From contig JAQUQS010000004.1 in the NCBI GenBank assembly GCA_028715965.1, forward strand, positions 61,963 through 125,962: DNA of 64,000 nt, written 5' to 3'. This document shows, one piece after another, positions 1-64,000 of this stretch (within the stretch, counting starts at the first letter, position 1; the number at the start of each line of letters is the position of its first letter). The notes under the pieces are model-generated. The model made no database searches and was not told the origin of the DNA. It saw nothing but the letters and a program-made list of their open reading frames with translations. The position numbers and the translations under genes were made by a program. This DNA comes from Candidatus Omnitrophota bacterium (GTDB taxonomy: Bacteria > Omnitrophota > Gorgyraeia > Tantalellales > Tantalellaceae).

Positions 1-410
1 TCCTGGATTTTGGGACAAAGAAGGCGGGATCTATAATGGTCCCTCTTTACAGGCTATCGTCGATATCCGCGGAGGATCCCGTGTCAGACCTGAAAAAACT
101 TGTAGCGCTGACCGGATTTTCCCGGATCCCGGTATACCGGGAACGTAAGAACAATATAGTTGGCATCATAAACATATATGATATACTCTATACGAACGGG
201 GCCGGCGTGGACGATATGCCGGTACAGAAATTCATGCGGGAGCTTGTCTATCTCGATAAAGATGACGGGCTCGATATAGCGCTCGCGAGACTTAGACATC
301 GGAAACAACCGATGGGTATTGTCGCCGACCAGATGTCCCAGATCGTAGGCATTGTGACCATAGAGGATATTCTTGAGGAGTTAGTGGGGGAACTCGAGGA
401 CACGAGGTGA
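1..410 (+). CDS. CBS-pair domain protein, C-terminal part (5' end lies upstream of the window)
   Basis: Reading frame is open from nt 3 to the stop at 408-410, so the Met at 36 is internal. Two CBS-like segments (..IMVPLYRLSSIS.., ..VGIVTIEDILEELVG..) match the CBS-pair pattern. Confidence 0.55.
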   Translation, partial: LDFGTKKAGSIMVPLYRLSSISAEDPVSDLKKLVALTGFSRIPVYRERKNNIVGIINIYDILYTNGAGVDDMPVQKFMRELVYLDKDDGLDIALARLRHRKQPMGIVADQMSQIVGIVTIEDILEELVGELEDTR

Positions 411-414
411 GAAA

Positions 415-1101
415 ATGAGTCTTATATTCGTTATTCCCGTTATTGTTGTGATAATCATATCCGCTTTGATCGTAAAAATAACGTCGGTAGCTTTGAACCT
501 TACAGGCCTGGAAAAGCACAAAGCATTTTTTCAGACGTTATCGGCTTTTACCGGCACGGGGTTTACGACCAGGGATTCTGAGCTTATCGTCAATAACAAC
601 ATAAGAAGGAATATCATAATCTTCCTGATGATAACAGGTAACGCGGGACTGGTTTCCATCGTAACTACGCTTATGATGTCTTTTTTCAAGGGTGGGATGT
701 TGTTCACGCCTGTCCTGATCAACATGGCGGCCATACTTCTGGTGGTGCTTGTTATAATCAAGTTGTCGTCAAATAAGGTATTCGCGCGCAAATTCACGAA
801 GAAGATACAGGAAAAGCTGATAAAGAGCCCCACGTTCACAAAGCGCCCGGTCGAAGAGATATTGCATCTGGCTGAAGGATACGGGATAGCTGAAGTGACG
901 CTGGGGGAAGAGTGTGTAGACATAGGGAAAACGCTGATCAACTCATCTTTCAGGCAGAACGATATTCTTATACTGGCTATTGAGCGGGGGACCAGTGTCA
1001 TTCCGGCGCCTCACGCGACCGATAGCCTCGACGTGAACGATACGTTAATATGTTATGGTAAGTTGGCCAACATTGTTAAGATAGGTAAAGAGAAAAAATG
1101 A
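415..1101 (+). CDS. membrane protein with C-terminal TrkA-C (RCK_C)-like domain
   Basis: N-terminal hydrophobic helices. C-terminal 70 aa (VEEILHLAEGYGIAEVTLGEECVDIGKTL..DILILAIERG..NDTLICYGK) follow the TrkA-C domain pattern. Starts 5 nt after the upstream gene. Confidence 0.5.
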   Translation: MSLIFVIPVIVVIIISALIVKITSVALNLTGLEKHKAFFQTLSAFTGTGFTTRDSELIVNNNIRRNIIIFLMITGNAGLVSIVTTLMMSFFKGGMLFTPVLINMAAILLVVLVIIKLSSNKVFARKFTKKIQEKLIKSPTFTKRPVEEILHLAEGYGIAEVTLGEECVDIGKTLINSSFRQNDILILAIERGTSVIPAPHATDSLDVNDTLICYGKLANIVKIGKEKK

Positions 1102-1162
1102 CCACGAGGTTGCCCGGACCGGGTGAGCGCGGGGATCTCATGAAAACACGTATGGAGGTTAT

Positions 1163-1300
1163 ATGGTCAAGTATATAGTTCTATGTTCATTGCTTGCAGC
1201 GTCTCTTTTAGCGGCAGGTTGCGGAGAGACCGTTAGCGGCCTGGGTAAGGACGCCAGGCGGATAGGTTCGGGGATACATAAGGTCTTTATACGGGAATGA
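1163..1300 (+). CDS. entericidin EcnA/B-like small lipoprotein (45 aa), absent from the ORF track
   Basis: GGAGG at 1154-1158. Lipobox LLAAG-C followed by GETVSGLGKDARRIGSGI, which resembles the entericidin family pattern. A hairpin plus T-run follows at 1321-1350. Confidence 0.4.
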   Translation: MVKYIVLCSLLAASLLAAGCGETVSGLGKDARRIGSGIHKVFIRE

Positions 1301-1320
1301 CCGGCAACAATACGGGAAAA

Positions 1321-1350
1321 AGGGCAGTCTTGAATGACCTGCCCTTTTTA
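1321..1350 (+). terminator. rho-independent terminator-like hairpin (AGGGCAG..CTGCCCT + TTTTT)
   Basis: 7-bp GC-rich inverted repeat with an 11-nt loop followed by a T-run, directly downstream of the small lipoprotein ORF. Confidence 0.45.
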
Positions 1351-1355
1351 TTTCC

Positions 1356-2300
1356 ATGAAAACGGCTACCAGAACAGATCTCATCAAAAAGGCTTTATCA
1401 CGGCTTCAGAAGCGCATGGATCCATGTGGGCTGTGTCCCAGGAAATGTTCAGTGAACAGACGTAATGGAGAACGCGGGAAGTGCGGCGCGGGTATGCGTG
1501 CCCGGGTCTATACTTATATGGCGCATTATGGTGAGGAGCCTCCCGTGTCAGGTTCACACGGCTCCGGGACCATATTCTTTTCTGGCTGCAATATGTCATG
1601 TGTATATTGTCAGAACTATAAGTTCAGCCAGGCCGCCATGGGGAGGGAGCTTTCCGCCCAGGAGCTTGCGGATGTCATGCTTAACCTGCAGGATAAGGGA
1701 TGCCATAATATAAACCTGGTTTCCCCGACGCCGTACGTGCCACAAATACTTGAAGCGTTAATTCCGGCTATAGACCGCGGGTTGTCTGTCCCTATTGTGT
1801 ACAATACGGGAGGGTATGACCTGGTCGATGTACTGTCCGATCTGGAAGGTATCGTGGATATTTACCTGCCGGATATGCGATATGCCGACAACGAATGGGC
1901 CCTGAAATTCTCCGGTATACCGGATTATGTCGAAAATAATCGTGCCGTAGTGAGAGAAATGATACGGCAAGTGGGGACCAGGCCGGTATTTTCCGGGGAC
2001 ATCATGACCAAAGGACTCATCGTGCGTCTTCTGATGCTTCCGAACGGGATATCCGGGACAGATCTAACGCTTGATTTCCTTGAGTCACAAGTGGGGACAG
2101 ATCTTTATTTGAGCCTTATGAGCCAGTACTATCCGGCCTATCGCGCTGATGGGATGCCTGAAGTCTCGCGTAAAATCAAAAAAAGTGAGTATGATGCGGT
2201 CCTTCGTAAAATGTCAGAATGTGGGTTCCATAACGGCTGGATACAGCCTTTTGGAGAGTTTGAAACTAGGTTTGCTGGTGAGAATTTCGAGCCTGTTTGA
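1356..2300 (+). CDS. radical SAM protein, PflX-like (pyruvate formate-lyase activase homolog family)
   Basis: N-terminal Cys cluster (CGLCPRKC..C) plus the canonical CxxxCxxC (CNMSCVYC) radical-SAM motif. Length and layout are typical of COG1313-like proteins. Confidence 0.7.
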   Translation: MKTATRTDLIKKALSRLQKRMDPCGLCPRKCSVNRRNGERGKCGAGMRARVYTYMAHYGEEPPVSGSHGSGTIFFSGCNMSCVYCQNYKFSQAAMGRELSAQELADVMLNLQDKGCHNINLVSPTPYVPQILEALIPAIDRGLSVPIVYNTGGYDLVDVLSDLEGIVDIYLPDMRYADNEWALKFSGIPDYVENNRAVVREMIRQVGTRPVFSGDIMTKGLIVRLLMLPNGISGTDLTLDFLESQVGTDLYLSLMSQYYPAYRADGMPEVSRKIKKSEYDAVLRKMSECGFHNGWIQPFGEFETRFAGENFEPV

Positions 2301-2386
2301 ACAGCCCATTATTTCAAAACTAATATTTGATTTATAAGCTGGTGTGAGATAAACTTATATAAAATGAACATAACTCTAGGGGAGTC

Positions 2387-3079
2387 GTGGAGAAAAAAAA
2401 GCTAGTGGCTGTGGTGGATGACAGCCCGGACATCCTGAAAATCGTATCTTTACATCTTGAGAAGGCCGGTTTTTTGTCGCGTTGTTTCAAGAACGCCGGG
2501 AGTTTTCTTAACTCCTTGAAGAGTGAAACGCCGGATTTTCTTATACTTGACCTGATCTTGCCTGATATGGACGGTTTTGACGTGTGTAAGCACATGCGTT
2601 CAGATCCCGCTCTGAAGAACATTCCCATACTGATGCTTACCGCGAAAGACGAAGAAGTGGACAAAGTCCTCGGGCTGGAATTGGGCGCTGATGATTATGT
2701 GACAAAACCATTCATGCCCAGAGAACTTATGGCCCGTGTCAAGACCATCCTTAAACGCTATGAAAGGCCGGAAGAAGAGAGTGACAGTACTATAAGATTC
2801 GGTGATCTTTTAAGCATAGACGAAACCCGGCATGAAGTCATTTTGAACGGCAAATCCCTTGTTTTTACCCCTACAGAGTTCAAGATACTCAAACTTCTGT
2901 GCGCATCGCCCGGGCAGGTCTTTACCCGGGAAGCTATATTAAAGCATTTATGGGGAAGCGAGAAAGTCGTCGTAAAGCGTACGGTTGATGTACACATACG
3001 GCATATACGGGAAAAACTCGGCAAATACGCTGATATAGTAAAGAATGTCCCGGGCGTAGGGTATAAATCCGAACTCTAG
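2387..3079 (+). CDS. OmpR/PhoB-family DNA-binding response regulator
   Basis: REC domain (VVDDSPD..LILDLILPDMDGF..LTAKD) followed by a winged-helix trans_reg_C domain (..FTPTEFKILKLL..VVKRTVDVHIRHIREKL). GTG start after a GGGGAG RBS. No cognate kinase in the window. Confidence 0.85.
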   Translation: MEKKKLVAVVDDSPDILKIVSLHLEKAGFLSRCFKNAGSFLNSLKSETPDFLILDLILPDMDGFDVCKHMRSDPALKNIPILMLTAKDEEVDKVLGLELGADDYVTKPFMPRELMARVKTILKRYERPEEESDSTIRFGDLLSIDETRHEVILNGKSLVFTPTEFKILKLLCASPGQVFTREAILKHLWGSEKVVVKRTVDVHIRHIREKLGKYADIVKNVPGVGYKSEL

Positions 3080-3957
3080 TCTTTAGTCCACTTGCCAGAA
3101 CTCTCAACCTCTGAAAGCAGCATTTCTATCTCCGCCTCTTTTTCCAGATTTGAATTGTTCAGGTCGTTTATTGTTTCTTTCTGGCTTGTGATTATAGCGT
3201 TCAATCGTTCGAGTTCGTGATTTTTAGCGTTCAGGTCCGATATGTGGGTTTTCATCGATGAAGCGTGTTCAGAGGAAAGTTCTTCATATTTGGCGGTAAG
3301 GAACGAGATCATTTCATCCTTTTTCAGCACTGAGCCGGATGTGGTGTCCTCTACTTTTTTCAGGGAGAGACTGTTGTATGCCATTATCGCGAAAAGGAAA
3401 GAGAGAAGTATCGCTCCGGTCAATACTCGCAATAGGGATGTTCTTTTTGGGCGAGGTATCGCGGATAATTTTTCGTTGGTGGTAGCGAACGCGTTATGTA
3501 TCTCATCAAGCCTTTGAGTGAGTGTCTTAGTGTCTTTTTGCAGGTAAGCGATATCAGAAATAGACTTTTCCAGTGTTGTGACGACCGAACGGACCTGTTC
3601 GATCTTTCCCAGCAGAAGCTCGGTTTTCCCGTCTTGTGAATACATATCGATATCCCGGGTGAGGGGGATGTCATGTGTGTGCGGCTGGTCTCCCTGGCTG
3701 TCATCGTCATCGTTGGAGGACAGCCATCCGGAGTTTGGTGCCGGGCCGTCAAAGCCGAGTAAAGTCTCAACATTTATGTTCGGATATTCCCTCTGAACAT
3801 CGTTCTTCAATACATATAAGCTGTTCTCATGATTTATGGCAAGCAGGCGTTTATCTCGTATCTCATCTTTGACTATAGTAGTTGGAACGCCTAAGGCAGT
3901 TGAAAGTCGATTCAACTCGATAAACTCACGACCCAATCCATCTCGATATGTAGTCAT
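3076..3957 (-). CDS. hypothetical protein: N-terminal HTH-like segment, one TM helix, coiled-coil C-terminus
   Basis: GGAGGT RBS upstream of ATG (minus strand). N-terminal LSTALGVPTTIVKDEI looks HTH-like, with a hydrophobic helix LLRVLTGAILLSFLFAIMAY and Q/E/L-rich heptads. Convergent with the response regulator, overlapping it by 4 nt. Confidence 0.4.
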   Translation of the reverse strand: MTTYRDGLGREFIELNRLSTALGVPTTIVKDEIRDKRLLAINHENSLYVLKNDVQREYPNINVETLLGFDGPAPNSGWLSSNDDDDSQGDQPHTHDIPLTRDIDMYSQDGKTELLLGKIEQVRSVVTTLEKSISDIAYLQKDTKTLTQRLDEIHNAFATTNEKLSAIPRPKRTSLLRVLTGAILLSFLFAIMAYNSLSLKKVEDTTSGSVLKKDEMISFLTAKYEELSSEHASSMKTHISDLNAKNHELERLNAIITSQKETINDLNNSNLEKEAEIEMLLSEVESSGKWTKD

Positions 3958-4093
3958 AGTTTTTCTAACCTCCTCAAGATGTAGTATATATTAAATTACC
4001 TATTATGTCAAATTTATAAAATACGCTTATATATATAAAATACATGAAAGTAAATATTAAATAATAATTAACTAAATAAAAATCCAGTTTTAA

Positions 4094-4121
4094 TTGCATT
4101 TCATAACAATCTAAGTATACT
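4094..4121 (+). promoter_or_regulatory. sigma70-like promoter TTGCAT-N16-TATACT for the tpsA-1 leader
   Basis: Near-consensus -35/-10 hexamers with 16-nt spacing in an AT-rich intergenic region, about 40 nt upstream of the riboswitch-like element. Confidence 0.4.
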
Positions 4122-4162
4122 TAATATAGATACTAAAACTGGTTCTTTTAAATGGATTTTTT

Positions 4163-4297
4163 GAAAAAGGCAACCTCCGTGAAAGCGGAAGGGCGCAAAG
4201 CTATAAGAGCCTAAGACCTCAAGGGGTTACGGTAGTCAGCTGCCAAAGAGAGAAGGTATACATTGACCCATGGCTATTATAGTCATGGGTTTTTTTA
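4163..4297 (+). ncRNA. candidate c-di-GMP-I (GEMM) riboswitch aptamer (4163-4244) plus intrinsic terminator (hairpin 4267-4289, U-tract 4290-4296) in the tpsA-1 5' UTR
   Basis: AAAAAGGCAACC..UGAAAG..GGGCGCAAAGCU..GCCUAAG..GGGGUUACGGUAG..CAGCUGCC aligns block by block with the GEMM consensus and the Vc2 riboswitch (GGCAAACC / GNRA loop / GGGACGCAAAGCC / GCCUAA / GGGGUUACCGA / GCUnCC). Followed by a 10-bp hairpin CCCAUGGCUA-UUA-UAGUCAUGGG and U7. Confidence 0.5.
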
Positions 4298-4359
4298 TCC
4301 CCCGTAGCCAGATAGGATATGAGTAGATAGGCGTAGGAGGATTATTTAGGGGCAAAGAG

Positions 4360-7300
4360 ATGAAGATGACGGGACTGCTGAAGAGAACGGTGAGCGTACT
4401 TGTGGTGTTCAGTTTTTTGAACGCTCAGGTGGCGTATTCTCTCCCACAGGACGTTGAGGTGGTGGAAGGCGCGGCGGATGTTAACATAGAAGGCGCGACG
4501 ATGACGATAAACGCCGACGCCGGCACTATCCTGAATTATTCCTCGTTCGACCTTGCCGAGGGGGAGTCAGTGATAATAAACCTGCCGGGGATAGACGCGG
4601 ATATACTTAACCGTGTTATCGGCGCCGGCGCGTCGAACATAGCGGGGGCCATCTCATGTAACGGGCTTTTCATACTCGTGAACACTAGCGGTATATATCT
4701 CGCGTCGACGGCGAATATCGACGTTGGCAGTCTGGTGCTTTCCACGCGGGATATCACTAACTCTGATTTTGTTAACGGGAAGTATTTCTTCCAGAAGATC
4801 TCGGAGGAAGCGCTGGATACGCTCCTTAAGAACGCGGGCACGATAAACGTGCGTGAAGGCGGGTTCGGCGTCCTTATAGCGGGAGCGATAGAGAACTCGG
4901 GTATGATCGTGGCGCCTATGGGGCGTATACACCTGGCCGCGGGAGACGCGGTGACACTCGCGCTTTCGAGTGACGGGCTTATAAGTGTCGCGATAGACGA
5001 GAAGGTGGCGTCGACGATACATGATATGGACGGGAACCCGATAACCGACCAGATAACGAATACCGGTTCGATCATAGCCGACGGCGGGGTAGTGGCTATA
5101 AGCGCCGAGTCGCTCACGGACATATTCAGGAACGCTATAAATCTTGATGGTATAGTGCAGGCGGATACGATGAGTTCTACTGCTGGCGAGATAAGTATAA
5201 CCTCCTCGAGTGATATAACCCTCGGGGGTGGGATATCAGCCGTAGGGGGCATGATAGGAGTGATCTCGGAGGAAGGGTCGATAAGAGCCGAGGAGACATC
5301 GGAGATGACGGCGCAGGACGTATACGTGGAGGCCCAGAGGGACATATCTCTTGAGGGAACGATAGAGACGATGGAAGGTGGGCTTGTCGATCTCCACGCC
5401 CTTAACGGGTCGATGTACTCACATGGTTCCATAATAGCGCCTGAGGGGGAGATAAATGTGTGCGCGGCGTATGACCTTGACCTCGGGGGGTTCTACAAGG
5501 CGAGCCGCATGGTGTTCGACCCTGAGGAAGTGAACATAACGAGCGACTGGACGGGATCAGGGGATACGACGTTCTGGGCGACGGGGAACATAAATGTGCA
5601 GGCTAACATGACGCTGGAGGAAGGTAGCTTTTATTTCTATGCCGATTCCACCGATGCCAGCGGCACATATGACGACGGTTCGGGTACGTTCACGCAAAGC
5701 TCCAGCTCAACTATAACCGCTGATTATGATATATCCATAGACGGCTCCGGGAGCGTATCGGTGGGCGGAATAGTGTCTACTAGCGGTAGTCTTTATGTGG
5801 GGAATGTTACGGGGGATCATACGAATTCTTATGTAGCGGTTGTGAGTGACCTGAATGTTGCCGAAGATATATCATTAAGCTCATCGGGTGGTATCGGTGT
5901 ATATACCGGCAATACCCTGCAGGCCAACAATATGGACATAAACGCTGACATGGACGGTAATGGTACCGGCTCGTTCTCCATGTTTTCCGGAACGGCTTTG
6001 ACGCTTACAGGCGGAGACCTTTCAATAAGCGCGGGGGAGAATAGTACTTTGGAGGATATCTCCGGGGTCGATCTTTTTACGATAGGATCGACCACCGCGG
6101 CAGGGATAAGTTTTACGTGTGACGCGGCGAACACATTCAGCGTGGATACGTTCAAGACACTTGGCGACGGCTCCACGACTTTTGTGAGGGCGGTCGGTGA
6201 TGGGACCAGTATCCCGCGGATGGTATACGATATAACACAGCTTCAGGCGATGCAGGATAACCTCAGTTGGGATTACCAACTTGCCAACAATATAGACGCG
6301 TCGGCGACTGCCGGCTGGAATTCAGGTGAAGGTTTCGTTCCTGTCGGGGATGATGTGTCGAAATTCACGGGCACATTTGATGGGGGGGGTAAAGTGGTCT
6401 CGGGACTTTTTGTGGACACCACACAGTCTTATACCGGCCTTTTTGGATATGTTTCCGGCGCTACATTATCTGACGTCGGGCTAGAAGATATCTCCATAAC
6501 TGCTACTGTGTCGACCGGGTATGCCTATGTGGGCGGCTTATCCGGATATGCCCAGGATACGCTAGTAACTAACGTATATACAACCGGTTCTGTTGATGCT
6601 ATCAGACCAGGTGGGGTTGCGTTTGGCGGTGGGTTAATAGGTTGCAACGAGGCCAGCGCGTTAGGGCAAGAGGCGAATATAACGAGTTCATATTCTTTGG
6701 CTGATGTGTCAGTGAACGCTCACTCTGGTTATGCGGGTGGGTTGATAGCCCAGAATTCCGCGAACGGTGGCGGGTCGGCGGATATCGCGGATTGTTATGC
6801 GACGGGCTCGGTTTCGATGACAGCTTCATCGTTTTATGCTATGGCGGGAGGGTTGGTCGGACAGAATGTGGCGTATGCCTTTGAAGGAGGACCATCGCTT
6901 CCATGTGCCAACATAACGGGTAGTTATGCTACGGGCGAGGTCCAGGCATCTTCAGGCGGAACGGGTGATGTATGCGCGGGAGGGTTAATAGGGTATAACA
7001 CGACCACTGAAGATAATGCGCTCATAACGGATTCGTACGCCACGGGAAATGCTACCGCTTCAGGAGGTACTAGTACTTACGCGGGAGGGCTCATTGCGTA
7101 TAATGACGCGATCTCAAATGGGGACGCGACCATTACAAGGTCGTACGCTACGGGAGACGCGTCGGCTACAGGGGCGGGAACGACATACGCTGGTGGCCTG
7201 GTCGGGTATATGGACGCGGCTATAATGTCCACGGCGGATGCCGTGGATTCTTTTGCTCTGGGAACGGCCACCGCAACGGGCGGCTCGACCAATTATGTTG

Positions 7301-10300
7301 GTGGGCTGGGAGGGTATATTGATATCGATAGGGATGTCTCTACCAGCAGGTGGTATAACGCTTCGAATACTGATGGTGTCGGTTCACTTGCCGATGGGGA
7401 TACGTTGAAAGAAATAGCCGAGTATTTCACTGACGGCAGCTCAGAGATATATACAAACTGGGATTTCACGGTCGATGGGACCGGGGCGGGTTCGGGAACG
7501 TGGATCATGGCGGGTCTGCCGCACCTCCAGATGGAATGGACGGACACCATAACGACCCTGGAAGAGCTGCAGATGATCCTGCTGGACTATGACGTGTCAT
7601 ATACCCTTGCGAATGACATTGACGCGGCGGCGACGACGGGCTGGAATTGGAACAGCACACGTGGCGTGTATGAGGGGTTCAAGCCATTGACGCTTTTCTC
7701 CGCGACATTTGACGGTTCGGGGTATGAGATATCCGGACTTAACATTGACCGTACCGATACCAATATAGGGATGTTCGGAGTGGTCTTTGCCAGTACGATC
7801 CAGGATCTTTCCCTTTCTTCGGCCAGCATAACGCACAGTGACGCCGTAAGTTCTTATAATCTTGGGGGTGTGGCGGGGTTGGCATATAGCGCTTATCTCA
7901 ACGACATATCGTTCTCGGGAACAGTTTCTGGCTCTACCAGTTCAGGTGACGCGTTTATCGGAGGTCTAACTGGATATATGAACGCCGGGGGCGTAAGCGG
8001 GATCAGTACTGCGGGGACCGTAACCGGGGCATCGAGCCTAGGCAAATGCTATGTGGGAGGGGTGATAGGGCAGTTATATACATCGGCCGCGGGGACCATC
8101 GAGGTAACGCTTTCCGATTCTTCTGCCGATGTCTCCGCGGATTCTGTGGGAGGATATAATTTCGTGGGAGGGCTTATCGGGTCCATAGAGCTGGCTGATT
8201 TCAACCTGGGAAGCGTTTGTAACGTTACTGATTCATACGCCACGGGGGACGTTTCCGGTAATACCACATTCACCCATGTTCTCGCCGGGGGACTTATAGG
8301 CAGGCTGTATATCGCGTACAATGCCGATGTTAACGTGGAAGATTGTTACGCCACAGGTGATGTTTCAGCTACGGGAACACAGCAGGCCCGTGCCGGGGGG
8401 TTGATGGGGCAATTTTCCTCAAATGGCGCTGAATCATACGTAACAATGAACAACTGCTACGCTACGGGAGATGTTACGGCGGTGGCCGGACTTACCGATG
8501 AGTATCCCGCTATGGCGGGTGGGCTGATAGGCTTGGTCCGGGCCGACGCGGACGGGACGACCATTATCAATAACTCTTTCGCAACGGGGACCGCTTCGGC
8601 CACGGGAGCCAGGCCGCGTGAATGCGGATTGGTAGGATGGGATGCCGGGGGAGAATACAATGATTGCCTGTGGTTTAACTCCACAAATATACAGGGGATG
8701 TACTTCGAGACACCTGACTCATATGACGGTACGGCGCTGAAGGCCGCCAGTCTTCCGGACCTTTTCGACGCGGATAGCGATCTTTTCTCTACATGGGATC
8801 TTACCGCGGACGGTACCGGCGGACAATGGGTCATACAAAGCAGGGCCGCTCCCCCCGATTTTTACAGGGAATACAACGTATGGACGGGCGGTGGAACGAC
8901 CAATAATTGGTCGGATGCCGCTAACTGGAGCGCCTTAGCCGCACCATCGATCTTTAGCAAAGTACTTTTGAGTTCCGTTAGCACGAAAAGTGTCACATGG
9001 GATTCTGATATCACCGTGGCAAAAATGCATATAGATGCTTCGTACACGGGACAATTGACACAGGGTGACGGGTACGAGCTTACCGCCACGGACGTTTATT
9101 ACCAGGGCGGTGGTACCGTGCGGACATCGGGAACGGACCTTTCTGTCGAGGGAGGTACTTTTGTGCAGGACGGAGGAAGCATCACGCTGGCCAGTGGCGG
9201 GGATATCTACCTGGATAGCGCCGGGTATATGGAGCTTTATGACGTCTCCTGCGGGGACGAAAGCACTATATACTTAGGTTCAAGGGAAGCCCCGAGCTCG
9301 GTAGTCGTGACCGGGACGATAAGCACGTTATATCCCGGTGGGTCCCAAAGCGGTCTTGAGATATATTCCGATGGCGGGATAAGTGTCGAAGGCGCGGTGG
9401 GCGGTTCAACTTATTATTTCGACTCCATCCACCTTTACCTGGACCATGATGATAACTCCGCGCTCAGCAATATACACGGAAGTTTTTACGCTGACCTGGT
9501 ATATGTACTCGCGCAGAACAATATTGTGGTGGACGGCACACTGGCCAATGACGCGGGAGCTCTTTACGTTGGGCAGCCGGGATATACCCCGGATTCTATA
9601 ACCCAGGACGGGAGAGTGCGGGCCGCTACTTATGTGGGAATGTATGCTAACGTGGACATAAACATGTACGATGAACTGTCCTCTAACGCTAGCATGTGGA
9701 TAATGGCCGATTATGACGATAACGGGTCAGGGGCCTTCCGGCAGGTAAGCGGCAGTATAGTTTCATATGGCGACCTATCCATAGATGGTTCCGGGGAGAT
9801 GGTCCTGGGTTATGTTTATCTGGGAGATAGCGCGGACATGACCATAGGAGAATATCGCACTCCGGATATCGTAACGATCGATATTGGTGTGGGCGGTGCC
9901 GCCGGAGGCGGGGACATCTCTATATATTCGAACGGAGATATCAACCTGGGCGGGGATATAGGTTCCGGTTCTACGGTATTCAATAACGTCAGGTTCTACC
10001 CGGACTATGACTCAAATGCCGGGATGAGTACCGTGGGAGGAAATGTATACGCGGATTATTTTTATATCGAGACGGATTCACCGCTGTCCCTTACTGAGAC
10101 CAATGTCTATGGTGGAGGACTTTATGTGGGGGCGTTGGGCAGGGCTCCGATTTCCGTGTCGACCTTGGAGCCTTTATATGGGTTCTATGACATCGATATA
10201 TATTCCGACGGAGATATCCTTATCGGGGACGATATATATGGATATGAAGTTGAGCTGTTCGCGGATTATGATGGCAATGGCACGGGAAGTTTCACCCAGA

Positions 10301-12675
10301 CCGGGGGGATAATCGAGTCATACGGGGATATAGTGATAGACGGTGTAGGGGATATGGATTTGGGCGCCATTACGATAAATGACGGGAGCGATATAATAAT
10401 CGGGTCTTCCAGAAAGCCGAGCTCCGTTACGTTGAACGGGGTGATAACGGGTATCAACGACCCATATCTGGAGATATGTACCAGCGGGAACATATTGCAG
10501 AACGCGGATATCGGAGCGGAAGGCCTGGCGTTCGGTTCCGTTAGGTTCTATATGGATGATGATATGGCCAATGGATACGGCGGATTTATCGCCAATAGCG
10601 GGACTATCTACGCGGATAATGTCGTTCTAGAGGCCCCGGGAGATATGGAATTGGGCGGTATAAGTGTATATGGCGGCGATCTATGGACTTACGGAGATCA
10701 TATTCCCAGCAGCCTTACTTTGACGGGTGATGTAAGTGTCGGGTACGGGGATATATATATAAGCACCCTGGGAAGCTATGACCAGTCCTCATCAGTGGTT
10801 TCCACGACGGGTTCGGGATCGATAAGCATTACGTCCACTGGGACGTCGTATCTTAACGATATTAACGGGGCTGAAGGGATACTTCTTCTGGCCAACAGCG
10901 GCCAAAGCGCGGTTTATAACGCGTCGGATTCGATGTTCAACATTACCGGCGGTATCGGGATATCAAGTAACGTAACTCTTAACGGCCAATCATCGGATAT
11001 CAGGCTCTCGGGAGCTTGGACCAATAGTGGCATATTTAACGCGGGTACATCCATTGTTACTTTCAATGGGGCCGGTACAGGGGCCATTTACGGGTCGAAC
11101 ACTTTTTATGATCTCAAGTGCGTTACTCCAGGCAAGACGTTGAGGTTCGCGGCGGGACGAACCCAGGTAGTATCGGGGGCATTGACGCTTGGCGGGACAG
11201 AAGCTAATAAGGTGATCCTTTCCAGTACTTCCGATGGGACCCAATGGCATATAGACGCGAGAGGGAGCATGTCTATAGCTAATGTTTCGGTAAAAGATTC
11301 GTTCAACGATAAAGGTCTCTATATCGACCCGGCCGGTTCTATTGATAGAGGGGGTAATTCGTACTGGTTCACGCCCTCGGTGCCACAGGATGATCCGGTC
11401 GACAATGACAATAATGTGCCGGGAGAAGGTAGCGAGACACTGGATGAAACCGTTTTGTTGGATGAGGCCCCGGGAGACAACGATATAGGGGACCAGGATA
11501 TGGGGGACGTCGTGAACACCGGACAGGAGACGTCGGGAGATGAAACTAGCATCGAGAACGCGGGTGATGATATGGCCGGCGAGACAGGGGGAGAAGAGGA
11601 TGACCCTGAGCCCACGGTCATGGCCGCTTCCACCTCGGTCGAAGATGGAAGTAGTGATGGCGGCACCTCGACCGATGGGTCCACGGATGAGGATAATGAC
11701 GAAAATAGCGGTGGGACAGATGACGGTTCGGATGATATCTCTGATGAGGACGCCGGCGGGACGATCGTGGATGACGGCGAGGACGAAGAGGGGGACAGTG
11801 GCTCAAAGAAGAAAAAGAGCTCCGGGAATGCGCAGAAGTTGAGCGTTTCAGGAGAGGAAGAAGATGATGCTGAGGGCGCGTCGGCCGGGACTGGCGTAGG
11901 TTCCGAAGAAGATAAAGAGAATAAAAAAGAGAAGACGGAGCGAGGTCCGATGGATCGGCAGAACGTTATTGATGCGTTGTCCGCCAGAGGGTTTACATGG
12001 AATCCTTCGACCGGGACATTCGAAAAAGGGTTCCAACCTGGCGAGTATCACACAAAAGTATTCGTGTTCGAGGGAGAGGTCCTGGTGAATACGTTCAAGG
12101 GCGTAGCGCTTGACCCGTCAAATCTCACGATACTTACTAACGGACAACATATCAGTATTGGTGGAGTTTTTGATGGAGAAAAAGAACTGCTTGCCGGGGA
12201 TGATGGCGTAGAAATCCGGGGTCAGTTGCCTGAACTTGGTGGAGAAGACGGTGAACTCTCGGATATAGTCGGGCGTACGGGCAAGATCACCGCTATAAGC
12301 GGAAAAGTCGATATCATAAAGAAAGCGGGGCAAGAGAACGTTTCGGCACAAATAGGCATGACCCTTGAGGAGGGGGATGTATTGGTGACTGATACGGATA
12401 GCGAGGCGACCATTGAGCTTGCCGGTAAAAAGGGCAAAACAGCCGCGGAAGTTGACCTGTCGGAAAATACCCAGATCATGGTCGATGAGCTTAGTCTTGT
12501 CCCAGATAAGGGTACGGAAGATACCTTGCTGGATATTGCCGTGGGGAAGATACTTGTTAAGGTCGAAAGCCTAAAGGACAGTGGGGGGTCCACTTTTGAG
12601 ATCCAGACACCTACCTCCATCGTAGCGGTAAGAGGGACGGTTTTTACGGTGGAAGTAAGCCCATCCAAAGAATAA
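4360..12675 (+). CDS. two-partner secretion exoprotein TpsA-1 (2771 aa): signal peptide, TPS/haemagglutination-activity domain, GLUG-type repeats, DYDxDGxG repeats, acidic D/E-rich linker, FecR-like C-terminal domain
   Basis: N-terminus (signal peptide; ..ILNYSSFDLAEGESVIINLPG..ILNRVIGAGASNIAGAISCNGLFILVNTSGIY..) matches the FhaB/ShlA-type TPS domain. Central region has reiterated GGLIGYN..SYATGDV blocks (GLUG motif). C-terminus ..VAVRGTVFTVEV fits the FecR domain pattern. A cognate TpsB gene lies downstream. Confidence 0.85.
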   Translation: MKMTGLLKRTVSVLVVFSFLNAQVAYSLPQDVEVVEGAADVNIEGATMTINADAGTILNYSSFDLAEGESVIINLPGIDADILNRVIGAGASNIAGAISCNGLFILVNTSGIYLASTANIDVGSLVLSTRDITNSDFVNGKYFFQKISEEALDTLLKNAGTINVREGGFGVLIAGAIENSGMIVAPMGRIHLAAGDAVTLALSSDGLISVAIDEKVASTIHDMDGNPITDQITNTGSIIADGGVVAISAESLTDIFRNAINLDGIVQADTMSSTAGEISITSSSDITLGGGISAVGGMIGVISEEGSIRAEETSEMTAQDVYVEAQRDISLEGTIETMEGGLVDLHALNGSMYSHGSIIAPEGEINVCAAYDLDLGGFYKASRMVFDPEEVNITSDWTGSGDTTFWATGNINVQANMTLEEGSFYFYADSTDASGTYDDGSGTFTQSSSSTITADYDISIDGSGSVSVGGIVSTSGSLYVGNVTGDHTNSYVAVVSDLNVAEDISLSSSGGIGVYTGNTLQANNMDINADMDGNGTGSFSMFSGTALTLTGGDLSISAGENSTLEDISGVDLFTIGSTTAAGISFTCDAANTFSVDTFKTLGDGSTTFVRAVGDGTSIPRMVYDITQLQAMQDNLSWDYQLANNIDASATAGWNSGEGFVPVGDDVSKFTGTFDGGGKVVSGLFVDTTQSYTGLFGYVSGATLSDVGLEDISITATVSTGYAYVGGLSGYAQDTLVTNVYTTGSVDAIRPGGVAFGGGLIGCNEASALGQEANITSSYSLADVSVNAHSGYAGGLIAQNSANGGGSADIADCYATGSVSMTASSFYAMAGGLVGQNVAYAFEGGPSLPCANITGSYATGEVQASSGGTGDVCAGGLIGYNTTTEDNALITDSYATGNATASGGTSTYAGGLIAYNDAISNGDATITRSYATGDASATGAGTTYAGGLVGYMDAAIMSTADAVDSFALGTATATGGSTNYVGGLGGYIDIDRDVSTSRWYNASNTDGVGSLADGDTLKEIAEYFTDGSSEIYTNWDFTVDGTGAGSGTWIMAGLPHLQMEWTDTITTLEELQMILLDYDVSYTLANDIDAAATTGWNWNSTRGVYEGFKPLTLFSATFDGSGYEISGLNIDRTDTNIGMFGVVFASTIQDLSLSSASITHSDAVSSYNLGGVAGLAYSAYLNDISFSGTVSGSTSSGDAFIGGLTGYMNAGGVSGISTAGTVTGASSLGKCYVGGVIGQLYTSAAGTIEVTLSDSSADVSADSVGGYNFVGGLIGSIELADFNLGSVCNVTDSYATGDVSGNTTFTHVLAGGLIGRLYIAYNADVNVEDCYATGDVSATGTQQARAGGLMGQFSSNGAESYVTMNNCYATGDVTAVAGLTDEYPAMAGGLIGLVRADADGTTIINNSFATGTASATGARPRECGLVGWDAGGEYNDCLWFNSTNIQGMYFETPDSYDGTALKAASLPDLFDADSDLFSTWDLTADGTGGQWVIQSRAAPPDFYREYNVWTGGGTTNNWSDAANWSALAAPSIFSKVLLSSVSTKSVTWDSDITVAKMHIDASYTGQLTQGDGYELTATDVYYQGGGTVRTSGTDLSVEGGTFVQDGGSITLASGGDIYLDSAGYMELYDVSCGDESTIYLGSREAPSSVVVTGTISTLYPGGSQSGLEIYSDGGISVEGAVGGSTYYFDSIHLYLDHDDNSALSNIHGSFYADLVYVLAQNNIVVDGTLANDAGALYVGQPGYTPDSITQDGRVRAATYVGMYANVDINMYDELSSNASMWIMADYDDNGSGAFRQVSGSIVSYGDLSIDGSGEMVLGYVYLGDSADMTIGEYRTPDIVTIDIGVGGAAGGGDISIYSNGDINLGGDIGSGSTVFNNVRFYPDYDSNAGMSTVGGNVYADYFYIETDSPLSLTETNVYGGGLYVGALGRAPISVSTLEPLYGFYDIDIYSDGDILIGDDIYGYEVELFADYDGNGTGSFTQTGGIIESYGDIVIDGVGDMDLGAITINDGSDIIIGSSRKPSSVTLNGVITGINDPYLEICTSGNILQNADIGAEGLAFGSVRFYMDDDMANGYGGFIANSGTIYADNVVLEAPGDMELGGISVYGGDLWTYGDHIPSSLTLTGDVSVGYGDIYISTLGSYDQSSSVVSTTGSGSISITSTGTSYLNDINGAEGILLLANSGQSAVYNASDSMFNITGGIGISSNVTLNGQSSDIRLSGAWTNSGIFNAGTSIVTFNGAGTGAIYGSNTFYDLKCVTPGKTLRFAAGRTQVVSGALTLGGTEANKVILSSTSDGTQWHIDARGSMSIANVSVKDSFNDKGLYIDPAGSIDRGGNSYWFTPSVPQDDPVDNDNNVPGEGSETLDETVLLDEAPGDNDIGDQDMGDVVNTGQETSGDETSIENAGDDMAGETGGEEDDPEPTVMAASTSVEDGSSDGGTSTDGSTDEDNDENSGGTDDGSDDISDEDAGGTIVDDGEDEEGDSGSKKKKSSGNAQKLSVSGEEEDDAEGASAGTGVGSEEDKENKKEKTERGPMDRQNVIDALSARGFTWNPSTGTFEKGFQPGEYHTKVFVFEGEVLVNTFKGVALDPSNLTILTNGQHISIGGVFDGEKELLAGDDGVEIRGQLPELGGEDGELSDIVGRTGKITAISGKVDIIKKAGQENVSAQIGMTLEEGDVLVTDTDSEATIELAGKKGKTAAEVDLSENTQIMVDELSLVPDKGTEDTLLDIAVGKILVKVESLKDSGGSTFEIQTPTSIVAVRGTVFTVEVSPSKE

Positions 12676-12750
12676 CAGCCTCATAATATGTTATAAAATA
12701 AGCACTTAAAAAGTTAATCACAACTTAATCACAAAATAATGGGTTCTTGT

Positions 12751-12778
12751 TTGTATCGTATTAATAGTATGATATACT
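12751..12778 (+). promoter_or_regulatory. sigma70-like promoter TTGTAT-N16-TATACT for the tpsA-2 leader
   Basis: Same architecture as the promoter at 4094-4121; sequence diverges upstream of it and becomes identical downstream. Confidence 0.4.
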
Positions 12779-12819
12779 TAAATTGATACTAAAACCGGTT
12801 CTTTTAAATGGATTTTTTG

Positions 12820-12953
12820 AAAAAGGCAACCTCCGTGAAAGCGGAAGGGCGCAAAGCTATAAGAGCCTAAGACCTCAAGGGGTTACGGTAGTCAGCTGCC
12901 AAAGAGAGAAGGTATACATTGACCCATGGCTATTATAGTCATGGGTTTTTTTA
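12820..12953 (+). ncRNA. second copy of the candidate c-di-GMP-I (GEMM) riboswitch plus intrinsic terminator, in the tpsA-2 5' UTR
   Basis: Nucleotide-identical to 4163-4297 (aptamer about 12820-12900; hairpin 12924-12946; U-tract 12947-12953). Confidence 0.5.
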
Positions 12954-13015
12954 TCCCCCGTAGCCAGATAGGATATGAGTAGATAGGCGTAGGAGGATTA
13001 TTTAGGGGCAAAGAG

Positions 13016-16000
13016 ATGAAGATGACGGGACTGCTGAAGAGAACGGTGAGCGTACTTGTGGTGTTCAGTTTTTTGAACGCTCAGGTGGCGTATTCTCTCC
13101 CACAGGACGTTGAGGTGGTGGAAGGCGCGGCGGATGTTAACATAGAAGGCGCGACGATGACGATAAACGCCGACGCCGGCACTATCCTGAATTATTCCTC
13201 GTTCGACCTTGCCGAGGGGGAGTCAGTGATAATAAACCTGCCGGGGATAGACGCGGATATACTTAACCGTGTTATCGGCGCCGGCGCGTCGAACATAGCG
13301 GGGGCCATCTCATGTAACGGGCTTTTCATACTCGTGAACACTAGCGGTATATATCTCGCGTCGACGGCGAATATCGACGTTGGCAGTCTGGTGCTTTCCA
13401 CGCGGGATATCACTAACTCTGATTTTGTTAACGGGAAGTATTTCTTCCAGAAGATCTCGGAGGAAGCGCTGGATACGCTCCTTAAGAACGCGGGCACGAT
13501 AAACGTGCGTGAAGGCGGGTTCGGCGTCCTTATAGCGGGAGCGATAGAGAACTCGGGTATGATCGTGGCGCCTATGGGGCGTATACACCTGGCCGCGGGA
13601 GACGCGGTGACACTCGCGCTTTCGAGTGACGGGCTTATAAGTGTCGCGATAGACGAGAAGGTGGCGTCGACGATACATGATATGGACGGGAACCCGATAA
13701 CCGACCAGATAACGAATACCGGTTCGATCATAGCCGACGGCGGGGTAGTGGCTATAAGCGCCGAGTCGCTCACGGACATATTCAGGAACGCTATAAATCT
13801 TGATGGTATAGTGCAGGCGGATACGATGAGTTCTACTGCTGGCGAGATAAGTATAACCTCCTCGAGTGATATAACCCTCGGGGGTGGGATATCAGCCGTA
13901 GGGGGCATGATAGGAGTGATCTCGGAGGAAGGGTCGATAAGAGCCGAGGAGACATCGGAGATGACGGCGCAGGACGTATACGTGGAGGCCCAGAGGGACA
14001 TATCTCTTGAGGGAACGATAGAGACGATGGAAGGTGGGCTTGTCGATCTCCACGCCCTTAACGGGTCGATGTACTCACATGGTTCCATAATAGCGCCTGA
14101 GGGGGAGATAAATGTGTGCGCGGCGTATGACCTTGACCTCGGGGGGTTCTACAAGGCGAGCCGCATGGTGTTCGACCCTGAGGAAGTGAACATAACGAGC
14201 GACTGGACGGGATCAGGGGATACGACGTTCTGGGCGACGGGGAACATAAATGTGCAGGCTAACATGACGCTGGAGGAAGGTAGCTTTTATTTCTATGCCG
14301 ATTCCACCGATGCCAGCGGCACATATGACGACGGTTCGGGTACGTTCACGCAAAGCTCCAGCTCAACTATAACCGCTGATTATGATATATCCATAGACGG
14401 CTCCGGGAGCGTATCGGTGGGCGGTGTTGTCTCCAATATGGGAAGCATACATATCGGACAAGTCACAGGCAACCATGATGTGTCGTATATAGGCATGCTT
14501 GGCTCATTGTATGCGAGTAATGAGGTAACGCTTTATTCCGATGGTGATATACACCAAGGTGGGGACATGACAGGTGAGGTCATATATCTGTATCCAGATC
14601 ATGACTCCGATGGCAGCGGCCAGTTCCAGACAAGTTTATCGTATGTCATCAATGGGATGGATCTCTACCTTGACCAGAGCACGGACATAGACATAAGTAA
14701 TTTTAACGCGAATGTGGAATATTTTTATATCGGTAACAACGGGATCACGCCCAGTTCCGTTACGATCGGTGGCGAGAATCATGTGTATGGGACACTCGAC
14801 ATTACTTCCAACGGTGATATCGTCCAGAATGGGACGATCTATTCTGAGGCCGGATACGGGCTTTACCTGCAACCCGATTATGATAACGACGGGAACGGCC
14901 AGTTTATACAAAATTCAGGAAGCATTTGTAACTTTTATGAGATGAGCCTGTATCAGGGTACCAATATCACGCTTGATTATTACATGGACACCTACAATGT
15001 TTACGGGATCAACATATATGGCGAAGGTGAGGTTAACCTCAATGGCGGCATATATGCGACAAGCGATTTGTACGTGTACGCAAATGACGGTATTTCTTTG
15101 GGCGGTCCGCTACATTTCGATTATTACCTTGAGCTAAACGCCGATTATGACAACGATGGGTACGGCAGCTTGGTCGCGAACGGGAACAGCATATCCCCAG
15201 TAAGTTATTTTGATACGGCTAACATAACTACTGCAGGCGATCTTAACGTATCTGACATCGAAAGCCTGTTTTCCGGCGATGTTCCGGCAACTTCTTTGAC
15301 TTTGCGTTCGACCGCAGGCAATATCACACTCGACCAGTATTATGATCCCGAGTTCTTATATTCGCTGCAACTTATAGCGGCTGATGATATCAACTTGAAT
15401 GAGTGGATAGCGTTATCATACGGCAATGTTGGCCTGATCGCCGATTATGACGGAGACGGAGACGGTAATTTCAATTTCTCATCGGCAGGGATAAGCGCGG
15501 GCTCCGTTACTTTCAGTAAGAACAGTGATTTCAGTATCACATCGGATCTTATCTCCGACATAGACGCCAGCAATATCACATTCACGGCCGGCGGGGATTC
15601 CGACCTCTCGGTTGATGCCAGCCTATCATGCAGCGGGGCATTAAATCTACAGGCGGATGGGGATATTTCCATTAATTATGGGGTCAGCACAGGGACCACA
15701 TTTTCGGTCGTTGCCGATTACGACACGGATAATTCCGGGAACGTTATCTGGTATAGCGGGGTGTCCGCGAGTATGGGGACAGGAGGGACGCTGAGATACC
15801 AGCAAGCCGATAGTTTCGCGTATTCGGATGTAACAAGCCGTGTTTATGGACAAACGACAGGAGGGGTCACGTTGAGGTCTACGAACGGTTCGGTGACCGT
15901 GGACCAGGCGATCACGCTCAGGACCGGCATCATCGATCTAAGGGCGGATGAGGACCTGCTTATAAATTCAAATATATCCACCACGAGCTCATCAACTATG

Positions 16001-19000
16001 TATCTTTACGCGGACGCGGAGAACAACGGTTCAGGGGGCTTTATGCAATCGGGGTCGGCTTCTATAACTTCAGGAGGGACCGCCCAGATCGCGCTACGCG
16101 CGGCAGGCACGGGAAGTTTATTGGGCGATATAACGGCCGGCCGGTTATATCTTTACGCGCAGTCAGGTGGCGCCACATATGCGCTCCAGGACGGGTGTAA
16201 TGTGGACCTGAATTATTACACTTCTTCCTATGGTCTTTATGTCGCCAGTAATGCTATATTTAACGGTGGAAATAATACGACCATATCTACGGGAGGAGAC
16301 TGGTGGGTGGACGGCACGTTCAATGGGCAGGGATCTACGGCCATATTGGATGGTACGTATTCCGGCACGAAGGATATACGGATGGACGCGGGCTCATTCA
16401 ATAACCTTACGATAAACGCGAGCGGGACATATTCCCCATATACTTCCACCACGCCTACGGTAGTTGCGGGCGGTGACCTCAGCATCACTGCGGGCATATT
16501 GAGCATGACCACGAACGATCTCGTGGTAGGCGGAGACCTTCTTATCGACGGAGGCGTACTTATCGCCAATGGCGCGGGTGTGGACATTGATGTCGATGGG
16601 GATGTCTTGATCCGCGCGGGGGACTTTTTCGCCCCGACGGGCCTGGACGATGTTTCGTTCACGGTAGGGGGCGGATTTGAAGTATCGGGTGCGGGTGATT
16701 ATTATAACGGCAATGGAAGGGTCGTATTCGATTCATCCGATATAGGGAACGATATCATCCTTACAACCTCCGGGTCCTATTTTTTCAATGACGTAAAGTT
16801 CAGCGGCGGAGGTGAATGGACTCTCACCGGCCTTATGCTGGCCTCCGGTGATCTGTATATGTATGACGGGACGCTCGTCGCCGGAGGACTGATAATAGCC
16901 GCGGATACATTAGCAATGGATGGCGGGAATATCACAAGTGATGGAAATGATGTCGAGATCATCGCTTCGACTTTTACGCAGACAGCGGGGGCGATAACGA
17001 CAACATCAGAAGGGGATGTGAAGATCAGTTCTACCGCTATGCCCGGGGCATTTACTGTCGGGGAGATAAATTCCGATGGTGGTGTTTTCATCGGAGAGAC
17101 CAACGCTCCGGTCACGGTCAGCCAGACATCAGGGACATCAATAACAGCGGTGGGAGATAGAGGCATAGAGATCAGCGCGTCAGGCGATATTACACTGCGG
17201 CAGGTCAATTCCGGAAGTTACGACACGACGATCACGTCAACGGCGGGGTCCATCCTCGACGGGCTTACGGGAGAAAGCGCGAACATAACGGCGGCAGCGG
17301 CTACACTCACGGCGGCTACGGGTATAGGTGTAACTGGAAGCGAGGACCTTGACCTTGACGTGGCGACGCTTGACGCGTCCGTAACGGGTACGGGTGACAT
17401 TTATATATGGGAGGACAGCGCGATAACATTAAGTGATGTTGATACCAGCGCGGGCAAGATAGATATATCATCAGGGGGAACAATGACCGCGACGGATGTC
17501 GTGGCTGGCGATACGGGAGAAGTGTGGCTGACAACGACGAGCGGGAACATACAGGCTGGCGTGATCACGGCTTCCGGGAGCAAGGTAGTTCTCGCAGCCG
17601 CGGGTGCGATAACGGACACGAACGGTGCGAGCGTTAATATAACCGGGAGCACGGTGGACCTTGATGCCGCGACAGGCATAAGTGTGGATACTTCGGTGAA
17701 TAATATCACGGCGGACGTGTCCGGGGTCGGGAATGTCGACATAAGCGAGACAGATGATGTGAACATTAACGGTGTCTCCTCATATGAGGGGGATATCATA
17801 TTGACAAGCGGCGGCGTTATGACCGTTGCCGATGACATATCCGCCACAGGCTTCGGGAATATATCCATGACCGCCGACGGGATGAACCAGACCGGTGGCA
17901 GTATATACGCGCCCGCGGGCGAGATATGGATCGATGGCGCGGGTGATATTGTCCTGGGGGCCATAGAGGCGGCTGGGAATCTGACCATCGGGTCCAATGT
18001 GGCGCCGGATTCCGTGACCTTTAACGAAGATATCCACGCGTATAATAGCATAGACGTTATATCCAACGGGAACATTGACCAGAACGCGGACATATACAGT
18101 GACGGATCGTATGATATCTATCTGCGTCCCGACTATGACGGGGACGGTGCTGGGCAGTATTCGGGCAACGGGCATTCGCTTCTGGTGAACGCGCTTTATA
18201 TCGACCAATCGACCGATATGGTGCTTAACGGGTTTACTCTCCAGAATGGTTATGTGTTAGCCGGCACCCTTAGTGCGCCATCATCAATTACCGTGAACGG
18301 CGATATAAATGGATATTACGCGTTTTACGCGGAAAGTAACGGGAATATCGACGTGAACGCGAATATATACACGCAATATGACCTGTATCTCGACGCGGCC
18401 GGTGATATAAACATAAATTCACTTTTGAGTTCAGGGGACGTGATATCTATAGGGGGATCCATATCGCCATCCTCTGTGACAATAACATCCGCTGGTTCCA
18501 TATATTCGGGGAATACCGTTACAATATCATCCGGCGGTGATCTGGTTTTCGATAACCTGTCAGGGGCGATAGACTCGTATTTCCTGACCGGTAACGCCGG
18601 AAGCGACATAACGGTGGCGAACACCCTCAATATCGGTGTCGGATTATCCCTTGACGCCACGGGCAATATAGATGCCGAGGGCTCGATCGGTGGTATGTCT
18701 GAGACGCTTACCCTTAACGCGGGCGGGTATATTGATATAGCGGGGACCGCTACAGGGATAACCGCTGTAACGATAGACGCTTCGGGTGATGTGACCCTGG
18801 GGGGCATTGACTGCCAGGGAGACCTCGCGATAGGCGGGACGACTTCCCCGGCGAATGTTCACCTTAACGGTAGTAGCACGGTTACGGGTACTAACACGGC
18901 CCAGATCAGTTCGGCCGGGAATGTTGCCTTCAATGGCGATCTTGTCACGATATGTGGTATCACGGTCAGCGCGGTGAATAATGTTACGATAGCTAATAGT

Positions 19001-21109
19001 ATTACCGGAGTTAATTCGGATATTTCACTGTACGCGGGGGGGAATATCAGCCATGCCTCCGGCACGGTATCTACGGAAACGAGCGGGGACATATATATGA
19101 ACGGCGGCGGGGATCTCGCTTTGCGCAATATCAACAGCGCTGGGAGTGTATACGTGGGTGATCCTGAAGCTCCTTTATCTATCACGCAAGGAACGGGAAC
19201 TGTGATCAACGCGGGTGGCGATATCAGCGTTGTGTCCGCGGGTGACGTAACGCTTGCGGAGTTGATCTCCGGGTCCGGGAGCGTTTCGGTGACCTCGTCC
19301 GGCGGGGGGATATACGATGGACTCGGCACGACCGACGCGAATATTACGGCCGGAAGCCTTACTCTTAGCGCGGCTACGGGAATAGGCATCCTGGGTGGAG
19401 AAGATGTCGATATCTCCGCGGATTCTCTCTTCGCTGAGGTCACGGGTCCGGGCGACATACATATAAATGAATTCGGGAGCATAACGATAAGCTCAACAAG
19501 CACTTATGACGGCTCGATCGATATCACATCTGAAGAGAAGATGACGGTATCGGATATTGCCGCGGGCGGTGCTGGCGATATTTCGCTTTGTACGGGGTCA
19601 GGAGACCTGGAGCTCGCGGGGAATATAACGGCGAACGCGGGGAATGTTTCTCTTGCCGCGGGCGGCGCGTTTACGCATATATCCGGAGTCATACATACTG
19701 ATACGACGGGAGATGTGAGCATTAGTTCGGTTGGCGCGTCATCACTTGGGGACATAACGAGCGCGGGGGCGCTGAACCTGGATACCGGAAGCGCAGCTAC
19801 TTATGGTTCGACCGGCACAATTGATACGGTGGGAGCCGTGGTGATAAGCAGCGGGGTCAATGTGGACGCCAATTCCTCGGTATGGACGGTAGGAGGGGAC
19901 TGGACGAATAACGGTACGTTCAATGGAGACACTTCGAGTGTAACGCTTGACGGCGCAAGTGACGCCGCGGTGACGGGCCCTAACACCTTCGGTGACCTTG
20001 CGATAGAGACGGAGGGTAAGACCGTAACGTTCGAAGCGGGCGAGACCCAGACGGTTACCGGCGAGTTCAGCGCGCAGGGTTCCTCGGGGGTCGGCAACCT
20101 GGTGACGCTCAGGAGTTCGTCCGCCGGCAGCGCGTGGGGGCTGGACATACAGGGCGCGGCAAGCGTCAATTTCGCGGACGTCAAGGATTCGGCGAATGTC
20201 GGGACCGAGATCACGGCCACGAATTCCAAGGACAGAGGAGGCAACACCGGCTGGAGTTTTGAGTCATCGCTTCTTACATGGCTGGGAGTTAGCTCGACCA
20301 GCTGGGATGACGCTTCCAACTGGGACCTGGGATACGTGCCGAACGTAAGTGACAGCGTGGAGATAGTATCCGCGGGTAATTACGCGGCTTTAGTTTCGGA
20401 TGTCGAGATAAACTCTCTTACGATAGACTCGGGCGGCCGGATGGACGCGGGTTCTTACAGGATAACGGTTTCCGGTGACTGGACGAACGCGGGTACGTTC
20501 AACGCGGGTACGGGCACGGTCGTTTTCGATCCGATGACGGGGACATCGCGGATAAGCGGGTCGACTATGTTCAATGACCTCACCTGCGTAACTCCTGGAT
20601 CCACGCTGGTATTCGGTTCGGGGACGACGCAGACGGTGAACGGCAGGCTTGACATATCAGGTTCGGTATCAAGCCGAATAAACCTGATGGGTTCGGTAGC
20701 GGGAAGTTATTGGCATATAAACCCTAAAGGGGCGATAAGCGTGACGAACGTTACAGTGAGGGATTCATACAATGACAAAGGCGTATTCGTGGATCCAGCG
20801 GGGTCGGTGGATAACGGTAAGAACCTTTTCTGGTTCACGCCTCCGGTTAACGATATACCGGACGAGACGGATAACGTGGGTCAGAACAAGAACAATATGA
20901 TCCTTGAAGGGAAAGGAAATGACTCTTTCGACCCCAGGGGTGTGGCGAATGGTCCTGCCGGGACAGGCATATTCATGGAGGACTATTTCGTCAACACGGG
21001 TTTTGGCATGGTATCCTCGGACGGGTCGCCATTTTTTATGTATCATGGTCTTTCTGACCCCGACATATATGGGCGCCGCGAACTCCCTGATCGGGACATG
21101 GTGGTTTAG
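13016..21109 (+). CDS. two-partner secretion exoprotein TpsA-2 (2697 aa): first 470 aa identical to TpsA-1 (TPS domain), then an unrelated beta-helix-like repetitive passenger with DYDxDGxGQF repeats and two copies of a conserved C-terminal module
   Basis: N-terminal 470 aa, and the antisense ORFs, are identical to TpsA-1. Divergence starts at ..SVSVGG(I/V)VS... Low-complexity G/T/S/D/N-rich repeats are typical of TpsA passengers. Confidence 0.85.
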   Translation: MKMTGLLKRTVSVLVVFSFLNAQVAYSLPQDVEVVEGAADVNIEGATMTINADAGTILNYSSFDLAEGESVIINLPGIDADILNRVIGAGASNIAGAISCNGLFILVNTSGIYLASTANIDVGSLVLSTRDITNSDFVNGKYFFQKISEEALDTLLKNAGTINVREGGFGVLIAGAIENSGMIVAPMGRIHLAAGDAVTLALSSDGLISVAIDEKVASTIHDMDGNPITDQITNTGSIIADGGVVAISAESLTDIFRNAINLDGIVQADTMSSTAGEISITSSSDITLGGGISAVGGMIGVISEEGSIRAEETSEMTAQDVYVEAQRDISLEGTIETMEGGLVDLHALNGSMYSHGSIIAPEGEINVCAAYDLDLGGFYKASRMVFDPEEVNITSDWTGSGDTTFWATGNINVQANMTLEEGSFYFYADSTDASGTYDDGSGTFTQSSSSTITADYDISIDGSGSVSVGGVVSNMGSIHIGQVTGNHDVSYIGMLGSLYASNEVTLYSDGDIHQGGDMTGEVIYLYPDHDSDGSGQFQTSLSYVINGMDLYLDQSTDIDISNFNANVEYFYIGNNGITPSSVTIGGENHVYGTLDITSNGDIVQNGTIYSEAGYGLYLQPDYDNDGNGQFIQNSGSICNFYEMSLYQGTNITLDYYMDTYNVYGINIYGEGEVNLNGGIYATSDLYVYANDGISLGGPLHFDYYLELNADYDNDGYGSLVANGNSISPVSYFDTANITTAGDLNVSDIESLFSGDVPATSLTLRSTAGNITLDQYYDPEFLYSLQLIAADDINLNEWIALSYGNVGLIADYDGDGDGNFNFSSAGISAGSVTFSKNSDFSITSDLISDIDASNITFTAGGDSDLSVDASLSCSGALNLQADGDISINYGVSTGTTFSVVADYDTDNSGNVIWYSGVSASMGTGGTLRYQQADSFAYSDVTSRVYGQTTGGVTLRSTNGSVTVDQAITLRTGIIDLRADEDLLINSNISTTSSSTMYLYADAENNGSGGFMQSGSASITSGGTAQIALRAAGTGSLLGDITAGRLYLYAQSGGATYALQDGCNVDLNYYTSSYGLYVASNAIFNGGNNTTISTGGDWWVDGTFNGQGSTAILDGTYSGTKDIRMDAGSFNNLTINASGTYSPYTSTTPTVVAGGDLSITAGILSMTTNDLVVGGDLLIDGGVLIANGAGVDIDVDGDVLIRAGDFFAPTGLDDVSFTVGGGFEVSGAGDYYNGNGRVVFDSSDIGNDIILTTSGSYFFNDVKFSGGGEWTLTGLMLASGDLYMYDGTLVAGGLIIAADTLAMDGGNITSDGNDVEIIASTFTQTAGAITTTSEGDVKISSTAMPGAFTVGEINSDGGVFIGETNAPVTVSQTSGTSITAVGDRGIEISASGDITLRQVNSGSYDTTITSTAGSILDGLTGESANITAAAATLTAATGIGVTGSEDLDLDVATLDASVTGTGDIYIWEDSAITLSDVDTSAGKIDISSGGTMTATDVVAGDTGEVWLTTTSGNIQAGVITASGSKVVLAAAGAITDTNGASVNITGSTVDLDAATGISVDTSVNNITADVSGVGNVDISETDDVNINGVSSYEGDIILTSGGVMTVADDISATGFGNISMTADGMNQTGGSIYAPAGEIWIDGAGDIVLGAIEAAGNLTIGSNVAPDSVTFNEDIHAYNSIDVISNGNIDQNADIYSDGSYDIYLRPDYDGDGAGQYSGNGHSLLVNALYIDQSTDMVLNGFTLQNGYVLAGTLSAPSSITVNGDINGYYAFYAESNGNIDVNANIYTQYDLYLDAAGDININSLLSSGDVISIGGSISPSSVTITSAGSIYSGNTVTISSGGDLVFDNLSGAIDSYFLTGNAGSDITVANTLNIGVGLSLDATGNIDAEGSIGGMSETLTLNAGGYIDIAGTATGITAVTIDASGDVTLGGIDCQGDLAIGGTTSPANVHLNGSSTVTGTNTAQISSAGNVAFNGDLVTICGITVSAVNNVTIANSITGVNSDISLYAGGNISHASGTVSTETSGDIYMNGGGDLALRNINSAGSVYVGDPEAPLSITQGTGTVINAGGDISVVSAGDVTLAELISGSGSVSVTSSGGGIYDGLGTTDANITAGSLTLSAATGIGILGGEDVDISADSLFAEVTGPGDIHINEFGSITISSTSTYDGSIDITSEEKMTVSDIAAGGAGDISLCTGSGDLELAGNITANAGNVSLAAGGAFTHISGVIHTDTTGDVSISSVGASSLGDITSAGALNLDTGSAATYGSTGTIDTVGAVVISSGVNVDANSSVWTVGGDWTNNGTFNGDTSSVTLDGASDAAVTGPNTFGDLAIETEGKTVTFEAGETQTVTGEFSAQGSSGVGNLVTLRSSSAGSAWGLDIQGAASVNFADVKDSANVGTEITATNSKDRGGNTGWSFESSLLTWLGVSSTSWDDASNWDLGYVPNVSDSVEIVSAGNYAALVSDVEINSLTIDSGGRMDAGSYRITVSGDWTNAGTFNAGTGTVVFDPMTGTSRISGSTMFNDLTCVTPGSTLVFGSGTTQTVNGRLDISGSVSSRINLMGSVAGSYWHINPKGAISVTNVTVRDSYNDKGVFVDPAGSVDNGKNLFWFTPPVNDIPDETDNVGQNKNNMILEGKGNDSFDPRGVANGPAGTGIFMEDYFVNTGFGMVSSDGSPFFMYHGLSDPDIYGRRELPDRDMVV

Positions 21110-22995
21110 GTCGTTGGTACGGTTAAGGGATCGGTCTCTTTGCGGCGGATCGTCAGGATATTGTTGTCCAGTAGTTCATTTGCCGAAGGGGTCCCGGAAA
21201 GCATGTCGGGAAGACCTTCACGAGGGGTCTCGGAGCGCATACTCTTTATCCTTTCCCATTCCTTGGGCAGGTTCTCCTCGAAAGTAAGGGCGAAATGGAA
21301 ACGCGGGTTCGGGGACTCAGTGGTGGCTTTGTCCGGTCCTATGGGGAACCCCCATTCCAGGCGTAAGAGCGCCTGATTGTACAGACGTATACGTAGTCCA
21401 GCTCCGATGCTGGAATAGTTGACATGTTGTCTCTCCTCATCTTTTCTGGCCGCGCGTTTTTCCCCGTAACCGTAATCCATGAAACACAGGAGGTTCACGT
21501 TGTTACGCAGGCTGTCCTGGGCGTATGGCAGTTTCCATGACTCCGGGATGAACGGGCAGGGGACGAGTAGGTCCAGATTCATTATAAAGCCGTTGTCGGC
21601 CATGTAGTCCTGGGCCGGATATCCGCGTATCGAATCGATACCACCCAGGGAAAGTTGTTCCTGCGACGCGAGTTTTTCTCCGGAGAACTGGGTCTTGATG
21701 TTCAGGGCCGCCTGTAATGAGGCCGGAAATAGTTGCCGGTGTTTTATGTCAAGGTTGAACTTGGTGAAAGTGTTCCCGGCGGTCCCGTTCCTGGAAGAAA
21801 GGGGATGTTTGCGTCTGGCCCCGAACGCGTTAAGCCCCTGGGATAGCTGGGGTGAGATATACGTTATCGCGCCGGGGTTGCGGCTTATGATGTTGCTTTT
21901 GAGCCGGGCGGTACGGAAACGATCGCGTATAAGCGTGCCTTCCTCGGTGGTGGTCACTTTGTCGTTGGAGTCCATGCCCAGCGAAATGTCCCCAAGATAT
22001 TCCGATCTCTTGTACAGGTCCTGGCTGACCGTGAAGCTGGCGCTCTGTGACCTTGACCGTATGCCATAGACAGAGAACTGTTTTCTTGGCGCGGAACGTG
22101 AGTCGGAATATCCGTAAATTATGTTCGTCCCGAAATTTGTTATGGGTACGGAGTGATACATATACATGCCGCTGAAATACTGGCCAAACGTGTATCCGGA
22201 AAGAAAGGTATCATCGACGAAGAGGGCATTATTATGTCTTACTCCGAAACCGTACCTGTCCCCGCCGGTGGAAGGAGCTCCTTCATTGTCGTATGAGAAA
22301 AACCCATGTATGGGGAAGTAAGATGTCGTGTCCAGCATCACGTCGGTAGTTCCTATTTCCTGCCCGGCGATAAGAGTGGCTTTTACGTCCCGGTCGGGAT
22401 TTTTGTTCATGAGTTGCAGGCTCCGGCTCATTTTATCATAACGCAGGACCTGTCCCGGTTTGATGTCCCAGTAGTATTTTACGCGATCGACCTGGTTGGG
22501 GTCTCGGCTTTGTATCTTAAGTTCTCCCATTTTAGCCTCGACCACCCGCAAAGTGACCACGCCGTTCTTGATGTCCTGCGGAGGGAGGAAACAGGCCGCT
22601 ATGACCCCTTTCTTCAGATACTCTTTTTCGATGTTCTTTGTTATCTCCGTGAGCTCCGCCAGGTCGGTATCCTTACCGATGGAATCAGCGAAGAGCGGAG
22701 TGAATTCGTCGGGGGGAAAAGTCTCGGTACCTTCGAGGACCACTTCTTTTAACAGGAAAGTAGGGCCTTGAGGTATGGCTTTTTCCTCTTCCTCGATCTT
22801 TTCGGGTGCCTGGGGAGGCGTTGTCGTGAGTTTTTCCTCGGCTTCCTCGCGGAATGGCCTGTCCACCTCGCGTGTGGCCATGTCTATCGTGCTTTCGCTG
22901 GGGAGAGGCTGGGAGAAACACGCCCGATACACGAGCGTGGACATTAACAATACGAAAACCACCTTTTTAATGAATGATGTGTACATATGATTCAA
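21106..22995 (-). CDS. TpsB outer-membrane transporter (ShlB/FhaC/HecB family, Omp85 superfamily)
   Basis: Signal peptide. POTRA_2-like region (FLLKEVVLEGTETFPPDEF..GKDTDLAELTEITKNIEKEYLKKGVIAACFLPPQDIKNGVVTLRVVEAKMGELKI). Hallmark loop-6 motif EQLSLGGIDSIRGYP. Beta-barrel-like C-terminal half ending ..RFHFALTF. Convergent with tpsA-2; the stop codons overlap by 4 nt. Confidence 0.85.
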   Translation of the reverse strand: MNHMYTSFIKKVVFVLLMSTLVYRACFSQPLPSESTIDMATREVDRPFREEAEEKLTTTPPQAPEKIEEEEKAIPQGPTFLLKEVVLEGTETFPPDEFTPLFADSIGKDTDLAELTEITKNIEKEYLKKGVIAACFLPPQDIKNGVVTLRVVEAKMGELKIQSRDPNQVDRVKYYWDIKPGQVLRYDKMSRSLQLMNKNPDRDVKATLIAGQEIGTTDVMLDTTSYFPIHGFFSYDNEGAPSTGGDRYGFGVRHNNALFVDDTFLSGYTFGQYFSGMYMYHSVPITNFGTNIIYGYSDSRSAPRKQFSVYGIRSRSQSASFTVSQDLYKRSEYLGDISLGMDSNDKVTTTEEGTLIRDRFRTARLKSNIISRNPGAITYISPQLSQGLNAFGARRKHPLSSRNGTAGNTFTKFNLDIKHRQLFPASLQAALNIKTQFSGEKLASQEQLSLGGIDSIRGYPAQDYMADNGFIMNLDLLVPCPFIPESWKLPYAQDSLRNNVNLLCFMDYGYGEKRAARKDEERQHVNYSSIGAGLRIRLYNQALLRLEWGFPIGPDKATTESPNPRFHFALTFEENLPKEWERIKSMRSETPREGLPDMLSGTPSANELLDNNILTIRRKETDPLTVPTT

Positions 22996-23092
22996 AAGGT
23001 AGTTTACACAATCAAAAGGGACCTGACAAGTTGAGCGACGTTATTAATAAGGTCTTGAGCCGAGGGATTAGACCGCGTTGTAAAAATAAAAG

Positions 23093-23120
23093 TTGAAATA
23101 CTTTGATTAACCGCTATAAT
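23093..23120 (+). promoter_or_regulatory. candidate sigma70-like promoter TTGAAA-N16-TATAAT upstream of carA
   Basis: Hexamers in the divergent intergenic region between tpsB and carA, about 95 nt upstream of the carA GTG start. Confidence 0.3.
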
Positions 23121-23213
23121 AAGACTTGTTCTTACTCTTAAAAGTCCGCACAACGATGTGCCGGAGACCGGACAACGCCGTCTGTATAACTCAATCAAAA
23201 AAAAGGTGTACTT

Positions 23214-24311
23214 GTGAAGTGTGTAATAGCATTTGAAGATGGAACTGTGTTCAGAGGCCGGGCTTTTGGAGCGGCCGGGAAGACCGTTTTTGGCGAGTTG
23301 GTCTTTAATACCAGTATTTCCGGATACCAGGAAATAATCACTGACCCGTCATATAAAGGTCAGATCGTTACGATGACGTATCCTCTTATCGGTAACTATG
23401 GCGTTAATCGTGAGGATGCGGAGTCGGATCGCCCGCAAGTCGAAGGCCTCATTATCAAAGAGCTGTGCGAAGTCCCCAGTAATTTCAGGTCGGAAGGATC
23501 ACTTGACGTTTATCTTAAAAGACACGGAGTCATAGGTGTTTCCGGTGTCGATACCAGGGCCATAACAAGGCATTTGCGTATCCGTGGGGCAATGAAAGGC
23601 GCTATATCGACGGAATTCCCAGATGATATTGAAGGCCTGGTCGAGCGTGTAAAAGACTCCCCTGGTTTGATCGGCCGGGACCTTGTAAAAGAAGTAACAT
23701 GCGACAGGTCCATTGTATGGTCTGGCAAGGGAGATATCAAGATAGCTGTTTTGGACTGCGGGGTCAAATACAATATATTAAGGCATTTCGAGGCTCGTGG
23801 TTGCGCGGTCACGCGTTTCCCGGCGGATACTTCGGCTGAGACCATATTGGCGTCAGATCCGGACGGTATTTTTCTCTCTAACGGGCCGGGGGACCCGGAA
23901 GGAGCCCCTTATGTCTTTGGGACGGTAAAGGAACTCCTGGGTAAAAAACCTATCTTCGGTATATGTCTGGGGCACCAGATGCTCGGGTTGGCTTTGGGAG
24001 GTAAGACGTATAAGCTCAAATTCGGTCATAGGGGGGGGAATCATCCGGTCAAGGACCTTAGGACCGGGAAAGTGGATATAACCGCGCAGAACCATGGTTT
24101 CTGCGTAGACTTTGATTCGGTTAAGGATAAAGGGGTGGAGATCACCCATATCAACCTGAACGACAATACCGTGGAAGGGATGGAGTCGAAGGAAATGGAC
24201 TTTTTCAGCATACAGTGCCATCCTGAAGCCGGTCCCGGCCCGAATGATTCCACATATCTATTTGACAGGTTCGTTGACCACATAAGGAAAGAGAAATCGA
24301 TCAATGCCTAA
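23214..24311 (+). CDS. carA: carbamoyl-phosphate synthase small subunit (glutamine amidotransferase)
   Basis: CarA N-terminal domain (..[38 protein letters not shown]..) and class-I GATase domain (GICLGHQ; catalytic-Cys context). GTG start. Overlaps carB by 8 nt. Confidence 0.9.
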
Positions 24312-27300
24312 AAGGGAAGACATAAAAAGTATACTGATCATCGGGTCCGGACCGATCATAATCGGCCAGGCCTGTGAATTCGATTATTCCGGCGCGCAGG
24401 CCTGTAAAGCATTGAGGGAAGAGGGATATAAGGTAATACTCGTGAATTCCAATCCCGCTACTATCATGACGGACCCTGAAATGGCGGACAGGACATATGT
24501 CGAGCCGATCACCCCGGAGATGGTGGAGAAGATCATAGAAAAGGAGAGGCCGGACGCGCTCCTTCCTACGCTTGGCGGGCAGACGGGACTTAATACGGCT
24601 ATGAAGCTCTACGAGAGCGGGGTATTGGAGAAGTACGGCGTTAAAATGATCGGAGCCGATTCTAAGGCGATAAAGAAAGCCGAGGACCGGGAAGAATTCA
24701 AGGTGGCAATGCAGCGTATCGGGCTGGATCTTCCCAGGAGTGGGCTTGCCTATACCTTGGAAGAGGCCAAGCACATCGCGAAAGAGATAGGTTTCCCTGT
24801 TATCATAAGACCCAGTTTTACTCTGGGGGGGACCGGTGGCGGCATAGTCTCGGACTGGGATGAATTCGAGGATACAGCGGCGCGTGGGCTCAGGAACAGC
24901 ATGATAAGCGAGGTTCTGATAGAAGAATCCATAACCGGATGGAAGGAATATGAGCTTGAGGTAATGCGCGATAGGAAGGACAATGTCGTTATCGTATGCT
25001 CTATAGAGAACCTTGACCCCATGGGCGTACATACGGGGGACAGCATAACCGTGGCGCCGCAACAGACCCTGACAGATAAAGAATACCAGAAAATGAGGGA
25101 TGCATCTATCGCCATAATGCGTGAGATAGGCGTGGAAACAGGAGGGTCTAACGTGCAGTTCGCGGTGAACCCGGATACAGGGCGAATGGTGGTCATAGAA
25201 ATGAACCCAAGAGTCTCGCGCAGTTCCGCGCTGGCCAGTAAAGCCACAGGTTTTCCGATCGCTAAATTCGCCGCGAAACTGGCCGTAGGGTATACCCTCG
25301 ATGAGATATCGAACGATATTACGAAGGAAACCCCGGCTTCGTTCGAGCCGACCATAGATTATTGTGTCGTGAAAATACCACGTTTTACCTTCGAAAAATT
25401 CGCGGCGGCCGATCCTACGCTGGGCATACAGATGAAATCCGTAGGAGAGACAATGGCTATCGGGCGGACTTTCAAGGAAGCCCTTCAGAAAGGTCTCAGG
25501 GGTCTGGAAACCGGGAAATCCGGGCTTGAATACCACAAGAGATCGGATATGTTGACCGGGGAAGAACTCGACAAAAAACTTATCAAACCCAATGCGGAGA
25601 GGCTTTATTACATTAAAGAAGCCTTGCGTAGGGGTTATTCCGTGGAAAAGATATTCGGATTCACTTCTATAGATCGCTGGTTCCTGCGTAACATCGAACA
25701 GATATTCGTCATGGAGAATAACTTCAGGGCTGAGTTCGGCGGGAAGGGGACAAAAGTCCTTTCAGAGCATCCTGAGGGGGCGGATATCCTCAAAATGATG
25801 AAACAATGCGGTTTCAGTGATAAACAGTTGTCTGACATGCTGGGGTGCCGGGAGACAGAGTTCCGTGAACTCAGGAAGAAGGCGGGAGTTGTGGCCACGT
25901 ATAAGCTGGTCGATACCTGCGCGGCCGAGTTCGAGGCATATACCCCTTATTACTATTCCACATATGAGGACGAGTGTGAGGTAAAACGGTCCGACAGGAA
26001 AAAGATCATGATCCTTGGCGGAGGACCCAACAGGATCGGACAAGGCATAGAGTTCGATTACTGCTGTTGCCACGCGTCGTTCGCCCTGAAAGAAATGGGA
26101 TTCGAGACCATCATGGTCAATTCCAATCCCGAGACGGTCAGCACCGATTATGATACTTCCGACAAGTTGTATTTTGAGCCGTTGACATTCGAGGATGTAA
26201 TGAATATCGTCGATAAGGAAAGGCCGGATGGTGTTATAGTGCAATTCGGGGGGCAGACGCCGCTTAACCTGGCTGAACGGTTGGGTGATGCCGGCATGCC
26301 GATAATAGGCACTACGGTAGATTCCATAGCGCTTGCCGAGGACAGGGAACAGTTCAAAGCGCTTTTGGACAAGCTGGGGCTGAAACAGCCAGCTAATGAC
26401 ACGGCCACTTCATATGAGGAGGCGCTAGCCAAGGCGCAGACGATCGGTTATCCAGTAGTAGTGCGTCCTTCATATGTGCTGGGCGGCCGGGCCATGAGAA
26501 TAGTCTACGACAAGGACGCGTTAAAGGATTTTATGGAGGAAGCGGTCGACGTTTCCCCGGGACACCCCATACTTCTGGACAAGTTCCTTCAGAACGCCAT
26601 AGAGGTCGACGTTGACGCGGTTTCGGACGGTAAAGATACGATAGTAGCCGGGATAATGGAGCATATCGAGGAAGCCGGCATACATTCGGGTGATTCCGCG
26701 TGTGTGCTGCCGCCGCATACCATTACGGACAGTGTTCTTGACGATATAAAGGTCCAGACAAGGCAGCTTGCGCAAGCTCTTGAAATAAAAGGACTTATGA
26801 ATATACAGTACGCGGTGCAGGGGAACGATATCTTCATACTGGAAGTAAATCCGCGCGCGTCAAGGACCGTGCCGTTCGTTTCTAAGGCCACGGGAGTACC
26901 GCTGGCCAAGGTCGCATCCAAGATAATGGCGGGGGCCTTTCTCAAGGACCTGAACGTTCCTGACCCGATGCAAGGGTTGAATTACACCAGCGTCAAGGAA
27001 TCAGTTCTCCCTTTTACGCGTTTTTCCGGGGTAGATATACTTCTGGGGCCGGAGATGATGTCTACCGGAGAGGTGATGGGTATCTCCGAGACATTTGGCG
27101 CCGCTTTCGTCAAGGCGCAGGTCGGGGCGGGGCAGATACTCCCGACAAAGGGGAAGGTCTTCATCTCTGTCCAGGACGCGGACAAGCGCAATATCGTGTT
27201 CCCCGCGAAAAAACTTTTTGATATGGGTTTCCATATTGTGGCCACCGGTGGGACAGCTAAAATACTGAAGAACAACAACATCAAGGTGGAAGTGGTAAAA

Positions 27301-27558
27301 AAGATACATGAAGGAACGCCTAACGTGATGGACCTGATCCGTAACGGAGAGATAGCCCTTCTTATAAACACTTCTTACGGCAAGAACCCACATAAGGATG
27401 GCAGGGCAATAAGGAGCGCCGCGGTCATGCGGGGCATACCGTGTATAACGACACTTTCCGGCGCGCAAGCGTCAGTTAATGGCATTGAGTCCATGTTGAG
27501 GACAGAGATGACCGTGAAGCCTCTTCAGGACTATTATGGAGCGAATGTACATGGATAA
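24304..27558 (+). CDS. carB: carbamoyl-phosphate synthase large subunit
   Basis: 1084 aa with two ATP-grasp halves (..[24 protein letters not shown].. and ..[21 protein letters not shown]..), an oligomerisation domain and a C-terminal MGS-like domain. Confidence 0.9.
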
Positions 27559-28954
27559 GAAAGAATATTGCGGTATTTTCGGTATATACAAACACCCGCT
27601 GGCGGTGGATCTTACTTATCTCGGGCTATATTCTTTGCAGCACCGGGGAGAAGAGTCCTGCGGGATAGCGGTGTCAGACGGCAAGAACCTGAAACAGCTT
27701 GCCGGTATGGGGCTGGTCTCGGATGTCTTCAGCGAAAAATCGCTGCACGGGTTAAGGGGGACCAACGCCATAGGACATGTGCGATATTCGACCACGGGGT
27801 CAAGCATACTGCGTAACGCGCAGCCTTTCATGATCAATCATAACAGGCACAGTGTTTCTATAGCGCATAATGGGAACCTTACCAACGCGGTCAAGCTGAG
27901 GCGCGCGCTTGAAAAAGAAGGCGCTATTTTCCAGACCACGATGGACTCGGAGATAGTCCTTCATCTTCTTGTGAGGTCGAAAAAAGATACTTTTGAGGAA
28001 AGGCTCGCCGACGCGCTTAAGAAGTGTGACGGCGCGTTCTCCATGTTATTCCTCACGAAGGATAAAATGGTGGGGGTGCGCGACCCCCATGGGTTCCGGC
28101 CTTTATGTCTCGGCATAAAGAACGGCAGTTATGTAATGGCCAGTGAAACATGTTCTCTGGACCTTATAGACGCAAAATTCGTAAGGGAAGTGGAGCCGGG
28201 CGAGGTGATCTCGATATCGCATGACGGGATGAGCTCCATAAAGCCGTTCGATGCCATGAAACGATCTTCCTGTATATTCGAGTTCATATATTTCGCCAGG
28301 CCGGACAGCCATATTTTCGGTGATTGTGTGCATAATGTGCGAAAGAGGCTGGGACGCAAGCTGGCGGAAGAGCATCCTGTGGACGCGGATATCGTTATGG
28401 CCATACCGGATTCCGGGAATGAGGCAGCCCTGGGTTATTCGGAGAGAAGCGGGATACCCTTTGAGTTCGGGATAATAAGGAACCATTATATCGGACGCAC
28501 GTTCATTCAGCCTTCACAGGAAATGAGGAAGCACGGGGTAAAAATAAAATTGAACCCGATAAAGGACGCCTTGAAGGGCAAAAGAGTGATCGTTGTGGAG
28601 GATTCCATCGTCAGGGGTACTACCACGGGCGGAAGGATACGTGCCATCAGGGAGGCCGGCGTCAAAGAGATACATATGAGGATAAGCTGTCCGCCTATCA
28701 GGTTCCCATGTTTTTATGGCATAGATTTTCCCAGTTCCAGGGAGCTTATCGCGAACCAGCTTCCATCCATAGATGAGATAGGGCGCTCCATCGGAGTGGA
28801 CAGCCTGAAATATATAAGCCTTGATGGCATGCTCGAAGCGGTCGCGGGGGATAAGGACGGTTTCTGTACCGCTTGTTTTAGCGGTGATTATCCTACAAAG
28901 ATGGGCAAACGTCCGGCGAAATCGGCGTTCGAGAAAAAGGCCGCGGCGGCCTGA
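27536..28954 (+). CDS. purF: amidophosphoribosyltransferase (glutamine PRPP amidotransferase), with an N-terminal propeptide
   Basis: ..EYCGIFGIY.. (Ntn Cys), a class-II GATase domain and a PRTase domain (..[13 protein letters not shown]..). C-terminal Cys cluster ([16 protein letters not shown]) is typical of [4Fe-4S] PurF. Confidence 0.9.
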
Positions 28955-28981
28955 ACGGTGCCGGGTATCATTTCAACATAA

Positions 28982-30610
<1,629 letters not shown>

Positions 30611-30684
30611 GTATACTTTCAGAAGTCATAGATCCGTCGGGATATCTATTCTTAATGGGTAAATGCGCGGAATTTTTTTCTTTT

Positions 30685-30713
30685 CTTGACAAGTAAAAAT
30701 ACTTGCTATATAC
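30685..30713 (+). promoter_or_regulatory. consensus sigma70 promoter TTGACA-N17-TATACT with an embedded perfect palindrome CAAGTAAAAATACTTG (30689-30704), candidate operator
   Basis: Hexamers and spacing read directly. The 16-bp palindrome spans the -35/spacer region. Lies upstream of the AbrB-like gene. Confidence 0.45.
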
Positions 30714-30732
30714 TTGTAGCGAGGTGGTGGAT

Positions 30733-30912
30733 ATGCGTAGAAAAAACAGATTTGATTTTTATGCCACGGTATCTGACCGTGGGCAAATATTCATTCCAAA
30801 GGCGTTGCAGAGGTATTTCGGCATAACTTCGAGGGACAAGGTAGCCTTTACCGTGACGGATGACGGCAAGGTAGTGTTCAATAAAAAAAGGGGAGGGGAC
30901 AATGAACAATAA
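30733..30912 (+). CDS. AbrB/MazE/SpoVT-family swapped-hairpin DNA-binding protein (59 aa)
   Basis: AGGTGG RBS then ATG. ..TVSDRGQIFIPKALQRYFGITSRDKVAFTVTDDGKVVF.. matches the looped-hinge AbrB/MazE pattern. The longer ORF-track start at 30703 would overlap the promoter. Confidence 0.6.
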   Translation: MRRKNRFDFYATVSDRGQIFIPKALQRYFGITSRDKVAFTVTDDGKVVFNKKRGGDNEQ

Positions 30913-31081
30913 AAAATACCAGCATCGCTGCGAGTTCGGCCGTGAGGATAAGTACTTCAAGCGTAACCGTAAAAGGCGGGATACGATACATGAAAGGGTC
31001 TTCAGCAAGAGCCTGCATGACATTTATAACCGTTACTACAAGGAACAGGTAGCGGCTCTTTACCGATCGCTTGAACAGTAA
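30902..31081 (+). CDS. hypothetical small basic protein (59 aa); possible toxin-like partner of the AbrB-like gene
   Basis: Not in the ORF track (<60 aa). GGGAGGGG RBS. Start overlaps the AbrB-like stop by 11 nt. K/R-rich: MNNKKYQHRCEFGREDKYFKRNRKRRD... Confidence 0.3.
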   Translation: MNNKKYQHRCEFGREDKYFKRNRKRRDTIHERVFSKSLHDIYNRYYKEQVAALYRSLEQ

Positions 31082-31101
31082 CGCCTACTTACGGAGGAAG
31101 A

Positions 31102-31254
31102 ATGCTGTACAGAACGGTTATTGAAATTATTTGTGATGCCGCCAATGAAGATGAAGCCTGCCATACCGCCGGTGAATACCTGCGCGGGAATGAGGAGTTC
31201 GGCATTGAGATGCGGTTCAAGGCTGTGCCGATCTTAGGACTCCAGAGACCATAA
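31102..31254 (+). CDS. hypothetical small acidic protein (50 aa)
   Basis: GGAGGA RBS at 31093-31098, 3 nt before the ATG. No recognisable family. Confidence 0.25.
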   Translation: MLYRTVIEIICDAANEDEACHTAGEYLRGNEEFGIEMRFKAVPILGLQRP

Positions 31255-31436
31255 GATCATAATAGCGAGGAAAGTCCGAATTTCTGGTCGGACCTTCAAA
31301 AACACACTTTCTTGTTAAAAACTTTGCAAAACAAGCCTTGGGATATCCGTTTTTGATGATTGAATTTTCATCCCTATCATAATATAATAGGAGCTTAATA
31401 TATGCCTGGGTGAAAAGTAAGGAGGAGAAGATAGTA

Positions 31437-32651
31437 ATGGATTTACAGAAAAAGCTGGATATCGCAAAGGAACGTTTTGGTGTATTGTTGGAAGAACAGC
31501 TTGCACGTGTGGAGGAAATGAAAAAGAACGCGGGCTGGGTAGAATACAAAGAGCTTAAACCCATTTTGATAGGTGTGTGCTGGGGTGACGGGATAGGGAG
31601 GATCATCTCAAAACACGCCCAGAGAGTGCTTGAACATATGCTTGAGGAAGATTGCCGGAAAGGCAACATAGAGTTCAGGCAGATAGAAGGTCTTACTATA
31701 GAGAATCGGGCGGAGTGCCGTAAAGCCATACCCGACGATGTCCTGGCCGAGATCAAGAGCTGTCATGTGATATTGAAGGGGCCTACCACCACGCCGCAGG
31801 CCGGGGATGAATGGCCGAATATTGAAAGCGCGAACGTGGCCATGAGGAGAGAGCTAGACCTGTTCGCTAACGTGAGACCGGTCAAAATACCCGCGGAAGG
31901 TGTGGACTGGTGTTTCTTCCGAGAGAACACGGAAGGGGCTTATGTTCTGGGGTCCAGGGGGATAGATGTGACGGATGACCTAAGTGTCGATTTCAAGGTC
32001 ATCACGGAGCAGGGGGCTGAAAGGATAATAAGGCTGGCGTTCGAGTATGCCAGGAAGAATGGGCTAAAAAGGGTGACCGCGGTGACAAAAGCAAATGTGG
32101 TCAAGGCCACGGACGGCCGATTCTCCCGCATGGCGAAGAAGGTCGGGGAAGAATATGAACAATACGGGATCACGCAGGACGAATGGTATATTGATATCAT
32201 GACCGCAAAACTCCTGGATCCCGCGCGGAGACGGGATTTCCAGGTAATTGTGCTGCCCAACCTATACGGTGATATCCTTACCGATGAGGCGGCCCAGCTT
32301 CAGGGCGGGGTCGGCACGGCCGGCAGCGCGAATATAGGTAAGAGATGGGCGATGTTCGAGGCGATACATGGCAGCGCTCCCAGGATGGTCAAGGAAGGAC
32401 GTGATATTTACGCGGACCCCTCTTCCATGATCAGGGCTAGCGCTATGCTGCTTCGGCATATCGGATATCCCGTTAAGGCGGACAGGCTCGATATGGCTTT
32501 GGAAATATGTGGCCAGTTCGAGAAGAAGGTCGTATTGACAGGTAGGGATACCGGGGCTACAGGTGAAGAATTGACATCCTATATACTCGATTGGGTAGGG
32601 AGGTCGGACCTTGAGGAAAAATGGAAAGGTTACGCGGGAGTGGCAAAATGA
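31437..32651 (+). CDS. isocitrate/isopropylmalate dehydrogenase family protein (isocitrate dehydrogenase-like)
   Basis: AAGGAGGAG RBS before ATG at 31437; the track's GTG at 31410 is less likely. Motifs ..LKGPTTTP.. and ..NLYGDILTDEAAQLQGGVG.. are hallmarks of the beta-decarboxylating dehydrogenase family. Confidence 0.7.
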   Translation: MDLQKKLDIAKERFGVLLEEQLARVEEMKKNAGWVEYKELKPILIGVCWGDGIGRIISKHAQRVLEHMLEEDCRKGNIEFRQIEGLTIENRAECRKAIPDDVLAEIKSCHVILKGPTTTPQAGDEWPNIESANVAMRRELDLFANVRPVKIPAEGVDWCFFRENTEGAYVLGSRGIDVTDDLSVDFKVITEQGAERIIRLAFEYARKNGLKRVTAVTKANVVKATDGRFSRMAKKVGEEYEQYGITQDEWYIDIMTAKLLDPARRRDFQVIVLPNLYGDILTDEAAQLQGGVGTAGSANIGKRWAMFEAIHGSAPRMVKEGRDIYADPSSMIRASAMLLRHIGYPVKADRLDMALEICGQFEKKVVLTGRDTGATGEELTSYILDWVGRSDLEEKWKGYAGVAK

Positions 32652-34225
32652 CGCGGATGATATCAAAAGCCGGAGCTCTGGCGGCAAAGCGTGACGGGAT
32701 ACTCGTAATAGATTTCGGGTCACAGTATGTACAGCTCATAGCAAGACGTATACGCGAGAACAAAGTGCATTCAGTCGTAGATTCCCCGGATATCACGATA
32801 GAAAAAATAAAGAGGCTTAATCCCTGCGGGATAATACTTTCCGGGGGGCCGTCCAGTGTGTATGACCGCAAAGCCCCTACTTTTCACAGGGCTATGCTCG
32901 AGCTCGGCATTCCGGTGCTCGGCATATGTTATGGCATGCAGATCGTCGGTAAAAGGCTCGGCGGGAAGATAAAGAAGAGCGGCAAACGCGAATATGGACG
33001 TACCCTTGTCAAATTCAAGACCTCTAACAGCCTTTTCTCGGGTCTTTCGGGTGAAAGTGTTACCTGGATGAGCCACATGGATAAGGTGGTTAAACTGCCG
33101 GAAGGTTTTCGTGCCATCGCGTCAAGCGAGAACACGACATGCGCGGCTTTTTGCGACCCGGCGAAGAAAATATACGGCGTCCAATTCCATCCCGAGGTCA
33201 TACATACGGCCGAAGGGGAAAAGGTCCTCAGGAATTTCCTTTTCAAGGTATGCGGGTGTAAGCGTAACTGGACCATGCGCTCCTTTATCGAACGCAAGAT
33301 AAGCGAGATAAGCGAGCAGGTCGGGAACAAGCATGTGGTGCTTGGCCTTTCGGGAGGAGTGGATTCAACGGTAAGCGCTGTGCTTCTCCATCGCGCGATA
33401 GGGAACCGGTTGCATTGCATATTCGTCGATAACGGCCTCTTGAGAAAAGATGAGGCTGAACGTGTGGAAAAACTTTTCAAAAAGAACATCAAACTGGACC
33501 TGCGTGTGGTCAAGGCCGAAAAACGTTTTCTTGATGAGCTTAGAGGGGTAACGGACCCGGAAAAGAAGCGTAAGATAATCGGCAGGGTATTCGTTGAGGT
33601 GTTCGAAGAGAGCGCGGGCAAGATAAAGAACGCAGAGTTCCTGGCGCAGGGCACATTGTACCCGGATATAATAGAATCCCGATCCTTCTTCGGCGGCCCC
33701 AGCAAAACAATAAAATCCCATCATAATGTTGGCGGGCTTCCGGAAAAAATGGGGCTTAAACTGGTAGAGCCGCTCAGGGAGCTTTTTAAGGACGAGGTCC
33801 GTAAGGTCGGGGACGAGCTCGGTATACCGAAAGAGGTAACGGCCAGGCAGCCGTTCCCGGGTCCAGGTCTCGCCGTAAGAATAGTGGGAGAGATCACCAA
33901 GGATCGCTTGAACACGCTTAAAGAAGCGGACTGGATCATCATCGATATTGCTAAGAAAGCCGGGATATACGATAAGACATGGCAGATCTTCGGGGTTTTT
34001 CTGCCTGTCAAAAGCGTGGGGGTGATGGGTGACGGGCGTACCTATGAGAACGCGATAGCCATACGCGCGGTGACCAGCGTGGATGGTATGACCGCGGATT
34101 GGGCCAGGATCCCTTATGGTGTTCTCGCGGAAATGTCGAACCGTATCATAAATCAGGTCGAGGGCATAAATCGTGTAGTTTTTGACATAAGTTCAAAACC
34201 GCCCAGTACCATAGAATGGGAATAA
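32648..34225 (+). CDS. guaA: GMP synthase (glutamine-hydrolysing)
   Basis: GATase (..ILVIDFGSQYVQLIARRIRE..GICYGMQ..) plus an ATP-PPase domain (..VVLGLSGGVDSTVSA..) and a C-terminal dimerisation domain. Start set at the ATG that overlaps the upstream stop (ATGA); the track's 32621 is also possible. Confidence 0.88.
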   Translation: MTRMISKAGALAAKRDGILVIDFGSQYVQLIARRIRENKVHSVVDSPDITIEKIKRLNPCGIILSGGPSSVYDRKAPTFHRAMLELGIPVLGICYGMQIVGKRLGGKIKKSGKREYGRTLVKFKTSNSLFSGLSGESVTWMSHMDKVVKLPEGFRAIASSENTTCAAFCDPAKKIYGVQFHPEVIHTAEGEKVLRNFLFKVCGCKRNWTMRSFIERKISEISEQVGNKHVVLGLSGGVDSTVSAVLLHRAIGNRLHCIFVDNGLLRKDEAERVEKLFKKNIKLDLRVVKAEKRFLDELRGVTDPEKKRKIIGRVFVEVFEESAGKIKNAEFLAQGTLYPDIIESRSFFGGPSKTIKSHHNVGGLPEKMGLKLVEPLRELFKDEVRKVGDELGIPKEVTARQPFPGPGLAVRIVGEITKDRLNTLKEADWIIIDIAKKAGIYDKTWQIFGVFLPVKSVGVMGDGRTYENAIAIRAVTSVDGMTADWARIPYGVLAEMSNRIINQVEGINRVVFDISSKPPSTIEWE

Positions 34226-34242
34226 CAGCATAAAGGCAGGAC

Positions 34243-37122
34243 ATGGAACACGCGCGAATAGAGGTGCGGGACAAAGAGGGCATTTATGACGCCGTAGCCG
34301 AGGGCCTCAAGACCGAGATAAACGACATCGGCATCAAGGGCGTCAAGGACGTGGAATATATCCAGGTCTATACGCTTGCAGGGGACTTCTCTGCCGGGGA
34401 GCTCAGGAAAATAGCGCTTGATATCCTGACCGATAAGATCTCCCAGGAGTGTGATTTCACCGGAGGGTATGTTCCTCGCGGGGGGAAGCACCATATAGTT
34501 GAGATAGCGTATAACCCCGGGGTAATGGACCCTGTGGAAGAGAGCGCGATGAAATCGATAAGGGACATCGGCGTTGCCGGGATCACGTCTGTGAGGACTT
34601 CCAAGAAATATATCATATCCGGCACGGTTTCGCCGCGTAATGTCAGAACGATCACGGAAAGTCTTCTCTACAACAAGATAATACAACATGTCGTGACAGA
34701 AAAAGAACGCGAGAAGGATATAAAGCCCTATGAGTTCAGTGAAGTAACGGTCGACATGCTGGGGCTTGACGATAAGGGACTCCTTGAACTGTCGCGTGAA
34801 GGGCAACTTTATCTCAATCTTCTGGAGATGCGGGCCATACAGGAACATTTTCGCCGGATCGGACGTAACCCGACCGATTGTGAACTGGAGACCATCGCGC
34901 AGACATGGAGCGAACATTGCAAGCATAAGACCATGATGGGCAGCATTCGCTATAACGGCAAGATGATAAAGAACCTTCTCAAGGATACTGTGATGAGGGT
35001 GACCCGCGAACTGGACAGATCCTGGTGCGTGTCCGTTTTCAAGGATAACGCGGGGATAATACGGTTCGACGGGAAGAACGATATATGTTTCAAGGTCGAG
35101 ACGCATAACCATCCCTCGGCCCTTGAGCCTTATGGTGGCTCGGAGACCGGTATCGGCGGGGTGTTGCGTGATCCCATGGGCACCGGGCGGGGGGCCAAGC
35201 CGATAATAAACACGGATGTCTTCTGCTTCGGGATGCCGGACATGAAAAGGAGTTCGGTCCCTAAAGGAGCTTTGCATCCCAAAAGAGTGATGAAAGGCGT
35301 CGTAAGCGGGGTGCGTGATTACGGCAATAAGATGGGCATTCCGACCGTGAACGGGGCTGTTTGTTATGACGCGAGGTATACGGGGAATCCGCTAGTGTTC
35401 TGCGGGAACGTAGGTATACTGCCCCATAAGTTCTCGACAAAAAAAGTTTCGACCGGCGACCTTATAGTTGTAGTTGGCGGGAAGACCGGACGGGATGGTA
35501 TACACGGAGCCACTTTCTCTTCCGCCGAACTCACGTCGGAGTCAGAGACCATTTCCTCTACAGCTGTACAGATCGGGAATCCCATAACCGAAAAAAAGGT
35601 GCTGGATACCCTTATCAAGGCCAGGGATATGGGACTTTATGAGGCGATAACCGATTGTGGTGCCGGTGGTTTTTCCAGTGCCGTTGGCGAAATGGGGGAA
35701 GAGACCGGGGCAGAGGTGCACCTGGACAAGGCGCCGTTGAAGTATAAGGGGCTTAAACCCTGGGAAATATGGGTTTCGGAGGCCCAGGAAAGAATGGTGC
35801 TGGCCGTACGTCCGCGAAAACTCAAGGCGTTGATGAAGGTCTTCGAGAGTGAGGATGTCGAGGCCACCGTTATAGGGCGGTTCACCGATACCAAGAAGCT
35901 TAAGTTGTGTTACAGGGGGCATACGGTCGCGGATATTGATATGTCGTTCATACATGACGGCATTCCGCGCCTTATAAGGAATGCGGTATGGAAACCTCGC
36001 AAGGCCGCTCCTGCCAGTGCCAGCCCTGAGAAAAAGGACTATACAAGGGACTTGGTCAAAATACTCTCGAGTTGGAACGTGTGTAGTAAAGAATGGGTGA
36101 TCAGGCAGTATGACCATGAGGTGCAAGGAGGTAGTGTCCTGAAACCTCTTGTTGGCAGGAACAACGATGGCCCTTCGGACGCGTCGGTCACGAAGCCTCT
36201 TTTCGACAGTAACAAGGGCATAGCTCTTTCCAACGGCATAAACCCCCTGTATGGCGATATAGATCCATATTGGATGGCCGCAAGCGCCATTGATGAGTCC
36301 ATGCGTCAGCTGGTATCGGTAGGTTGTGACCCGTCCAGGATAGCTCTACTGGATAATTTCTGTTGGGGCAATACGGACAATCCCGAACAGTTGGGGGCGC
36401 TGGTAAGGGCTTCAAAGGCCTGTTATGACATGGCCAGCGTTTTCGGAACGCCGTTCATTTCCGGCAAGGATAGCCTTAATAATGAGTTCAATACGGGCAA
36501 AGGCAGGGTGGCCATACCATATACTCTTCTCATATCGGCCATAGGGGTCGTGAACGATGTCAGGAAGACCATTTCCATGGATGTAAAGGAACCTGGTAAC
36601 GACCTATATATCGTAGGTAAGACGTTCAACGAGATGGGCGGATCCCATTTCCATTTAGTGAATCGCAGAAAAGGCGGGGATGTCCCCAGGGTGGAGCCGA
36701 AAAGGGCCATGAAGGCTATGGAACGCCTGTACACCGCGATAACCGATGGACTGGTGGTCTCGTGCCATGATTGCTCTGAGGGCGGCATGGCCGTGGCTCT
36801 TTCCGAAATGCTTTTCGCTGGCGCGTATGGCGCGGACGTTTCTTTGTCAGGGATGCCGAGAGGGAGTGGAGCGGGCAGGGACGATGTGTTGCTTTTCTCT
36901 GAATCCAACTCGCGGTTTATTGTCGAAGTGCCGTCCGGGCGCGGGAAAGAGTTCGAACATCTTATGAAGGATGCGCCTGTTGGCTTCCTTGGGACCACTC
37001 GGGCGGACGATAGATTGACCATTAAAGGGCTTGGCGGCAGGTCCGTCGTCAAGTCCGGGCTGGATCCTCTGAGGTCGGCATGGAAAGGACCGTTGAAAAG
37101 GTTGATGCATGAAAAAAATTAA
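34243..37122 (+). CDS. purL: phosphoribosylformylglycinamidine synthase subunit PurL with two PurS-like repeats fused at the N-terminus
   Basis: Two PurS-like units in the first 150 aa (..IEVRDKEGIYDAVAEGL..VKDVEYIQVYTL.. and ..IAYNPGVMDPVEESAMKSIRDIGVAGITSVRTSKKYIISG..). Followed by a small-PurL AIR-synthase-related body (..VETHNHPSALEPYGGSETGIGG..). Confidence 0.85.
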   Translation: MEHARIEVRDKEGIYDAVAEGLKTEINDIGIKGVKDVEYIQVYTLAGDFSAGELRKIALDILTDKISQECDFTGGYVPRGGKHHIVEIAYNPGVMDPVEESAMKSIRDIGVAGITSVRTSKKYIISGTVSPRNVRTITESLLYNKIIQHVVTEKEREKDIKPYEFSEVTVDMLGLDDKGLLELSREGQLYLNLLEMRAIQEHFRRIGRNPTDCELETIAQTWSEHCKHKTMMGSIRYNGKMIKNLLKDTVMRVTRELDRSWCVSVFKDNAGIIRFDGKNDICFKVETHNHPSALEPYGGSETGIGGVLRDPMGTGRGAKPIINTDVFCFGMPDMKRSSVPKGALHPKRVMKGVVSGVRDYGNKMGIPTVNGAVCYDARYTGNPLVFCGNVGILPHKFSTKKVSTGDLIVVVGGKTGRDGIHGATFSSAELTSESETISSTAVQIGNPITEKKVLDTLIKARDMGLYEAITDCGAGGFSSAVGEMGEETGAEVHLDKAPLKYKGLKPWEIWVSEAQERMVLAVRPRKLKALMKVFESEDVEATVIGRFTDTKKLKLCYRGHTVADIDMSFIHDGIPRLIRNAVWKPRKAAPASASPEKKDYTRDLVKILSSWNVCSKEWVIRQYDHEVQGGSVLKPLVGRNNDGPSDASVTKPLFDSNKGIALSNGINPLYGDIDPYWMAASAIDESMRQLVSVGCDPSRIALLDNFCWGNTDNPEQLGALVRASKACYDMASVFGTPFISGKDSLNNEFNTGKGRVAIPYTLLISAIGVVNDVRKTISMDVKEPGNDLYIVGKTFNEMGGSHFHLVNRRKGGDVPRVEPKRAMKAMERLYTAITDGLVVSCHDCSEGGMAVALSEMLFAGAYGADVSLSGMPRGSGAGRDDVLLFSESNSRFIVEVPSGRGKEFEHLMKDAPVGFLGTTRADDRLTIKGLGGRSVVKSGLDPLRSAWKGPLKRLMHEKN

Positions 37123-37909
37123 GACCATTATTTTGCGTACCGCCGGGACTAATTGTGACAATGAGACCGTTCACGCGTTCAGATCCGCTGGAGGGGATGT
37201 GGAATCCATCCACATAAACGCGTTGACGAAAGACCGGAAATATCTTGAGAAAGCCTCCATATTAGCTATCCCGGGCGGGTTCACTTACGGTGATGATGTG
37301 GGCAGCGGGAAGATACTCGCGAACGAGTTGAAGTCCAGGTTGAATTCCGAACTACAGAGGTTCATATCAGACGGGAAACTTATTATAGGCATATGTAACG
37401 GGTTCCAGGTGCTTGTGAAAATGGGGCTTTTGCCGGCGGTAAGGCCGCATTCCGGGTTCGATGTGCAGGCTACGCTCTGCCTGAACGATTCCGGGAAGTT
37501 TTTCGACAAATGGGTCTATCTGAGAACCGCCCGCGAAACCCGATGTGTCTGGACTAAGGATATGCCGGATGTGGTAAATTTGCCAATCGCGCATGCAGAA
37601 GGTAAATTTATACCGAAGAACGATAGTGTCCTGCAAAAATTAAAAAAGAACGGCCAGGTCGTTTTCAGGTATACGGATGTGACGGGGGCCCTTGCGGGGT
37701 ATCCTCATAACCCTAACGGGTCCGTTGACGATATCGCGGGAGTATGTGACCCGACGGGGCGTATACTAGGCATGATGCCTCATCCGGAGCGACATATGAC
37801 GTATCTCCAGCATCCTAACTGGAGGAGAAAGGACGTGGATCGTAAAGGGCTTGGGATTGGCGCTGAAATATTCCGTAATGGGGTCGAGTTCGCGAAAAAA
37901 TATCTTTAA
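37109..37909 (+). CDS. purQ: phosphoribosylformylglycinamidine synthase glutaminase subunit
   Basis: GATase-1 fold (..LAIPGGFTYGDD..GICNGFQVL..MPHPER..). Overlaps purL by 14 nt. Confidence 0.85.
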   Translation: MKKIKTIILRTAGTNCDNETVHAFRSAGGDVESIHINALTKDRKYLEKASILAIPGGFTYGDDVGSGKILANELKSRLNSELQRFISDGKLIIGICNGFQVLVKMGLLPAVRPHSGFDVQATLCLNDSGKFFDKWVYLRTARETRCVWTKDMPDVVNLPIAHAEGKFIPKNDSVLQKLKKNGQVVFRYTDVTGALAGYPHNPNGSVDDIAGVCDPTGRILGMMPHPERHMTYLQHPNWRRKDVDRKGLGIGAEIFRNGVEFAKKYL

Positions 37910-37913
37910 ACGT

Positions 37914-38591
37914 ATGCAGGAGGATAGATTGAAAAAGGTCAATATCGGACAAGATCTGATGAATGACGACCCGTGGCGCGTGTTTCGCATCATGAGCGAA
38001 TTCGTCGACGGGTTCGAGACGTTGAAGAGCATAGACAAAGCTGTAAGTATATTCGGTTCAGCGAGGACCATGCCGGACAGCCCATACTATCAACTTGCGG
38101 AAGATACGGCCAGGGAGGCGGTAAAGAAAGGGTACGCGGTCATTACCGGCGGCGGTGGAGGGATAATGGAGGCCGGGAACAAGGGGGCTAAGTCCTCTAA
38201 GGGTCTTTCTGTGGGGCTTAATATCACGTTGCCCAGCGAGCAGAAGGCGAATAAGTTCATAACATTGCCGCTGGAATTCCGTTATTTTTTCGTGCGGAAA
38301 TTGATGTTCGCCAAATATACACGGGCTTTTATCGTATTTCCCGGCGGTTTCGGTACACTTGATGAGTTCTTCGAAGTGGTCACGTTGATACAGACGAAGA
38401 AGATAGATCCTATACCGGTAGTATTGGCGGGGAGTGACCACTGGAAAGGTTTGATGAAGTGGGTCAAAGATGTGCTTCTCCCGGGTGACATGATCGAGGC
38501 GGGAGATATGGACATATACAAGCTGATAGATCAGCCAAAAGAAATTATTGAATATGTTGATGAATTCTATGAAAGAAGGGGAGGGCTTTGA
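37914..38591 (+). CDS. LOG-family (TIGR00730) nucleotide-binding protein / cytokinin riboside 5'-monophosphate phosphoribohydrolase-like
   Basis: ..VSIFGSARTMPD..YAVITGGGGGIMEAGNKGA.. and ..IVFPGGFGTLDEFFEV.. match LOG motifs. Start chosen after the purQ stop. Confidence 0.75.
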   Translation: MQEDRLKKVNIGQDLMNDDPWRVFRIMSEFVDGFETLKSIDKAVSIFGSARTMPDSPYYQLAEDTAREAVKKGYAVITGGGGGIMEAGNKGAKSSKGLSVGLNITLPSEQKANKFITLPLEFRYFFVRKLMFAKYTRAFIVFPGGFGTLDEFFEVVTLIQTKKIDPIPVVLAGSDHWKGLMKWVKDVLLPGDMIEAGDMDIYKLIDQPKEIIEYVDEFYERRGGL

Positions 38592-38592
38592 T

Positions 38593-38979
38593 ATGCAGGC
38601 CGATTTTGAGGAAAAACGTGATTTTTTCAGGGTCGATCATGACGCACCTCTTAATTTCAAGGTGGTGAAGGGCGATAGCTTTTCTCATAAATCCGATATT
38701 TACGCCCGGAACGTGAGCGCGAGCGGATTGTTGTTCCGTACGGAAAAGGAATCTTCCGTGCCGGCGTTGTCCAGTATCGTGTGGATAGAGCTGGATCCCA
38801 AGATCATGAACATATGCCATGAGATAGAGGACGATCTGGTCACCCACAATAACGGCGTATTCGGCCGTGTCGTGCGGATCGCTGAAGGGGAACCCAATAA
38901 ATCGTATGATATCGGCATATGTTTCCTGCGGAAGAAGGACATATCGGAGCAGGACATGGCGATACTTTGTGAAACATAA
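38593..38979 (+). CDS. PilZ domain protein (c-di-GMP receptor candidate)
   Basis: AGGGGAGG RBS then ATG. RxxxR (KRDFFR) and D/NxSxGG (NVSASGLLF) PilZ signatures at canonical spacing. Confidence 0.6.
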   Translation: MQADFEEKRDFFRVDHDAPLNFKVVKGDSFSHKSDIYARNVSASGLLFRTEKESSVPALSSIVWIELDPKIMNICHEIEDDLVTHNNGVFGRVVRIAEGEPNKSYDIGICFLRKKDISEQDMAILCET

Positions 38980-38989
38980 AAGCGGGTGA

Positions 38990-39199
38990 ATGATGGAAAC
39001 ACTCAAGAGTTTTCTTATAGGGCTTATCGTCCTGTTTTTCGCGGCGGTGATATTTGTCGTCGTGTTCCTTACCTGGCCGATCTTGATAGGTATAAGTTCG
39101 CTGATACTGTCGGTATTCGCCGCGGTCTTATTCCTGGTGCTTTTGTTCTACATAGTCGTTCTTATCGGCCATCTTGTCAGGCGTATCACAAGGAAATGA
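38990..39199 (+). CDS. hypothetical small membrane protein (two TM helices)
   Basis: Strongly hydrophobic 69-aa ORF (..FLIGLIVLFFAAVIFVVVFL..) with a basic C-terminus. Occupies a different frame from the overlapping 165-aa track ORF. Confidence 0.35.
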   Translation: MMETLKSFLIGLIVLFFAAVIFVVVFLTWPILIGISSLILSVFAAVLFLVLLFYIVVLIGHLVRRITRK

Positions 39200-39204
39200 C
39201 CATA

Positions 39205-39483
39205 ATGAGCTATACTGAAGCATTAAGGGACGGGGAGCTTCGTTTTGAGGCGGTGTGTGCCAATTGCGGCGAATGCTGTGGCGCGTCCGATGACCCCTGC
39301 ACCAATCTCACGCGAACCGTGAACGGGAAATATACATGCCGGGCATATCTGGACCGATTGGGTCCGCAAAAGACCGTTTCCGGCAAAGTGTTCACGTGTG
39401 TTCCAATACGCGAACACATCCGGACGGATACTTTAAGGCCTAATTGCGCCTATCGAGCCTACGTTAAGTCAATAAATAGTTGA
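39205..39483 (+). CDS. YkgJ/UPF0153-family Cys-cluster protein (CxxCxxCC metal-binding motif)
   Basis: ..AVCANCGECCGASDDPC.. is the CxxCxxCC signature of the putative Zn/Fe-chelating domain family. Internal ATG of the 165-aa track ORF, placed just after the membrane-protein stop. Confidence 0.5.
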   Translation: MSYTEALRDGELRFEAVCANCGECCGASDDPCTNLTRTVNGKYTCRAYLDRLGPQKTVSGKVFTCVPIREHIRTDTLRPNCAYRAYVKSINS

Positions 39484-39541
39484 ATTTTCCAAAAAACGTA
39501 ATATAATGATGGTGCGGTCGGTGCATTCGTAAGGAGGCGAT

Positions 39542-41119
39542 TTGTCGGCACATAACCCGTACATCCTTAATATACTCACGCCTGAAGTGATAGACAGGAC
39601 ATCACTTCTTGTGATAGGATTCGACGTGGATGGAAGGTTGCTGTACTGGAACGAAAGAGCCAGGGAAGTGACCGGTCATTCCAAGGCCGATATCCTGAAG
39701 GCGGGTATGCCATTGTTGTTCCGCTGCCTGATACCTTCGGGGAGCTTGAAGAGTATCAAGCCCACTGCCGAATCCCAGAGCATCCAACTTAAAGAAAAAG
39801 AGATCTCTATTCGCAATAGGTCGGGGGAGATACGTCATCTGCGCCTGGATCTTTATCTTGTTCGCTCCACGAGGGCTAAAGGGCGTGTGGCTGTGATACT
39901 AACTGCCGTTGATATTACCTATGCTTATCTTTTACAGAACAGCCTGAGGTCCAAGAACCACTATATACAGACCACTACGAACCGTCTTAAACGTTATCTT
40001 TCCCTGGACCCGCATACCGGGCTTTTGAATTACAGACATTTTATACATAAGTTGAGCCATTTGTTCTATGTGGGGTTCGAGAACAACGAACCGCTTTCGT
40101 TGCTGATGATAAACATAGACTACTTCAGTTCCATAAACAGTACATATGGGGTCGCGCGAGGGAACCAGATACTCAAAAAAATAGCCGAGCTTATAAAGGC
40201 GAACGTCCCGGCCGGGTTTTCCGTAGGGCGTTTTGGAGGCACGGAATTCGGAGTTCTTATGCCGGCAACCGACATAAAGAGCGCGTTCGCCATAGCGGGC
40301 AAGCTTTTCACCAAGATGACGGACCTTAATTTCAGCGACAAAAAACATGATGTTACGTTGAACTTGTCCTTGAACATGGCTATCGGGGGGCATCCTCACT
40401 GTGCTGGTGCCGGAAGCCCGGAACAGTTGTTGGGGATCGTTATGGATAAGCTCAATGACGCTAAACGGACCGGAGCTAACTCAATATTGATATGCTCACC
40501 GAACCGGGCGGTGGAACATAAAACGGATGCGATGGAGGAGTTCCAGTCCGACAATGGCGATTATAAGTATACGTTGGAATTCGTCCATGCCCTGGCGAAT
40601 ACCGTAAAGACCAAGGATCTGTATACACAGGAACATTCCATGTCCATGTCCGGCTATGCGGCATCTATCGCGGATTTCATGGGGTTGAACCAGGCAGAAA
40701 TACAGAGGATACGTTTTGGTTCGATACTTCACGATATCGGCAAGATAGGCATAGATCGCATGATATTGCTCAAACCCACAGCGCTTACCCGGGGGGAATT
40801 CGAGACGATAAAACAGCACCCCAGGATTGGCGCGGAAATAATCAGGAACGTCCGTCCGTTAAAGAACGTCGTACCCTATGTTCTGTATCATCATGAGAGG
40901 TATAATGGCAGCGGTTACCTGGAAGGATTGAGGGGCGATGAAATACCTCTTGGTGCCAGGATAATAAGCCTTGCGGATGTGTTCCAGGCTTTAATATCAA
41001 ACCGTCCGTATAGGAAGCCATTGCCGGAAGAAGAGGCGATAGGGCTTATTAAGACGTATTCCGGAAAATATTTCGATCCTAAGGTCGTGAAAGCCTTTCT
41101 TGAGGTCCACCGCGCCTGA
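39542..41119 (+). CDS. PAS - degenerate GGDEF (GGTEF) - HD-GYP c-di-GMP phosphodiesterase-type signalling protein
   Basis: TTG start. N-terminal PAS-like segment (..LLVIGFDVDGRLLYWNERAREVTGH..). GGDEF fold with A-site RFGGTEFGVL (Thr replaces D/E). C-terminal HD-GYP (..HDIGKIG..YHHERYNGSGYLEGL..). Confidence 0.75.
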   Translation: MSAHNPYILNILTPEVIDRTSLLVIGFDVDGRLLYWNERAREVTGHSKADILKAGMPLLFRCLIPSGSLKSIKPTAESQSIQLKEKEISIRNRSGEIRHLRLDLYLVRSTRAKGRVAVILTAVDITYAYLLQNSLRSKNHYIQTTTNRLKRYLSLDPHTGLLNYRHFIHKLSHLFYVGFENNEPLSLLMINIDYFSSINSTYGVARGNQILKKIAELIKANVPAGFSVGRFGGTEFGVLMPATDIKSAFAIAGKLFTKMTDLNFSDKKHDVTLNLSLNMAIGGHPHCAGAGSPEQLLGIVMDKLNDAKRTGANSILICSPNRAVEHKTDAMEEFQSDNGDYKYTLEFVHALANTVKTKDLYTQEHSMSMSGYAASIADFMGLNQAEIQRIRFGSILHDIGKIGIDRMILLKPTALTRGEFETIKQHPRIGAEIIRNVRPLKNVVPYVLYHHERYNGSGYLEGLRGDEIPLGARIISLADVFQALISNRPYRKPLPEEEAIGLIKTYSGKYFDPKVVKAFLEVHRA

Positions 41120-41188
41120 AAAAACTTGACCCCCGGCTATCGAACACATAGAATAAACCCTTCTGGAAAATAAAGAAAGGCAGAAAAT

Positions 41189-42469
41189 ATGTCAAAAAAC
41201 ACCATAACGATGACAGACAAGGATGTGCTGGAATATCACAAGGGCGGTAAGGTGGCGCTGGCGATCACAAAGCCGCTAGCCGGCCAGCGTGATCTCAGCA
41301 TGGCTTATACCCCGGGAGTGTCTATTGCCTGCAAGGCCATAGAAGCAACTCCGGCTTTGGCTTATGACCTTACTGCCAAGAACAATACGGTGGCGGTCGT
41401 AACGGACGGTACCGCGGTGCTTGGGCTGGGGAATATCGGGCCTGTTCCTTCTATCCCGGTAATGGAAGGAAAAGCCGTACTTTTTAAATCGTTCGCTGAC
41501 GTCGACGCGTGGCCTGTGCCGGTGACCGGTGTGGCCGGGCAGGATGGGAAGACCGATGTAACCCGCTTTGTCGAGATAGTAAAGAGCATAGCGTGCATGT
41601 ATGGGGGGATAAACCTTGAAGATATAGCCGCGCCACAATGTTTCGAGATAGAAAGGGAGCTTGAAGAGGCGCTTGACATACCGGTATTCCACGATGACCA
41701 GTGGGGGACCGCCATAATAACGCTTGCCGCCCTAAAGAACTATTGCATACTTACGGGTAAGGATGTATCGGACCTAAGGGTGGTAATAAACGGCGCCGGT
41801 GCGGCGGGGCTTCGTATCGCCGACATGATAAAGACTGACGGGGTTAAGCACTGCCTGATCTGTGACCGCAAGGGGGTATTGACGTCATCCAGGGATGATA
41901 TAAACAAACATAAGAAGGTACACGCGGTTGATACCGGTAAGACCTCTCTTGAGGATGCCATGAAGGGCGCGGATGTGTTCATTGGCGTGTCCGCGGCCGA
42001 TTGTGTTACCGGCGGGATGGTGAGTTCAATGTCGGAATATCCCGCGATATTCGCCATGGCCAATCCCGTTCCGGAAATACTTCCCGAAAAGGTAAAAGAA
42101 AGCATGAAGGGCAGGGAGTATATAATGGCGACAGGAAGATCGGATTATCCCAACCAGGTCAACAATGTGTTGGGGTTCCCGTTCATTTTCCGTGGCGCTC
42201 TTGATGTCCGGGCCAGTCGCATAACTATGAACATGAAGATCGCCGCCGCTGAAGCGCTTGCGGCATTGGCGCGCGAAAAAGACATTCCCCAGGCTGTCAA
42301 AAAGGCCTATGGAAGGGAATTTACTTTTGGACCGGATTATTTGATACCAACCCCGTTCGATCCGCGTATAATGGCGTGGGAATCCAGGGCAGTCGCGGAA
42401 GCCGCTATAAATGATGGAGTTGCGCGAATAAAAAAGGCCCCCGAATACGCGCTGTGCTCCGTCAGTTAA
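41189..42469 (+). CDS. NAD(P)-dependent malic enzyme, short form (no PTA domain)
   Basis: ..LSMAYTPGVSIACKAIEATP.. and ..VINGAGAAGLRIADMI.. (Rossmann) match the 400-430-aa bacterial malic enzyme family. Confidence 0.85.
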   Translation: MSKNTITMTDKDVLEYHKGGKVALAITKPLAGQRDLSMAYTPGVSIACKAIEATPALAYDLTAKNNTVAVVTDGTAVLGLGNIGPVPSIPVMEGKAVLFKSFADVDAWPVPVTGVAGQDGKTDVTRFVEIVKSIACMYGGINLEDIAAPQCFEIERELEEALDIPVFHDDQWGTAIITLAALKNYCILTGKDVSDLRVVINGAGAAGLRIADMIKTDGVKHCLICDRKGVLTSSRDDINKHKKVHAVDTGKTSLEDAMKGADVFIGVSAADCVTGGMVSSMSEYPAIFAMANPVPEILPEKVKESMKGREYIMATGRSDYPNQVNNVLGFPFIFRGALDVRASRITMNMKIAAAEALAALAREKDIPQAVKKAYGREFTFGPDYLIPTPFDPRIMAWESRAVAEAAINDGVARIKKAPEYALCSVS

Positions 42470-42560
42470 AGGGACGTAAAAACTTCAAGGTGACTAAATA
42501 CGTCTCCTTTGACTTGCTCTCAAAGATAGGCTATACTATTAGTAATAAGAAGGGTGTAGC

Positions 42561-43568
42561 ATGAATCCGCATACGATCACAGACATAAAGGTCCTTGTTG
42601 TCGAGGATGACCCCACGAGTGCTAAACTTTTGCAGAGTATGCTGAGTAAATCCGTCCTTGGAATAGCCGAGATAGTAGTAACTACCACTTTGAAGGAATC
42701 CATAGAATATATCTCACGTAATATCGACACGGATATCGTCCTTTTGGACCTTAACCTGCCGGACAGTACGGGACTCGATTCAGTAAGTGACCTTAATGAC
42801 GAACACCCCGATGTGGCGATCGTTGTCATCACGGGTGCTTATGCCGAGTCCCTGGGGCTTGACGCTATTTCGAACGGGGCACAGGATTACCTGATCAAGG
42901 GTAAATATGATATGGGCATGCTCAACAAATCCATTCTTTACGCGATCGAGCGTAAGAAGGGCGAGAACGAACGCAAAAAAAGTCTGGAAGAACTGCAGCG
43001 CGTGATGGAAGGGACCATATTGGCAATGGCCACTACCGTGGAAATGAGGGACCCATATACCGCCGGCCATGAGCAGAGGGTAAGCCAGTTGGCCACGGCG
43101 ATAGCGGGAGATCTCGGGTTGTCGGAGAAACAGGTGAACGGCATAAAAATGGCGGCTATCATACATGATATAGGCAAGATACATATACCGGCTGAGATAC
43201 TGAGTAAACCGGGAAAAATAAGCAAGATAGAGTTCGACCTGATAAAGACACATGCTCAGGTCGGGTATGATATCCTCAAGAACATCGATTTCCCTTGGCC
43301 GATCGCGCAGATAGTACTGCAGCATCACGAGAGGATAGACGGATCGGGATATCCCAATGGGTTGAAAGGGGATGATATACTCCTGGAGTCGCGGATAATG
43401 GCGGTCGCCGATGTGGTCGAAGCCATGGCGTCCCATCGTCCTTACCGACCGGCCTGTGGTCTGGATAAGGCTCTTGAAGAGATATCTAATTCCAGGGGTA
43501 TTCTTTACGACCCGAACGCGGTAGACGCGTGCATACGTCTTTTCAGGGAGAGGGGATTTTCCTTCTGA
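42561..43568 (+). CDS. response regulator with HD-GYP output domain (RpfG-like c-di-GMP phosphodiesterase)
   Basis: REC domain (..VLVVEDDP..VLLDLNLPDSTG..) followed by HD-GYP (..IHDIGKIHIP..QHHERIDGSGYPNGL..). Confidence 0.85.
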   Translation: MNPHTITDIKVLVVEDDPTSAKLLQSMLSKSVLGIAEIVVTTTLKESIEYISRNIDTDIVLLDLNLPDSTGLDSVSDLNDEHPDVAIVVITGAYAESLGLDAISNGAQDYLIKGKYDMGMLNKSILYAIERKKGENERKKSLEELQRVMEGTILAMATTVEMRDPYTAGHEQRVSQLATAIAGDLGLSEKQVNGIKMAAIIHDIGKIHIPAEILSKPGKISKIEFDLIKTHAQVGYDILKNIDFPWPIAQIVLQHHERIDGSGYPNGLKGDDILLESRIMAVADVVEAMASHRPYRPACGLDKALEEISNSRGILYDPNAVDACIRLFRERGFSF

Positions 43569-43590
43569 ACACGATGATACTAGGGAATTA

Positions 43591-43625
43591 AAAAACCCGG
43601 CAAGAACGATCTGCCGGGTTTTTAA
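43591..43625. terminator. bidirectional rho-independent terminator (AAAAA-CCCGGCA-loop-TGCCGGG-TTTTT)
   Basis: 7-bp GC stem flanked by an A-run and a T-run, sitting between the convergent REC-HD-GYP and cold-shock genes. Confidence 0.6.
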
Positions 43626-43636
43626 TGTCTGCAAGT

Positions 43637-43840
43637 TCAGGCCTTGACCACGTCTGTCGCTTCTTTGCCTTTCTGGCCGTCCTTGATCCCGAATTCCACC
43701 TTATCGCCTTCGTGGAGGGTCCTGAACCCCTCTGATATGATCGAGCTGTAATGCACAAAAATATCCTTGTCTGAGTTTTCGGGGGAGATGAACCCGTACC
43801 CTTTGGCCGCGTTGAACCATTTCACTACGCCTTTTGCCAT
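43637..43840 (-). CDS. cold-shock protein, CspA family (67 aa)
   Basis: [34 protein letters not shown].. carries the RNP1/RNP2 motifs of the CSD. Start set at the internal Met that gives the canonical 67-aa length. A long structured leader lies upstream (43841-44024). Confidence 0.9.
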
Positions 43841-44024
43841 TCTATTCCTCCTTTCGAGAGATCCGTTATCCCCGGGCAAAAAAAGGCAAGGCTAACAAGT
43901 AGCCTTGCCTTGGATAATTTTACAGTTTTGATCGGAAATGAGTATACACCTTCGTAACTCTCTTTATGCTGGTATTTTACCTTTAACCGGCATATTTGCA
44001 AGGATTATTCCCGTGTAAGGGCCG

Positions 44025-45692
44025 TCAGGCCGGCAGGGCTTTTAGAAGCATCTCATGAGCGTGTTTTTTCGCGATATCGGATTCTTTTTCCCCACTCATC
44101 ATTTTAGCGAGTTCGGATATGCGCTCGTCCCCGGATATGCGGGTTACCGTAGTAATGGTCCGGCCGTTCTTCACGGATTTCGAAACTCGGAAATGGATGT
44201 TACCGAACGCCGCGATCTGTGGAAGGTGTGTGATGACGATAGCCTGCCTGCCGCAAGCCAGTTCTTTCAACTTTGTCCCGGTTATGGTACCTAAGCGTCC
44301 GCCTATCTGAGCGTCGATCTCGTCGAATATAAGTACCGGTACCGGATCTACCTTCTGGAGCGCTTTCTTCAGGGCGAGCATGACCCTTGCGGCTTCCCCG
44401 GAGGATACTATCTGTGCCAGGGGTTTCATTTCCTCGCCCAGGTTAGGGCTGATAAAAAAAGTGACTTTGTCGTGCCCGGTCGCGTTAAGGCCCGTTATCT
44501 CGATCCTGCACTCGAAGCGGACGTTCTTGATGCCGAGTTCTATTAGTTCTTTTTCGATGTCGGCTTTTAATGCCTTTGCGCCTATCTTTCGTTTATCATG
44601 TATCTTTTCGGCTTTTTCCCGCAGTAAAGACTCGGCTTTTTTTATGCGTGAATCCAGACTGGAGGTGTTGTGCTCAATATCAACAAGTGAATTAAAGCGT
44701 TCGCGGCATTTTTTAAGGTGTTCCGCGGCGTCCTCAATGGAAGGGCCGTATTTGCGAAGGATATCGGTATATATGTCGCTTCTAGCGTTCACTTCTTCGG
44801 TCTCAGCCCGACTGAAGGATATGTTCTCTACGTAATCCTGCAAGTCCCGTATCATGCTTGAAAGGTCGGATTGTACCCGCTCAAGCGTTTCCAGCATTGG
44901 GGAGACCGACGGGTCCGCTTCCTTCAATGTCCTGAGGTGGGTAAAGGCCCCGGATATCTTGATCTCCGCTCCATGGTCCTCGTCAGACAATGAGTTCAGC
45001 ACTGTTCCGGCGGCATCGATTATTTTTTCAGCGTTATTGGCCCGGGCACTGTCGGTTTTGACCGATCCCAGGGCATCCGCGGACAATGGGACCTGTTCGA
45101 GTTCCTTTATCTGATAGCCAAGGGATTCCATGTCCCTGTCCCGGGAGGACGCCAGTTCCTTAAGCTCCTCCATCTGGCTGCATAGTTGCTTATAAAGGGC
45201 GAAATCTGACGCGTATTGTTCTATCAGATCGGCAGTATTGGCCATATGGTCGATGAACTGTACATGCGTGTTTTCGGAAAAGAGAGATTGATGATCGTGG
45301 GGGCCGTGCATGTCGACCAGGAGGTCTCCCAATTCCTTTATGAGTCCGGTCGTGACAAGGCGGGCATTGATGCGGTTCCTGTTGTTTCCGTCGCTGGAGT
45401 ATGTGCGGGAGATTATCAGGTCCCCATCATCTTCCGAGAGTAGTTCCTGCGCGTCGGGAACCTTTTCCAGGAGGGAAGGAGGGATCTTGAAAAGAGCCTC
45501 GACTATGCAGGGCTTGTTCTTGTCCCTCAAGTGGGTTGTGTTGAACCGAGCCCCTAACGCGAACCTGAGTGCGTCTATGAGTATGGATTTGCCCGCACCG
45601 GTCTCTCCGGTGAAGACGATGAGCCCTTCATCGAATTCGATCGAGATATCATCGATAAGGCCGAAGTTTTTGATGTTGAGGCATTTGAGCAT
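44025..45692 (-). CDS. recN: DNA repair protein RecN
   Basis: N-terminal Walker A (..FTGETGAGKSILIDAL..), a long coiled-coil middle, and a C-terminal signature/Walker B region (..VLIFDEIDAQIGG..); 555 aa. Confidence 0.9.
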   Translation of the reverse strand: MLKCLNIKNFGLIDDISIEFDEGLIVFTGETGAGKSILIDALRFALGARFNTTHLRDKNKPCIVEALFKIPPSLLEKVPDAQELLSEDDGDLIISRTYSSDGNNRNRINARLVTTGLIKELGDLLVDMHGPHDHQSLFSENTHVQFIDHMANTADLIEQYASDFALYKQLCSQMEELKELASSRDRDMESLGYQIKELEQVPLSADALGSVKTDSARANNAEKIIDAAGTVLNSLSDEDHGAEIKISGAFTHLRTLKEADPSVSPMLETLERVQSDLSSMIRDLQDYVENISFSRAETEEVNARSDIYTDILRKYGPSIEDAAEHLKKCRERFNSLVDIEHNTSSLDSRIKKAESLLREKAEKIHDKRKIGAKALKADIEKELIELGIKNVRFECRIEITGLNATGHDKVTFFISPNLGEEMKPLAQIVSSGEAARVMLALKKALQKVDPVPVLIFDEIDAQIGGRLGTITGTKLKELACGRQAIVITHLPQIAAFGNIHFRVSKSVKNGRTITTVTRISGDERISELAKMMSGEKESDIAKKHAHEMLLKALPA

Positions 45693-45796
45693 AATTGTTG
45701 TCTTACAGCAAAGTTTACAATATATAATAATACCAAATAATTATTAGTTTTAAAAGCTGGAAAATCGCCGAAACTTCAGGTATATTTTATTAGCAG

Positions 45797-46219
45797 ATGA
45801 ATATAAGCCGCGAAAAGATAAGCCCATTGGCATTAATAATAGCGATACTTCTCGCGTCAGCGTTAAGTGTATGCGCGGCAATATGTTGCGTGGCCGGCGA
45901 CGAGGCGCTATTCCAGGTCAATGCCTGGCAGGATGTTCATGCCGGAGAAAGGGTGTCCCTCCAACAGAACGATATCGAGGATTTCTCATATTTTCGTTTC
46001 AGCCGATCCGGCGGCGAGGGGGTCAATGCGATGGAAATATCCCTTGATGGCGGAGACGTCTGGAACGATATGGAAAGGGACGGCTCGGATTTTTTCTATG
46101 ACTGGTATCCTGAGCCTTCGCAGACCATCGTAGTGTCGTTCCGGGAAGGCCCGGATGAAGGTGATATGAGAGGAGTGGAGGGAAAGGCTACGGTCGTTTA
46201 CGGTGAGGTGTCGTCCTGA
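45797..46219 (+). CDS. hypothetical secreted protein
   Basis: N-terminal signal-like hydrophobic segment. No recognisable domain. 1-nt stop/start overlap (TGATG) with the next gene. Confidence 0.3.
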   Translation: MNISREKISPLALIIAILLASALSVCAAICCVAGDEALFQVNAWQDVHAGERVSLQQNDIEDFSYFRFSRSGGEGVNAMEISLDGGDVWNDMERDGSDFFYDWYPEPSQTIVVSFREGPDEGDMRGVEGKATVVYGEVSS

Positions 46220-46656
46220 TGAAACTTTGTCCTTTTTGCAAGGAGAGCGTACAGGATGAGGCTGTTTATTGTAAGCACTGCCACAGGAATATCTCTTTTG
46301 TGTTCGTCGGCCGGCTGGCCAGGGTAGTTATTGTCCTGATAGTGATCGTCGCCGGAGTCTTCGCGTACAATAGGCTGAACCGGAACCTCCCACTTATTAA
46401 ACAGGTGGTGGGGGAGGTACGGTATCTTATCGGTTATCTGTCCGATATGAAGGACAAAGCCATTGAGGGTGAGGACCCATTGGATGTGATGAGCGTATCG
46501 TCGCTTCCAAAGGTATCCGGAAGTCCTTCCGTTAGTGATCCCAATTCAGGGATCGCTCTGGACGATAGTACAGAGCTAAGGGAAATGATACGGCAACTGT
46601 TGAAATATATGGACCAGTTCATGAAAAAGTTCAAATCGGGGAAAATGACCAGATAA
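46219..46656 (+). CDS. hypothetical zinc-ribbon membrane protein
   Basis: N-terminal CPFC..CKHC zinc-ribbon followed by one TM helix. Confidence 0.35.
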   Translation: MKLCPFCKESVQDEAVYCKHCHRNISFVFVGRLARVVIVLIVIVAGVFAYNRLNRNLPLIKQVVGEVRYLIGYLSDMKDKAIEGEDPLDVMSVSSLPKVSGSPSVSDPNSGIALDDSTELREMIRQLLKYMDQFMKKFKSGKMTR

Positions 46657-46658
46657 GC

Positions 46659-47201
46659 GTGGTTTTGGAGGGTTGTATGGGAGAACAGAGGATCTGTACG
46701 GTCAAGGGGGCCCCGGTCACTTTGGCCGGGCAGGAACTGAAGACGGGAGAGCGTGCTCCATCGTTCAGGGTTGTTTCAAATGACCTGACATCAAGTGTTA
46801 TCGAGTTCAGTGGAGGTATAACGGTCATAGCTTCAGTGCCATCCCTGGATACCCCGGTCTGTGATCTTGAAATAAAACGTTTCCATAAAGAGGCCCTGGC
46901 CCTATCGGATAGCGTCAGGGTCATCTTTATAAGCATGGACCTTCCTTTCGCTCAAAAACGATTCTGTGATGATTTCCAGATAAAAAGGGTAAGCACTTAT
47001 TCGGATCACCGGGACGCGGATTTCGGGGTAAAATACGGAGTCCTGATAAATGAGCTGAGATTGCTTTCAAGGGCCGTATTCGTAGTAGATGACGCCGGAT
47101 CGATCGGATACGTGGAATATGTGCCCGAGCTTACGTCTCACCCGGATTATGACAGCGCTATATCCGCTGTCAAAAGCGCGCTGGAAGAAGGACGTAGATG
47201 A
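46659..47201 (+). CDS. tpx: thiol peroxidase (atypical 2-Cys peroxiredoxin)
   Basis: Aligns along its full length with E. coli Tpx (..PSLDTPVCD..DLPFAQKRFC..EPDYD..). The true start may be the Met at 46677. Confidence 0.8.
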   Translation: MVLEGCMGEQRICTVKGAPVTLAGQELKTGERAPSFRVVSNDLTSSVIEFSGGITVIASVPSLDTPVCDLEIKRFHKEALALSDSVRVIFISMDLPFAQKRFCDDFQIKRVSTYSDHRDADFGVKYGVLINELRLLSRAVFVVDDAGSIGYVEYVPELTSHPDYDSAISAVKSALEEGRR

Positions 47202-47214
47202 TCCCATCCAGCGC

Positions 47215-47781
47215 ATGGGAGGGGAAAAGATGAGGGATGGACTTATGAACGCGGCTGCAGTACTGGTAATATCGTTATCGTGCGCGATCATGGGGCATGC
47301 CTCTGAGGCCGGTCCGGAAGGGGACATCACGGGCTGTCCTGTATCGGCTGAGACGAGAACTGCCTCGTTCAATACGCGCTCAAGCGGCATGCCCATCCCG
47401 CTGCAATACCAGCGCTTGATCGATGTGCTTACCAGTAAACGTGAGGACCTGGCCCTTACCAAGGAACAGGAGAACACCATAACCGCGGTCTTGGAGGGGT
47501 CCAGAAAGAGATCGAACGACCTGGACAAGGAAATAAACGAAACCAGCATGGAGATCGACACGATCTTGTTGTCCGGCGAGTATGAGCCTGACGTGGTGAA
47601 CATGATGGTGGAAAAGAAATTCGACCTGATAAAGGAAAAATCACAGTACCTGATCATGGAACAGGATAAGATATATCGAGTCCTCAATGATGAACAGAGG
47701 AGCGTTCTGGTCGGGGAGATCAAGGCGGTAGACAAGCGTACCCGCAGAGGTTTCCGGCCGGTGAATTTTGGGGAGCAATGA
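47215..47781 (+). CDS. Spy/CpxP-family periplasmic protein (LTxxQ motif)
   Basis: Signal peptide, LTKEQ motif and a helical, charged body. Start placed after the tpx stop; the ORF-track start at 47089 overlaps tpx. Confidence 0.45.
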   Translation: MGGEKMRDGLMNAAAVLVISLSCAIMGHASEAGPEGDITGCPVSAETRTASFNTRSSGMPIPLQYQRLIDVLTSKREDLALTKEQENTITAVLEGSRKRSNDLDKEINETSMEIDTILLSGEYEPDVVNMMVEKKFDLIKEKSQYLIMEQDKIYRVLNDEQRSVLVGEIKAVDKRTRRGFRPVNFGEQ

Positions 47782-48593
47782 TGACGCCTCCTGGAGGGGG
47801 TTTTAAAGGTACAGGGACGGGCATGGAGGTTACAGACAAGAGCGTATTCCCGAAAATAGCGCGGATGCTTAAGGGCTGCACGGGGCTTTTTTGCGTCACA
47901 GGGGCTGGTGTATCCGCTGACTCCGGTCTGCCTACGTACCGTGGGGAGGGTGGGTTGTATTCCGATAAAATGACCGAAGAGGGAATACCTATTGAAGTGG
48001 CGCTGGCGGGGGACATGCTCAAAGAGAACCCGGCGATCACATGGAAATACCTTAGCCAGATCGAAGCTCGGAGCAGGAAAGCCTCTTTCAACGAGGCGCA
48101 TCGTGTTCTCGCGGAAATGGAGAAATTTTTCGAAGTATGCATCTTGACGCAGAACATAGACGGGTTCCACACAGACGCGGGGTCCGGGAACGTTATTGAG
48201 ATACATGGGAATATCCACGATATTTTCTGTACCGAATGCGGCTGGAAGGACACGGTCAAGGACTTCAGTTCCTTAGTGATACCACCATTGTGCCCGAAAT
48301 GTGCCGGGATCGTCCGTCCGGCAGTGGTCTTTTTCGGGGAGACATTGCCATACAGGGCCCTGCAAAAGTTGTATTACGAGACGGACCGGCCATATGATGT
48401 TTTTATGTCCATAGGCACGACCAGTGTTTTCCCGTATATCAAGGAACCCATTATCAGGGCCAGGAACATGAAAAAAGCGACTATTGAGATAAATCCGGAC
48501 TGTACGGATGTGTCTGACATCGTGGATATCAGGGTGTCCATGGGCGCGTCGGAGGCCCTGACCGGTATATGGAGGGCTTTCAATGAGCTATGA
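47778..48593 (+). CDS. cobB: Sir2-family NAD-dependent protein deacylase (sirtuin)
   Basis: ..FCVTGAGVSADSGLPTYRG.. NAD-binding motif, catalytic ..GNIH.. and a Zn-ribbon (CTECG..CPKCAG). The start may be the Met at 47823. Confidence 0.8.
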   Translation: MMTPPGGGFKGTGTGMEVTDKSVFPKIARMLKGCTGLFCVTGAGVSADSGLPTYRGEGGLYSDKMTEEGIPIEVALAGDMLKENPAITWKYLSQIEARSRKASFNEAHRVLAEMEKFFEVCILTQNIDGFHTDAGSGNVIEIHGNIHDIFCTECGWKDTVKDFSSLVIPPLCPKCAGIVRPAVVFFGETLPYRALQKLYYETDRPYDVFMSIGTTSVFPYIKEPIIRARNMKKATIEINPDCTDVSDIVDIRVSMGASEALTGIWRAFNEL

Positions 48594-49182
48594 TATCCGT
48601 GGAACAGGGGTTTCCCGCGCCGTGTTCAGTGTGATCGTCCTGTTTGCCATGGCATTCGTTTCCGGTGGTTGCGCGGATATTTCTAAGGATCCCAAGGCAG
48701 TGTTGTCGAGCTATCTTGACTCCTGGCTCCATGGCAGGTATCATGAAGCGTATGAGTACTTGTCGGAACGCGACAAAAAAACAAAAAAGCTGGAAGAGAT
48801 ATCGCCTGATGTGGACATGGATAAGATGAGCGCGTTCAAGAAGGTACTGTACCGGAAGATATCCTTTGAGATCGATAGAATGACAGTGGAAGGGGACAAG
48901 GCGACGGCCGAAGTCACCATAACCACGCCTGATTTCGGTACGATGTTCCAGGATGTGTTCACGGCGGCTTTCGGAGCGCTGGACCAGGAGGTCATGCAGA
49001 GCTCACAGATAGATGACATGTTGGCTTTACGATACAGCTCGGGCAATGTGCCGACGATGACGACCCGGAAGGATTTTGAGCTTGTGAACGAGGAAGGTAA
49101 GTGGAAGGTGTATCTCGGGCTGGAACCCGACAGATGGGATATCGAGAAAATAAACGAGTTCTTCGGTGATATTAAAAAGTGA
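48583..49182 (+). CDS. hypothetical lipoprotein
   Basis: Signal peptide with ..FVSGGC lipobox. No recognisable domain. Confidence 0.35.
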   Translation: MSYDIRGTGVSRAVFSVIVLFAMAFVSGGCADISKDPKAVLSSYLDSWLHGRYHEAYEYLSERDKKTKKLEEISPDVDMDKMSAFKKVLYRKISFEIDRMTVEGDKATAEVTITTPDFGTMFQDVFTAAFGALDQEVMQSSQIDDMLALRYSSGNVPTMTTRKDFELVNEEGKWKVYLGLEPDRWDIEKINEFFGDIKK

Positions 49183-49197
49183 GTCACGCGGAGTAAA

Positions 49198-50532
49198 ATG
49201 AATATAAGCATACGTACCAAGCTATTCGCTACCACAATATCCATATTGGTGCTGGCCGTAACGTCGACAGCTGCTATCAATATCACTAAGTTCCGGTCAA
49301 TGTACATCGAGGCTATGCTGGAAAGGGCCAGGGCCGACGCCCAGGACATACGTTCCGCCATTCTCCATGGGCTGAACTATTTCCCGTTGGACTCGTTCTC
49401 CGATATGAGATATCTCCTTAGGTCGCGGCTTAGTCCGAAGTTCAGCTATTGTTATGTGGCTAACGCCGACAGGAAGATACTGTACCATAGCGAAGGTGAT
49501 GTCGACGACGATAAGCTACCCGACATATTTACCGCGAAACTGGAGCTTTTAGGGGAGAATAACAGTATAATCGTCTCTGTTGAGGGATACTATGAGAGCG
49601 TGATCCCGATAGTGTTCAAGGAGGAAAGGGTAGGGACGATACATGTTGGCATAGAGAAGAACCTGGTGGATGGGGCGGTTATCCGCATGATAGCCCAGAC
49701 CGTGACCATACTTATTATCGCGCTCCTGGCCTCCATATTCGTGCTCTATTACCTGCTCACCAAGAACATTACAGAGCCCATACGGATGCTCCTGAAAAAG
49801 GTCACCTACATAAACTCACGATTTGATATCACCAAGCGCATAAAAGAACAGAAAGGGGACGAGCTCGCGGCGTTCGCGCGGTCTTTTGACCTCATGTCCG
49901 AGGAACTGCAGATAATATTCGAGGGTAGCATAAACGCCTTGGCCACCGCCGTTGAAAGCAGGGACCCTTACACGGCTGGTCATCAACGAAGGGTGGCAGA
50001 TCTGGCGCGTACCATCGCGAAAGAGATGGGCCTGCCGGAGAAAAAGCAGAACGAGATATATATGTCAGGCATAAGCCATGATATCGGTAAGGTCGGCGTG
50101 CCGACACGAATACTAACGAAACGGGGTAAGTTGACAGAAGAGGAGATAGAGCTCATACGCTCGCATCCACAGGTCGGATACGATATTCTCAAGGCGATCG
50201 ATTTTGACTGGCCCATCGCCAGGACGGTGCTTCAACACCACGAGCATATGGATGGTACGGGGTATCCCAACGGAGCCAATGGTGACAATATACTGTTGGA
50301 GGCCAGGATAATAACGGTCGCGGACGTGGTGGAGGCCATGGCAGCCCCGCGTCCCTACAGGGAAGGCCTGGGTATTGAAGCCGCGCTGGACGAGATATTG
50401 TTGAAGAGGGATACATGGTTCGACCCAAAGGTCGTTGACACGTGTCTCAAACTGTTCTATGAGCAGAAATATACGTTTGATTTTACCAATCTTAATATCA
50501 CGATGATAGACCCGAACCAGCTCTCCCGATAA
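49198..50532 (+). CDS. membrane-anchored sensor: periplasmic domain - TM - HAMP - HD-GYP phosphodiesterase
   Basis: TM1 at the N-terminus, a 150-aa extracytoplasmic segment, TM2 (..IAQTVTILIIALLASIFVLYYLL..), HAMP-like helices, then HD-GYP (..SHDIGKVG..QHHEHMDGTGYPNG..). Confidence 0.8.
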   Translation: MNISIRTKLFATTISILVLAVTSTAAINITKFRSMYIEAMLERARADAQDIRSAILHGLNYFPLDSFSDMRYLLRSRLSPKFSYCYVANADRKILYHSEGDVDDDKLPDIFTAKLELLGENNSIIVSVEGYYESVIPIVFKEERVGTIHVGIEKNLVDGAVIRMIAQTVTILIIALLASIFVLYYLLTKNITEPIRMLLKKVTYINSRFDITKRIKEQKGDELAAFARSFDLMSEELQIIFEGSINALATAVESRDPYTAGHQRRVADLARTIAKEMGLPEKKQNEIYMSGISHDIGKVGVPTRILTKRGKLTEEEIELIRSHPQVGYDILKAIDFDWPIARTVLQHHEHMDGTGYPNGANGDNILLEARIITVADVVEAMAAPRPYREGLGIEAALDEILLKRDTWFDPKVVDTCLKLFYEQKYTFDFTNLNITMIDPNQLSR

Positions 50533-50541
50533 GGTGACTTT

Positions 50542-51708
50542 ATGCAGGATTTTGTTTTTTATAATCCCGTCAAGATAGTGTTTGGCCGGGACGCGACCCT
50601 TAGAATAGGGGAAGAAACCTCGCGTTATGCCAGGAACGTAATGCTTCTTTACGGTGGTGGTAGCGCTCGGGCGAATGGGATATACGATAAGGTATGCGCG
50701 AGCCTCACTGATAGCGGGGTAGACTGGACCGAGCGGGGTGGGGTAAGGCCTAATCCTGTCCTGTCGTTCGTCAGGGACTCTATCCGTGTATTCAGGGAGA
50801 AGGGCCTGGACGGGATAGTGGCAGTAGGTGGCGGGAGTGTCATTGATACGGCTAAGACCATAGCGGCCGGGGTGATGTATGATGGGGATCCTTGGGATTT
50901 TTTCATAGAAAAAGCGACGCCTGTACGTGCCGTACCGATCACGGTCGTTCTTACGCTGCCGGCCGCCGCTTCGGAAATGAACTGCGGTGCAGTTATAACC
51001 AATGAACTGACGTTACAGAAGTATCATTTCATATCAGAACAGGTGTTCCCTAAAGTGTCTATTCTTGACCCGGTGAACACTTTCACGGTCCCGCGTGATT
51101 ATTCGATGTTCGGCGCGATAGACGCGATAATACATCTGCTTGAGGGTTATTTCAATTGTATAGAGACGGATATGCCGGTGCAGGACCCGTACGTCGAGGG
51201 TCTTGTCAGGTCGATCATGCGTAGCGCGGATAAAATATATACCTCCCCCAAAGATTATAAAGCCCGGGCTGATCTTATGTGGGCGGCAACGCTTGCGCTT
51301 AACGGCTCGGCTTCTGCCGGTATCGGGCCGACGGGGTTCCCCATGCATATGATAGAACACTCGTTAAGCGCTTTGTATGACGTGCCGCATGGCGCTGGCC
51401 TGGCCATAGTATCCCTGGCTTGGATGAAATATGCGTATAAAGAGCGGAAAAACAGGTTCACGCGTTTCGCGGAAAAGATCTTCGATATATCCGATGGGGA
51501 GGGGGAGGGCGTCGCGCTTGAGGGGATAACCGCGCTTGAGCGATGGTATAAGAGCGTTTCCGCGCCGGTCCGGCTGGCTGATATTGGTGTGTCCCGGGAA
51601 GAGATCGCCTTGATATCCGAGAACGCGTATATGACGTCGGTCCAGTGGGGGCTTGACGGAAGGTATACGCGGGAAACTATTGCGGACATACTTGAACTGG
51701 CCGCTTGA
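50542..51708 (+). CDS. iron-containing (group III) alcohol dehydrogenase
   Basis: ..VMLLYGGGSARANGIYDKV.., ..AVGGGSVIDTAK.. and His-rich metal motifs typical of the Fe-ADH family (YqhD/BdhA-like). Confidence 0.85.
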   Translation: MQDFVFYNPVKIVFGRDATLRIGEETSRYARNVMLLYGGGSARANGIYDKVCASLTDSGVDWTERGGVRPNPVLSFVRDSIRVFREKGLDGIVAVGGGSVIDTAKTIAAGVMYDGDPWDFFIEKATPVRAVPITVVLTLPAAASEMNCGAVITNELTLQKYHFISEQVFPKVSILDPVNTFTVPRDYSMFGAIDAIIHLLEGYFNCIETDMPVQDPYVEGLVRSIMRSADKIYTSPKDYKARADLMWAATLALNGSASAGIGPTGFPMHMIEHSLSALYDVPHGAGLAIVSLAWMKYAYKERKNRFTRFAEKIFDISDGEGEGVALEGITALERWYKSVSAPVRLADIGVSREEIALISENAYMTSVQWGLDGRYTRETIADILELAA

Positions 51709-51859
51709 ATATCACATATTATCCAAATTATATCTTGTCACACGACGCATTATACACTAAAATGCATTTTACTTGTTCGCTCCGCTCCGCGAGGTCGATC
51801 GGGCACGCGTATTGTCCGGTAAAGCGCGGTAAAACAACAAATGGGGGAAGTGGTAATAC

Positions 51860-53806
51860 ATGTCGATGAACATGAGCCTGACATATAAGATATTGAAAGA
51901 ACACCTTGTCGCCGGGGAACTGGAGCCGGGGAAAGAGATCGGGATAAGGATAGACCAGACGCTTACACAGGACGCTACCGGGACAATGGCGTACCTTCAG
52001 TTCGAGTCCATGGGGATACCCCGGGTGCGAACGGAGATATCGGTAAGTTATGTGGACCACAATACGATACAGCAAGGCTTTGAGAACGCGGATGACCACA
52101 GGTATTTGCGGACCTTAGCGTCCAAATATGGTATATATTTTTCCCGTCCGGGTAACGGTATCTGCCACCAGGTCCATCTGGAGAGGTTCGGGGCTCCGGG
52201 TAAAACACTTCTTGGCAGCGACAGCCATACCCCGACCGGCGGCGGTATCGGCATGATAGCCATCGGGGCTGGCGGGCTGGATGTGGCTGTGGCTATGGGT
52301 GGCGGGGCGTTCTACCTTACGGCTCCTCGGGTCATAAAGGTCGAGCTTGTAGGGAAACTGAGAAAATGGGTCTCGGCCAAGGACGTGATCTTGCATATAC
52401 TGGATGTCCTGTCCACTAAAGGCAATGTTAATATGGTGCTTGAGTACGCGGGGGAGGGGGTCAAAACGCTTTCAGTGCCGGAAAGGGCCACCATAACCAA
52501 TATGGGCGCCGAAACAGGCGTTACGACCAGTATTTTCCCTTCCGATGAAATGACGTTAAGGTTTTTGCGCGCCCAGGGTCGGGAAGCGTCCTGGAGGGAG
52601 TTGGCGGCCGATGAGGGCGCGAACTATGACCGCGTGTTAACGGTCGATCTTGCTAAAGTTGTGCCTATGGCCGCGGCGCCGCATTCACCCGGGAATGTGG
52701 TCAAGGTCGCTGATATCGCAGGTCTTAAGGTTGACCAGGTGGCTATCGGAAGCTGTACGAATTCCTCATTGAGGGATCTATTCGTAGCGGGAGAAGTGCT
52801 TTCCGGGAAAAAAGTCCATCCGGATACGTCGCTTGTGGTCGCGCCCGGGTCTAAACAGGTGTTTTCCATGATATCAAAAAGCGGGACGTTGACCAAGATG
52901 ATCGCTGCCGGCGCGCGGATAATGGAGAGTGTCTGCGGTTTTTGCATAGGAAATGGACAGGCCCCGGAATCCGACGCGGTCTCTGTCCGTACAAGCAACC
53001 GGAATTTCGAAGGACGTTCCGGGACCAGGTCGGCGCGGGTCTATCTTGTTTCTCCCGAGACAGCGGCATTATGCGCGATAAACGGTAAATTCACGGATCC
53101 TTTATCCGTGCCGGAAGGATCATACCCTGAATTCCATATGCCTGCAGAGTTCGATGTCGATGATAGTATGGTGTTGCCGCCTTCGGACCCGCAACGAGCT
53201 GGGGCAGTTAAGGTGCTCAGGGGGCCGAATATCGGTGACCCGCCCAAGAACAAGCCACTTAACGATTCCTTGGCAGGAGAGATCGCCATCAAGGTCGGTG
53301 ACAAGATCACTACCGACCATATAATGCCTGCCGGTAGCCGGCTGAAATATCGTTCGAATGTCAAAAAGTACTCGGAATACGTTTTTGAGGGCGAGGACCC
53401 CACTTTTTCCGCACGTGCTGCCGTATTGCGTAACCGGGGTAAAAGTGTCTTTATCGTGGCGGGGGAGAGCTATGGGCAGGGTTCGAGCCGTGAACATGCC
53501 GCTTTATGTCCAATGTTCCTGGGGGTCAAGGCGGTGATCGCGCGCTCTTTTGAGCGGATCCACGCGGCAAATCTAGTGAATTTCGGTATTTTACCGCTGG
53601 TCTTTGATGACCCGGAGGACTATGACCGGGTAGATCTGGGAGACCAGGCCGAAATTAATGGCATATTAGACGCTCTGGGGGCTGATATCGACCTGTTGCT
53701 GGAAGTGCCTGCCAAGGGCCTTAAAATGCGTTTAAAGTACCATTTATCGGCACGTCAGCGTGAGATAGTCATGGCCGGAGGGCTGTTGAACTATACCGCA
53801 AGGTAA
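51860..53806 (+). CDS. aconitase-family hydro-lyase (putative aconitate hydratase, 650-aa single-chain type)
   Basis: Fe-S ligand Cys (..IGSCTNSS.., ..CGFCIG..), aconitase signature ..SNRNFEGR.., and a C-terminal swivel-domain motif ..GESYGQGSSREHAAL.. in one polypeptide. Confidence 0.8.
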   Translation: MSMNMSLTYKILKEHLVAGELEPGKEIGIRIDQTLTQDATGTMAYLQFESMGIPRVRTEISVSYVDHNTIQQGFENADDHRYLRTLASKYGIYFSRPGNGICHQVHLERFGAPGKTLLGSDSHTPTGGGIGMIAIGAGGLDVAVAMGGGAFYLTAPRVIKVELVGKLRKWVSAKDVILHILDVLSTKGNVNMVLEYAGEGVKTLSVPERATITNMGAETGVTTSIFPSDEMTLRFLRAQGREASWRELAADEGANYDRVLTVDLAKVVPMAAAPHSPGNVVKVADIAGLKVDQVAIGSCTNSSLRDLFVAGEVLSGKKVHPDTSLVVAPGSKQVFSMISKSGTLTKMIAAGARIMESVCGFCIGNGQAPESDAVSVRTSNRNFEGRSGTRSARVYLVSPETAALCAINGKFTDPLSVPEGSYPEFHMPAEFDVDDSMVLPPSDPQRAGAVKVLRGPNIGDPPKNKPLNDSLAGEIAIKVGDKITTDHIMPAGSRLKYRSNVKKYSEYVFEGEDPTFSARAAVLRNRGKSVFIVAGESYGQGSSREHAALCPMFLGVKAVIARSFERIHAANLVNFGILPLVFDDPEDYDRVDLGDQAEINGILDALGADIDLLLEVPAKGLKMRLKYHLSARQREIVMAGGLLNYTAR

Positions 53807-53861
53807 CCACAATATATAACGCCAAACAGGTCTTTTCCTTATTAATAAGTTAACATAACAT

Positions 53862-54945
53862 ACATTATCGGACGTTGCAAATGGAGGGCCTCTGGGGTGT
53901 TTTTAAGGGGTTTTTGAGCGACGTTCGATAATGTGATCTGGCGCCTCTTTGCGGGACAACGTCCAATAATGCCGGAACATTATCCGACGATACCCTGCTT
54001 CGCATATCATCCGATAATATTCCCCTAAGCGCGTCTATTTTTGGTATCAGTACCGCGCTTATCGGACGTTGCAAATGGAGGGCCTCTGGGGTGTTTTTAA
54101 GGGGTTTTTGAGCGACGTTCGATAATGTGATCTGGCGCCTCTTTGCGGGACAACGTCCAATAATGCCGGAACATTATCCGACGATACCCTGCTTCGCATA
54201 TCATCCGATAATATTCCCCTAAGCGCGTCTATTTTTGGTATCAGTACCGCGCTTATCGGACGTTGCAAATGAGGGCTTTCTAAGGGTGTTTGCCTGGGTT
54301 TTGTCCCGAGTTTTTCACGTCGGATAATGTATGAATACTTCGAGACAATTCCCAACATCCAATAATGTGGGAATATTATCCGACGATACCCTGCTTCGCA
54401 TATCATCCGATAATATTCCCCTAAGCGCGTCTATTTTTGGTATCAGTACCGCGCTTATCGGACGTTGTAAATGAGGGCTTTCTAGGGGTGTTTGCCTGGG
54501 TTTTGTCCCGAGTTTCTCACGTCGGATAATGTATGAATACTTTGAGACAATTCCCAACATCCAATAATGCCGGAACATTATCCGACGATACCCTGCTTCG
54601 CGGATCATCCGATAATATTCCCCTAAGCGCGTCTATTTTTGGTATCAGTACCGCGCTTATCGGACGTTGCAAATGGAGGGCCTCTGGGGTGTTTTTAAGG
54701 GGTTTTTGAGCGACGTTCGATAATGTGATCTGGCGCCTCTTTGCGGGACAACGTCCAATAATGCCGGAACATTATCCGACGATACCCTGCTTCGCATATC
54801 ATCCGATAATATTCTCCTAAGCGCGTCTATTTTTGGTATCAGTACCGCGCTTATCGGACGTTGCAAATGGAGGGCCTCTGGGGTGTTTTTAAGGGGTTTT
54901 TGGGCGACGTTCGATAATGTGATCTGGCGCCTCTTCGCGGGACAA
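53862..54945. repeat. noncoding tandem array of 5.5 units of 194-202 bp (order A-A-B-B-A-A'), each dense in ATAATG/CATTAT-type inverted motifs
   Basis: Unit starts (TTATCGGACGTTG) at 53865, 54059, 54253, 54455, 54657 and 54851. Units share 17 bp at the left and about 95 bp at the right, with two alternative central segments. Minus-strand ORFs here are repeat artefacts. Confidence 0.85.
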
Positions 54946-55117
54946 CTCCCTTAACCGCCTTTTCTTTACTTACATTGCTTTTTGAAGGTTGATTTGAAAT
55001 AACTTAAATATGATCGCATGTACTTGGCAATTTATTGTAAATTCGTATACTTTTTATAGTACGTTATTTTATGTTGACTGATATATGTTCAGGTTTTCAG
55101 ATAAAAGGAGTTGTCAT

Positions 55118-55429
55118 ATGAGGAGCGCACTCGGAAAAACGTGCATGGCGGTTATTTTTGCGTGTCTTTTCATCTCGGCCGCTATTACCGTACGCGCGGA
55201 AGTCGTGGCCGACGGTGAAAAAAGCCAAAGATCGGCCCTGAAGTTCGGAGATGCGGCCGGTTCGGAATTTTCATTTGGGGACGGTATGGACTGGGACGTG
55301 CCCGCTGGTGATGCCACCGATGGCTTTGCCCTTTTCGGCCAAGCCGATCTACGTCCCTATAAAGGTAAGGACACTACTAACCCCCTACCCGCCGACTGCG
55401 TTGTGCAGGAAGAAGTACAGAACGAGTGA
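55118..55429 (+). CDS. hypothetical small secreted protein
   Basis: AAGGAG RBS 6 nt before ATG. Signal peptide (..AVIFACLFISAAITVRA). G/D/A-rich mature part. Confidence 0.3.
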   Translation: MRSALGKTCMAVIFACLFISAAITVRAEVVADGEKSQRSALKFGDAAGSEFSFGDGMDWDVPAGDATDGFALFGQADLRPYKGKDTTNPLPADCVVQEEVQNE

Positions 55430-55472
55430 TCCGATCGACGCCCCTTTTTGTTGTACGCCTCTATCCGTCGGA

Positions 55473-58400
55473 TTAGAACGCTGTATCGGCTTTAAGGTCA
55501 GCGAATAAAGCGTTGTCGATATCCTCGTCGGTCGTGTCCTGCCCCTGCCCGCCGGCATCAAGTTTTAATGTTATTGCGCCTTTCTTTGTCATTTCCCGCA
55601 GACGTTTCAAACCTTCATCGGTGAACGCCGCCTGGAACCCCCTGTATGTTATCGCGAGTGCCAGTACCTTGCCGAAAATATGGCCCTTTTCCGCCAGTAC
55701 GAAATTGTCGCTTATTTTGGCGATCTCCGTGATGAGTGCCGTGGCGGAATCGAAATCTTCGCGCAACGCGACGCCGGTGATCACGATCTTTTTGGCGCCA
55801 AGGGACCTGGCGAGTGTTTCCGCCTCGTAAAGTATGGTCGTAAGGTCCTCTATGGTGGAAACCTCTTTTACCATCTGGTACGAGCCGTTATCCTTCAGGC
55901 GTTTCATGCCTTTCTCGTCACTTTTCGCTGCCGTCTCGGTAGCTATACATATGTTTACGGTATCCGGGGACTTAAGTTTGTTCCAGCCTCCGGCGTTAGC
56001 GTTCACCGCTGCGTTTGCCTGGGTTCCGTAATCCATTATTTGCGGGGCCGTGGTAATAACCGTTCCATCTCCTGCCATCTCGCCGCCATTGCCCGTGATA
56101 TCAACGGCGTTGAATGTGGCCGGGGCCATTAACCCGCCCTGTTCTCCGGAAATGCGTCCGTTCCGTGACATGATGATCCGTGTAGCCAGTGTGGCTGTTA
56201 GCGGAAGCTCGCTCGCGGCCGGGTTTCTTAATCCTTCCGCGGTGAGGTCTCTCAGATATTTGAGCTGGTCGGCACTGGACCGTTCCGCGATACCGCGTAC
56301 AGCCCGGGCCATTGATTCCATATCAGTTGCTGAATCATCCTCATCCGGCGTTTCTTCTAGGAGCATATCACCGGCCGCGGCATCTATGATCTCGGCCGCG
56401 GTATAGGCCTCTGCCAGCGCGCTTTCGGTCATATTCCCGTTCGCGTCACATTTACTGAAGATCGCGACAAGCATGTCGACAGCTTTATCCCGTTCGCCGT
56501 TCTCCAGTGCCTTCCGCAGTTCGGGTAATATCCCGCCGATAGTTGCACTTGGATCCAGGCTCTTGGCCTTATGTGTATCCGGAGCCAGGCCGGGGGTCGA
56601 ACTGTCCCGGGTCATGCCGTCATCCGTGGTGCCCTGCTCTTCCGGAACGGAAGATGGCGTATCCGCTGAGGTTATGTCTTCTACTCCTGCCAGCCTGAAG
56701 GCATATTTGCCCTCCCCTACCCTGCTGCCGGCGATGTTGATACGGGCGATGGTGAGCCTTTTTCCCATTACCGTTACGATGATCTCATTTGTCTTTGTGC
56801 CAAAGCCCGGTATCTGGCGGTCGATATCGGCAGTAAGCGCTTTTACGACTTTATTTTCAAATACGCAGAATATGTTGAACGCGCCGGTCGCCTGGTCGAG
56901 TTTTTCCACCACGAATATCAGGTTCCCGTCCGCGTCATGGTCGGCGTAGTACCGGGTGACACGCGCGATCCTGCCGTCTGAGCCCATTTCATGTATCCAT
57001 GAGGTGCCGGTGCTTGTTATGTCTATTCCGCGATATGCCGCTTCAGCTATTTTTACGGCTATATCCGCGATATGTGATGCCTTATATCCGTCGATGCCCG
57101 CTTCAGCGTATGGTTCGGAGTGGCCGTCAAAAATGACATTATCCAGGTCATCTACGGTCACTATATCAGATGCTCCGAAATCGACCATTGAGCCCCTGAA
57201 ACTGATGGTGGCGGATGTGGATATCCTTATGGCCTCAGTCCCGCTTGCCATGAAAGCATAGCGCACTTCATACGGCAATACTCCCCCGAAATTACTGGAT
57301 GCGACATCTCGCAGGAATGTATATTCCTCTGGATCGATCGTGCCGATATTGGTAAGTTCCGCCAGGACATCCATAAGATCCGCACTTTTTATCATGACGC
57401 TTTGAGTCTGGCTGGAATGGTCTATGCGTATCCGGTATACTGCCGCATCATTGACGTTATCGACGCGATCTATTGAATATAAGTGCCCGCCGTTCTCTCT
57501 CAGGTCGATCTCTATGCTCTGCCCAATGGAGACCTGTCCTTTAAGGCCCATTTCGATGCGGGTGTTCAGTTCTCCCATGTTCCAATCGTTCCCGGTACCG
57601 TCCGGTCTTTCCATTTTCAGTGAGGATATGCGGTTTTCCGTGATCTCCGCCCGGAACCGGTCCATATTGCCGTAGGCATCATAGATGCTCGCGTTCACCG
57701 TTGCGGTCCTCAGTGCCGGAATACCTCGGGCTATGGCAGCTACGCGGGAAATGAACGTTTCAAGGTCTCCCGCGGTGGATCCCAGGACCATATCTTCCAC
57801 GAGCCGCGCGGCCCCGCCCGGGATAAGTTCCCGGTTCCCGGTCGTGTTCAGGACAAGTGTCATGGAGCGTTCGTTGAAGTTGTCGGTCAAGGTAAGGGAT
57901 ATCTTACCGTAAGCTAGTTCGCTGAGATCTGCTTCTATGGCTACACCGTCTATGTCGAACTGCATGGTACCTGAAGTCAGTCCATTCTCGGTCATGGCGC
58001 GGTTTATCGCGGGAAGTACGTCGTTAAGTACGCCCAGCCCCTGCTCTCCCGTGATGGAGACGCCTTCGATCAGTGCGTTAAGTGTGTTCTGGTCAAAGGT
58101 CTTGCCGGCCGCTATCTTAACGGAGACATCCGCCCCCGAAGATGTGGAACGTATGTTCGCCTGGCCGGTCACGAGGTCCAGGCTTATATCGGTCCCGTCT
58201 ATCCGCATGCTGATATAAGTGAGGGACGACAGGCTGTTGAACCCCAGCTCATTGGTTCCTATCCCTGCGGTGGTTTTCCCGGAGGCCGCTTTTTGTGAAA
58301 GCCCGTTCGCGGCATCCCCGAAGTGCATCGCGTTGTTCTCCTGCGCGTTATCAAGGTAGTCGTCTATGGTCACCGTATCCGCATTCTCATCTATATAGCC

Positions 58401-61400
58401 TTCCGCGGGTACGTTCATTTTTATAGCTCTTTCCGTGAGCGGGTTGGATATCGTTACTGCGGATCCTCCTTCGCCCAGGTCGAGTTCCAGTATCCGGTCG
58501 TCAGAGACGGTCGATCTGACAGATCTTGTATTTATGTTATCGCTTATCGCCGTTGAACGCAATTGACGTACCATGCCGTTGAACGCATTGACGGTGGTAA
58601 CCACTCCTTTCTCTGTAGTGAGGTCCAGGTCGAGGCCTGTCGTGCCGGCTGTTTTAGCGATAGCCTGGACCGCGGAGATGATCGCCGGGATATTGCTGCC
58701 CGTGCCGGCTGTCATCTGTAAACTTGGACCGTGGGCCTCAAGTGAGATGCTGCCGGAAACAAGTGAAGCATATACTCCGGGAGCGGAGATGATGCTGTTA
58801 AATGCCTGCCCGAACAGTTTTTCGGTGCCGAGTATCTTTCCGACCGTCTTCGCGCCATCGATATCCGCTATGATGTCTTCGTTGGCCAATGACCTTATGA
58901 ACTCGGCCGCGTCTTCGGTCGCCAGGGCTGTTTCCTGTTTTGTATGGTCGGTCCGCCCGGAGGCTTCATGTGCGACCTCATGCGAGATGACCATGTCGCG
59001 TAGTATGCCCTCTATTCTTTGCGCGCCGGTGGTGTCTATGCCCAGTCCTTCCGCGATCCTTCCCGCAAGGTGTTTTATGGCCTGTGTGTTGAGCGCTATT
59101 ATGCCGTCTTTTTCATTGTTACCGCCGAGATCCGTCCCCAGTCCTTCCGAGCGGGAGGTCGACACCACAGTCAGGCCTTTTCTCAGTCCGTCACCATTGG
59201 TCCGCCGCATTGAGGCGTTAGCGACCGAGTTGGCTATTTCCTGCCGTGTTGCCGTGCTGCCGAAGTGGCTATCAACATACACTGGCGCGGAGGAACCGTC
59301 CTCTTGTCGGCCGGTCTCGGGTTGCACAGCCCAACGGGACCCGCCGGTATCAGTGGTCTCACCACGGATATCCGCTGCCCTGGACATCATCGCCGAGGTG
59401 TGTCGCGGAGCCCTTGCTTCAGATACCCCTCTGCCGGTGGTGTGCTGGAAACTTAGGGATTCTCCGCTTTCCAGAATTATCTCTCTGGGTGCGCTCGAGG
59501 TCCCGGAGGCCGCCCCGACAAGGTCATCCAGGTCAATATCGTTTATCTGGTCTACCAGGTCCTTAACGTGTTTGTCCAAAGTATCTATGCCCTCATCCCC
59601 GGGAAGGAGTGTTCGCAGGCTGTCAACCTTGGCGCTTACATCGGCCGGCGCCCCGGTTTCCGTGACGAGCGGGGTGTCAGAGGTCTTTCTCCCGAGTATC
59701 ATCTGGGCTTCCCGCATACGTCCCGTTTGTCCTGTACCGTTGAACGCATCGATGACGCTGTTGGCCTGCATGGCGTCGATATTCGAATTCAGGTTCTCCA
59801 TATGTGAACGGAAAAGCCCTGCCGCGGGATTCTCGAAATCCATTGAGGTCCCAAATCCGCCGTTATCGCGGATGGCCTTCGTCATTTCCGCGCGTTCTGC
59901 ATTCCGTATCCGCATGTCCGAAACGTCCACATAATGGTGTATGTTCCCTTCTCCCCTGCCGGGCGCGTTTATCCTCTGTTCCTGTTGTTTCATCGCGCTG
60001 GAGGAGCCTATTTCGGTGGTAAAGAACTCTACGCCCTGGAAACCTCCGGTGTTCCCGAATTCTATAAAGTCCTGTGCCTTGCCATTGATCCATTTTTTGG
60101 AGAATGTATTGGCGCCAGTGCCGAGTTTTGATACAAGGTGGATAGAGTTACCGAACATTTCCCTGACCTGACCCTGTTCTGCCGGGCTGGCCATGCGTAC
60201 CGCGTCCCTTACTGCCTCAAAGGAGTTAGGGTTCTCATATACCAGTATGTTGACCGTTCTGCCGGCGTTGGATGTGGTATATTTTGTCACGCCCTTAATA
60301 GGAACGGTTCTGCCGTTCACTTTTAGGGTAACCGTCTCGCCTTTCAGTTCCGCCTCAGGGGCCTTTCCCATGAGGCCCTTAAGGGCCGCTTCCGCACTGG
60401 CCATGGTGCCGAACGCGCCCACTATAAGGCGTATTCCGCCGTTCTTGGCATTTTCCGCCTGTGACCCCATTACAGCTTTACTGAAGGCACCGATGAGCTC
60501 AGCGGAACCCTCAAAGAACATTGTTTTCGCTGAAGTGTGCCAATCGCTCTGGCCCAGGTCTATGATACTTGCACCCATCGCGTTAAGGGCTATACGGCAG
60601 CCCTCGATCGTGCCTGTGAAACCTGTCATTATGTCCTGTCCGGTCGCTGAGTGCCGGTTGATATAGGCGATCGCCTCACTTATGCTTACCCCTCTCTGTG
60701 ATGAGGTAATAAGGGCGTTTATGGCGTTGGAGGCCTCGATCCCGGCTACGTTCTTCTCGTTATACCGGCCGCCGCTTGTTGCTCTCATCTTGGCGCTCTC
60801 GACCTGGCCTCTGTGGTGTATGGCCAAGGCCTTCCAGGGGTCGCCATACTGGGTATTGACCATATCCTCGCCTGTCATCCTGTCATGCATAGTATATGAG
60901 CTCATCGTGCCGGTCCAGAGGTCCAGGTTCACGGAGAACCCGCCTTTCTGCTGTAACTTACAGGTTAGAGGATCGGCCGCACGGTTTACATAGGTATTAA
61001 AGAGCATGCGTGCGTTGTTGACGCCTCCCAGGGAGGCAAGTTCGGCCTGAGAGAGTGAAGATAGCATGCTTTCCACTACGGCCTTCGCGGCTTCGTATGT
61101 GAGATGGCGGTTGTTCGTGGTAGCGTCGAAATCAAAGTATTTTTGCCATCCTTTGGCGCCGCCGTTCCATCGGGAAAGTATAGCGTCCCTGCCGGCGAGC
61201 GCGCCTTTGTTCAGCGCTTCATAGAACCGTTTTTCCCCGCCTTTTGCCTGCGCGAACATGTTGCGTGCTACGTTAAATGTAAGGTTCGTGGTCTGCATGA
61301 CCGCTTCCACTTCGTCGATGCTGAACTGGTGGAACCCTTCGAGTTTTTCCGGGGAATTGAAATAAATTTCCAGCAGGGTCTTTGATGCCATTATATTTAC

Positions 61401-64000
61401 ACCCTTGCCGATGTCATTAGTGTTGTTCTTGCCTATGGTGCGTACGTTCGCCTGGCCGAAATATGAGTTAAGAGCGCTGAGGAGCTGGTTCCTGGAAGCT
61501 TTTCCCTGGTCGAAATCCTTGCTTACATTGCTTTCGATGTCGAGTACTATAAGGAGCTTTAGGTCTCCCTTAGCTACCTTAGTTGGAGCGAACTCCGTCA
61601 TATATCCAGCGAAAGCCAGTTGGAACGCGACATTGACGAGTGTTTTTCCTCCTCCGCATCCGAGCAGGATGATCGTCGGTCTTGCGGCAGATCCGGCGTT
61701 TGCGTTCCCGATAGCCCCGATCTGGGCGGCAAGAACGGATCTGTATTGCAGTATATCCGTCGATCCGGCCGTGTACTCGTTCTTAAAATTGGTCCCGGGT
61801 CTTGAAGCCTCGGAGAATACCCGTGCGAGAGCTTCTACGGATGTTATCAGGGCGTCCCGGCCAGTCCCCGAGGATAGGTCTCTTAATGTTGACAATACGG
61901 ATCTCTTTATGTCCTTTTCCGATATGCCGCGTTCCCTCATGGCGCGCATCGTTTCCGGGATGGTCCCGGTAACGACGGTCTTGATCTCCCTGAGTACCGC
62001 TTCCCTGAACGTCTCTGAGCCGATCTTCCCGAACTCCGCCTTCAGATTGCCTTTGGCGTCATACATGTTGCGCATTACCGTCTGTATCGCTCCGCCAAAA
62101 CGGTCGGCGAAAGTGGATATTTGGGCCTGTCTGCGTGCGGCTATCTCCGTTATGCGTTGCGAGGAAAGTTTCTCTCCGCTGCTTTTCAGGTCATGAATAG
62201 CGTAGTCTACTCCGATCGAGGCGGACAATGTCTGGAATTCGTTTACGCCGGACGCCCTCAACTGGTTAGCCAGCGCTTTTTCCACGGCGACCTGTGTGGT
62301 CCTTACACCTTTACCTCCCTTACCCGGCAATACTATGGTGCCGGTAAGTCGGTTCAGTAAACGTTCTCCCCTGGAGGATGTTATTTCATTGCGGTTGACG
62401 ATGTTCCCGCGTACGATACTTGTAATCGCAAGCGCTTTAGCCGTTTTAGCGGCCTCTAAAGCCGCCTTTTGCGTTTCCGGTCCGCCTTCTGAACCTTGCT
62501 TTGATCTCTTATAGGCTTCATACATGGCGCTTTTTATCTTTTGCTTGTTCTCTTGGGTGTTCAGGAGCTCGCTAAGGACTTCCGCTGTTCTTCCCTTGCT
62601 GAGGGAGCTGTTGACGGCTTTCTGTACCTGCCGGGCAACTATCCCGAACACTCCGGAAATGGAGACATACGCGGGTATGGCGAAAAGAAGAGCCCAGCTG
62701 AAAAATGTGATCGAACCCTGTGACATGCCGAGTCCCGCACTTGCGAAATTCTGCCGGCCGTACATGTCTTCTGCGGCAAATTGCTGGAGTACGGTCTGGA
62801 TGCCCATGACCTTGAGGACCATATCAAGGTCGCCTATACCTGTCATATGAACGAGCCTGCTTAGTAGAGATGCTTTCCCGGCTGTTGCCGCGGGTCCGAA
62901 CAGACCCACGAACGGTTTCATCATGGCGCCTGTCTTGAACCCTTCTATCGCTGACGCTATCATTTCGTGCATGCCCCGAGAACTGAATATCCTGTGCCCA
63001 CCCTGTGTGTACAGGCCACCATGGGTCAACATGCCGCCGATAGCGTTAAAATACACGCTTACCCTGGTCCATTCTATCGCTCCCCTGGTCATCTGTGAAC
63101 TTATGCTTTTCAACCCCTGCAAAAGCCTCGTGTTTGCGCCATTGCCCCCGTTAAGGAAGGCCCCGGCGTTCTTTGATGCCTGGTCGAGTTTCGATATTCC
63201 CATGGGGGATGTCGCGTACATGGCCATGAATCCCCAGAGAGCACCCTGGAAAAGGCTTGCTCCAAGATCACGACTGAAGGATGTTATGTCCTTCATCCCG
63301 ATATTGCCGGCCACGAGATCCCCGGAGACAAAACCGGAGGCGGTTATCGCCATGCCAGCGGCGAAATACGCCGCGTATAAAGCACGGGCTCCCCATGTTA
63401 CCTTTGAGGCGGCCTGCAGTCCTTTGAACCATGTTCCCCTGCCCATTCCGAACGCGAGAGCCACGCCTATGGCCGCGCCTTTTATAAGGTCTCCGGCAAG
63501 GCCTCTAAGGGAAAACCCACCCGTCCAGGTATCCGCCATGAACAGCGTGCCGAAAAATCCGCCTATGCTGTCGATGTCCCCGTTCATGAAGTTCGAAACT
63601 ACCCTGCGTGCCTGACTGGCCCCGGCATAAACAAACGCTCCACCGGTGATGGCGTATACTATCCTTTGCATGGCAGTAAGGCTTTGTATCCATGCGCCTA
63701 TTTGCGGTATCTTCGCGGCGATCAGGGCCAGACCTGCCGCGAATCCGGCACCCTGGATAAATCCTTTGAGAGCCAATAGCCCTACCTCGTTCCAGACAGT
63801 GGATCCGTCACGGTTGGTAAAGAAATCGTCAAATACACCGTTCCCGTTACGCCAGTTGTTATGCATTCGTGCCGCGAAATATACGCCTACGCTTATAGCG
63901 GCCATTATTACTCCGGCTACAAGTAGTTTAGCGCTGAGCGCCAGAAGGGCCAGAGAACTCCCGCCGGAGAAGATAGCTCCTCCAATGGCTACTACGGCTA
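55473..64000 (-). CDS. giant protein of more than 2842 aa (N-terminus beyond the window edge): Gly-rich polytopic membrane N-terminal region, P-loop-like GCGGGKT, HExxH (HEVAHE), otherwise unassignable
   Basis: Single minus-strand frame open from 64000 to the stop at 55473. The first 450 aa are hydrophobic with many G/A-rich helices. Isolated motifs ILLGCGGGKT..LLIVLDIE and MVISHEVAHE. No homolog recognised by eye. Confidence 0.6.
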   Translation of the reverse strand, partial: AVVAIGGAIFSGGSSLALLALSAKLLVAGVIMAAISVGVYFAARMHNNWRNGNGVFDDFFTNRDGSTVWNEVGLLALKGFIQGAGFAAGLALIAAKIPQIGAWIQSLTAMQRIVYAITGGAFVYAGASQARRVVSNFMNGDIDSIGGFFGTLFMADTWTGGFSLRGLAGDLIKGAAIGVALAFGMGRGTWFKGLQAASKVTWGARALYAAYFAAGMAITASGFVSGDLVAGNIGMKDITSFSRDLGASLFQGALWGFMAMYATSPMGISKLDQASKNAGAFLNGGNGANTRLLQGLKSISSQMTRGAIEWTRVSVYFNAIGGMLTHGGLYTQGGHRIFSSRGMHEMIASAIEGFKTGAMMKPFVGLFGPAATAGKASLLSRLVHMTGIGDLDMVLKVMGIQTVLQQFAAEDMYGRQNFASAGLGMSQGSITFFSWALLFAIPAYVSISGVFGIVARQVQKAVNSSLSKGRTAEVLSELLNTQENKQKIKSAMYEAYKRSKQGSEGGPETQKAALEAAKTAKALAITSIVRGNIVNRNEITSSRGERLLNRLTGTIVLPGKGGKGVRTTQVAVEKALANQLRASGVNEFQTLSASIGVDYAIHDLKSSGEKLSSQRITEIAARRQAQISTFADRFGGAIQTVMRNMYDAKGNLKAEFGKIGSETFREAVLREIKTVVTGTIPETMRAMRERGISEKDIKRSVLSTLRDLSSGTGRDALITSVEALARVFSEASRPGTNFKNEYTAGSTDILQYRSVLAAQIGAIGNANAGSAARPTIILLGCGGGKTLVNVAFQLAFAGYMTEFAPTKVAKGDLKLLIVLDIESNVSKDFDQGKASRNQLLSALNSYFGQANVRTIGKNNTNDIGKGVNIMASKTLLEIYFNSPEKLEGFHQFSIDEVEAVMQTTNLTFNVARNMFAQAKGGEKRFYEALNKGALAGRDAILSRWNGGAKGWQKYFDFDATTNNRHLTYEAAKAVVESMLSSLSQAELASLGGVNNARMLFNTYVNRAADPLTCKLQQKGGFSVNLDLWTGTMSSYTMHDRMTGEDMVNTQYGDPWKALAIHHRGQVESAKMRATSGGRYNEKNVAGIEASNAINALITSSQRGVSISEAIAYINRHSATGQDIMTGFTGTIEGCRIALNAMGASIIDLGQSDWHTSAKTMFFEGSAELIGAFSKAVMGSQAENAKNGGIRLIVGAFGTMASAEAALKGLMGKAPEAELKGETVTLKVNGRTVPIKGVTKYTTSNAGRTVNILVYENPNSFEAVRDAVRMASPAEQGQVREMFGNSIHLVSKLGTGANTFSKKWINGKAQDFIEFGNTGGFQGVEFFTTEIGSSSAMKQQEQRINAPGRGEGNIHHYVDVSDMRIRNAERAEMTKAIRDNGGFGTSMDFENPAAGLFRSHMENLNSNIDAMQANSVIDAFNGTGQTGRMREAQMILGRKTSDTPLVTETGAPADVSAKVDSLRTLLPGDEGIDTLDKHVKDLVDQINDIDLDDLVGAASGTSSAPREIILESGESLSFQHTTGRGVSEARAPRHTSAMMSRAADIRGETTDTGGSRWAVQPETGRQEDGSSAPVYVDSHFGSTATRQEIANSVANASMRRTNGDGLRKGLTVVSTSRSEGLGTDLGGNNEKDGIIALNTQAIKHLAGRIAEGLGIDTTGAQRIEGILRDMVISHEVAHEASGRTDHTKQETALATEDAAEFIRSLANEDIIADIDGAKTVGKILGTEKLFGQAFNSIISAPGVYASLVSGSISLEAHGPSLQMTAGTGSNIPAIISAVQAIAKTAGTTGLDLDLTTEKGVVTTVNAFNGMVRQLRSTAISDNINTRSVRSTVSDDRILELDLGEGGSAVTISNPLTERAIKMNVPAEGYIDENADTVTIDDYLDNAQENNAMHFGDAANGLSQKAASGKTTAGIGTNELGFNSLSSLTYISMRIDGTDISLDLVTGQANIRSTSSGADVSVKIAAGKTFDQNTLNALIEGVSITGEQGLGVLNDVLPAINRAMTENGLTSGTMQFDIDGVAIEADLSELAYGKISLTLTDNFNERSMTLVLNTTGNRELIPGGAARLVEDMVLGSTAGDLETFISRVAAIARGIPALRTATVNASIYDAYGNMDRFRAEITENRISSLKMERPDGTGNDWNMGELNTRIEMGLKGQVSIGQSIEIDLRENGGHLYSIDRVDNVNDAAVYRIRIDHSSQTQSVMIKSADLMDVLAELTNIGTIDPEEYTFLRDVASSNFGGVLPYEVRYAFMASGTEAIRISTSATISFRGSMVDFGASDIVTVDDLDNVIFDGHSEPYAEAGIDGYKASHIADIAVKIAEAAYRGIDITSTGTSWIHEMGSDGRIARVTRYYADHDADGNLIFVVEKLDQATGAFNIFCVFENKVVKALTADIDRQIPGFGTKTNEIIVTVMGKRLTIARINIAGSRVGEGKYAFRLAGVEDITSADTPSSVPEEQGTTDDGMTRDSSTPGLAPDTHKAKSLDPSATIGGILPELRKALENGERDKAVDMLVAIFSKCDANGNMTESALAEAYTAAEIIDAAAGDMLLEETPDEDDSATDMESMARAVRGIAERSSADQLKYLRDLTAEGLRNPAASELPLTATLATRIIMSRNGRISGEQGGLMAPATFNAVDITGNGGEMAGDGTVITTAPQIMDYGTQANAAVNANAGGWNKLKSPDTVNICIATETAAKSDEKGMKRLKDNGSYQMVKEVSTIEDLTTILYEAETLARSLGAKKIVITGVALREDFDSATALITEIAKISDNFVLAEKGHIFGKVLALAITYRGFQAAFTDEGLKRLREMTKKGAITLKLDAGGQGQDTTDEDIDNALFADLKADTAF

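What the first reader, a model, noticed from the sequence alone, without database searches (positions are those of the whole stretch)
38593..43568. Cluster of c-di-GMP effector and degradation genes, with no intact diguanylate cyclase in the window
Within 5 kb lie a PilZ protein, a 2-TM miniprotein, a CxxCxxCC metal-binding protein, a PAS-GGDEF(GGTEF)-HD-GYP protein and a REC-HD-GYP regulator. A third HD-GYP protein (HAMP sensor, 49198-50532) follows 6 kb later.

Together with the GEMM-like leaders on both tpsA genes, this makes the window strongly biased towards c-di-GMP hydrolysis and sensing. The only GGDEF fold has a degenerate active site (RFGGTEFGVL). It is therefore more likely an allosteric or GTP-sensing module that regulates the fused HD-GYP domain than a cyclase.
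Basis: partly seen in the sequence, partly recalled or inferred. Interest (0 to 1): 0.5.

Follow-up and report, generated by a model that had tools for sequence, protein, structure and literature searches.

The report
Conserved PilZ cassette with dedicated phosphodiesterase
In an uncultured Omnitrophota bacterium, a c-di-GMP receptor gene always travels with two tiny partner genes and often with a c-di-GMP-degrading enzyme whose synthase half is dead, while the two other degrading enzymes nearby are local additions.

Summary
The window is a Candidatus Omnitrophota MAG. It carries a PilZ gene, a 2-TM miniprotein, an 8-Cys protein, a PAS-GGDEF(GGTEF)-HD-GYP protein, a REC-HD-GYP protein and a Cache/HAMP-HD-GYP protein. 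Two c-di-GMP-I riboswitches are real, and no intact GGDEF or EAL domain was found.

The cluster is not one unit. PilZ-miniprotein-8-Cys is an ordered trio in 35 distinct Omnitrophota loci, always after purL-purQ(-LOG), and about as conserved as PurQ. The PAS-GGDEF-HD-GYL orthogroup was found only directly after that trio (13 of 13 places) and is absent from about 60% of trio loci. The other two HD-GYP genes are paralogues with no counterpart in related loci.

In 31 orthologue clusters, no readable GGDEF A-site has D/E at position 3 (0/28) and none has RxxD (0/28). GYL occurs in 28 of 31. Other GGDEF-HD-GYP hybrids are mostly canonical. "Not a cyclase" is strongly supported. GTP or I-site sensing is not.

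Most likely this is a local module: a PAS-controlled phosphodiesterase sets the c-di-GMP seen by the PilZ trio. The trio's output is unknown.

The parts
37929..38591 (+). LOG/TIGR00730-family gene. It is the last gene before PilZ, with one base between its stop and the PilZ ATG. Context only, and optional in relatives.
   Evidence: Pfam Lysine_decarbox 104.8 bits and TIGR00730 142 bits. The start follows the public gene call. Present upstream of PilZ in 22 related loci and absent in others.
38593..38979 (+). Single-domain PilZ protein (128 aa), the predicted c-di-GMP receptor.
38990..39199 (+). 69-aa membrane hairpin: two TM helices, a TWP turn and a basic C-terminus.
   Evidence: Hydropathy and a 36-sequence alignment. 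It follows PilZ in 33 of 35 distinct loci.
39196..39483 (+). 95-aa protein with eight invariant Cys (CxxCGxCC...C...C...C...C), a probable metal or Fe-S binding protein. Not annotated in the source assembly.
   Evidence: ATGA overlap with the miniprotein stop. Invariant residues are C21, C24, C27, C28, C35, C48, C68 and C84. AF2 pLDDT is 84.8. No Pfam, PDB-sequence or PDB-fold match. The family has 128 representatives among 1.84 billion proteins. No gene is called here in GCA_028710465.1.
39542..41119 (+). PAS / degenerate GGDEF / HD-GYL protein (525 aa). PAS spans about 39608-39928, GGDEF about 40001-40486 and HD-GYP about 40595-41086. It is a predicted c-di-GMP phosphodiesterase, not a cyclase.
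   Evidence: Domain hits. PleD alignment. PmGH alignment. Orthologue alignment. Motif census. It lies directly after the trio in 13 of 13 places.
40235..40249 (+). Degenerate A-site GGTEF.
   Evidence: Orthologues carry SGSEF, SGTEF, GGAEF, SGGEI, SGKEF and similar.
40907..40921 (+). GSGYL, a variant of the GYP motif.
   Evidence: GYL occurs in 28 of 31 orthologue clusters.
41189..42469 (+). It is syntenic with the trio across the phylum.
   Evidence: Pfam malic and Malic_M, and NF009501 at 421 bits. It follows the trio or the PAS-GGDEF-HD-GYL gene in 27 loci.
42561..43568 (+). REC-HD-GYP response-regulator phosphodiesterase (335 aa), specific to this lineage.
   Evidence: Response_reg 64.7 bits and HD_5 137 bits. 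GYP and the metal ligands are present. No counterpart appears after malic enzyme in related loci.
49198..50532 (+). Membrane sCache_3_2/HAMP-HD-GYP sensor phosphodiesterase (444 aa). Its catalytic domain is a paralogue of the REC-HD-GYP domain.
   Evidence: HD_5 147.5 bits, sCache_3_2 28.0 bits against a 28.4 cut-off, and HAMP-region matches. It is 59% identical to the REC-HD-GYP catalytic domain over 193 aa.
4159..4247 (+). c-di-GMP-I riboswitch aptamer before tpsA-like ORF 4360-12675 (context).
   Evidence: Rfam RF01051 at 65.6 bits. TPS domain in the ORF. A hairpin followed by U7 lies at about 4265-4298.
12815..12903 (+). Second, identical c-di-GMP-I riboswitch aptamer before tpsA-like ORF 13016-21109 (context).
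   Evidence: Rfam RF01051 at 65.6 bits. TPS domain in the ORF.

Best explanation
The interval holds two layers.

Layer 1 is an old, phylum-wide Omnitrophota cassette. A single-domain PilZ c-di-GMP receptor, a 2-TM hairpin miniprotein and an 8-Cys (probably metal-binding) protein are tightly spaced or overlapping. They sit at the 3' end of the purL-purQ(-LOG) gene string.

In this genome, and in roughly 40% of related loci, the cassette is followed at once by its own enzyme. This is a PAS-sensor protein whose GGDEF domain has lost catalysis and the I-site. Its HD-GYP domain (Y-type, predicted binuclear, GYL variant) keeps every catalytic and metal residue.

The likely working is as follows. The PAS domain senses a signal. 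The dead GGDEF domain acts as a structural, dimerising or docking module. The HD-GYL domain lowers c-di-GMP locally, and the PilZ protein reads that level. PilZ then passes it to the membrane hairpin and the Cys protein, probably as a membrane-associated complex. The output is unknown.

Layer 2 is specific to this lineage. A REC-HD-GYP and a Cache/HAMP-HD-GYP, paralogues of each other, feed other inputs (phosphorelay, periplasmic ligand) into c-di-GMP degradation. The malic enzyme between them is a syntenic housekeeping gene.

Shown here: domain content, motif states, gene order and its conservation. Inferred: c-di-GMP binding, phosphodiesterase activity, complex formation and local signalling.
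For: Source and phylum:
- The window is GCA_028710465.1. Every PilZ homologue that carries an organism name is Omnitrophota.

The trio:
- It occurs in the same order in 35 distinct PilZ loci. The miniprotein follows PilZ in 33 of 35, and the Cys gene follows wherever sequence is available downstream, apart from L116.
- Spacing here is a 1-nt gap, a 10-nt gap and a 4-nt overlap.
- Median identity to the window is PilZ 60%, miniprotein 53% and Cys 55%, against PurQ 62.5% and LOG 62%.
- The PilZ binding motifs are invariant and the fold hits are PilZ domains.

The PAS-GGDEF-HD-GYL gene:
- Its orthologues lie directly after the trio in 9 loci found through PilZ. The same holds for 4 of 4 independent assemblies found through the enzyme itself.
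- Loci with the gene are scattered across the trio tree.
- The GGDEF domain is degenerate: D327N, E370T, D344N, R446A and no RxxD. Orthologue A-sites with D/E are 0 of 28 and RxxD is 0 of 28. Other hybrids show about 69 of 79 canonical A-sites and 69 of 79 RxxD (same contrast).
- The HD-GYP ligands H189, H221, D222, H250, H276, H277 and D305, plus D183 and K225, are kept. This domain is the best-conserved part of the protein at 69%.
- In PmGH, the P286A substitution does not substantially reduce activity (PMC4159591).

Precedent:
- An HD-GYP::GGDEF::PilZ complex in Xanthomonas is cited in PMC4159591.

Layer 2:
- The REC-HD-GYP and the third HD-GYP are 59% identical in the catalytic domain.
- They are absent from about 0.29 Mb of syntenic related loci.
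Against: - No binding, activity or interaction has been measured.
- The whole neighbourhood (guaA-purL-purQ ... malic enzyme) is syntenic. Conserved adjacency therefore carries less weight than it would in a shuffled genome.
- The enzyme is missing from about 60% of trio loci, so the trio works without it.
- One locus (L116) has PilZ without its partners, and one (L095) has a gene inserted between the miniprotein and the Cys gene.
- Promoter-like sites before the enzyme, malic enzyme and REC-HD-GYP genes suggest separate transcription. Their number is not above chance: 12 found against 8.9 +/- 2.5 in shuffles.
- The best solved relative of the HD-GYL domain is a cGAMP-specific enzyme, 5z7c.
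Confidence: 0.6

Rival explanations
1. The adjacency carries no functional meaning. The PilZ trio, the hybrid enzyme, malic enzyme and the other HD-GYP genes are simply neighbours in a long, co-directional and slowly rearranging housekeeping gene string. Each acts in the global c-di-GMP pool.
For: - From carA (23214) to the REC-HD-GYP gene (43568) all genes are on the + strand with short gaps.
- purL, purQ and malic enzyme are as syntenic as the trio.
- The enzyme was lost in about 15 of 24 loci where the slot can be read.
- Promoter-like sites lie before the enzyme, malic enzyme and REC-HD-GYP genes.
Against: - The enzyme's orthogroup was found only in this slot, 13 of 13 places, including 4 of 4 retrieved independently of PilZ.
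- Both gene products belong to the same signalling pathway.
- The trio is translationally coupled.
Confidence: 0.2
2. The degenerate GGDEF domain binds GTP, or c-di-GMP at an I-site, and allosterically switches the fused HD-GYP domain, as in Caulobacter PdeA (CC3396).
For: - The GGDEF fold is retained at 84 bits.
- N335, R366, E371 and K442 equivalents are conserved in orthologues.
- A precedent exists for GGDEF-EAL proteins (my own knowledge of PdeA; not tested here).
Against: - Both Mg2+ ligands are lost (D327N, E370T), as are guanine contact D344 (N here) and phosphate contact R446 (A here, not conserved in orthologues).
- RxxD is absent in 28 of 28 orthologue clusters.
- The A-site residue varies freely (T, S, A, G, K, N), as expected under no constraint.
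Confidence: 0.12
3. The HD-GYP enzymes here act on another cyclic dinucleotide, such as 3'3'-cGAMP, or mainly on pGpG, rather than on c-di-GMP.
For: - The best solved-structure match of the HD-GYL domain is the cGAMP-specific V-cGAP3 (5z7c, E 1e-34), ahead of PmGH.
- All three domains belong to the Y-type subfamily, which lacks the E185 ligand (PMC4159591).
Against: - The window holds c-di-GMP-specific readers: a PilZ with canonical motifs and two RF01051 riboswitches.
- NCBIfam's nearest model is a c-di-GMP phosphodiesterase family.
- No cGAMP synthase was seen in the window.
Confidence: 0.08

Closest known systems
Xanthomonas campestris RpfG (HD-GYP) :: GGDEF proteins :: PilZ protein complex (Ryan et al. 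2010, 2012, as cited in PMC4159591)
   Same: The same three domain types act together. The GGDEF partner acts through protein contact rather than synthesis, and the GYP loop is the contact site. A small PilZ protein is the downstream adaptor.
   Different: Here the GGDEF and HD-GYP domains are fused in one chain. The GGDEF domain is catalytically dead and the GYP proline is replaced (GYL). The PilZ gene is adjacent and comes with a membrane hairpin and an 8-Cys protein. No interaction has been shown.
GGDEF-HD-GYP hybrid proteins in general (Seshasayee et al. 2010, PMC2952852)
   Same: The PAS + GGDEF + HD-GYP architecture. 32 of the 74 hybrids in that census also carried PAS.
   Different: That census found all but two hybrids with an intact A-site. 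It concluded that a degenerate GGDEF is not needed to control HD-GYP. This orthogroup is uniformly degenerate (0 of 28 with D/E) and lacks RxxD. The other hybrids scored here are mostly canonical.
Degenerate-GGDEF + EAL phosphodiesterases (PdeA/CC3396, FimX)
   Same: An inactive GGDEF domain is kept next to an active c-di-GMP hydrolase domain.
   Different: The hydrolase is HD-GYP, not EAL. The GTP-binding residues that PdeA keeps are largely missing here.
PmGH and other solved HD-GYP enzymes (4mcw, 4r8z, 5z7c)
   Same: The HD_5 fold, seven metal ligands, D183 and K225, and the HHExxDGxGY signature.
   Different: Tyr replaces the E185 ligand, which places the domains in the Y/F subfamily that the authors predict to be binuclear. 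One of the three domains has GYL.
YkgJ / Pfam PF03692 CxxCxxCC putative Zn/Fe-chelating domain
   Same: An N-terminal CxxCGxCC motif, small size and multiple further Cys.
   Different: The Pfam model gives no hit even at E <= 10, while E. coli YkgJ scores 44.6 bits. The profile comparison aligns only 10 columns with 12% probability.
Small pilZ genes downstream of Omnitrophota giant genes (bioRxiv 10.1101/2023.11.21.568195)
   Same: Small PilZ proteins in the same phylum, and c-di-GMP linked to very large surface proteins.
   Different: Those lie after giant genes. The PilZ here lies after purQ/LOG, always with the hairpin and Cys partners.

Membership tests
PilZ domain c-di-GMP receptor (PF07238) | RxxxR motif | tested here: met
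   RDFFR in the window. R9 and R13 are invariant in 32 homologues.
PilZ domain c-di-GMP receptor (PF07238) | [D/N]xSxxG motif | tested here: met
   NVSASG in the window. N40, S42 and G45 are invariant.
PilZ domain c-di-GMP receptor (PF07238) | Pfam model at or above the gathering score | tested here: not met
   22.1 bits against 22.5 for the window protein. Some homologues carry a precomputed PF07238 hit.
PilZ domain c-di-GMP receptor (PF07238) | PilZ beta-barrel fold | tested here: inconclusive
PilZ domain c-di-GMP receptor (PF07238) | Binds c-di-GMP | not testable with these tools
   Needs ITC or DRaCALA.
HD-GYP c-di-GMP phosphodiesterase | HD_5/HD domain above the Pfam threshold (all three proteins) | tested here: met
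   116, 137 and 147 bits against a 27.2 cut-off.
HD-GYP c-di-GMP phosphodiesterase | Metal ligands H189, H221, D222, H250, H276, H277 and D305, plus D183 and K225 (PmGH numbering) | tested here: met
   Alignment to 4mcw. Invariant in orthologues. Present in both other proteins. Residue list from PMC4159591.
HD-GYP c-di-GMP phosphodiesterase | Eighth ligand E185 (trinuclear E/D-T-G subfamily) | tested here: not met
   Tyr sits at this position in all three proteins (DLYTQEH, DPYTAGH). They belong to the Y/F subfamily.
HD-GYP c-di-GMP phosphodiesterase | GYP motif | tested here: inconclusive
   GYP is present in the REC and Cache/HAMP proteins. The hybrid has GYL, as do 28 of 31 orthologue clusters. 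P286A keeps activity in PmGH.
Diguanylate cyclase (active GGDEF) | GGDEF fold | tested here: met
   PF00990 at 83.9 bits and TIGR00254 at 91.5 bits.
Diguanylate cyclase (active GGDEF) | GG[D/E]EF A-site and Mg2+ ligand D327 | tested here: not met
   GGTEF and D327N. 0 of 28 orthologue clusters have D/E at position 3.
Diguanylate cyclase (active GGDEF) | RxxD inhibitory site | tested here: not met
   PAGF aligns to PleD R359-D362. 0 of 28 in orthologues.
GTP-sensing degenerate GGDEF (PdeA type) | Retained GTP contacts N335, D344, K442, R446 and the Mg2+ ligands | tested here: not met
   N335 and K442 are kept. D344N, R446A, D327N and E370T are changed.
CxxCxxCC / YkgJ (PF03692) | CxxCxxCC motif | tested here: met
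   CANCGECC in the window, invariant in 18 sequences.
CxxCxxCC / YkgJ (PF03692) | Match to the family model over the domain | tested here: not met
   No hit at E <= 10 for 4 members. The YkgJ control scores 44.6 bits. hhalign gives 12% probability over 10 columns.
c-di-GMP-I riboswitch (RF01051) | Covariance-model score above the gathering threshold | tested here: met
   Two matches at 65.6 bits against 35.

The most novel reading that the evidence does not exclude
PilZ, the 2-TM hairpin and the 8-Cys protein form a previously undescribed c-di-GMP effector complex at the membrane, conserved across the phylum. It could couple the second messenger to a metal- or redox-dependent output, or to purine nucleotide supply, given its fixed place after guaA-purL-purQ-LOG. 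The degenerate-GGDEF/HD-GYL enzyme would dock onto it through its dead GGDEF domain. That would be a hard-wired version of the Xanthomonas HD-GYP::GGDEF::PilZ complex.
Probability: 0.25. Interest if true: 0.6.

Novelty: new variant of a known kind. Interest (0 to 1): 0.4.

Why it matters
Omnitrophota are uncultured, very small, possibly predatory or host-dependent bacteria. Almost nothing is known about how they regulate themselves.

A PilZ receptor that is as conserved as purine-biosynthesis enzymes, and always paired with the same two small proteins, is a good entry point to c-di-GMP output in this phylum.

The linked enzyme family runs against the published generalisation that GGDEF-HD-GYP hybrids keep an active cyclase. 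It is annotated in public records as "diguanylate cyclase", which is probably the reverse of its activity. The 8-Cys gene is often not called at all.

For the scan itself, the lesson is that the "cluster" is one conserved four-gene module plus unrelated neighbours. It is not a hydrolysis island.

Tried and rejected
- Profile searches of the PDB sequences with the PilZ and Cys alignments gave only chance hits.
- Pfam and NCBIfam gave nothing for the miniprotein or the Cys protein.
- I considered filing the Cys protein under PF03692/YkgJ and rejected it after a positive-control test. One distant hit of the Cys profile (P0210) is a Big_1 repeat protein and a false positive.
- I looked for a third riboswitch before the giant ORF on the minus strand. 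None was found in the 95 nt available.
- I checked whether the giant ORFs hide GGDEF domains, as reported for some Omnitrophota giant proteins. They do not.
- The promoter and terminator scan was not above shuffled expectation, so operon boundaries remain inferred from spacing only.
- A genome-wide GGDEF versus HD-GYP count for this MAG could not be made. Only the window and short flanks are accessible.


Full report
**What is there.** The window matches contig JAQTUB010000007.1 of MAG GCA_028710465.1. Among homologues of its PilZ protein, every one that carries an organism name is Candidatus Omnitrophota. On the + strand the region reads as follows:
- LOG-family gene, ending at 38591.
- PilZ, 38593-38979.
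- A 69-aa hydrophobic hairpin, 38990-39199.
- A 95-aa Cys-rich ORF, 39196-39483.
- A PAS-GGDEF-HD-GYP protein, 39542-41119.
- Malic enzyme, 41189-42469.
- A REC-HD-GYP protein, 42561-43568.

These are followed by csp and recN on the opposite strand. Six kb further on lies a Cache/HAMP-HD-GYP protein, 49198-50532. Spacing is very tight at the start: 1 nt between LOG and PilZ, 10 nt to the hairpin gene, and an ATGA overlap into the Cys ORF.

Rfam confirms two identical c-di-GMP-I riboswitches, 65.6 bits against a gathering score of 35. They precede two TPS-domain giant ORFs, with a ShlB-type TpsB gene nearby. Pfam scans of the other plausible genes found no further GGDEF or EAL domain. They found mainly carbamoyl-phosphate, purine, pyrimidine and TCA enzymes. 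A six-frame motif scan found no GG[DE]EF in any ORF of at least 100 aa. Two things were missed: the malic enzyme gene in the middle, and the GYL variant described below.

**The three HD-GYP domains.** All score far above the Pfam HD_5 threshold. Aligned to PmGH (4mcw), the hybrid keeps D183, H189, H221, D222, K225, H250, H276, H277 and D305. The residue list and mutational data come from Bellini et al., PMC4159591. The other two proteins show the same residues.

All three carry Tyr where PmGH has the eighth ligand, E185. This places them in the Y/F subfamily that those authors predict to be binuclear. The REC and Cache/HAMP proteins have GYP. The hybrid has GYL. In PmGH, P286A does not substantially lower activity. 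In RpfG the GYP motif is needed for contact with GGDEF proteins rather than for catalysis. The REC and Cache/HAMP catalytic domains are 59% identical. The hybrid is 40% identical to the REC protein.

**The GGDEF domain.** HMMER aligns it to PleD and WspR over the whole domain. The changes are:
- D327 to N and E370 to T. These are the two Mg2+ ligands, and the second gives the GGTEF motif.
- K332 to S.
- D344 to N, a guanine contact.
- R446 to A, a phosphate contact.
- RxxD (R359-D362) replaced by PAGF.

N335, R366, E371 and K442 remain.

A search of 5.8 billion proteins gave a sharply bounded orthogroup of 31 clusters, 47-100% identical and full length. In these clusters the third A-site position is T, S, A, G, K or N and never D/E (0 of 28 readable). 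RxxD is absent (0 of 28) and GYL occurs in 28 of 31. The remaining 89 GGDEF-HD-GYP hits, scored by the same script, are mostly GGEEF or GGDEF (about 69 of 79 readable). RxxD occurs in 69 of 79 and GYP in 65. Hybrids from other phyla in the genome collection show the same contrast.

A published census found all but two of 74 GGDEF-HD-GYP hybrids with an intact A-site. It argued that a degenerate GGDEF is not needed to control HD-GYP (PMC2952852). This orthogroup is therefore an uncommon variant. "Not a cyclase" is strongly supported. NCBI names the protein "diguanylate cyclase", which is probably wrong.

The hairpin protein is conserved in 36 variants, with a fixed TWP turn and a basic tail.

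The Cys protein has eight invariant cysteines beginning with CxxCGxCC and a confident AF2 model (pLDDT 84.8). It has no match in Pfam, in PDB sequences or in PDB folds. An exhaustive profile search found only 128 representatives among 1.84 billion proteins. The distant representatives I scanned also had no Pfam match to this domain. It shares the N-terminal motif with YkgJ/PF03692 but fails that family's model, whereas E. coli YkgJ passes. The gene is not called in the source assembly, nor in three of four related assemblies I inspected.

**Conservation of gene order.** I fetched loci through PilZ homologues by exact look-ups and by a metagenome scan, and annotated them with phmmer. This gave 35 distinct PilZ loci.
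- The hairpin gene follows PilZ in 33 of them. One contig ends too early. In L116, PilZ is followed by unrelated genes.
- The Cys gene follows wherever sequence is available downstream, apart from L116. In L095 a UDP-glucose dehydrogenase gene is inserted before it.
- Upstream is always purL-purQ, with LOG in about two thirds of loci. Downstream is malic enzyme.
- Median identity to the window is PilZ 60%, hairpin 53% and Cys protein 55%. For comparison, PurQ is 62.5%, LOG 62% and malic enzyme 70%.

The hybrid enzyme occupies the slot between the Cys gene and malic enzyme in 9 of these loci. Malic enzyme follows directly in about 15. Loci with the enzyme are scattered over a tree of the trio, which fits an old presence with repeated loss.

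I also ran the reciprocal test. All four lie directly after PilZ-hairpin-Cys. The enzyme was thus found only at this slot, 13 of 13 places. Within the enzyme, the HD-GYP domain is the most conserved part (69%), the GGDEF domain less so (44%) and the PAS domain least (30%).

No locus outside the window's own species has a REC-HD-GYP after malic enzyme. No other HD-GYP gene occurs in about 0.29 Mb of related loci.

**Interpretation.** The best-supported reading is a two-layer picture. The first layer is a conserved PilZ-hairpin-Cys cassette with, in this lineage, its dedicated PAS-controlled phosphodiesterase. The dead GGDEF domain there serves as a structural or docking module. The second layer is two lineage-specific paralogous HD-GYP sensors. 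The closest precedent is the Xanthomonas HD-GYP::GGDEF::PilZ complex (cited in PMC4159591).

The output of the cassette is unknown. Its fixed position after guaA-purL-purQ-LOG and its Cys-rich partner suggest links to nucleotide supply or to metal or redox state, but nothing tests this. The main rival is that the adjacency is inherited synteny without functional meaning, because the housekeeping neighbours are equally syntenic. The 13 of 13 exclusivity of the enzyme argues against that rival but does not exclude it.

The count bias in the window (three hydrolases, one receptor, two riboswitches, no cyclase) is real. It cannot be judged against chance without the genome, and a cyclase must exist elsewhere for any of this to work.

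**Verdict.** The finding is real and correctly described. Its central inference, that the GGDEF domain is not a cyclase, is right. Its proposed mechanism, GTP or allosteric sensing, is unsupported. Its "cluster" is better split into a conserved four-gene module plus unrelated neighbours. The components are of known kinds. The trio and the uniformly degenerate GGDEF-HD-GYL orthogroup are undescribed variants. I found no paper that contains both PilZ and CxxCxxCC. The one Omnitrophota paper on small pilZ genes places them after giant genes, a different context. Interest is moderate.

Noticed in passing
window 53865-54946: Tandem array with a period of about 194 nt, 5.5 copies and 88% matches. 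It lies in the gap between aconitase and the giant minus-strand ORF. The repeated short ORFs there are probably artefacts of the repeat.
   Followed up: partly
window 4248-4360 (and the copy after 12903): A strong hairpin followed by U7 at about 4265-4298 lies between the c-di-GMP-I aptamer and the tpsA start. The leaders therefore look like transcription-termination switches. Whether the ligand turns them on or off was not resolved. The two aptamers are identical in sequence.
   Followed up: partly
window 39196-39483: The 8-Cys gene is not annotated in the public record of this MAG. It is also missed in several related assemblies, although it is conserved.
   Followed up: yes
window 39542-41119: Public annotation names this protein 'diguanylate cyclase'. 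The motif evidence says it cannot be one and is more likely a phosphodiesterase.
   Followed up: yes
window 39542-41119, residues C287 and C318: Two cysteines inside the degenerate GGDEF domain are invariant in the seven aligned orthologues (GGxPHC... and ILICSP). Their meaning is unknown.
   Followed up: no
window 55473-63905 (-): A third giant ORF (2810 aa) has no Pfam match at all. No riboswitch is visible in the 95 nt upstream before the window ends.
   Followed up: partly
L084 10077-11252: In a relative that lacks the hybrid enzyme, a REC-GGDEF-like protein lies two genes after malic enzyme. Its motif reads GGDDF, not GG[DE]EF.
   Followed up: no
L007 (CAZUYM010000025.1): This MAG is labelled 'uncultured Planctomycetia' in its record title. 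It nevertheless carries the full Omnitrophota-type block purL-purQ-PilZ-hairpin-Cys-hybrid-malic enzyme, with a 57% identical enzyme. The taxonomic label may be imprecise.
   Followed up: no
window 39480-39507, 41126-41154, 42509-42537: Sigma-70-like sites matching 10 of 12 positions fall in each of the three intergenic gaps before the hybrid enzyme, malic enzyme and REC-HD-GYP genes. The total number of such sites in the region is not above shuffled expectation.
   Followed up: no
L133 7761-9530: In one related assembly a gene annotated as 5792 aa starts about 2 kb after the hybrid enzyme, next to recN. This is another example of giant genes near this locus in Omnitrophota.
   Followed up: no

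Follow-up and report, generated by a model that had tools for sequence, protein, structure and literature searches.

The tandem array analysed here abuts a canonical chromosomal dif site, and the 11-nt motif that fills its units is the XerC arm of this dif, extended by 1-3 bases into the central region. About 25 copies of this motif, referred to as boxes, are present in both orientations. The initial annotation had recognized the array and the motif but had missed the dif site and the identity of the motif with its XerC arm. From this relationship, XerC is the probable binding protein, and the array is linked to Xer recombination at the terminus of replication. With slightly better than even confidence, we favour the explanation that the array is a gene-less satellite seated on dif and composed of XerC half-site palindromes, which would have been made and resized by Xer-mediated and unequal exchange between sister chromosomes. 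The array probably loads XerC. Throughout the text, the window denotes the whole stretch of DNA that was analysed (64,000 nucleotides).

The dif site is among the best-studied bacterial recombination sites and, in the usual view, consists of no more than 28 bp, with FtsK controlling its activity. With a kilobase of extra XerC half-sites joined to dif in two PVC phyla, two options arise. First, satellite DNA at the terminus might be made and resized by Xer recombination; structural variation and assembly breaks at dif would then have a new source. Second, some lineages might regulate XerC locally, unlike the model organisms.

The dif site and its neighbourhood

A full match to dif (29 nt) was found only once in the 64-kb window, with 0 matches expected by chance. 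Compared with dif of Escherichia coli, GGTGCGCATAA-TGTATA-TTATGTTAAAT (PMC3025954), 10 of 11 positions in the XerD arm (TTATGTTAACT) and 5 of 6 positions in the central hexamer are identical, and this XerD arm is conserved in more than 240 contigs. Criteria published for dif comprise a non-coding location, inner arms that form an ATAA/TTAT palindrome, a centre of 6 bp, conservation of the XerD arm and a place where the cumulative GC skew peaks (PMC2731167). All of these apply to the site in the window, which also has two 11-bp arms with inner dyad symmetry; it is located in non-coding DNA between convergent genes and at the maximum of the cumulative GC skew. The sign of the skew switches at 54-55 kb, where the part of the window to the right of dif comprises only 9 kb, that is a single gene; among 43 dif loci, the GC skew of the left flank exceeded that of the right flank in 32 (p = 0.002). 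By its sequence, the site at 53848-53875 is a canonical chromosomal dif, the XerC/XerD site for dimer resolution at the replication terminus. No gene of the Phage_integrase family, xerC and xerD included, was detected among the window ORFs scanned. An inverted match to the XerD arm with one mismatch occurs beyond the array (55069-55079); no XerC arm lies beside it, and no equivalent was seen in L037 or L084, two of the loci described below.

The flanking genes are those of the initial annotation, with an aconitase gene on the left, a small secreted-like ORF on the right and a giant minus-strand gene beyond it (Table 1). The best homologues of the aconitase are from Omnitrophota. Its nearest relatives share 74-76% identity, and the P0002 and P0003 loci have another downstream gene order and no array. 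The small ORF, which matched no Pfam family, is preceded by a sigma-70-like promoter at 55024-55051 and is probably not part of the element. A sigma-54 promoter ahead of this gene was rejected, as its spacing is off by one and its -12 element reads TTGT. For the giant ORF, no Pfam family was found and the C-terminal 700 amino acids yielded no homologues. Further genes of the window belong to purine and pyrimidine synthesis, the TCA cycle (enzymes) and two-partner secretion or correspond to recN. A search of the whole window with Rfam at gathering thresholds revealed two c-di-GMP-I riboswitches only, both far from the array.

These surroundings speak against an iteron-, centromere- or origin-like array, the first two of which had been proposed initially. 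Many short repeated sites in a non-coding region would be in line with such a function. However, Pfam analysis of the window ORFs showed no rep, par or dnaA gene in 64 kb, the genes present form housekeeping operons of a chromosome, and the GC skew has the polarity of a terminus, opposite to that of an origin. A comparison of the box with the DnaA box (TTATCCACA) gave agreement at only 5-6 of 9 positions. Together with a dispersed REP/MITE family and an assembly artefact, both of which disagree with the data given below, we reject these readings as hardly credible.

The location at the skew switch beside dif and the dense, oriented sites in both orientations would also suit a terminus roadblock, that is a protein-coated array acting as a barrier to forks, FtsK or SMC and fixing termination or a domain boundary at dif. 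In an archaeon, dif is reported to be a chromosomal domain boundary (PMC11840125), which likewise counts in favour of a roadblock. Such a role is nevertheless highly improbable, given that no similarity to Tus/Ter or RTP sites was found, that no candidate gene for a terminator protein lies nearby and that only a few dif sites carry an array.

Table 1. Positions of dif, the array, its units and boxes and the adjoining genes in the window
Feature	Position	Strand	Description	Basis
Aconitate hydratase gene	51860-53806	+	Pfam Aconitase, Aconitase_C; left flank, 3′ end toward dif	
Chromosomal dif	about 53848-53876	-	AACGTCCGATAA-TGTATG-TTATGTTAACT, 11-6-11	sequence, window-wide match
dif XerD arm	53848-53858	-	TTATGTTAACT	
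dif central hexamer	53859-53864	-	TGTATG	
dif XerC arm	53865-53875/6	-	AACGTCCGATAA	
Tandem array	53865-54946	.	5.5 units, A-A-B-B-A-A′	Tandem Repeats Finder, repeat finding, unit alignment
Unit u1	53865-54058	.	A	unit alignment
Unit u2	54059-54252	.	A	unit alignment
Unit u3	54253-54454	.	B	unit alignment
Unit u4	54455-54656	.	B′	unit alignment
Unit u5	54657-54850	.	A	unit alignment
Unit u6	54851-54946	.	partial A′	unit alignment
Box 1	54059-54072	+	TTATCGGACGTTGC, identical to dif XerC arm, same orientation as dif	
Box 1 copies	53865 (dif arm itself), 54059, 54253, 54455, 54657, 54851			
Box 2	53922-53938	-	inverted XerC arm and hexamer-like bases	
Box 2 copies	53922, 54116, 54318, 54520, 54714, 54908			
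Box 3	53960-53970	-	inverted XerC arm CGTCCAATAAT; CATCCAATAAT in B units	
Box 3 copies	53960, 54154, 54356, 54558, 54752			
Box 4	53979-53989	+	'CC' variant of XerC arm, ATTATCCGACG	
Box 4 copies	53979, 54173, 54375, 54577, 54771			
Box 5	54008-54018	-	CATCCGATAAT	
Box 5 copies	54008, 54202, 54404, 54606, 54800			
Inverted repeat AAGCGCG-N20-CGCGCTT	54027-54060	.	once per full unit, overlaps box 1 junction	sequence and folds
Small ORF, 103 aa	55118-55429	+	signal-peptide-like; right flank	
Giant ORF, 2810 aa within window	55473-63905	-	converges on dif from the right	

Organization of the array and its XerC-arm boxes

Tandem Repeats Finder detected a period of 194 with 5.5 copies, a copy number that refers to this assembly alone (88% matches, score 1515), and a secondary period of 396. 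Start-to-start spacings determined by repeat finding were 194, 194, 202, 202 and 194, and unit alignment gave the order and lengths A(194) A(194) B(202) B′(202) A(194) A′(96), so that the array of 1.1 kb was confirmed by all three approaches as it had been described. While u1 and u2 are exactly identical, u5 differs from them by 1 nt. A and B units share only 48-76% identity, with indels, at unit positions 15-113 and 99% identity elsewhere. Two versions of a central segment between conserved flanks do exist, as noted initially, but they are diverged alleles of one segment and not unrelated inserts that have been swapped. An A/B mosaic within u4 indicates ongoing exchange among units.

Single units carry private SNPs. 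In addition, two independent short-read (Logan) contigs enter the array, one per side, and stop inside: L001 ends 30 nt into unit 1, and L169 begins 41 nt before the array end and contains the SNP specific for the last unit. Both junctions are supported by independent assemblies, and the array is not an assembly artefact, a concern that had been raised at the outset. Allowing up to one mismatch, ATTATCSGACG matched 26 times in the 64-kb window compared with 3.7 matches expected by chance, a number reached in 0 of 100 shuffles. As initially reported for the array, the matches are in both orientations, and 25 of them are located within 53864-54918; the remaining one contains a mismatch and corresponds to chance level. 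No copy of a unit was found at any other locus compared. Within these 64 kb and the loci compared, the unit is no dispersed REP or mobile repeat. As noted initially, the array is not a CRISPR. Neither 194 nor 202 is divisible by 3, and array ORFs gave no Pfam matches; the reading frames are artefacts of the repeat, as had been assumed. The GCGCG..CGCGC hairpin ascribed to each unit was found in every full one as AAGCGCG-N20-CGCGCTT; this inverted repeat is not kept in L037, L084 or L020. For the ATAATG-N6-CATTAT inverted repeat, the same claim holds for the A units and u4 but not for u3, which reads ATAATG-N6-TATTAT.

Sequence shared by u1 with the other units sets in precisely at 53865, at the border between central region and XerC arm and at the position of XerC cleavage: u1 reads ...CATACA/TTATCGG and the other units ...CCGCGC/TTATCGG. 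For a 194-bp unit, a start at this border is a coincidence of roughly 1 in 100. The right end of the array (…GGGACAAC/TCCC, 54946) is off any Xer cleavage position, which weighs against an Xer-anchored satellite.

The array lies entirely on the XerC side of dif. With at most one mismatch, five boxes were counted per A unit and four per B unit, the fifth box of the latter (CATCCAATAAT) having two mismatches. Upstream of box 1 within the array, GGTATCAGTA-CCGCGC replaces the XerD arm and the hexamer. GGTATCAGTA agrees with the XerD arm at 6 of 12 positions, which is not significant, and because the box 1 hexamer GCGCGG shows no homology to TGTATG of dif, XerC strand exchange between them should be disfavoured. 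Box 2 reads CGTTCGATAA-TGTGAT in A units and CGTCGGATAA-TGTATG, with the exact dif hexamer, in B units; it pairs with box 1, forming a stem of 14 bp in A units. Boxes 3 and 4 are arranged tail-to-tail with ATAA-N10-TTAT spacing. By comparison, dif has an inner spacing of 6 bp and cer one of 8 bp, and a functional Xer core made of boxes 3 and 4 was therefore dismissed: with N10, the pair would be too widely spaced for normal catalysis and is considered non-catalytic. A Fur box (GATAATGATAATCATTATC) was likewise discarded, as the half-sites are alike but the spacing is N8 instead of N7 and the middle is not A/T rich. Box 4 and box 5 form an imperfect palindrome of 19-22 bp (for example 54369-54388 with 54401-54420).

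For this palindrome, covariation was analysed in nine units from four genomes, only units recognizable as palindromes being aligned. Paired bases made up 85% of the cells and compensatory changes affected 10 of 20 pairs, values as high being reached in 0 of 500 shuffles. Wobbles of the G.T type were seen 14 times on the minus strand and once on the plus strand (92% versus 85% paired), and a C.C mismatch is conserved in the box(+)/box(-) palindrome. Folding of the unit gave z = -3.8 for the minus strand and z = -0.8 for the plus strand. A simple model of duplex binding sites has no need of compensatory changes, which would rather suggest that a single strand folds or that mutation corrects the palindrome. 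By these changes, found in one palindrome per unit, the initial suggestion of a structured nucleic acid keeps some life.

As a full explanation, a repeated structured ncRNA or single-stranded DNA structure with hairpins in each unit is nevertheless very unlikely. Besides the low z-score of the minus strand, compensatory pairs and strand-asymmetric wobbles argue for it. On the other hand, an Rfam search of the array at E < 10 returned noise only (best E-value 0.96, none at gathering score), and promoter- and terminator-like sites within the array were at or below shuffle expectation, with nothing on the minus strand. Moreover, the wobbles of the box 1/box 2 stem are on the strand opposite to those of box 4/box 5, and the invariant stem is a DNA recombinase site. 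The alignment had been preselected for palindromes, and palindrome-correcting template switching could mimic covariation. In general terms, the array is best described as an array of protein-binding sites, one of the options proposed initially.

Occurrence of the dif type and of box clusters in other genomes

The 11-6-11 dif type with variable hexamer was found once each in at least 120 metagenome contigs and at least 120 viral contigs. Its consensus, as read on the other strand, is TTATGTTAAC/A-N6-TTATCGGACGTT. Omnitrophota, Planctomycetota and other uncultured groups thereby receive a dif consensus; for the sole Planctomycetes genome tested in 2011, prediction of dif had failed (PMC3025954).

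Clusters of XerC-arm boxes were present at only 4 of about 250 dif loci. Besides the window, these are L037, L084 and L020, which comprise two Omnitrophota-like contigs and one Planctomycetia genome and belong to two PVC phyla. On the XerC side, we counted 24 boxes per 1.2 kb in the window, seven in L037, two to three in L084 and five in L020. The boxes are on this side in all four cases, and no comparable cluster was found on the XerD side among the about 250 loci, where most flanks contained 0 boxes and the viral contig L254 contained three. According to Tandem Repeats Finder, long-period repeats abut dif in the window and L037 only. Common to all four genomes is a module box(-)/N8/box(+)/loop/box(-), with an identical start-to-start spacing of 19 nt from box 3 to box 4 and with the CC variant of box 4 at the same position. 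Lengths of the repeat units (114, about 123 and 194/202 bp) and copy numbers vary widely between the genomes. As the units of L037, L084 and L020 are out of register with the dif arm, the boundary argument is limited to this window.

About 98% of the contigs with the same dif type are free of boxes. Among these are L103, L161 and L266, whose dif and flanks are identical to the Omnitrophota-like ones. The array is thus not generally required. In part, a bias of assembly accounts for how rarely it is seen in public contigs, because short-read MAGs break at such arrays; contig ends at most 150 bp from dif were found on the C side at 22 loci and on the D side at nine.

These data bear on the idea that the array is a selected accessory region of dif, which would load XerC or wrap DNA and control the timing or mode of dif recombination. 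Such a region would be an analogue of the accessory sequences of cer and psi (roughly 180 bp, XerC side) or of the arm-type sites of lambda attP and may make up for an unusual apparatus of division or FtsK in PVC bacteria; it overlaps with the favoured satellite and differs from it by claiming selection for function. PepA, with ArgR or ArcA, binds to the cer and psi accessory sequences, which are single-copy and comprise about 160-180 bp. They are not known to be bound by XerC and are not built of recombinase half-sites, whereas the array consists of half-sites. As in the array, their extra DNA is on the XerC side (see also the remark in PMC2731167), an arrangement that would fit an FtsK-independent, XerC-first pathway; it adjoins the XerC arm in the window, L037, L084 and L020. 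In addition to this geometry, the conservation of box identity, order and 19-nt spacing over two phyla in spite of diverging spacers, the conserved C.C mismatch and the maintained palindrome are consistent with selection. We still regard an accessory region as doubtful in view of the box-free majority, including L103, L161 and L266, and of the widely varying copy number and unit length; furthermore, no site for an accessory protein was found in the array.

A scan of the genome collection for box pairs yielded 33 matches, mostly chance perfect palindromes of unrelated phyla; informative among them were L037, L020 and Planctomycete loci with two dif sites. The viral contigs L165 and L168 stem from a tailed phage and encode terminase, portal and major head protein. 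Here, 7-10 TTATCGGAC boxes in both orientations are located within about 500 bp upstream of the packaging genes, and the phage ORFs beside the L165 cluster gave no informative family. Three further viral contigs contain inverted box pairs. A protein other than XerC could accordingly recognize the box sequence, and the array might serve such a DNA-binding protein whose site coincides with the XerC arm. One source would be a decayed phage or mobile-element remnant (pac/cos-like or operator) integrated at dif, which is a hot spot for integrating elements. This is quite unlikely, however, since none of 2.9 million viral contigs contains the three-box module and the units showed no similarity to plasmid and phage collections and, beyond the box itself, nothing similar among viral, phage and plasmid records. 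Furthermore, the array has no phage genes beside it, and the first bases of the dif central region are part of the boxes.

Proposed origin and relation to known systems

In the case of a satellite made by Xer recombination, the boxes are predicted to bind XerC as half-sites lacking an XerD partner. The array may have originated from an inverted second copy of dif, like the 'double dif' of Planctomycetes, and the exact dif hexamer retained in box 2 of B units would be a pointer to such an origin. Expansion, contraction and homogenization could have proceeded via XerC-first illegitimate recombination of dif with boxes in the same orientation, with unequal homologous exchange between sister chromosomes as a possible further contributor. 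Most likely, the array is a selfish or neutral by-product, which may also act as a local XerC-binding platform or decoy.

A different mechanism, which we consider unlikely, is that the XerC-arm palindromes are folded single-strand sites and that XerC alone recombines them with dif, giving rise, in an integron-like or self-amplifying hairpin system, to arrays of gene-less cassettes at the PVC terminus. The stem would comprise the XerC arm and about 7 bp of 'central region' with the conserved C.C/G.G mismatch. Of the two strands, the presumed lagging-strand template shows the better pairing. If true, these sites could adjust the resolution of chromosome dimers in lineages whose cell division is unusual. 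Integron attI and attC resemble the array in that a duplex site is followed, on one side, by imperfect palindromes with conserved mismatches and strand-asymmetric pairing, and integron integrases are relatives of Xer recombinases. In contrast to integrons, no intI or other integrase gene was found nearby, nor were a GTTRRRY core, an R/L box consensus or cassette ORFs, and the 'cassettes' of the array have 100-200 bp.

The literature searched did not contain a description of a dif-anchored array of XerC-arm copies. To our knowledge, described dif sites stand alone. The site itself corresponds to chromosomal dif in being 28 bp long with 11-6-11 architecture, a near-identical XerD arm, ATAA/TTAT symmetry, a variable hexamer and a non-coding location at a skew switch; unlike described dif sites, it continues into a 1.1-kb run of additional XerC arms, whereas a 6-bp dif centre has been taken to imply that there are no accessory elements (PMC2731167).

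With BIME/REP of E. coli and NIME/dRS3 of Neisseria, the array has in common that imperfect palindromes of alternating orientation form intergenic mosaics between convergent genes. These elements are dispersed in hundreds of copies per genome, and dRS3 is also a target of phage integration. The array differs in being confined, within the 64 kb and apart from one chance-level match, to the dif flank, in having the XerC arm as its palindrome and in lacking a GTAG/RAYT signature. Acinetobacter pdif modules are similar as far as Xer sites of alternating orientation bound short DNA modules, and an empty pdif module would look much like the 'double dif' of Planctomycetes (D-C ... C-D). However, pdif sites are complete XerC/XerD sites that flank genes on plasmids, while the array is chromosomal and consists of XerC arms only.

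Arrays of IMEX, integrative mobile elements exploiting Xer (CTX-phi/RS1/TLC-phi of Vibrio cholerae and gokushovirus prophages, PMC7062461), are tandem DNA on one side of dif, as is the array. Both may also share direct-orientation dif-like sites at the unit junctions; one junction of the array is at the Xer cleavage position, and a presumably functional dif is kept at its end. The left junction of the array is the exact border between central region and XerC arm, and the internal junctions combine a perfect XerC arm with an unrelated hexamer and an XerD-like sequence (6 of 12 positions). Unlike IMEX, the array has units of only 194-202 bp with no convincing XerD arm, its right boundary is not an Xer junction, and it has no replication function and no gene of its own, with neither a credible ORF nor similarity to phages or plasmids. 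Gokushovirus-type prophages flanked by dif-like sites, for which integration at dif has a precedent (PMC7062461), were present among the contigs with this dif type. In those found here, the XerD arm is kept and the XerC arm degraded, the reverse of the pattern seen in the array. These contigs show that many ssDNA gokushoviruses target this dif type.

A dif-type site at the start of the repeat array

Tandem Repeats Finder returned a single array in the whole window (period 194, 5.5 copies, score 1515; see table), which confirms the tandem array of about 200-bp units described in the initial annotation. Gap-free repeat extension gave start-to-start spacings of 194, 194, 202, 202 and 194, and cutting at these starts yielded units A, A, B, B' and A followed by a 96-bp partial A', in agreement with the proposed order A-A-B-B-A-A' and its periods. 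A scan with ATTATCSGACG (at most one mismatch) found 26 matches in the 64 kb compared with 3.7 expected; 25 of the 26 fall in the array, on both strands. Units A and B had been described as sharing flanks and swapping the central 85-93 bp. They are in fact homologous along their full length, with 99% identity across the 3' 81 bp and across box 1, and only 48-76%, with indels, at unit positions 15-113. Unit 4 is a mosaic, B in its left part and A-like around the spacer between boxes 3 and 4. ORFs within the array had no Pfam matches and the periods 194/202 are not divisible by three, which supports the earlier view that these reading frames are repeat artefacts. Two short-read assemblies, made independently from public runs, enter the array from opposite sides and stop inside, L001 ending 30 nt inside unit 1 and L169, which has a SNP private to the last unit, starting 41 nt ahead of the array end. 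Both junctions are therefore real and no assembly artefact; the copy number is that of this one assembly only.

The array begins at what its sequence firmly identifies as a bona fide dif-type site. Compared with dif of E. coli, printed as GGTGCGCATAA-TGTATA-TTATGTTAAAT (PMC3025954), 10/11 positions match in the right arm (by literature convention the XerD arm) and 5/6 in the hexamer, and the inner ATAA/TTAT dyad is whole. The site occurs once in the window, where none is expected by chance. It combines all the features by which dif sites have been recognized (PMC2731167): it is non-coding and palindromic, has a conserved XerD arm and a 6-bp centre, and lies at an extreme of the cumulative skew. 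GC skew stays above zero up to approximately 54 kb; farther right it is negative or close to zero, and hence the cumulative skew reaches its maximum at the array. To the left nearly all genes are on the plus strand, to the right a giant gene is on the minus strand.

The window consists of ordinary chromosome. Its genes serve carbamoyl-phosphate synthase, CTP synthase, purine synthesis, isocitrate dehydrogenase and malic enzyme, along with recN, enzymes of c-di-GMP turnover and a pair of giant two-partner-secretion exoproteins. The best homologues of the upstream aconitase are from Candidatus Omnitrophota (nearest non-identical match 76% identity). No rep, par, xer or phage genes were found in the window, and iteron, centromere, origin, REP and artefact readings, even taken together, are hardly credible.

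Positions and sequences of the features described (window positions unless a contig is named)
Feature	Position	Strand	Description
dif site	53876-53848	-	AACGTCCGATAA-TGTATG-TTATGTTAACT
Repeat array	53865-54946		units u1-u6
Box 1	 	+	TTATCGGACGTTGC; same sequence and orientation as the dif arm
Box 2	 	-	A units CGTTCGATAA-TGTGAT; B units CGTCGGATAA-TGTATG, the exact dif hexamer
Box 3	 	-	CGTCCAATAA-TG
Box 4	 	+	ATTATCCGACG; 'CC' variant of the arm
Box 5	 	-	CATCCGATAA-TA
XerD-arm match	55069-55079	+	TTATGTTGACT; one mismatch, inverted relative to dif
Giant ORF	55473-63905	-	2810 aa
c-di-GMP-I riboswitch	4159-4247		65.6 bits
c-di-GMP-I riboswitch	12815-12903		65.6 bits
Exoprotein ORF	4360-12675		2771 aa, N-terminal TPS domain
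Exoprotein ORF	13016-21109		2697 aa, N-terminal TPS domain
TpsB transporter gene	21106-22995	-	ShlB/FhaC-type
Boxes, tailed-phage contig L165	3100-3640	both	TTATCGGAC
Boxes, tailed-phage contig L168	330-870	both	TTATCGGAC
Boxes, contig L029 (uncultured bacterium)	770-1000		ATTATCGGACGTT-N12-AACGTCCGATAAT, perfect palindrome, plus two more boxes

XerC-arm boxes and the box 4/box 5 palindrome

The 11-nt motif of the initial annotation is the XerC arm of dif, extended by 1-3 bases into the central region (…CGATAA|TG…), and a full unit contains five such boxes. No credible XerD arm adjoins any of them: the stretch 5' of box 1 agrees with the XerD arm at 6/12 positions, which is not significant, and the array is not enriched for XerD-arm-like matches. 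What sets the first unit apart is confined to the bases left of TTATCGG (CATACA|TTATCGG, versus CCGCGC|TTATCGG in the rest). Homology thus starts exactly where XerC cleaves, a position established for XerCD-dif; for a 194-bp unit the chance of this coincidence is roughly 1 in 100. The array is built from the dif XerC arm, is confined to the XerC side and has its left boundary at the XerC cleavage position.

Boxes 4 and 5 together form a 19-22-bp imperfect palindrome, whose stem extends approximately 7 bp past ATAA| and so covers the 'central region' without a second arm. An alignment of nine units from four genomes, which took in only recognizable palindromes, showed 85% of cells paired and both-sided changes in 10/20 pairs (e.g. 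GGGAAT/ATTCCC, GTCGAC/GTCGAC, GTCAAT/ATTGAC and GCAAAT/ATTTGC). None of 500 shuffles and no slide within ±3 came close to the observed pairing. Mismatches were C.C at one position in 8/9 units and C.A at another in 6/9. With wobbles counted, 92% of the minus strand is paired versus 85% of the plus strand (14 G.T pairs versus 1); in the box 1/box 2 stem of A units the wobbles lie on the opposite strand. Judging by the skew, the minus strand would be the lagging-strand template of the replichore right of dif. Energy z-scores were modest (minus-strand RNA -3.8, plus-strand RNA -0.8, plus-strand DNA -2.3).

The maintained palindrome exceeds the need of a duplex binding site, and suggests one-strand folding, cruciform extrusion or template switching that corrects the palindrome. 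Covariation also favours an ncRNA, an improbable reading for an array with neither Rfam match nor promoter nor terminator; that the array serves as a roadblock is less probable still.

Boxes and duplicated sites at other dif loci

The pattern TAACATAA-N6-TTATCGGACGTT was found in at least 120 metagenome contigs, once per contig and with many different hexamers. Of the 43 loci that extend 1.5 kb or more to either side, 32 have a higher skew to the left of the site than to its right (binomial p = 0.002), the polarity of a terminus whatever the orientation of the site. A box-pair scan of one genome per species returned mainly chance palindromes and three informative kinds of loci, represented by L037, by L020 and by the double dif loci described below. 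Among the approximately 250 dif loci listed, box clusters occur only in the window, in L037 (Omnitrophota MAG), in L084 (metagenome set) and in L020 (Planctomycetia MAG), in all four on the XerC side. L037 has the same dif (AAGTTAACATAA-GATACA-TTATCGGACGTTG) followed by 3 to 3.5 diverged 114-bp units with strictly alternating boxes, L020 has these boxes in a pair of ~123-bp units, and L084 has a dif identical to that of the window with one to two decayed units. By a wide margin, the window array is both the youngest and the largest: its first two units are identical, those of L037 73% alike. Tandem Repeats Finder on 252 dif flanks found long-period repeats abutting dif in the window and L037 only. 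Most XerD-side flanks are free of boxes; viral contig L254 has three within 800 bp.

All four loci share one module: a minus-strand box, 8 nt, a plus-strand box of the CC variant, a loop of 18-38 nt and a minus-strand box, with the first two boxes always 19 nt apart start to start (ATAA-N10-TTAT). The spacers are not conserved, and blastn between the loci detected no similarity except dif itself. The module thus recurs in two PVC phyla, yet at a small minority of dif sites. A contig end lies no more than 150 bp from dif in 22 loci on the XerC side compared with 9 on the XerD side, so the rarity of box arrays may partly reflect assembly bias. Tandem repeats of about 98-99 bp without XerC-arm boxes were seen on the XerC side of another locus (L103, ~1.15-1.5 kb from dif) and on the XerD side of two (L138/L141, ~120-400 bp); terminus regions are perhaps generally liable to tandem duplication.

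Six Planctomycete loci and one binned to Alcaligenaceae carry a double dif, two complete sites in inverted orientation 20-30 bp apart (XerD arm-hexamer-XerC arm ... XerC arm-hexamer-XerD arm). Double dif loci include L011, L013, L026, L027 and L038 (Planctomycetota), L042 (binned as Alcaligenaceae) and L157. Their paired hexamers invariably differ in the 2-3 bases adjoining the XerD arms; L026 and L042 have the same two hexamers in swapped order. In the window, the XerD-arm match 123 bp past the array end has no neighbouring XerC arm, and about one such match is expected per 64 kb; it could be what is left of the second site in an earlier double dif, or could have arisen by chance.

A looser dif pattern occurs in at least 120 viral contigs (L171, L174, L196, L203, L268 and L269, ~5 kb, IMG/VR, and many of L170-L289). 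The ~5-kb contigs are gokushovirus-type Microviridae prophages with F capsid (Phage_F), Chp2 scaffold (Chlamy_scaf) and rolling-circle Rep; one flank is a complete dif, the other a site with the XerD arm preserved and the XerC arm degenerate. They are classic Xer-exploiting elements, a lifestyle that experiments have demonstrated for gokushoviruses of enterobacteria (PMC7062461). These contigs indicate that hosts carrying this dif have a large and so far undescribed set of ssDNA phages that exploit Xer.

Origin of the array and its neighbourhood

While the dif site is firmly identified, the mechanism behind the array is putative. On balance, a dif-anchored, Xer-related satellite is the reading we consider somewhat more probable than not. 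The boxes are predicted to bind XerC without XerD. They may descend from an inverted duplicate of dif that has lost its XerD arm by decay; box 2 of B units still has the dif hexamer, and the Planctomycete double dif resembles such a duplicate in intact form. Growth, shrinkage and homogenization could proceed by XerC-first illegitimate exchange between dif and boxes of the same orientation, and unequal homologous exchange between sisters would also resize and homogenize the array. Against the satellite speak the right end of the array, which is not a Xer junction, the register argument, which holds for the window alone, and the hexamer at internal box 1 copies, GCGCGG, which has nothing in common with TGTATG, so that XerC exchange should be hindered. 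The proposed mechanism is testable.

A selected accessory or regulatory role would suit the XerC-side geometry, which is that of cer/psi accessory DNA, but is unlikely given that approximately 98% of the contigs with this dif type, among those listed, lack any box. Two tailed-phage contigs carry 7-10 boxes of the dif XerC arm sequence within ~500 bp, without a XerD arm, upstream of terminase, portal and capsid genes and adjoining a strong sigma-70-like promoter (TTGACA-17-TATACT). They suggest that another protein binds the boxes or that the array stems from a phage, readings we consider quite unlikely; the three-box module itself is absent from viral contigs. The box region of L029, a divergent promoter region, has no XerD arm either and may represent an operator-like use of the same sequence.

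We class the array with Xer/dif-associated repeats. IMEX arrays differ in carrying genes and keeping XerD arms, cer/psi accessory sequences in binding other proteins, integron attI/attC arrays in having their own integrase and ORF cassettes, and BIME and NIME mosaics in being dispersed. The full-text literature searched (dif repeats/IMEX, dif-like hairpins, Omnitrophota/Planctomycetes Xer) contained no XerC half-site arrays beside chromosomal dif; in a 2011 survey, dif prediction failed in Planctomycetes, with a single genome tested (PMC3025954).

The giant ORF right of the array shows, by eye, an HExxH motif and a GxxGxGKT P-loop; no Pfam domain was found, nor any homologue of its C-terminal 700 aa. 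On the Logan contig L169, which comes from a sister sample, this gene is called at >4061 aa, and the window ORF may be truncated through start-codon choice or strain difference. The two c-di-GMP-I riboswitches lie ~110-200 nt upstream of the giant paralogous exoprotein genes, which are followed by the transporter gene; the 5' regions of the two genes look like a recent ~8.6-kb duplication.

Follow-up and report, generated by a model that had tools for sequence, protein, structure and literature searches.

A very rare, unannotated family of large Omnitrophota proteins joining a glycine-rich membrane domain to a putative SecA-like ATPase motor

A large inner-membrane protein of an Omnitrophota bacterium is probably encoded by the giant open reading frame at the edge of the analysed window (the whole 64-kb stretch of DNA under study), which covers its C-terminal 2,841 residues or more. 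The part conserved in its family is best read as a module in which a membrane domain of multiple Gly/Ala-rich helices is joined through a basic linker to an SF2 ATPase of about 650 residues that is predicted to be built like SecA. On balance, the protein seems to be a very divergent member of the Omnitrophota "transmembrane region plus SecA-like domain" theme, and would act as a membrane-tethered motor for polypeptide translocation. In published giant proteins of this phylum, divergent SecA_DEAD and SecA_PP_bind domains accompany numerous transmembrane (TM) helices, and the scaffold and wing domains are absent; those termed "Archaeovorin" and "Dockerin-type" carry a TM-anchored SecA_DEAD/SecA_PP_bind module, and self-export has been proposed for Omnitrophota giants by the authors (West-Roberts et al. 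2023, bioRxiv 10.1101/2023.11.21.568195). A cluster of 20 proteins sharing a PF07517 architecture has also been described (Nielsen & Lui 2026, bioRxiv 10.64898/2026.06.07.730766). The initial annotation regarded the protein as unclassifiable, a view that is not supported, since its P-loop belongs to a complete SF2 motor, predicted to be SecA-like, in an arrangement that matches the published architecture of Omnitrophota giants.

The frame (55473..64000, minus strand) is open at the window edge and extends over 2,841 sense codons, from 63998 to 55476, with no internal stop before the TAA at 55473-55475; the listing of the ORF caller covers 55473-63905 only, since it begins at the first in-frame ATG. 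GC3 of the frame (0.615, compared to 0.607 for carB) and its synonymous codon usage (r = 0.86 with eight housekeeping genes of the window) are those of the host, which marks the 8.5-kb frame as a native gene and not as one open by chance. The initial description as a giant, membrane-anchored, multi-domain protein is correct. The protein contains no internal repeats and is unrelated to the two TpsA giants of the window. The N-terminus likely lies beyond the window edge. The ATG at 63905 is preceded by a GGAG at a distance of 6-9 nt, and another frame runs open from the window edge as far as a TAA at about 63929. An argument against this ATG as the start is that two hydrophobic helices precede the sequence QNWGN in the related protein P0008, and NNWRNG in the giant protein alike. 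Met1 of another relative, P0001, was considered as support for this start and dropped, because P0001 is partial at both ends. The assignment to Omnitrophota, initially a guess, was right: the adjoining aconitase is 68-74% identical to proteins of Omnitrophota MAGs, and most relatives of the giant protein are from this phylum as well. In 80 genomes compared through the adjacent aconitase gene, no homologue of the giant protein was found nearby.

Six relatives were detected in an exhaustive HMMER scan of 1.84 billion representative sequences, with matches confined in all six to residues ~750-1450. All are large proteins annotated as "hypothetical"; most stem from MAGs of Omnitrophota (e.g. P0001, P0003, P0007 and P0008) and one from Chitinivibrionales, and they measure 3,967 to 6,804 aa where more complete. 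This is a very rare, unannotated family, with seven proteins among approximately 15 billion. Word-indexed searches of 5.8 billion proteins with the whole protein, the core alignment and the C-terminal third gave no match, a weak negative given that the same method missed relatives found later by exhaustive HMMER; the N-terminal 1,000 aa, used as query against GTDB genomes and JGI metagenomes, also retrieved no relative. P0001 aligns with residues 44-1415 of the giant protein (E = 1.6e-123), so that membrane domain, linker and core are co-conserved. In full-length P0008 (6,804 aa), the module is preceded by beta-rich, YD-repeat-like and additional TM regions. Among three relatives for which downstream context is available, two adjoin a giant gene: the gene of P0002 is followed immediately, in the same orientation, by that of a 7,807-aa giant bearing PF07517 and PF01043, and the gene of P0004 immediately by that of a 9,992-aa giant. 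SecA_DEAD was absent from the retrieved 3,274 aa of the 7,807-aa protein, and no SecA profile match was obtained in P0001-P0003. Such adjacency is not seen at the present locus, where the window holds no second giant gene as a neighbour. A conserved acidic C-terminal tail ending in an aromatic residue was also considered as a family feature and rejected, the similarity between the tails of the relatives not being significant.

Residues 1-455 (62634..63998, minus strand) constitute the Gly/Ala-rich polytopic membrane domain, as judged from composition, hydropathy and homology with P0001 and P0005, the latter matching residues 185-452 (E = 7e-9). This domain contains 16% Gly and 16% Ala, and its Kyte-Doolittle profile rises above 1.4 in seven peaks. 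Past residue 455 this level is not reached again, and the initial division of the protein into membrane and soluble regions therefore holds. Family motifs of the domain include NW(R/G)N at about residue 48, W..V...FN..GG at about 310, G..(M/L)(G/K)P...LFG at about 357 and SWAxLF..P at 434. The AF2 model of the domain is all-helical, but with a pLDDT of only 39. The last TM helix is followed by a basic linker (residues 456-749; 61752..62633, minus strand) that can be aligned with P0001, and in which residues 456-560 include 19 K+R against 9 D+E. A basic stretch in this position suggests the cytoplasmic side. Taken with the lack of later TM segments, it leads us to infer that the motor keeps to a single side of the membrane, for which the cytoplasm, where ATP is, would be the simplest choice.

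The predicted SF2-type, SecA-like motor core covers residues ~750-1425 (59724..61751, minus strand), of which about 650 aa are conserved. Its order is a first RecA-like domain, an insertion of ~230 aa, a second RecA-like domain and a conserved helix with the pattern N..ID.RQ..E, which is a single long helix (residues ~1391-1425) beyond which nothing is alignable in the relatives. The core alignment shows motifs I, II, III, V and VI to be conserved or invariant among relatives and arranged as in SF2 proteins. Motif I or Walker A, GCGGGKT (residues 780-786; 61641..61661, minus strand), is conserved in the family as CGxGKT and lies opposite SecA TGEGKT in hhalign. The P-loop noticed initially is functionally meaningful. 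Motif II or Walker B is DEVE (residues 895-898; 61305..61316, minus strand), with the family pattern DE[VAF]E; it is placed by hhalign opposite SecA DEVDSILIDEARTPL and is followed by a conserved RLT (NLT in the giant protein). The "hydrophobic-DIE" stretch LIVLDIES at residue 816, also singled out in the initial annotation, is conserved but is not the Walker B motif, which is IDEVE at 894-898; on the profile-profile path, LIVLD falls opposite the SecA strand VHVVTVNDYLA. Between motifs II and III lies the insertion of about 200-230 aa (residues ~905-1110; 60669..61286, minus strand), at the position of the SecA preprotein cross-linking domain and with AF2 pLDDT values of 70-93. It carries the conserved patterns GG...A..L..NY.NR and YGDP.KALA, and hhalign pairs its sG..M.NTkYGDP with SecA TGR.M.GRRWSDG. 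Motif III, GFTGT (residues 1126-1130; 60609..60623, minus strand), in which G1126, G1129 and T1130 are invariant, lies opposite SecA GMTGT. The motif V-like sequence IHLVSKLGTGAN (residues 1286-1297; 60108..60143, minus strand; invariant H1287, T1294, G1295 and N1297) is aligned by hhalign with SecA VTIATNMAGRGTD, and the motif VI-like sequence TTEIGSSSAMKQQEQRINAPGR (residues 1326-1348; 59955..60023, minus strand; invariant T1327, S1334, Q1338, R1342, N1344 and G1347) with a 21-residue SecA stretch. R1342 is a candidate arginine finger. No helical scaffold with two-helix finger, wing or C-terminal domain of SecA was recognisable.

A likeness of this core to SecA is suggested at the level of predicted structure. 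The AF2 model, built from seven sequences, is of moderate confidence (pLDDT 66, pTM 0.54). Its Foldseek comparison with the PDB returned SecA and SecA2 at all of ranks 1-29 (E 2.9e-13 to 3.4e-5), with ~700 aligned columns, low TM scores of 0.33-0.40 and 9-14% identity in the structural alignments. XPB, MDA5, RapA and DinG came next (E ≥ 3.4e-5, TM ~0.25). The alignment of the core with nine SecA/SecA2 motors in hhalign is collinear over 525 columns, with all motifs in SecA register, and is not statistically significant (P = 0.16, score 22.1): column-shuffled controls scored 16.5 ± 2.3 with a maximum of 22.3, which puts the real score about 2.4 SD above their mean and matched by one of 40 shuffles. 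HMM searches of core against SecA in both directions and hhalign against a single SecA were likewise not significant, BLASTP against E. coli SecA gave nothing in register, and neither Pfam PF07517 (SecA_DEAD), PF01043 (SecA_PP_bind) and PF07516 (SecA_SW) nor NCBIfam SecA/SecA2 matched at E ≤ 1-10. Searches of Pfam, PHROGs, NCBIfam and PADLOC with the whole protein and with tiles gave no match, and among PDB sequences, queried with the entire protein, with its core and with the profile of the family, the one match was a marginal hit of that profile to motif I of XPB/Rad25 (PCGAGKT; E = 0.03). The initial verdict that nothing else is recognisable is accordingly correct for sequence profiles and incorrect for structure prediction, in which the core is SecA-like.

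The core could also be a generic SF2 helicase or translocase of the XPB, DEAH or Ski2 kind, tethered to the membrane and acting on DNA or RNA, for instance to take up or process nucleic acids there or to serve in defence. We consider both this reading and the roles that it implies unlikely. In Foldseek, SecA/SecA2 proteins (E = 3e-13, TM 0.37-0.40) fill the 29 top ranks, whereas helicases appear at E ≥ 3.4e-5, with E-values for XPB/Rad25, DEAH/RHA and Ski2/Hel308 that fall eight orders of magnitude short of those for SecA. These helicases are devoid of a membrane anchor and of a domain of ~230 aa between motifs II and III, an insertion that is a hallmark of SecA. Moreover, profile searches found no nucleic-acid-binding accessory, nuclease or methylase domain in the giant protein, and a translocase agrees better with the fusion to a polytopic membrane domain, as well as with the SecA-like domains known from giant membrane proteins across the phylum.

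In Foldseek, structures of SecA and SecA2 (e.g. PDB 1tf2, 3jv2, 5eul, 6sxh, 4uaq) come closest to the predicted fold of the core, and they share with it the succession of motifs I, II, III, V and VI and a large insertion between II and III. Unlike soluble, peripheral SecA, the motor is here covalently fused behind a polytopic membrane domain; its motif I has Cys for Thr (CGxGKT versus TGEGKT), a scaffold, two-helix finger, wing or zinc-binding tail is not recognisable, and some 1,400 orphan residues follow the core. The resemblance to published Omnitrophota giants lies in architecture and predicted structure: TM helices beside a SecA-like motor with two RecA domains and an insertion at the PPXD position in the same phylum, no recognisable scaffold or wing, extreme divergence and a mostly unannotated sequence. 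The SecA-like core begins ~300 residues downstream of the TM region in the giant protein, and one family member (P0002) adjoins a bona fide PF07517-bearing giant of 7.8 kaa. In contrast to the published proteins, the SecA-like domain is below Pfam detection by PF07517 or PF01043, and enzyme, dockerin, TSP3 and C39 domains are missing. The visible length is at least 2,841 aa with the ORF open at the edge, compared to >10,000-30,000 aa. The ORFs annotated in the 64-kb window include no type II secretion or carbohydrate-import genes, which are frequent but not obligatory neighbours of the published giants.

Downstream of the core, residues 1426-2841 (55476..59723, minus strand) form an acidic, TM-free orphan region in which no relative or domain was detected. 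These C-terminal ~1,400 residues are, as far as sequence comparison can tell, lineage-specific. They include HEVAH (residues 1673-1677; 58968..58982, minus strand), an isolated HExxH that is not conserved in the family and that the initial annotation took for a zincin-type motif. This opens a further reading, in which the core is a degenerate, catalytically inactive relic that acts just as a scaffold inside a giant surface or envelope protein, and function resides in the C-terminal half, possibly as a minimal zincin at residue 1673. Extreme divergence from all SecA and SF2 profiles speaks for it, as does the helix-like context MVISHEVAHEASG of the HExxH, with GIIALN ~40 residues before it, a combination that we take to be loosely reminiscent of minimal zincins. 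Peptidase domains are also known to occur in Omnitrophota giants (bioRxiv 10.1101/2023.11.21.568195). This reading nevertheless appears rather improbable. The lysine of GKT, the DE of motif II, the GT of motif III and the T, S, Q and R of motif VI are kept at a core identity among relatives of 24-33%, and such conservation of catalytic residues despite low identity argues for ATPase activity under selection. The zincin proposal is not supported either: HExxH is absent from all eight relatives examined, neither Pfam nor NCBIfam gave a peptidase profile match around HEVAH at E ≤ 10, and at least one HExxH is expected by chance in 2.4% of shuffles of a protein of this composition. The motif is most likely fortuitous.

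Gly-rich hydrophobic helices also occur in tape-measure and VirB6-type proteins. Such helices, together with size and an acidic C-terminal tail, are all that would favour a role as secreted effector or polymorphic toxin, as tape-measure protein of a phage or as conjugative protein of the VirB6/TraG type, possibilities raised initially that we now hold to be very improbable. None of PHROGs, Pfam, PADLOC and NCBIfam supports them. The window is chromosomal and rich in housekeeping genes (carAB, purF, pyrG, guaA, purL, icd, acn, recN), the 64 kb contain no phage, T4SS/conjugation, T6SS or toxin-immunity genes, and no viral or plasmid relatives are found among the six homologues. The downstream ORF is convergent and signal-peptide-bearing, and for this reason it is not an immunity-type partner. 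Also against these readings, the C-terminal tails of the relatives show no significant similarity.

As a membrane-tethered translocation motor, the protein may function as follows. The membrane domain would anchor the motor at the inner membrane, on the cytoplasmic side, and in doing so could stand in for the missing scaffold and wing domains of SecA. ATP would be bound and hydrolysed between the two RecA domains, and the inserted, clamp-like domain would grip an unfolded polypeptide, to be threaded through a channel provided either by SecYEG or by the membrane domain of the protein itself. Likely cargo would be the extracytoplasmic parts of very large proteins, be it the motor protein itself or a different giant. 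SecA2 is a motor dedicated to surface proteins of very large size, and the process would be analogous to the export of very large adhesins by the dedicated SecA2 accessory system. The "envelope-spanning machine" of the initial annotation can be retained in the sense of such a motor, and not in its broader form. It is tempting to speculate further that the module is a self-contained, Sec-independent "auto-translocase" whose Gly-rich domain forms the channel and whose attached SecA-like motor drives export of giant proteins, with upstream segments of the same protein or a neighbouring giant as possible cargo. This extension seems rather improbable; if true, it would represent a new type of bacterial export machine for polypeptides too large for the ordinary pathway.

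SecA-like motors as divergent as this one are missed by profile-based annotation, and surveys that count "Pfam-dark" giants probably underestimate the spread of the TM plus SecA-like module. Embedded SecA-like domains are the only mechanistic clue so far proposed as to how proteins of tens of thousands of residues are made, inserted and exported in Omnitrophota. The present family conserves just the membrane domain and the SecA-like motor, and so presents the module separated from enzymatic cargo. At ~1,400 residues, this module is small enough for expression, for assays of ATPase activity and translocation, and for structure determination, and therefore offers a practical entry point to the self-export hypothesis.

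The minus-strand ORF at 55473-63998 of the window (Q, with residues numbered from the window edge) comprises 2,841 sense codons from 63998 to a TAA at 55473-55475 and is free of stops up to the window edge; the coordinates 55473-63905 of the ORF listing start at the first in-frame ATG only. Q is a native gene and not an artefact, as its GC3 is close to that of carB (0.615 versus 0.607) and its synonymous codon usage follows that of eight housekeeping genes of the window (r = 0.86); no internal repeats were found in it. A GGAG lies 6-9 nt ahead of the ATG at 63905, and a different frame closes at approx. 63929. Homology to P0008, a relative with two helices ahead of a QNWGN motif, favours continuation of the N-terminus past the window edge.

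The window represents bacterial chromosome (carA/carB, purF, pyrG, guaA, purL/purQ, icd, malic enzyme, aconitase, recN, Fe-ADH) and encodes several HD-GYP/GGDEF signalling proteins. Three HD-GYP (HD_5) proteins within 11 kb of the plus strand (39542-41119, 42561-43568 and 49198-50532), with PAS-GGDEF-HD-GYP, REC-HD-GYP and sCache-HD-GYP architectures, suggest a dense capacity for c-di-GMP turnover. Both other giant ORFs encode ordinary two-partner-secretion exoproteins of the TpsA/FHA type, and show no relationship to Q. Arranged in tandem on the plus strand (4360-12675, 2,771 aa, with TPS domain, Glug and C-terminal FecR; 13016-21109, 2,697 aa, with TPS domain), they are 87% identical over the first ∼575 residues and diverge beyond, and the gene for their partner ShlB/TpsB transporter (21106-22995, minus strand) is convergent and overlaps the 3′ end of the second. 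The aconitase gene, whose product is 68-74% identical to those of Omnitrophota MAGs, ends 1.7 kb from the stop of Q; relatives of Q were found near aconitase in none of 80 aconitase-anchored loci. Between it and a small ORF lies a tandem array (53865-54946; ∼194-bp period, 5.5 copies, 88% matches) in which two alternating unit variants produce a 396-bp period, and at which gene orientation and GC skew flip. It lacks an Rfam match and contains 18 copies of TTATCSGAY (both strands counted), versus none in the remaining 63 kb. The small ORF (55118-55429, plus strand, 103 aa), with a good Shine-Dalgarno sequence (AAAGGAG), a signal-peptide-like N-terminus (MRSALGKTCMAVIFACLFISAAITVRA) and no NCBIfam match, is convergent with Q and 44 nt from its stop, with no intrinsic terminator detected in between.

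Searches of Pfam, PHROGs, NCBIfam and PADLOC with the whole of Q and with tiles gave no meaningful match, even at E≤10, so that earlier readings of Q as a toxin, tape-measure or VirB6 protein are left without support and appear very improbable. PDB sequence searches and GTDB and JGI contig scans for relatives gave no match either, nor did a word-indexed tool applied three times to 5.8 billion proteins. An exhaustive phmmer scan of 1.84 billion cluster representatives, with residues 700-1899 as the query, on the other hand, yielded six relatives (E 1.9e-81 to 3.7e-13). The word-indexed negatives are uninformative for long, compositionally ordinary queries, since P0001 (E = 1.9e-81), and indeed all six relatives, are cluster representatives in the same collection and were missed.

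All six relatives are annotated as hypothetical proteins; four derive from Omnitrophota MAGs or JGI metagenomes, one from a Chitinivibrionales MAG (P0005, 2,252 aa, partial), and one is a fragment (P0006, 404 aa). P0001 (2,162 aa), whose gene fills its 6.5-kb contig, is partial at both ends, and P0004 (2,524 aa) is N-terminally partial. P0002 (3,791 aa) is the same gene as P0007 (3,967 aa), which has 176 extra N-terminal residues, and P0003 (3,257 aa), truncated by a contig end, is likewise the same gene as P0008 from another assembly (6,804 aa; 100% identity over 3,257 aa), whose extra N-terminal half features beta-rich, YD-repeat-like segments and an additional TM cluster. The six phmmer alignments cover residues ∼750-1450 of Q only. 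BLASTP aligned Q 44-1415 with P0001 12-1359 (28% identity, E = 1.6e-123) and Q 185-452 with P0005 672-963 (E = 7e-9), and on these alignments the conserved module consists of membrane domain, linker and core; Q beyond residue ∼1450 is lineage-specific.

The initial annotation described a Gly-rich membrane part, a GCGGGKT, a hydrophobic-DIE stretch and an HExxH, and composition, hydropathy and motif positions agree with it. Residues 1-455 contain 16% Gly and 16% Ala and show seven Kyte-Doolittle peaks above 1.4, with none after residue 455; a structure model of this domain is all-helical and too poor to interpret (pLDDT 39). The juxtamembrane linker is basic (19 K+R versus 9 D+E in residues 456-560). 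Residues 1426-2841 are acidic, TM-free and without relatives detected by sequence searches. Here lies the HEVAH (residues 1673-1677), previously taken for a zincin-type motif, which is probably fortuitous because it is absent from all eight relatives, has a chance expectation of 2.4%, and lacks a profile match even at E≤10.

GCGGGKT (residues 780-786), by contrast, is present as described and yet not isolated: it is motif I (CGxGKT) of a complete SF2-type motor in A1, the seven-sequence alignment of the core. It is followed by LhVhTD..xN at 816 (LIVLDIES in Q), DAxTL..hY at 870, and motif II, hDE[VAF]E[AS]V...RLT.G, at 894 (IDEVE, 894-898). An insertion of ∼230 residues after motif II, with conserved GG...A..L..NY.NR and YGDP.KALA, precedes SS..GVSI.EA..YVN and motif III, GFxGT (1126; G, G and T invariant), a motif V-like FG..IH.h.KL.TGxN (1282-1297; F, H, T, G and N invariant), a motif VI-like T.....SS...Q...R.N..G (1327-1347; T, S, Q, R, N and G invariant), and a conserved helix, N..ID.RQ..E (∼1412-1425). 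We take these motifs to resemble TGEGKT, VHVVTVNDYLA, DEVDSILIDEARTPL, DEHTGRxMxGRRWSDG, LAGMTGTA, TNMAGRGTDI and one further motif of SecA. We hold with high confidence that the core is an SF2 ATPase motor, its nature as a P-loop motor being secure. That Q is instead an inactive scaffold, with a zincin elsewhere in the protein, is unlikely, as exactly the catalytic residues are conserved.

The profile tests failed to place the core among canonical SecA proteins. BLASTP against authentic E. coli SecA was not significant and out of register, hhalign of A1 against a single SecA sequence and HMM searches between family and SecA in both directions gave no match, and the sole match of the A1 profile to PDB sequences was motif I of XPB/Rad25 (E = 0.03). 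Against a profile of nine SecA, SecA2 and SecA-like motors (E. coli and megaplasmid records), hhalign scored 22.1 (P = 0.16), a value that 1 of 40 column-shuffled controls equalled (16.5±2.3, maximum 22.3); the maximum-accuracy path was collinear over 525 columns and paired each core motif with its proposed SecA counterpart. The AlphaFold2 model of the core built from A1 is moderately confident (mean pLDDT 66, pTM 0.54; 336 residues at pLDDT≥70, insertion included). Foldseek against the PDB ranked SecA or SecA2 of B. subtilis, C. difficile, M. tuberculosis, T. maritima, E. coli and T. thermophilus at all of positions 1-29 (E 2.9e-13 to 3.4e-5, probability 1.00, ∼700 columns, TM 0.33-0.40), with the best non-SecA structures (XPB, MDA5, RapA, DinG) starting at E = 3.4e-5 (TM ∼0.25). 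By this modelled fold, the position of the insertion and the motif register, a SecA-like core is well supported, not proven.

Further SecA-type motors were noted on plasmids. One is embedded in a hypothetical protein of 2,947 aa encoded on Legionella geestiana plasmid NZ_CP041715 (13.8 kb; CDS 453-9296), where the SecA-like region matches residues 98-602 of E. coli SecA at 25% identity; large proteins that enclose a motor of this type occur outside the Omnitrophota as well. C-terminally truncated SecA-like genes (SecA residues ∼20-650) occur on Pontibrevibacter plasmid NZ_CP049813 and in two other matches, one labelled “DEAD/DEAH box helicase” between PqqD-family chaperone and RND adaptor genes, others under features annotated “prepilin peptidase”.

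Full-length Omnitrophota giant proteins have numerous TM regions, and most carry divergent SecA_DEAD and SecA preprotein-binding domains without scaffold and wing; the adjacent TM regions were proposed as membrane anchor, and self-export as role (West-Roberts et al., bioRxiv 10.1101/2023.11.21.568195). Nielsen & Lui report a PF07517 architecture cluster of 20 proteins, and no domain match at all for 15% of proteins of at least 10 kaa (bioRxiv 10.64898/2026.06.07.730766). Q shares architecture and phylum with the published giants, although PF07517 fails to detect its motor, which has diverged too far. The context of the relatives agrees with the giant-protein theme, since P0002 and P0004 lie directly upstream, on the same strand, of much larger giants of 7,807 aa (L083 12091-21914; gap 177 nt; TPR, SecA_DEAD PF07517, SecA_PP_bind PF01043) and 9,992 aa (L085 7850-17576; gap 274 nt), respectively. 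Both neighbours run off their contigs, and neither has a family-core match in its first ∼3,270 aa. Downstream of P0003/P0008 are a Y1 transposase, Lnt and a PKS.

We therefore lean, with moderate confidence, towards Q as a SecA-like, membrane-tethered translocation motor. The motor would lie on the cytoplasmic side, with the membrane domain as its tether and as a substitute for the scaffold and wing of SecA, which are missing here. The clamp-like insertion and ATP turnover between the RecA domains would jointly move unfolded polypeptide through SecYEG or the helices of Q itself. The cargo may be extracytoplasmic parts of very large proteins, Q's own or another's, any specific cargo being a more tentative proposal than the motor. 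The nearest functional analogy is SecA2, which serves very large adhesins as their dedicated motor. A self-contained channel-plus-motor export machine seems improbable. As the combination of TM anchor and SecA-like domain in Omnitrophota giants is already published, the Q family does not open a new category; its novelty is that of a distinct and extremely divergent family, invisible to Pfam and very rare (seven members in ∼15 billion proteins), whose only conserved part is the module of TM anchor and SecA-like motor.
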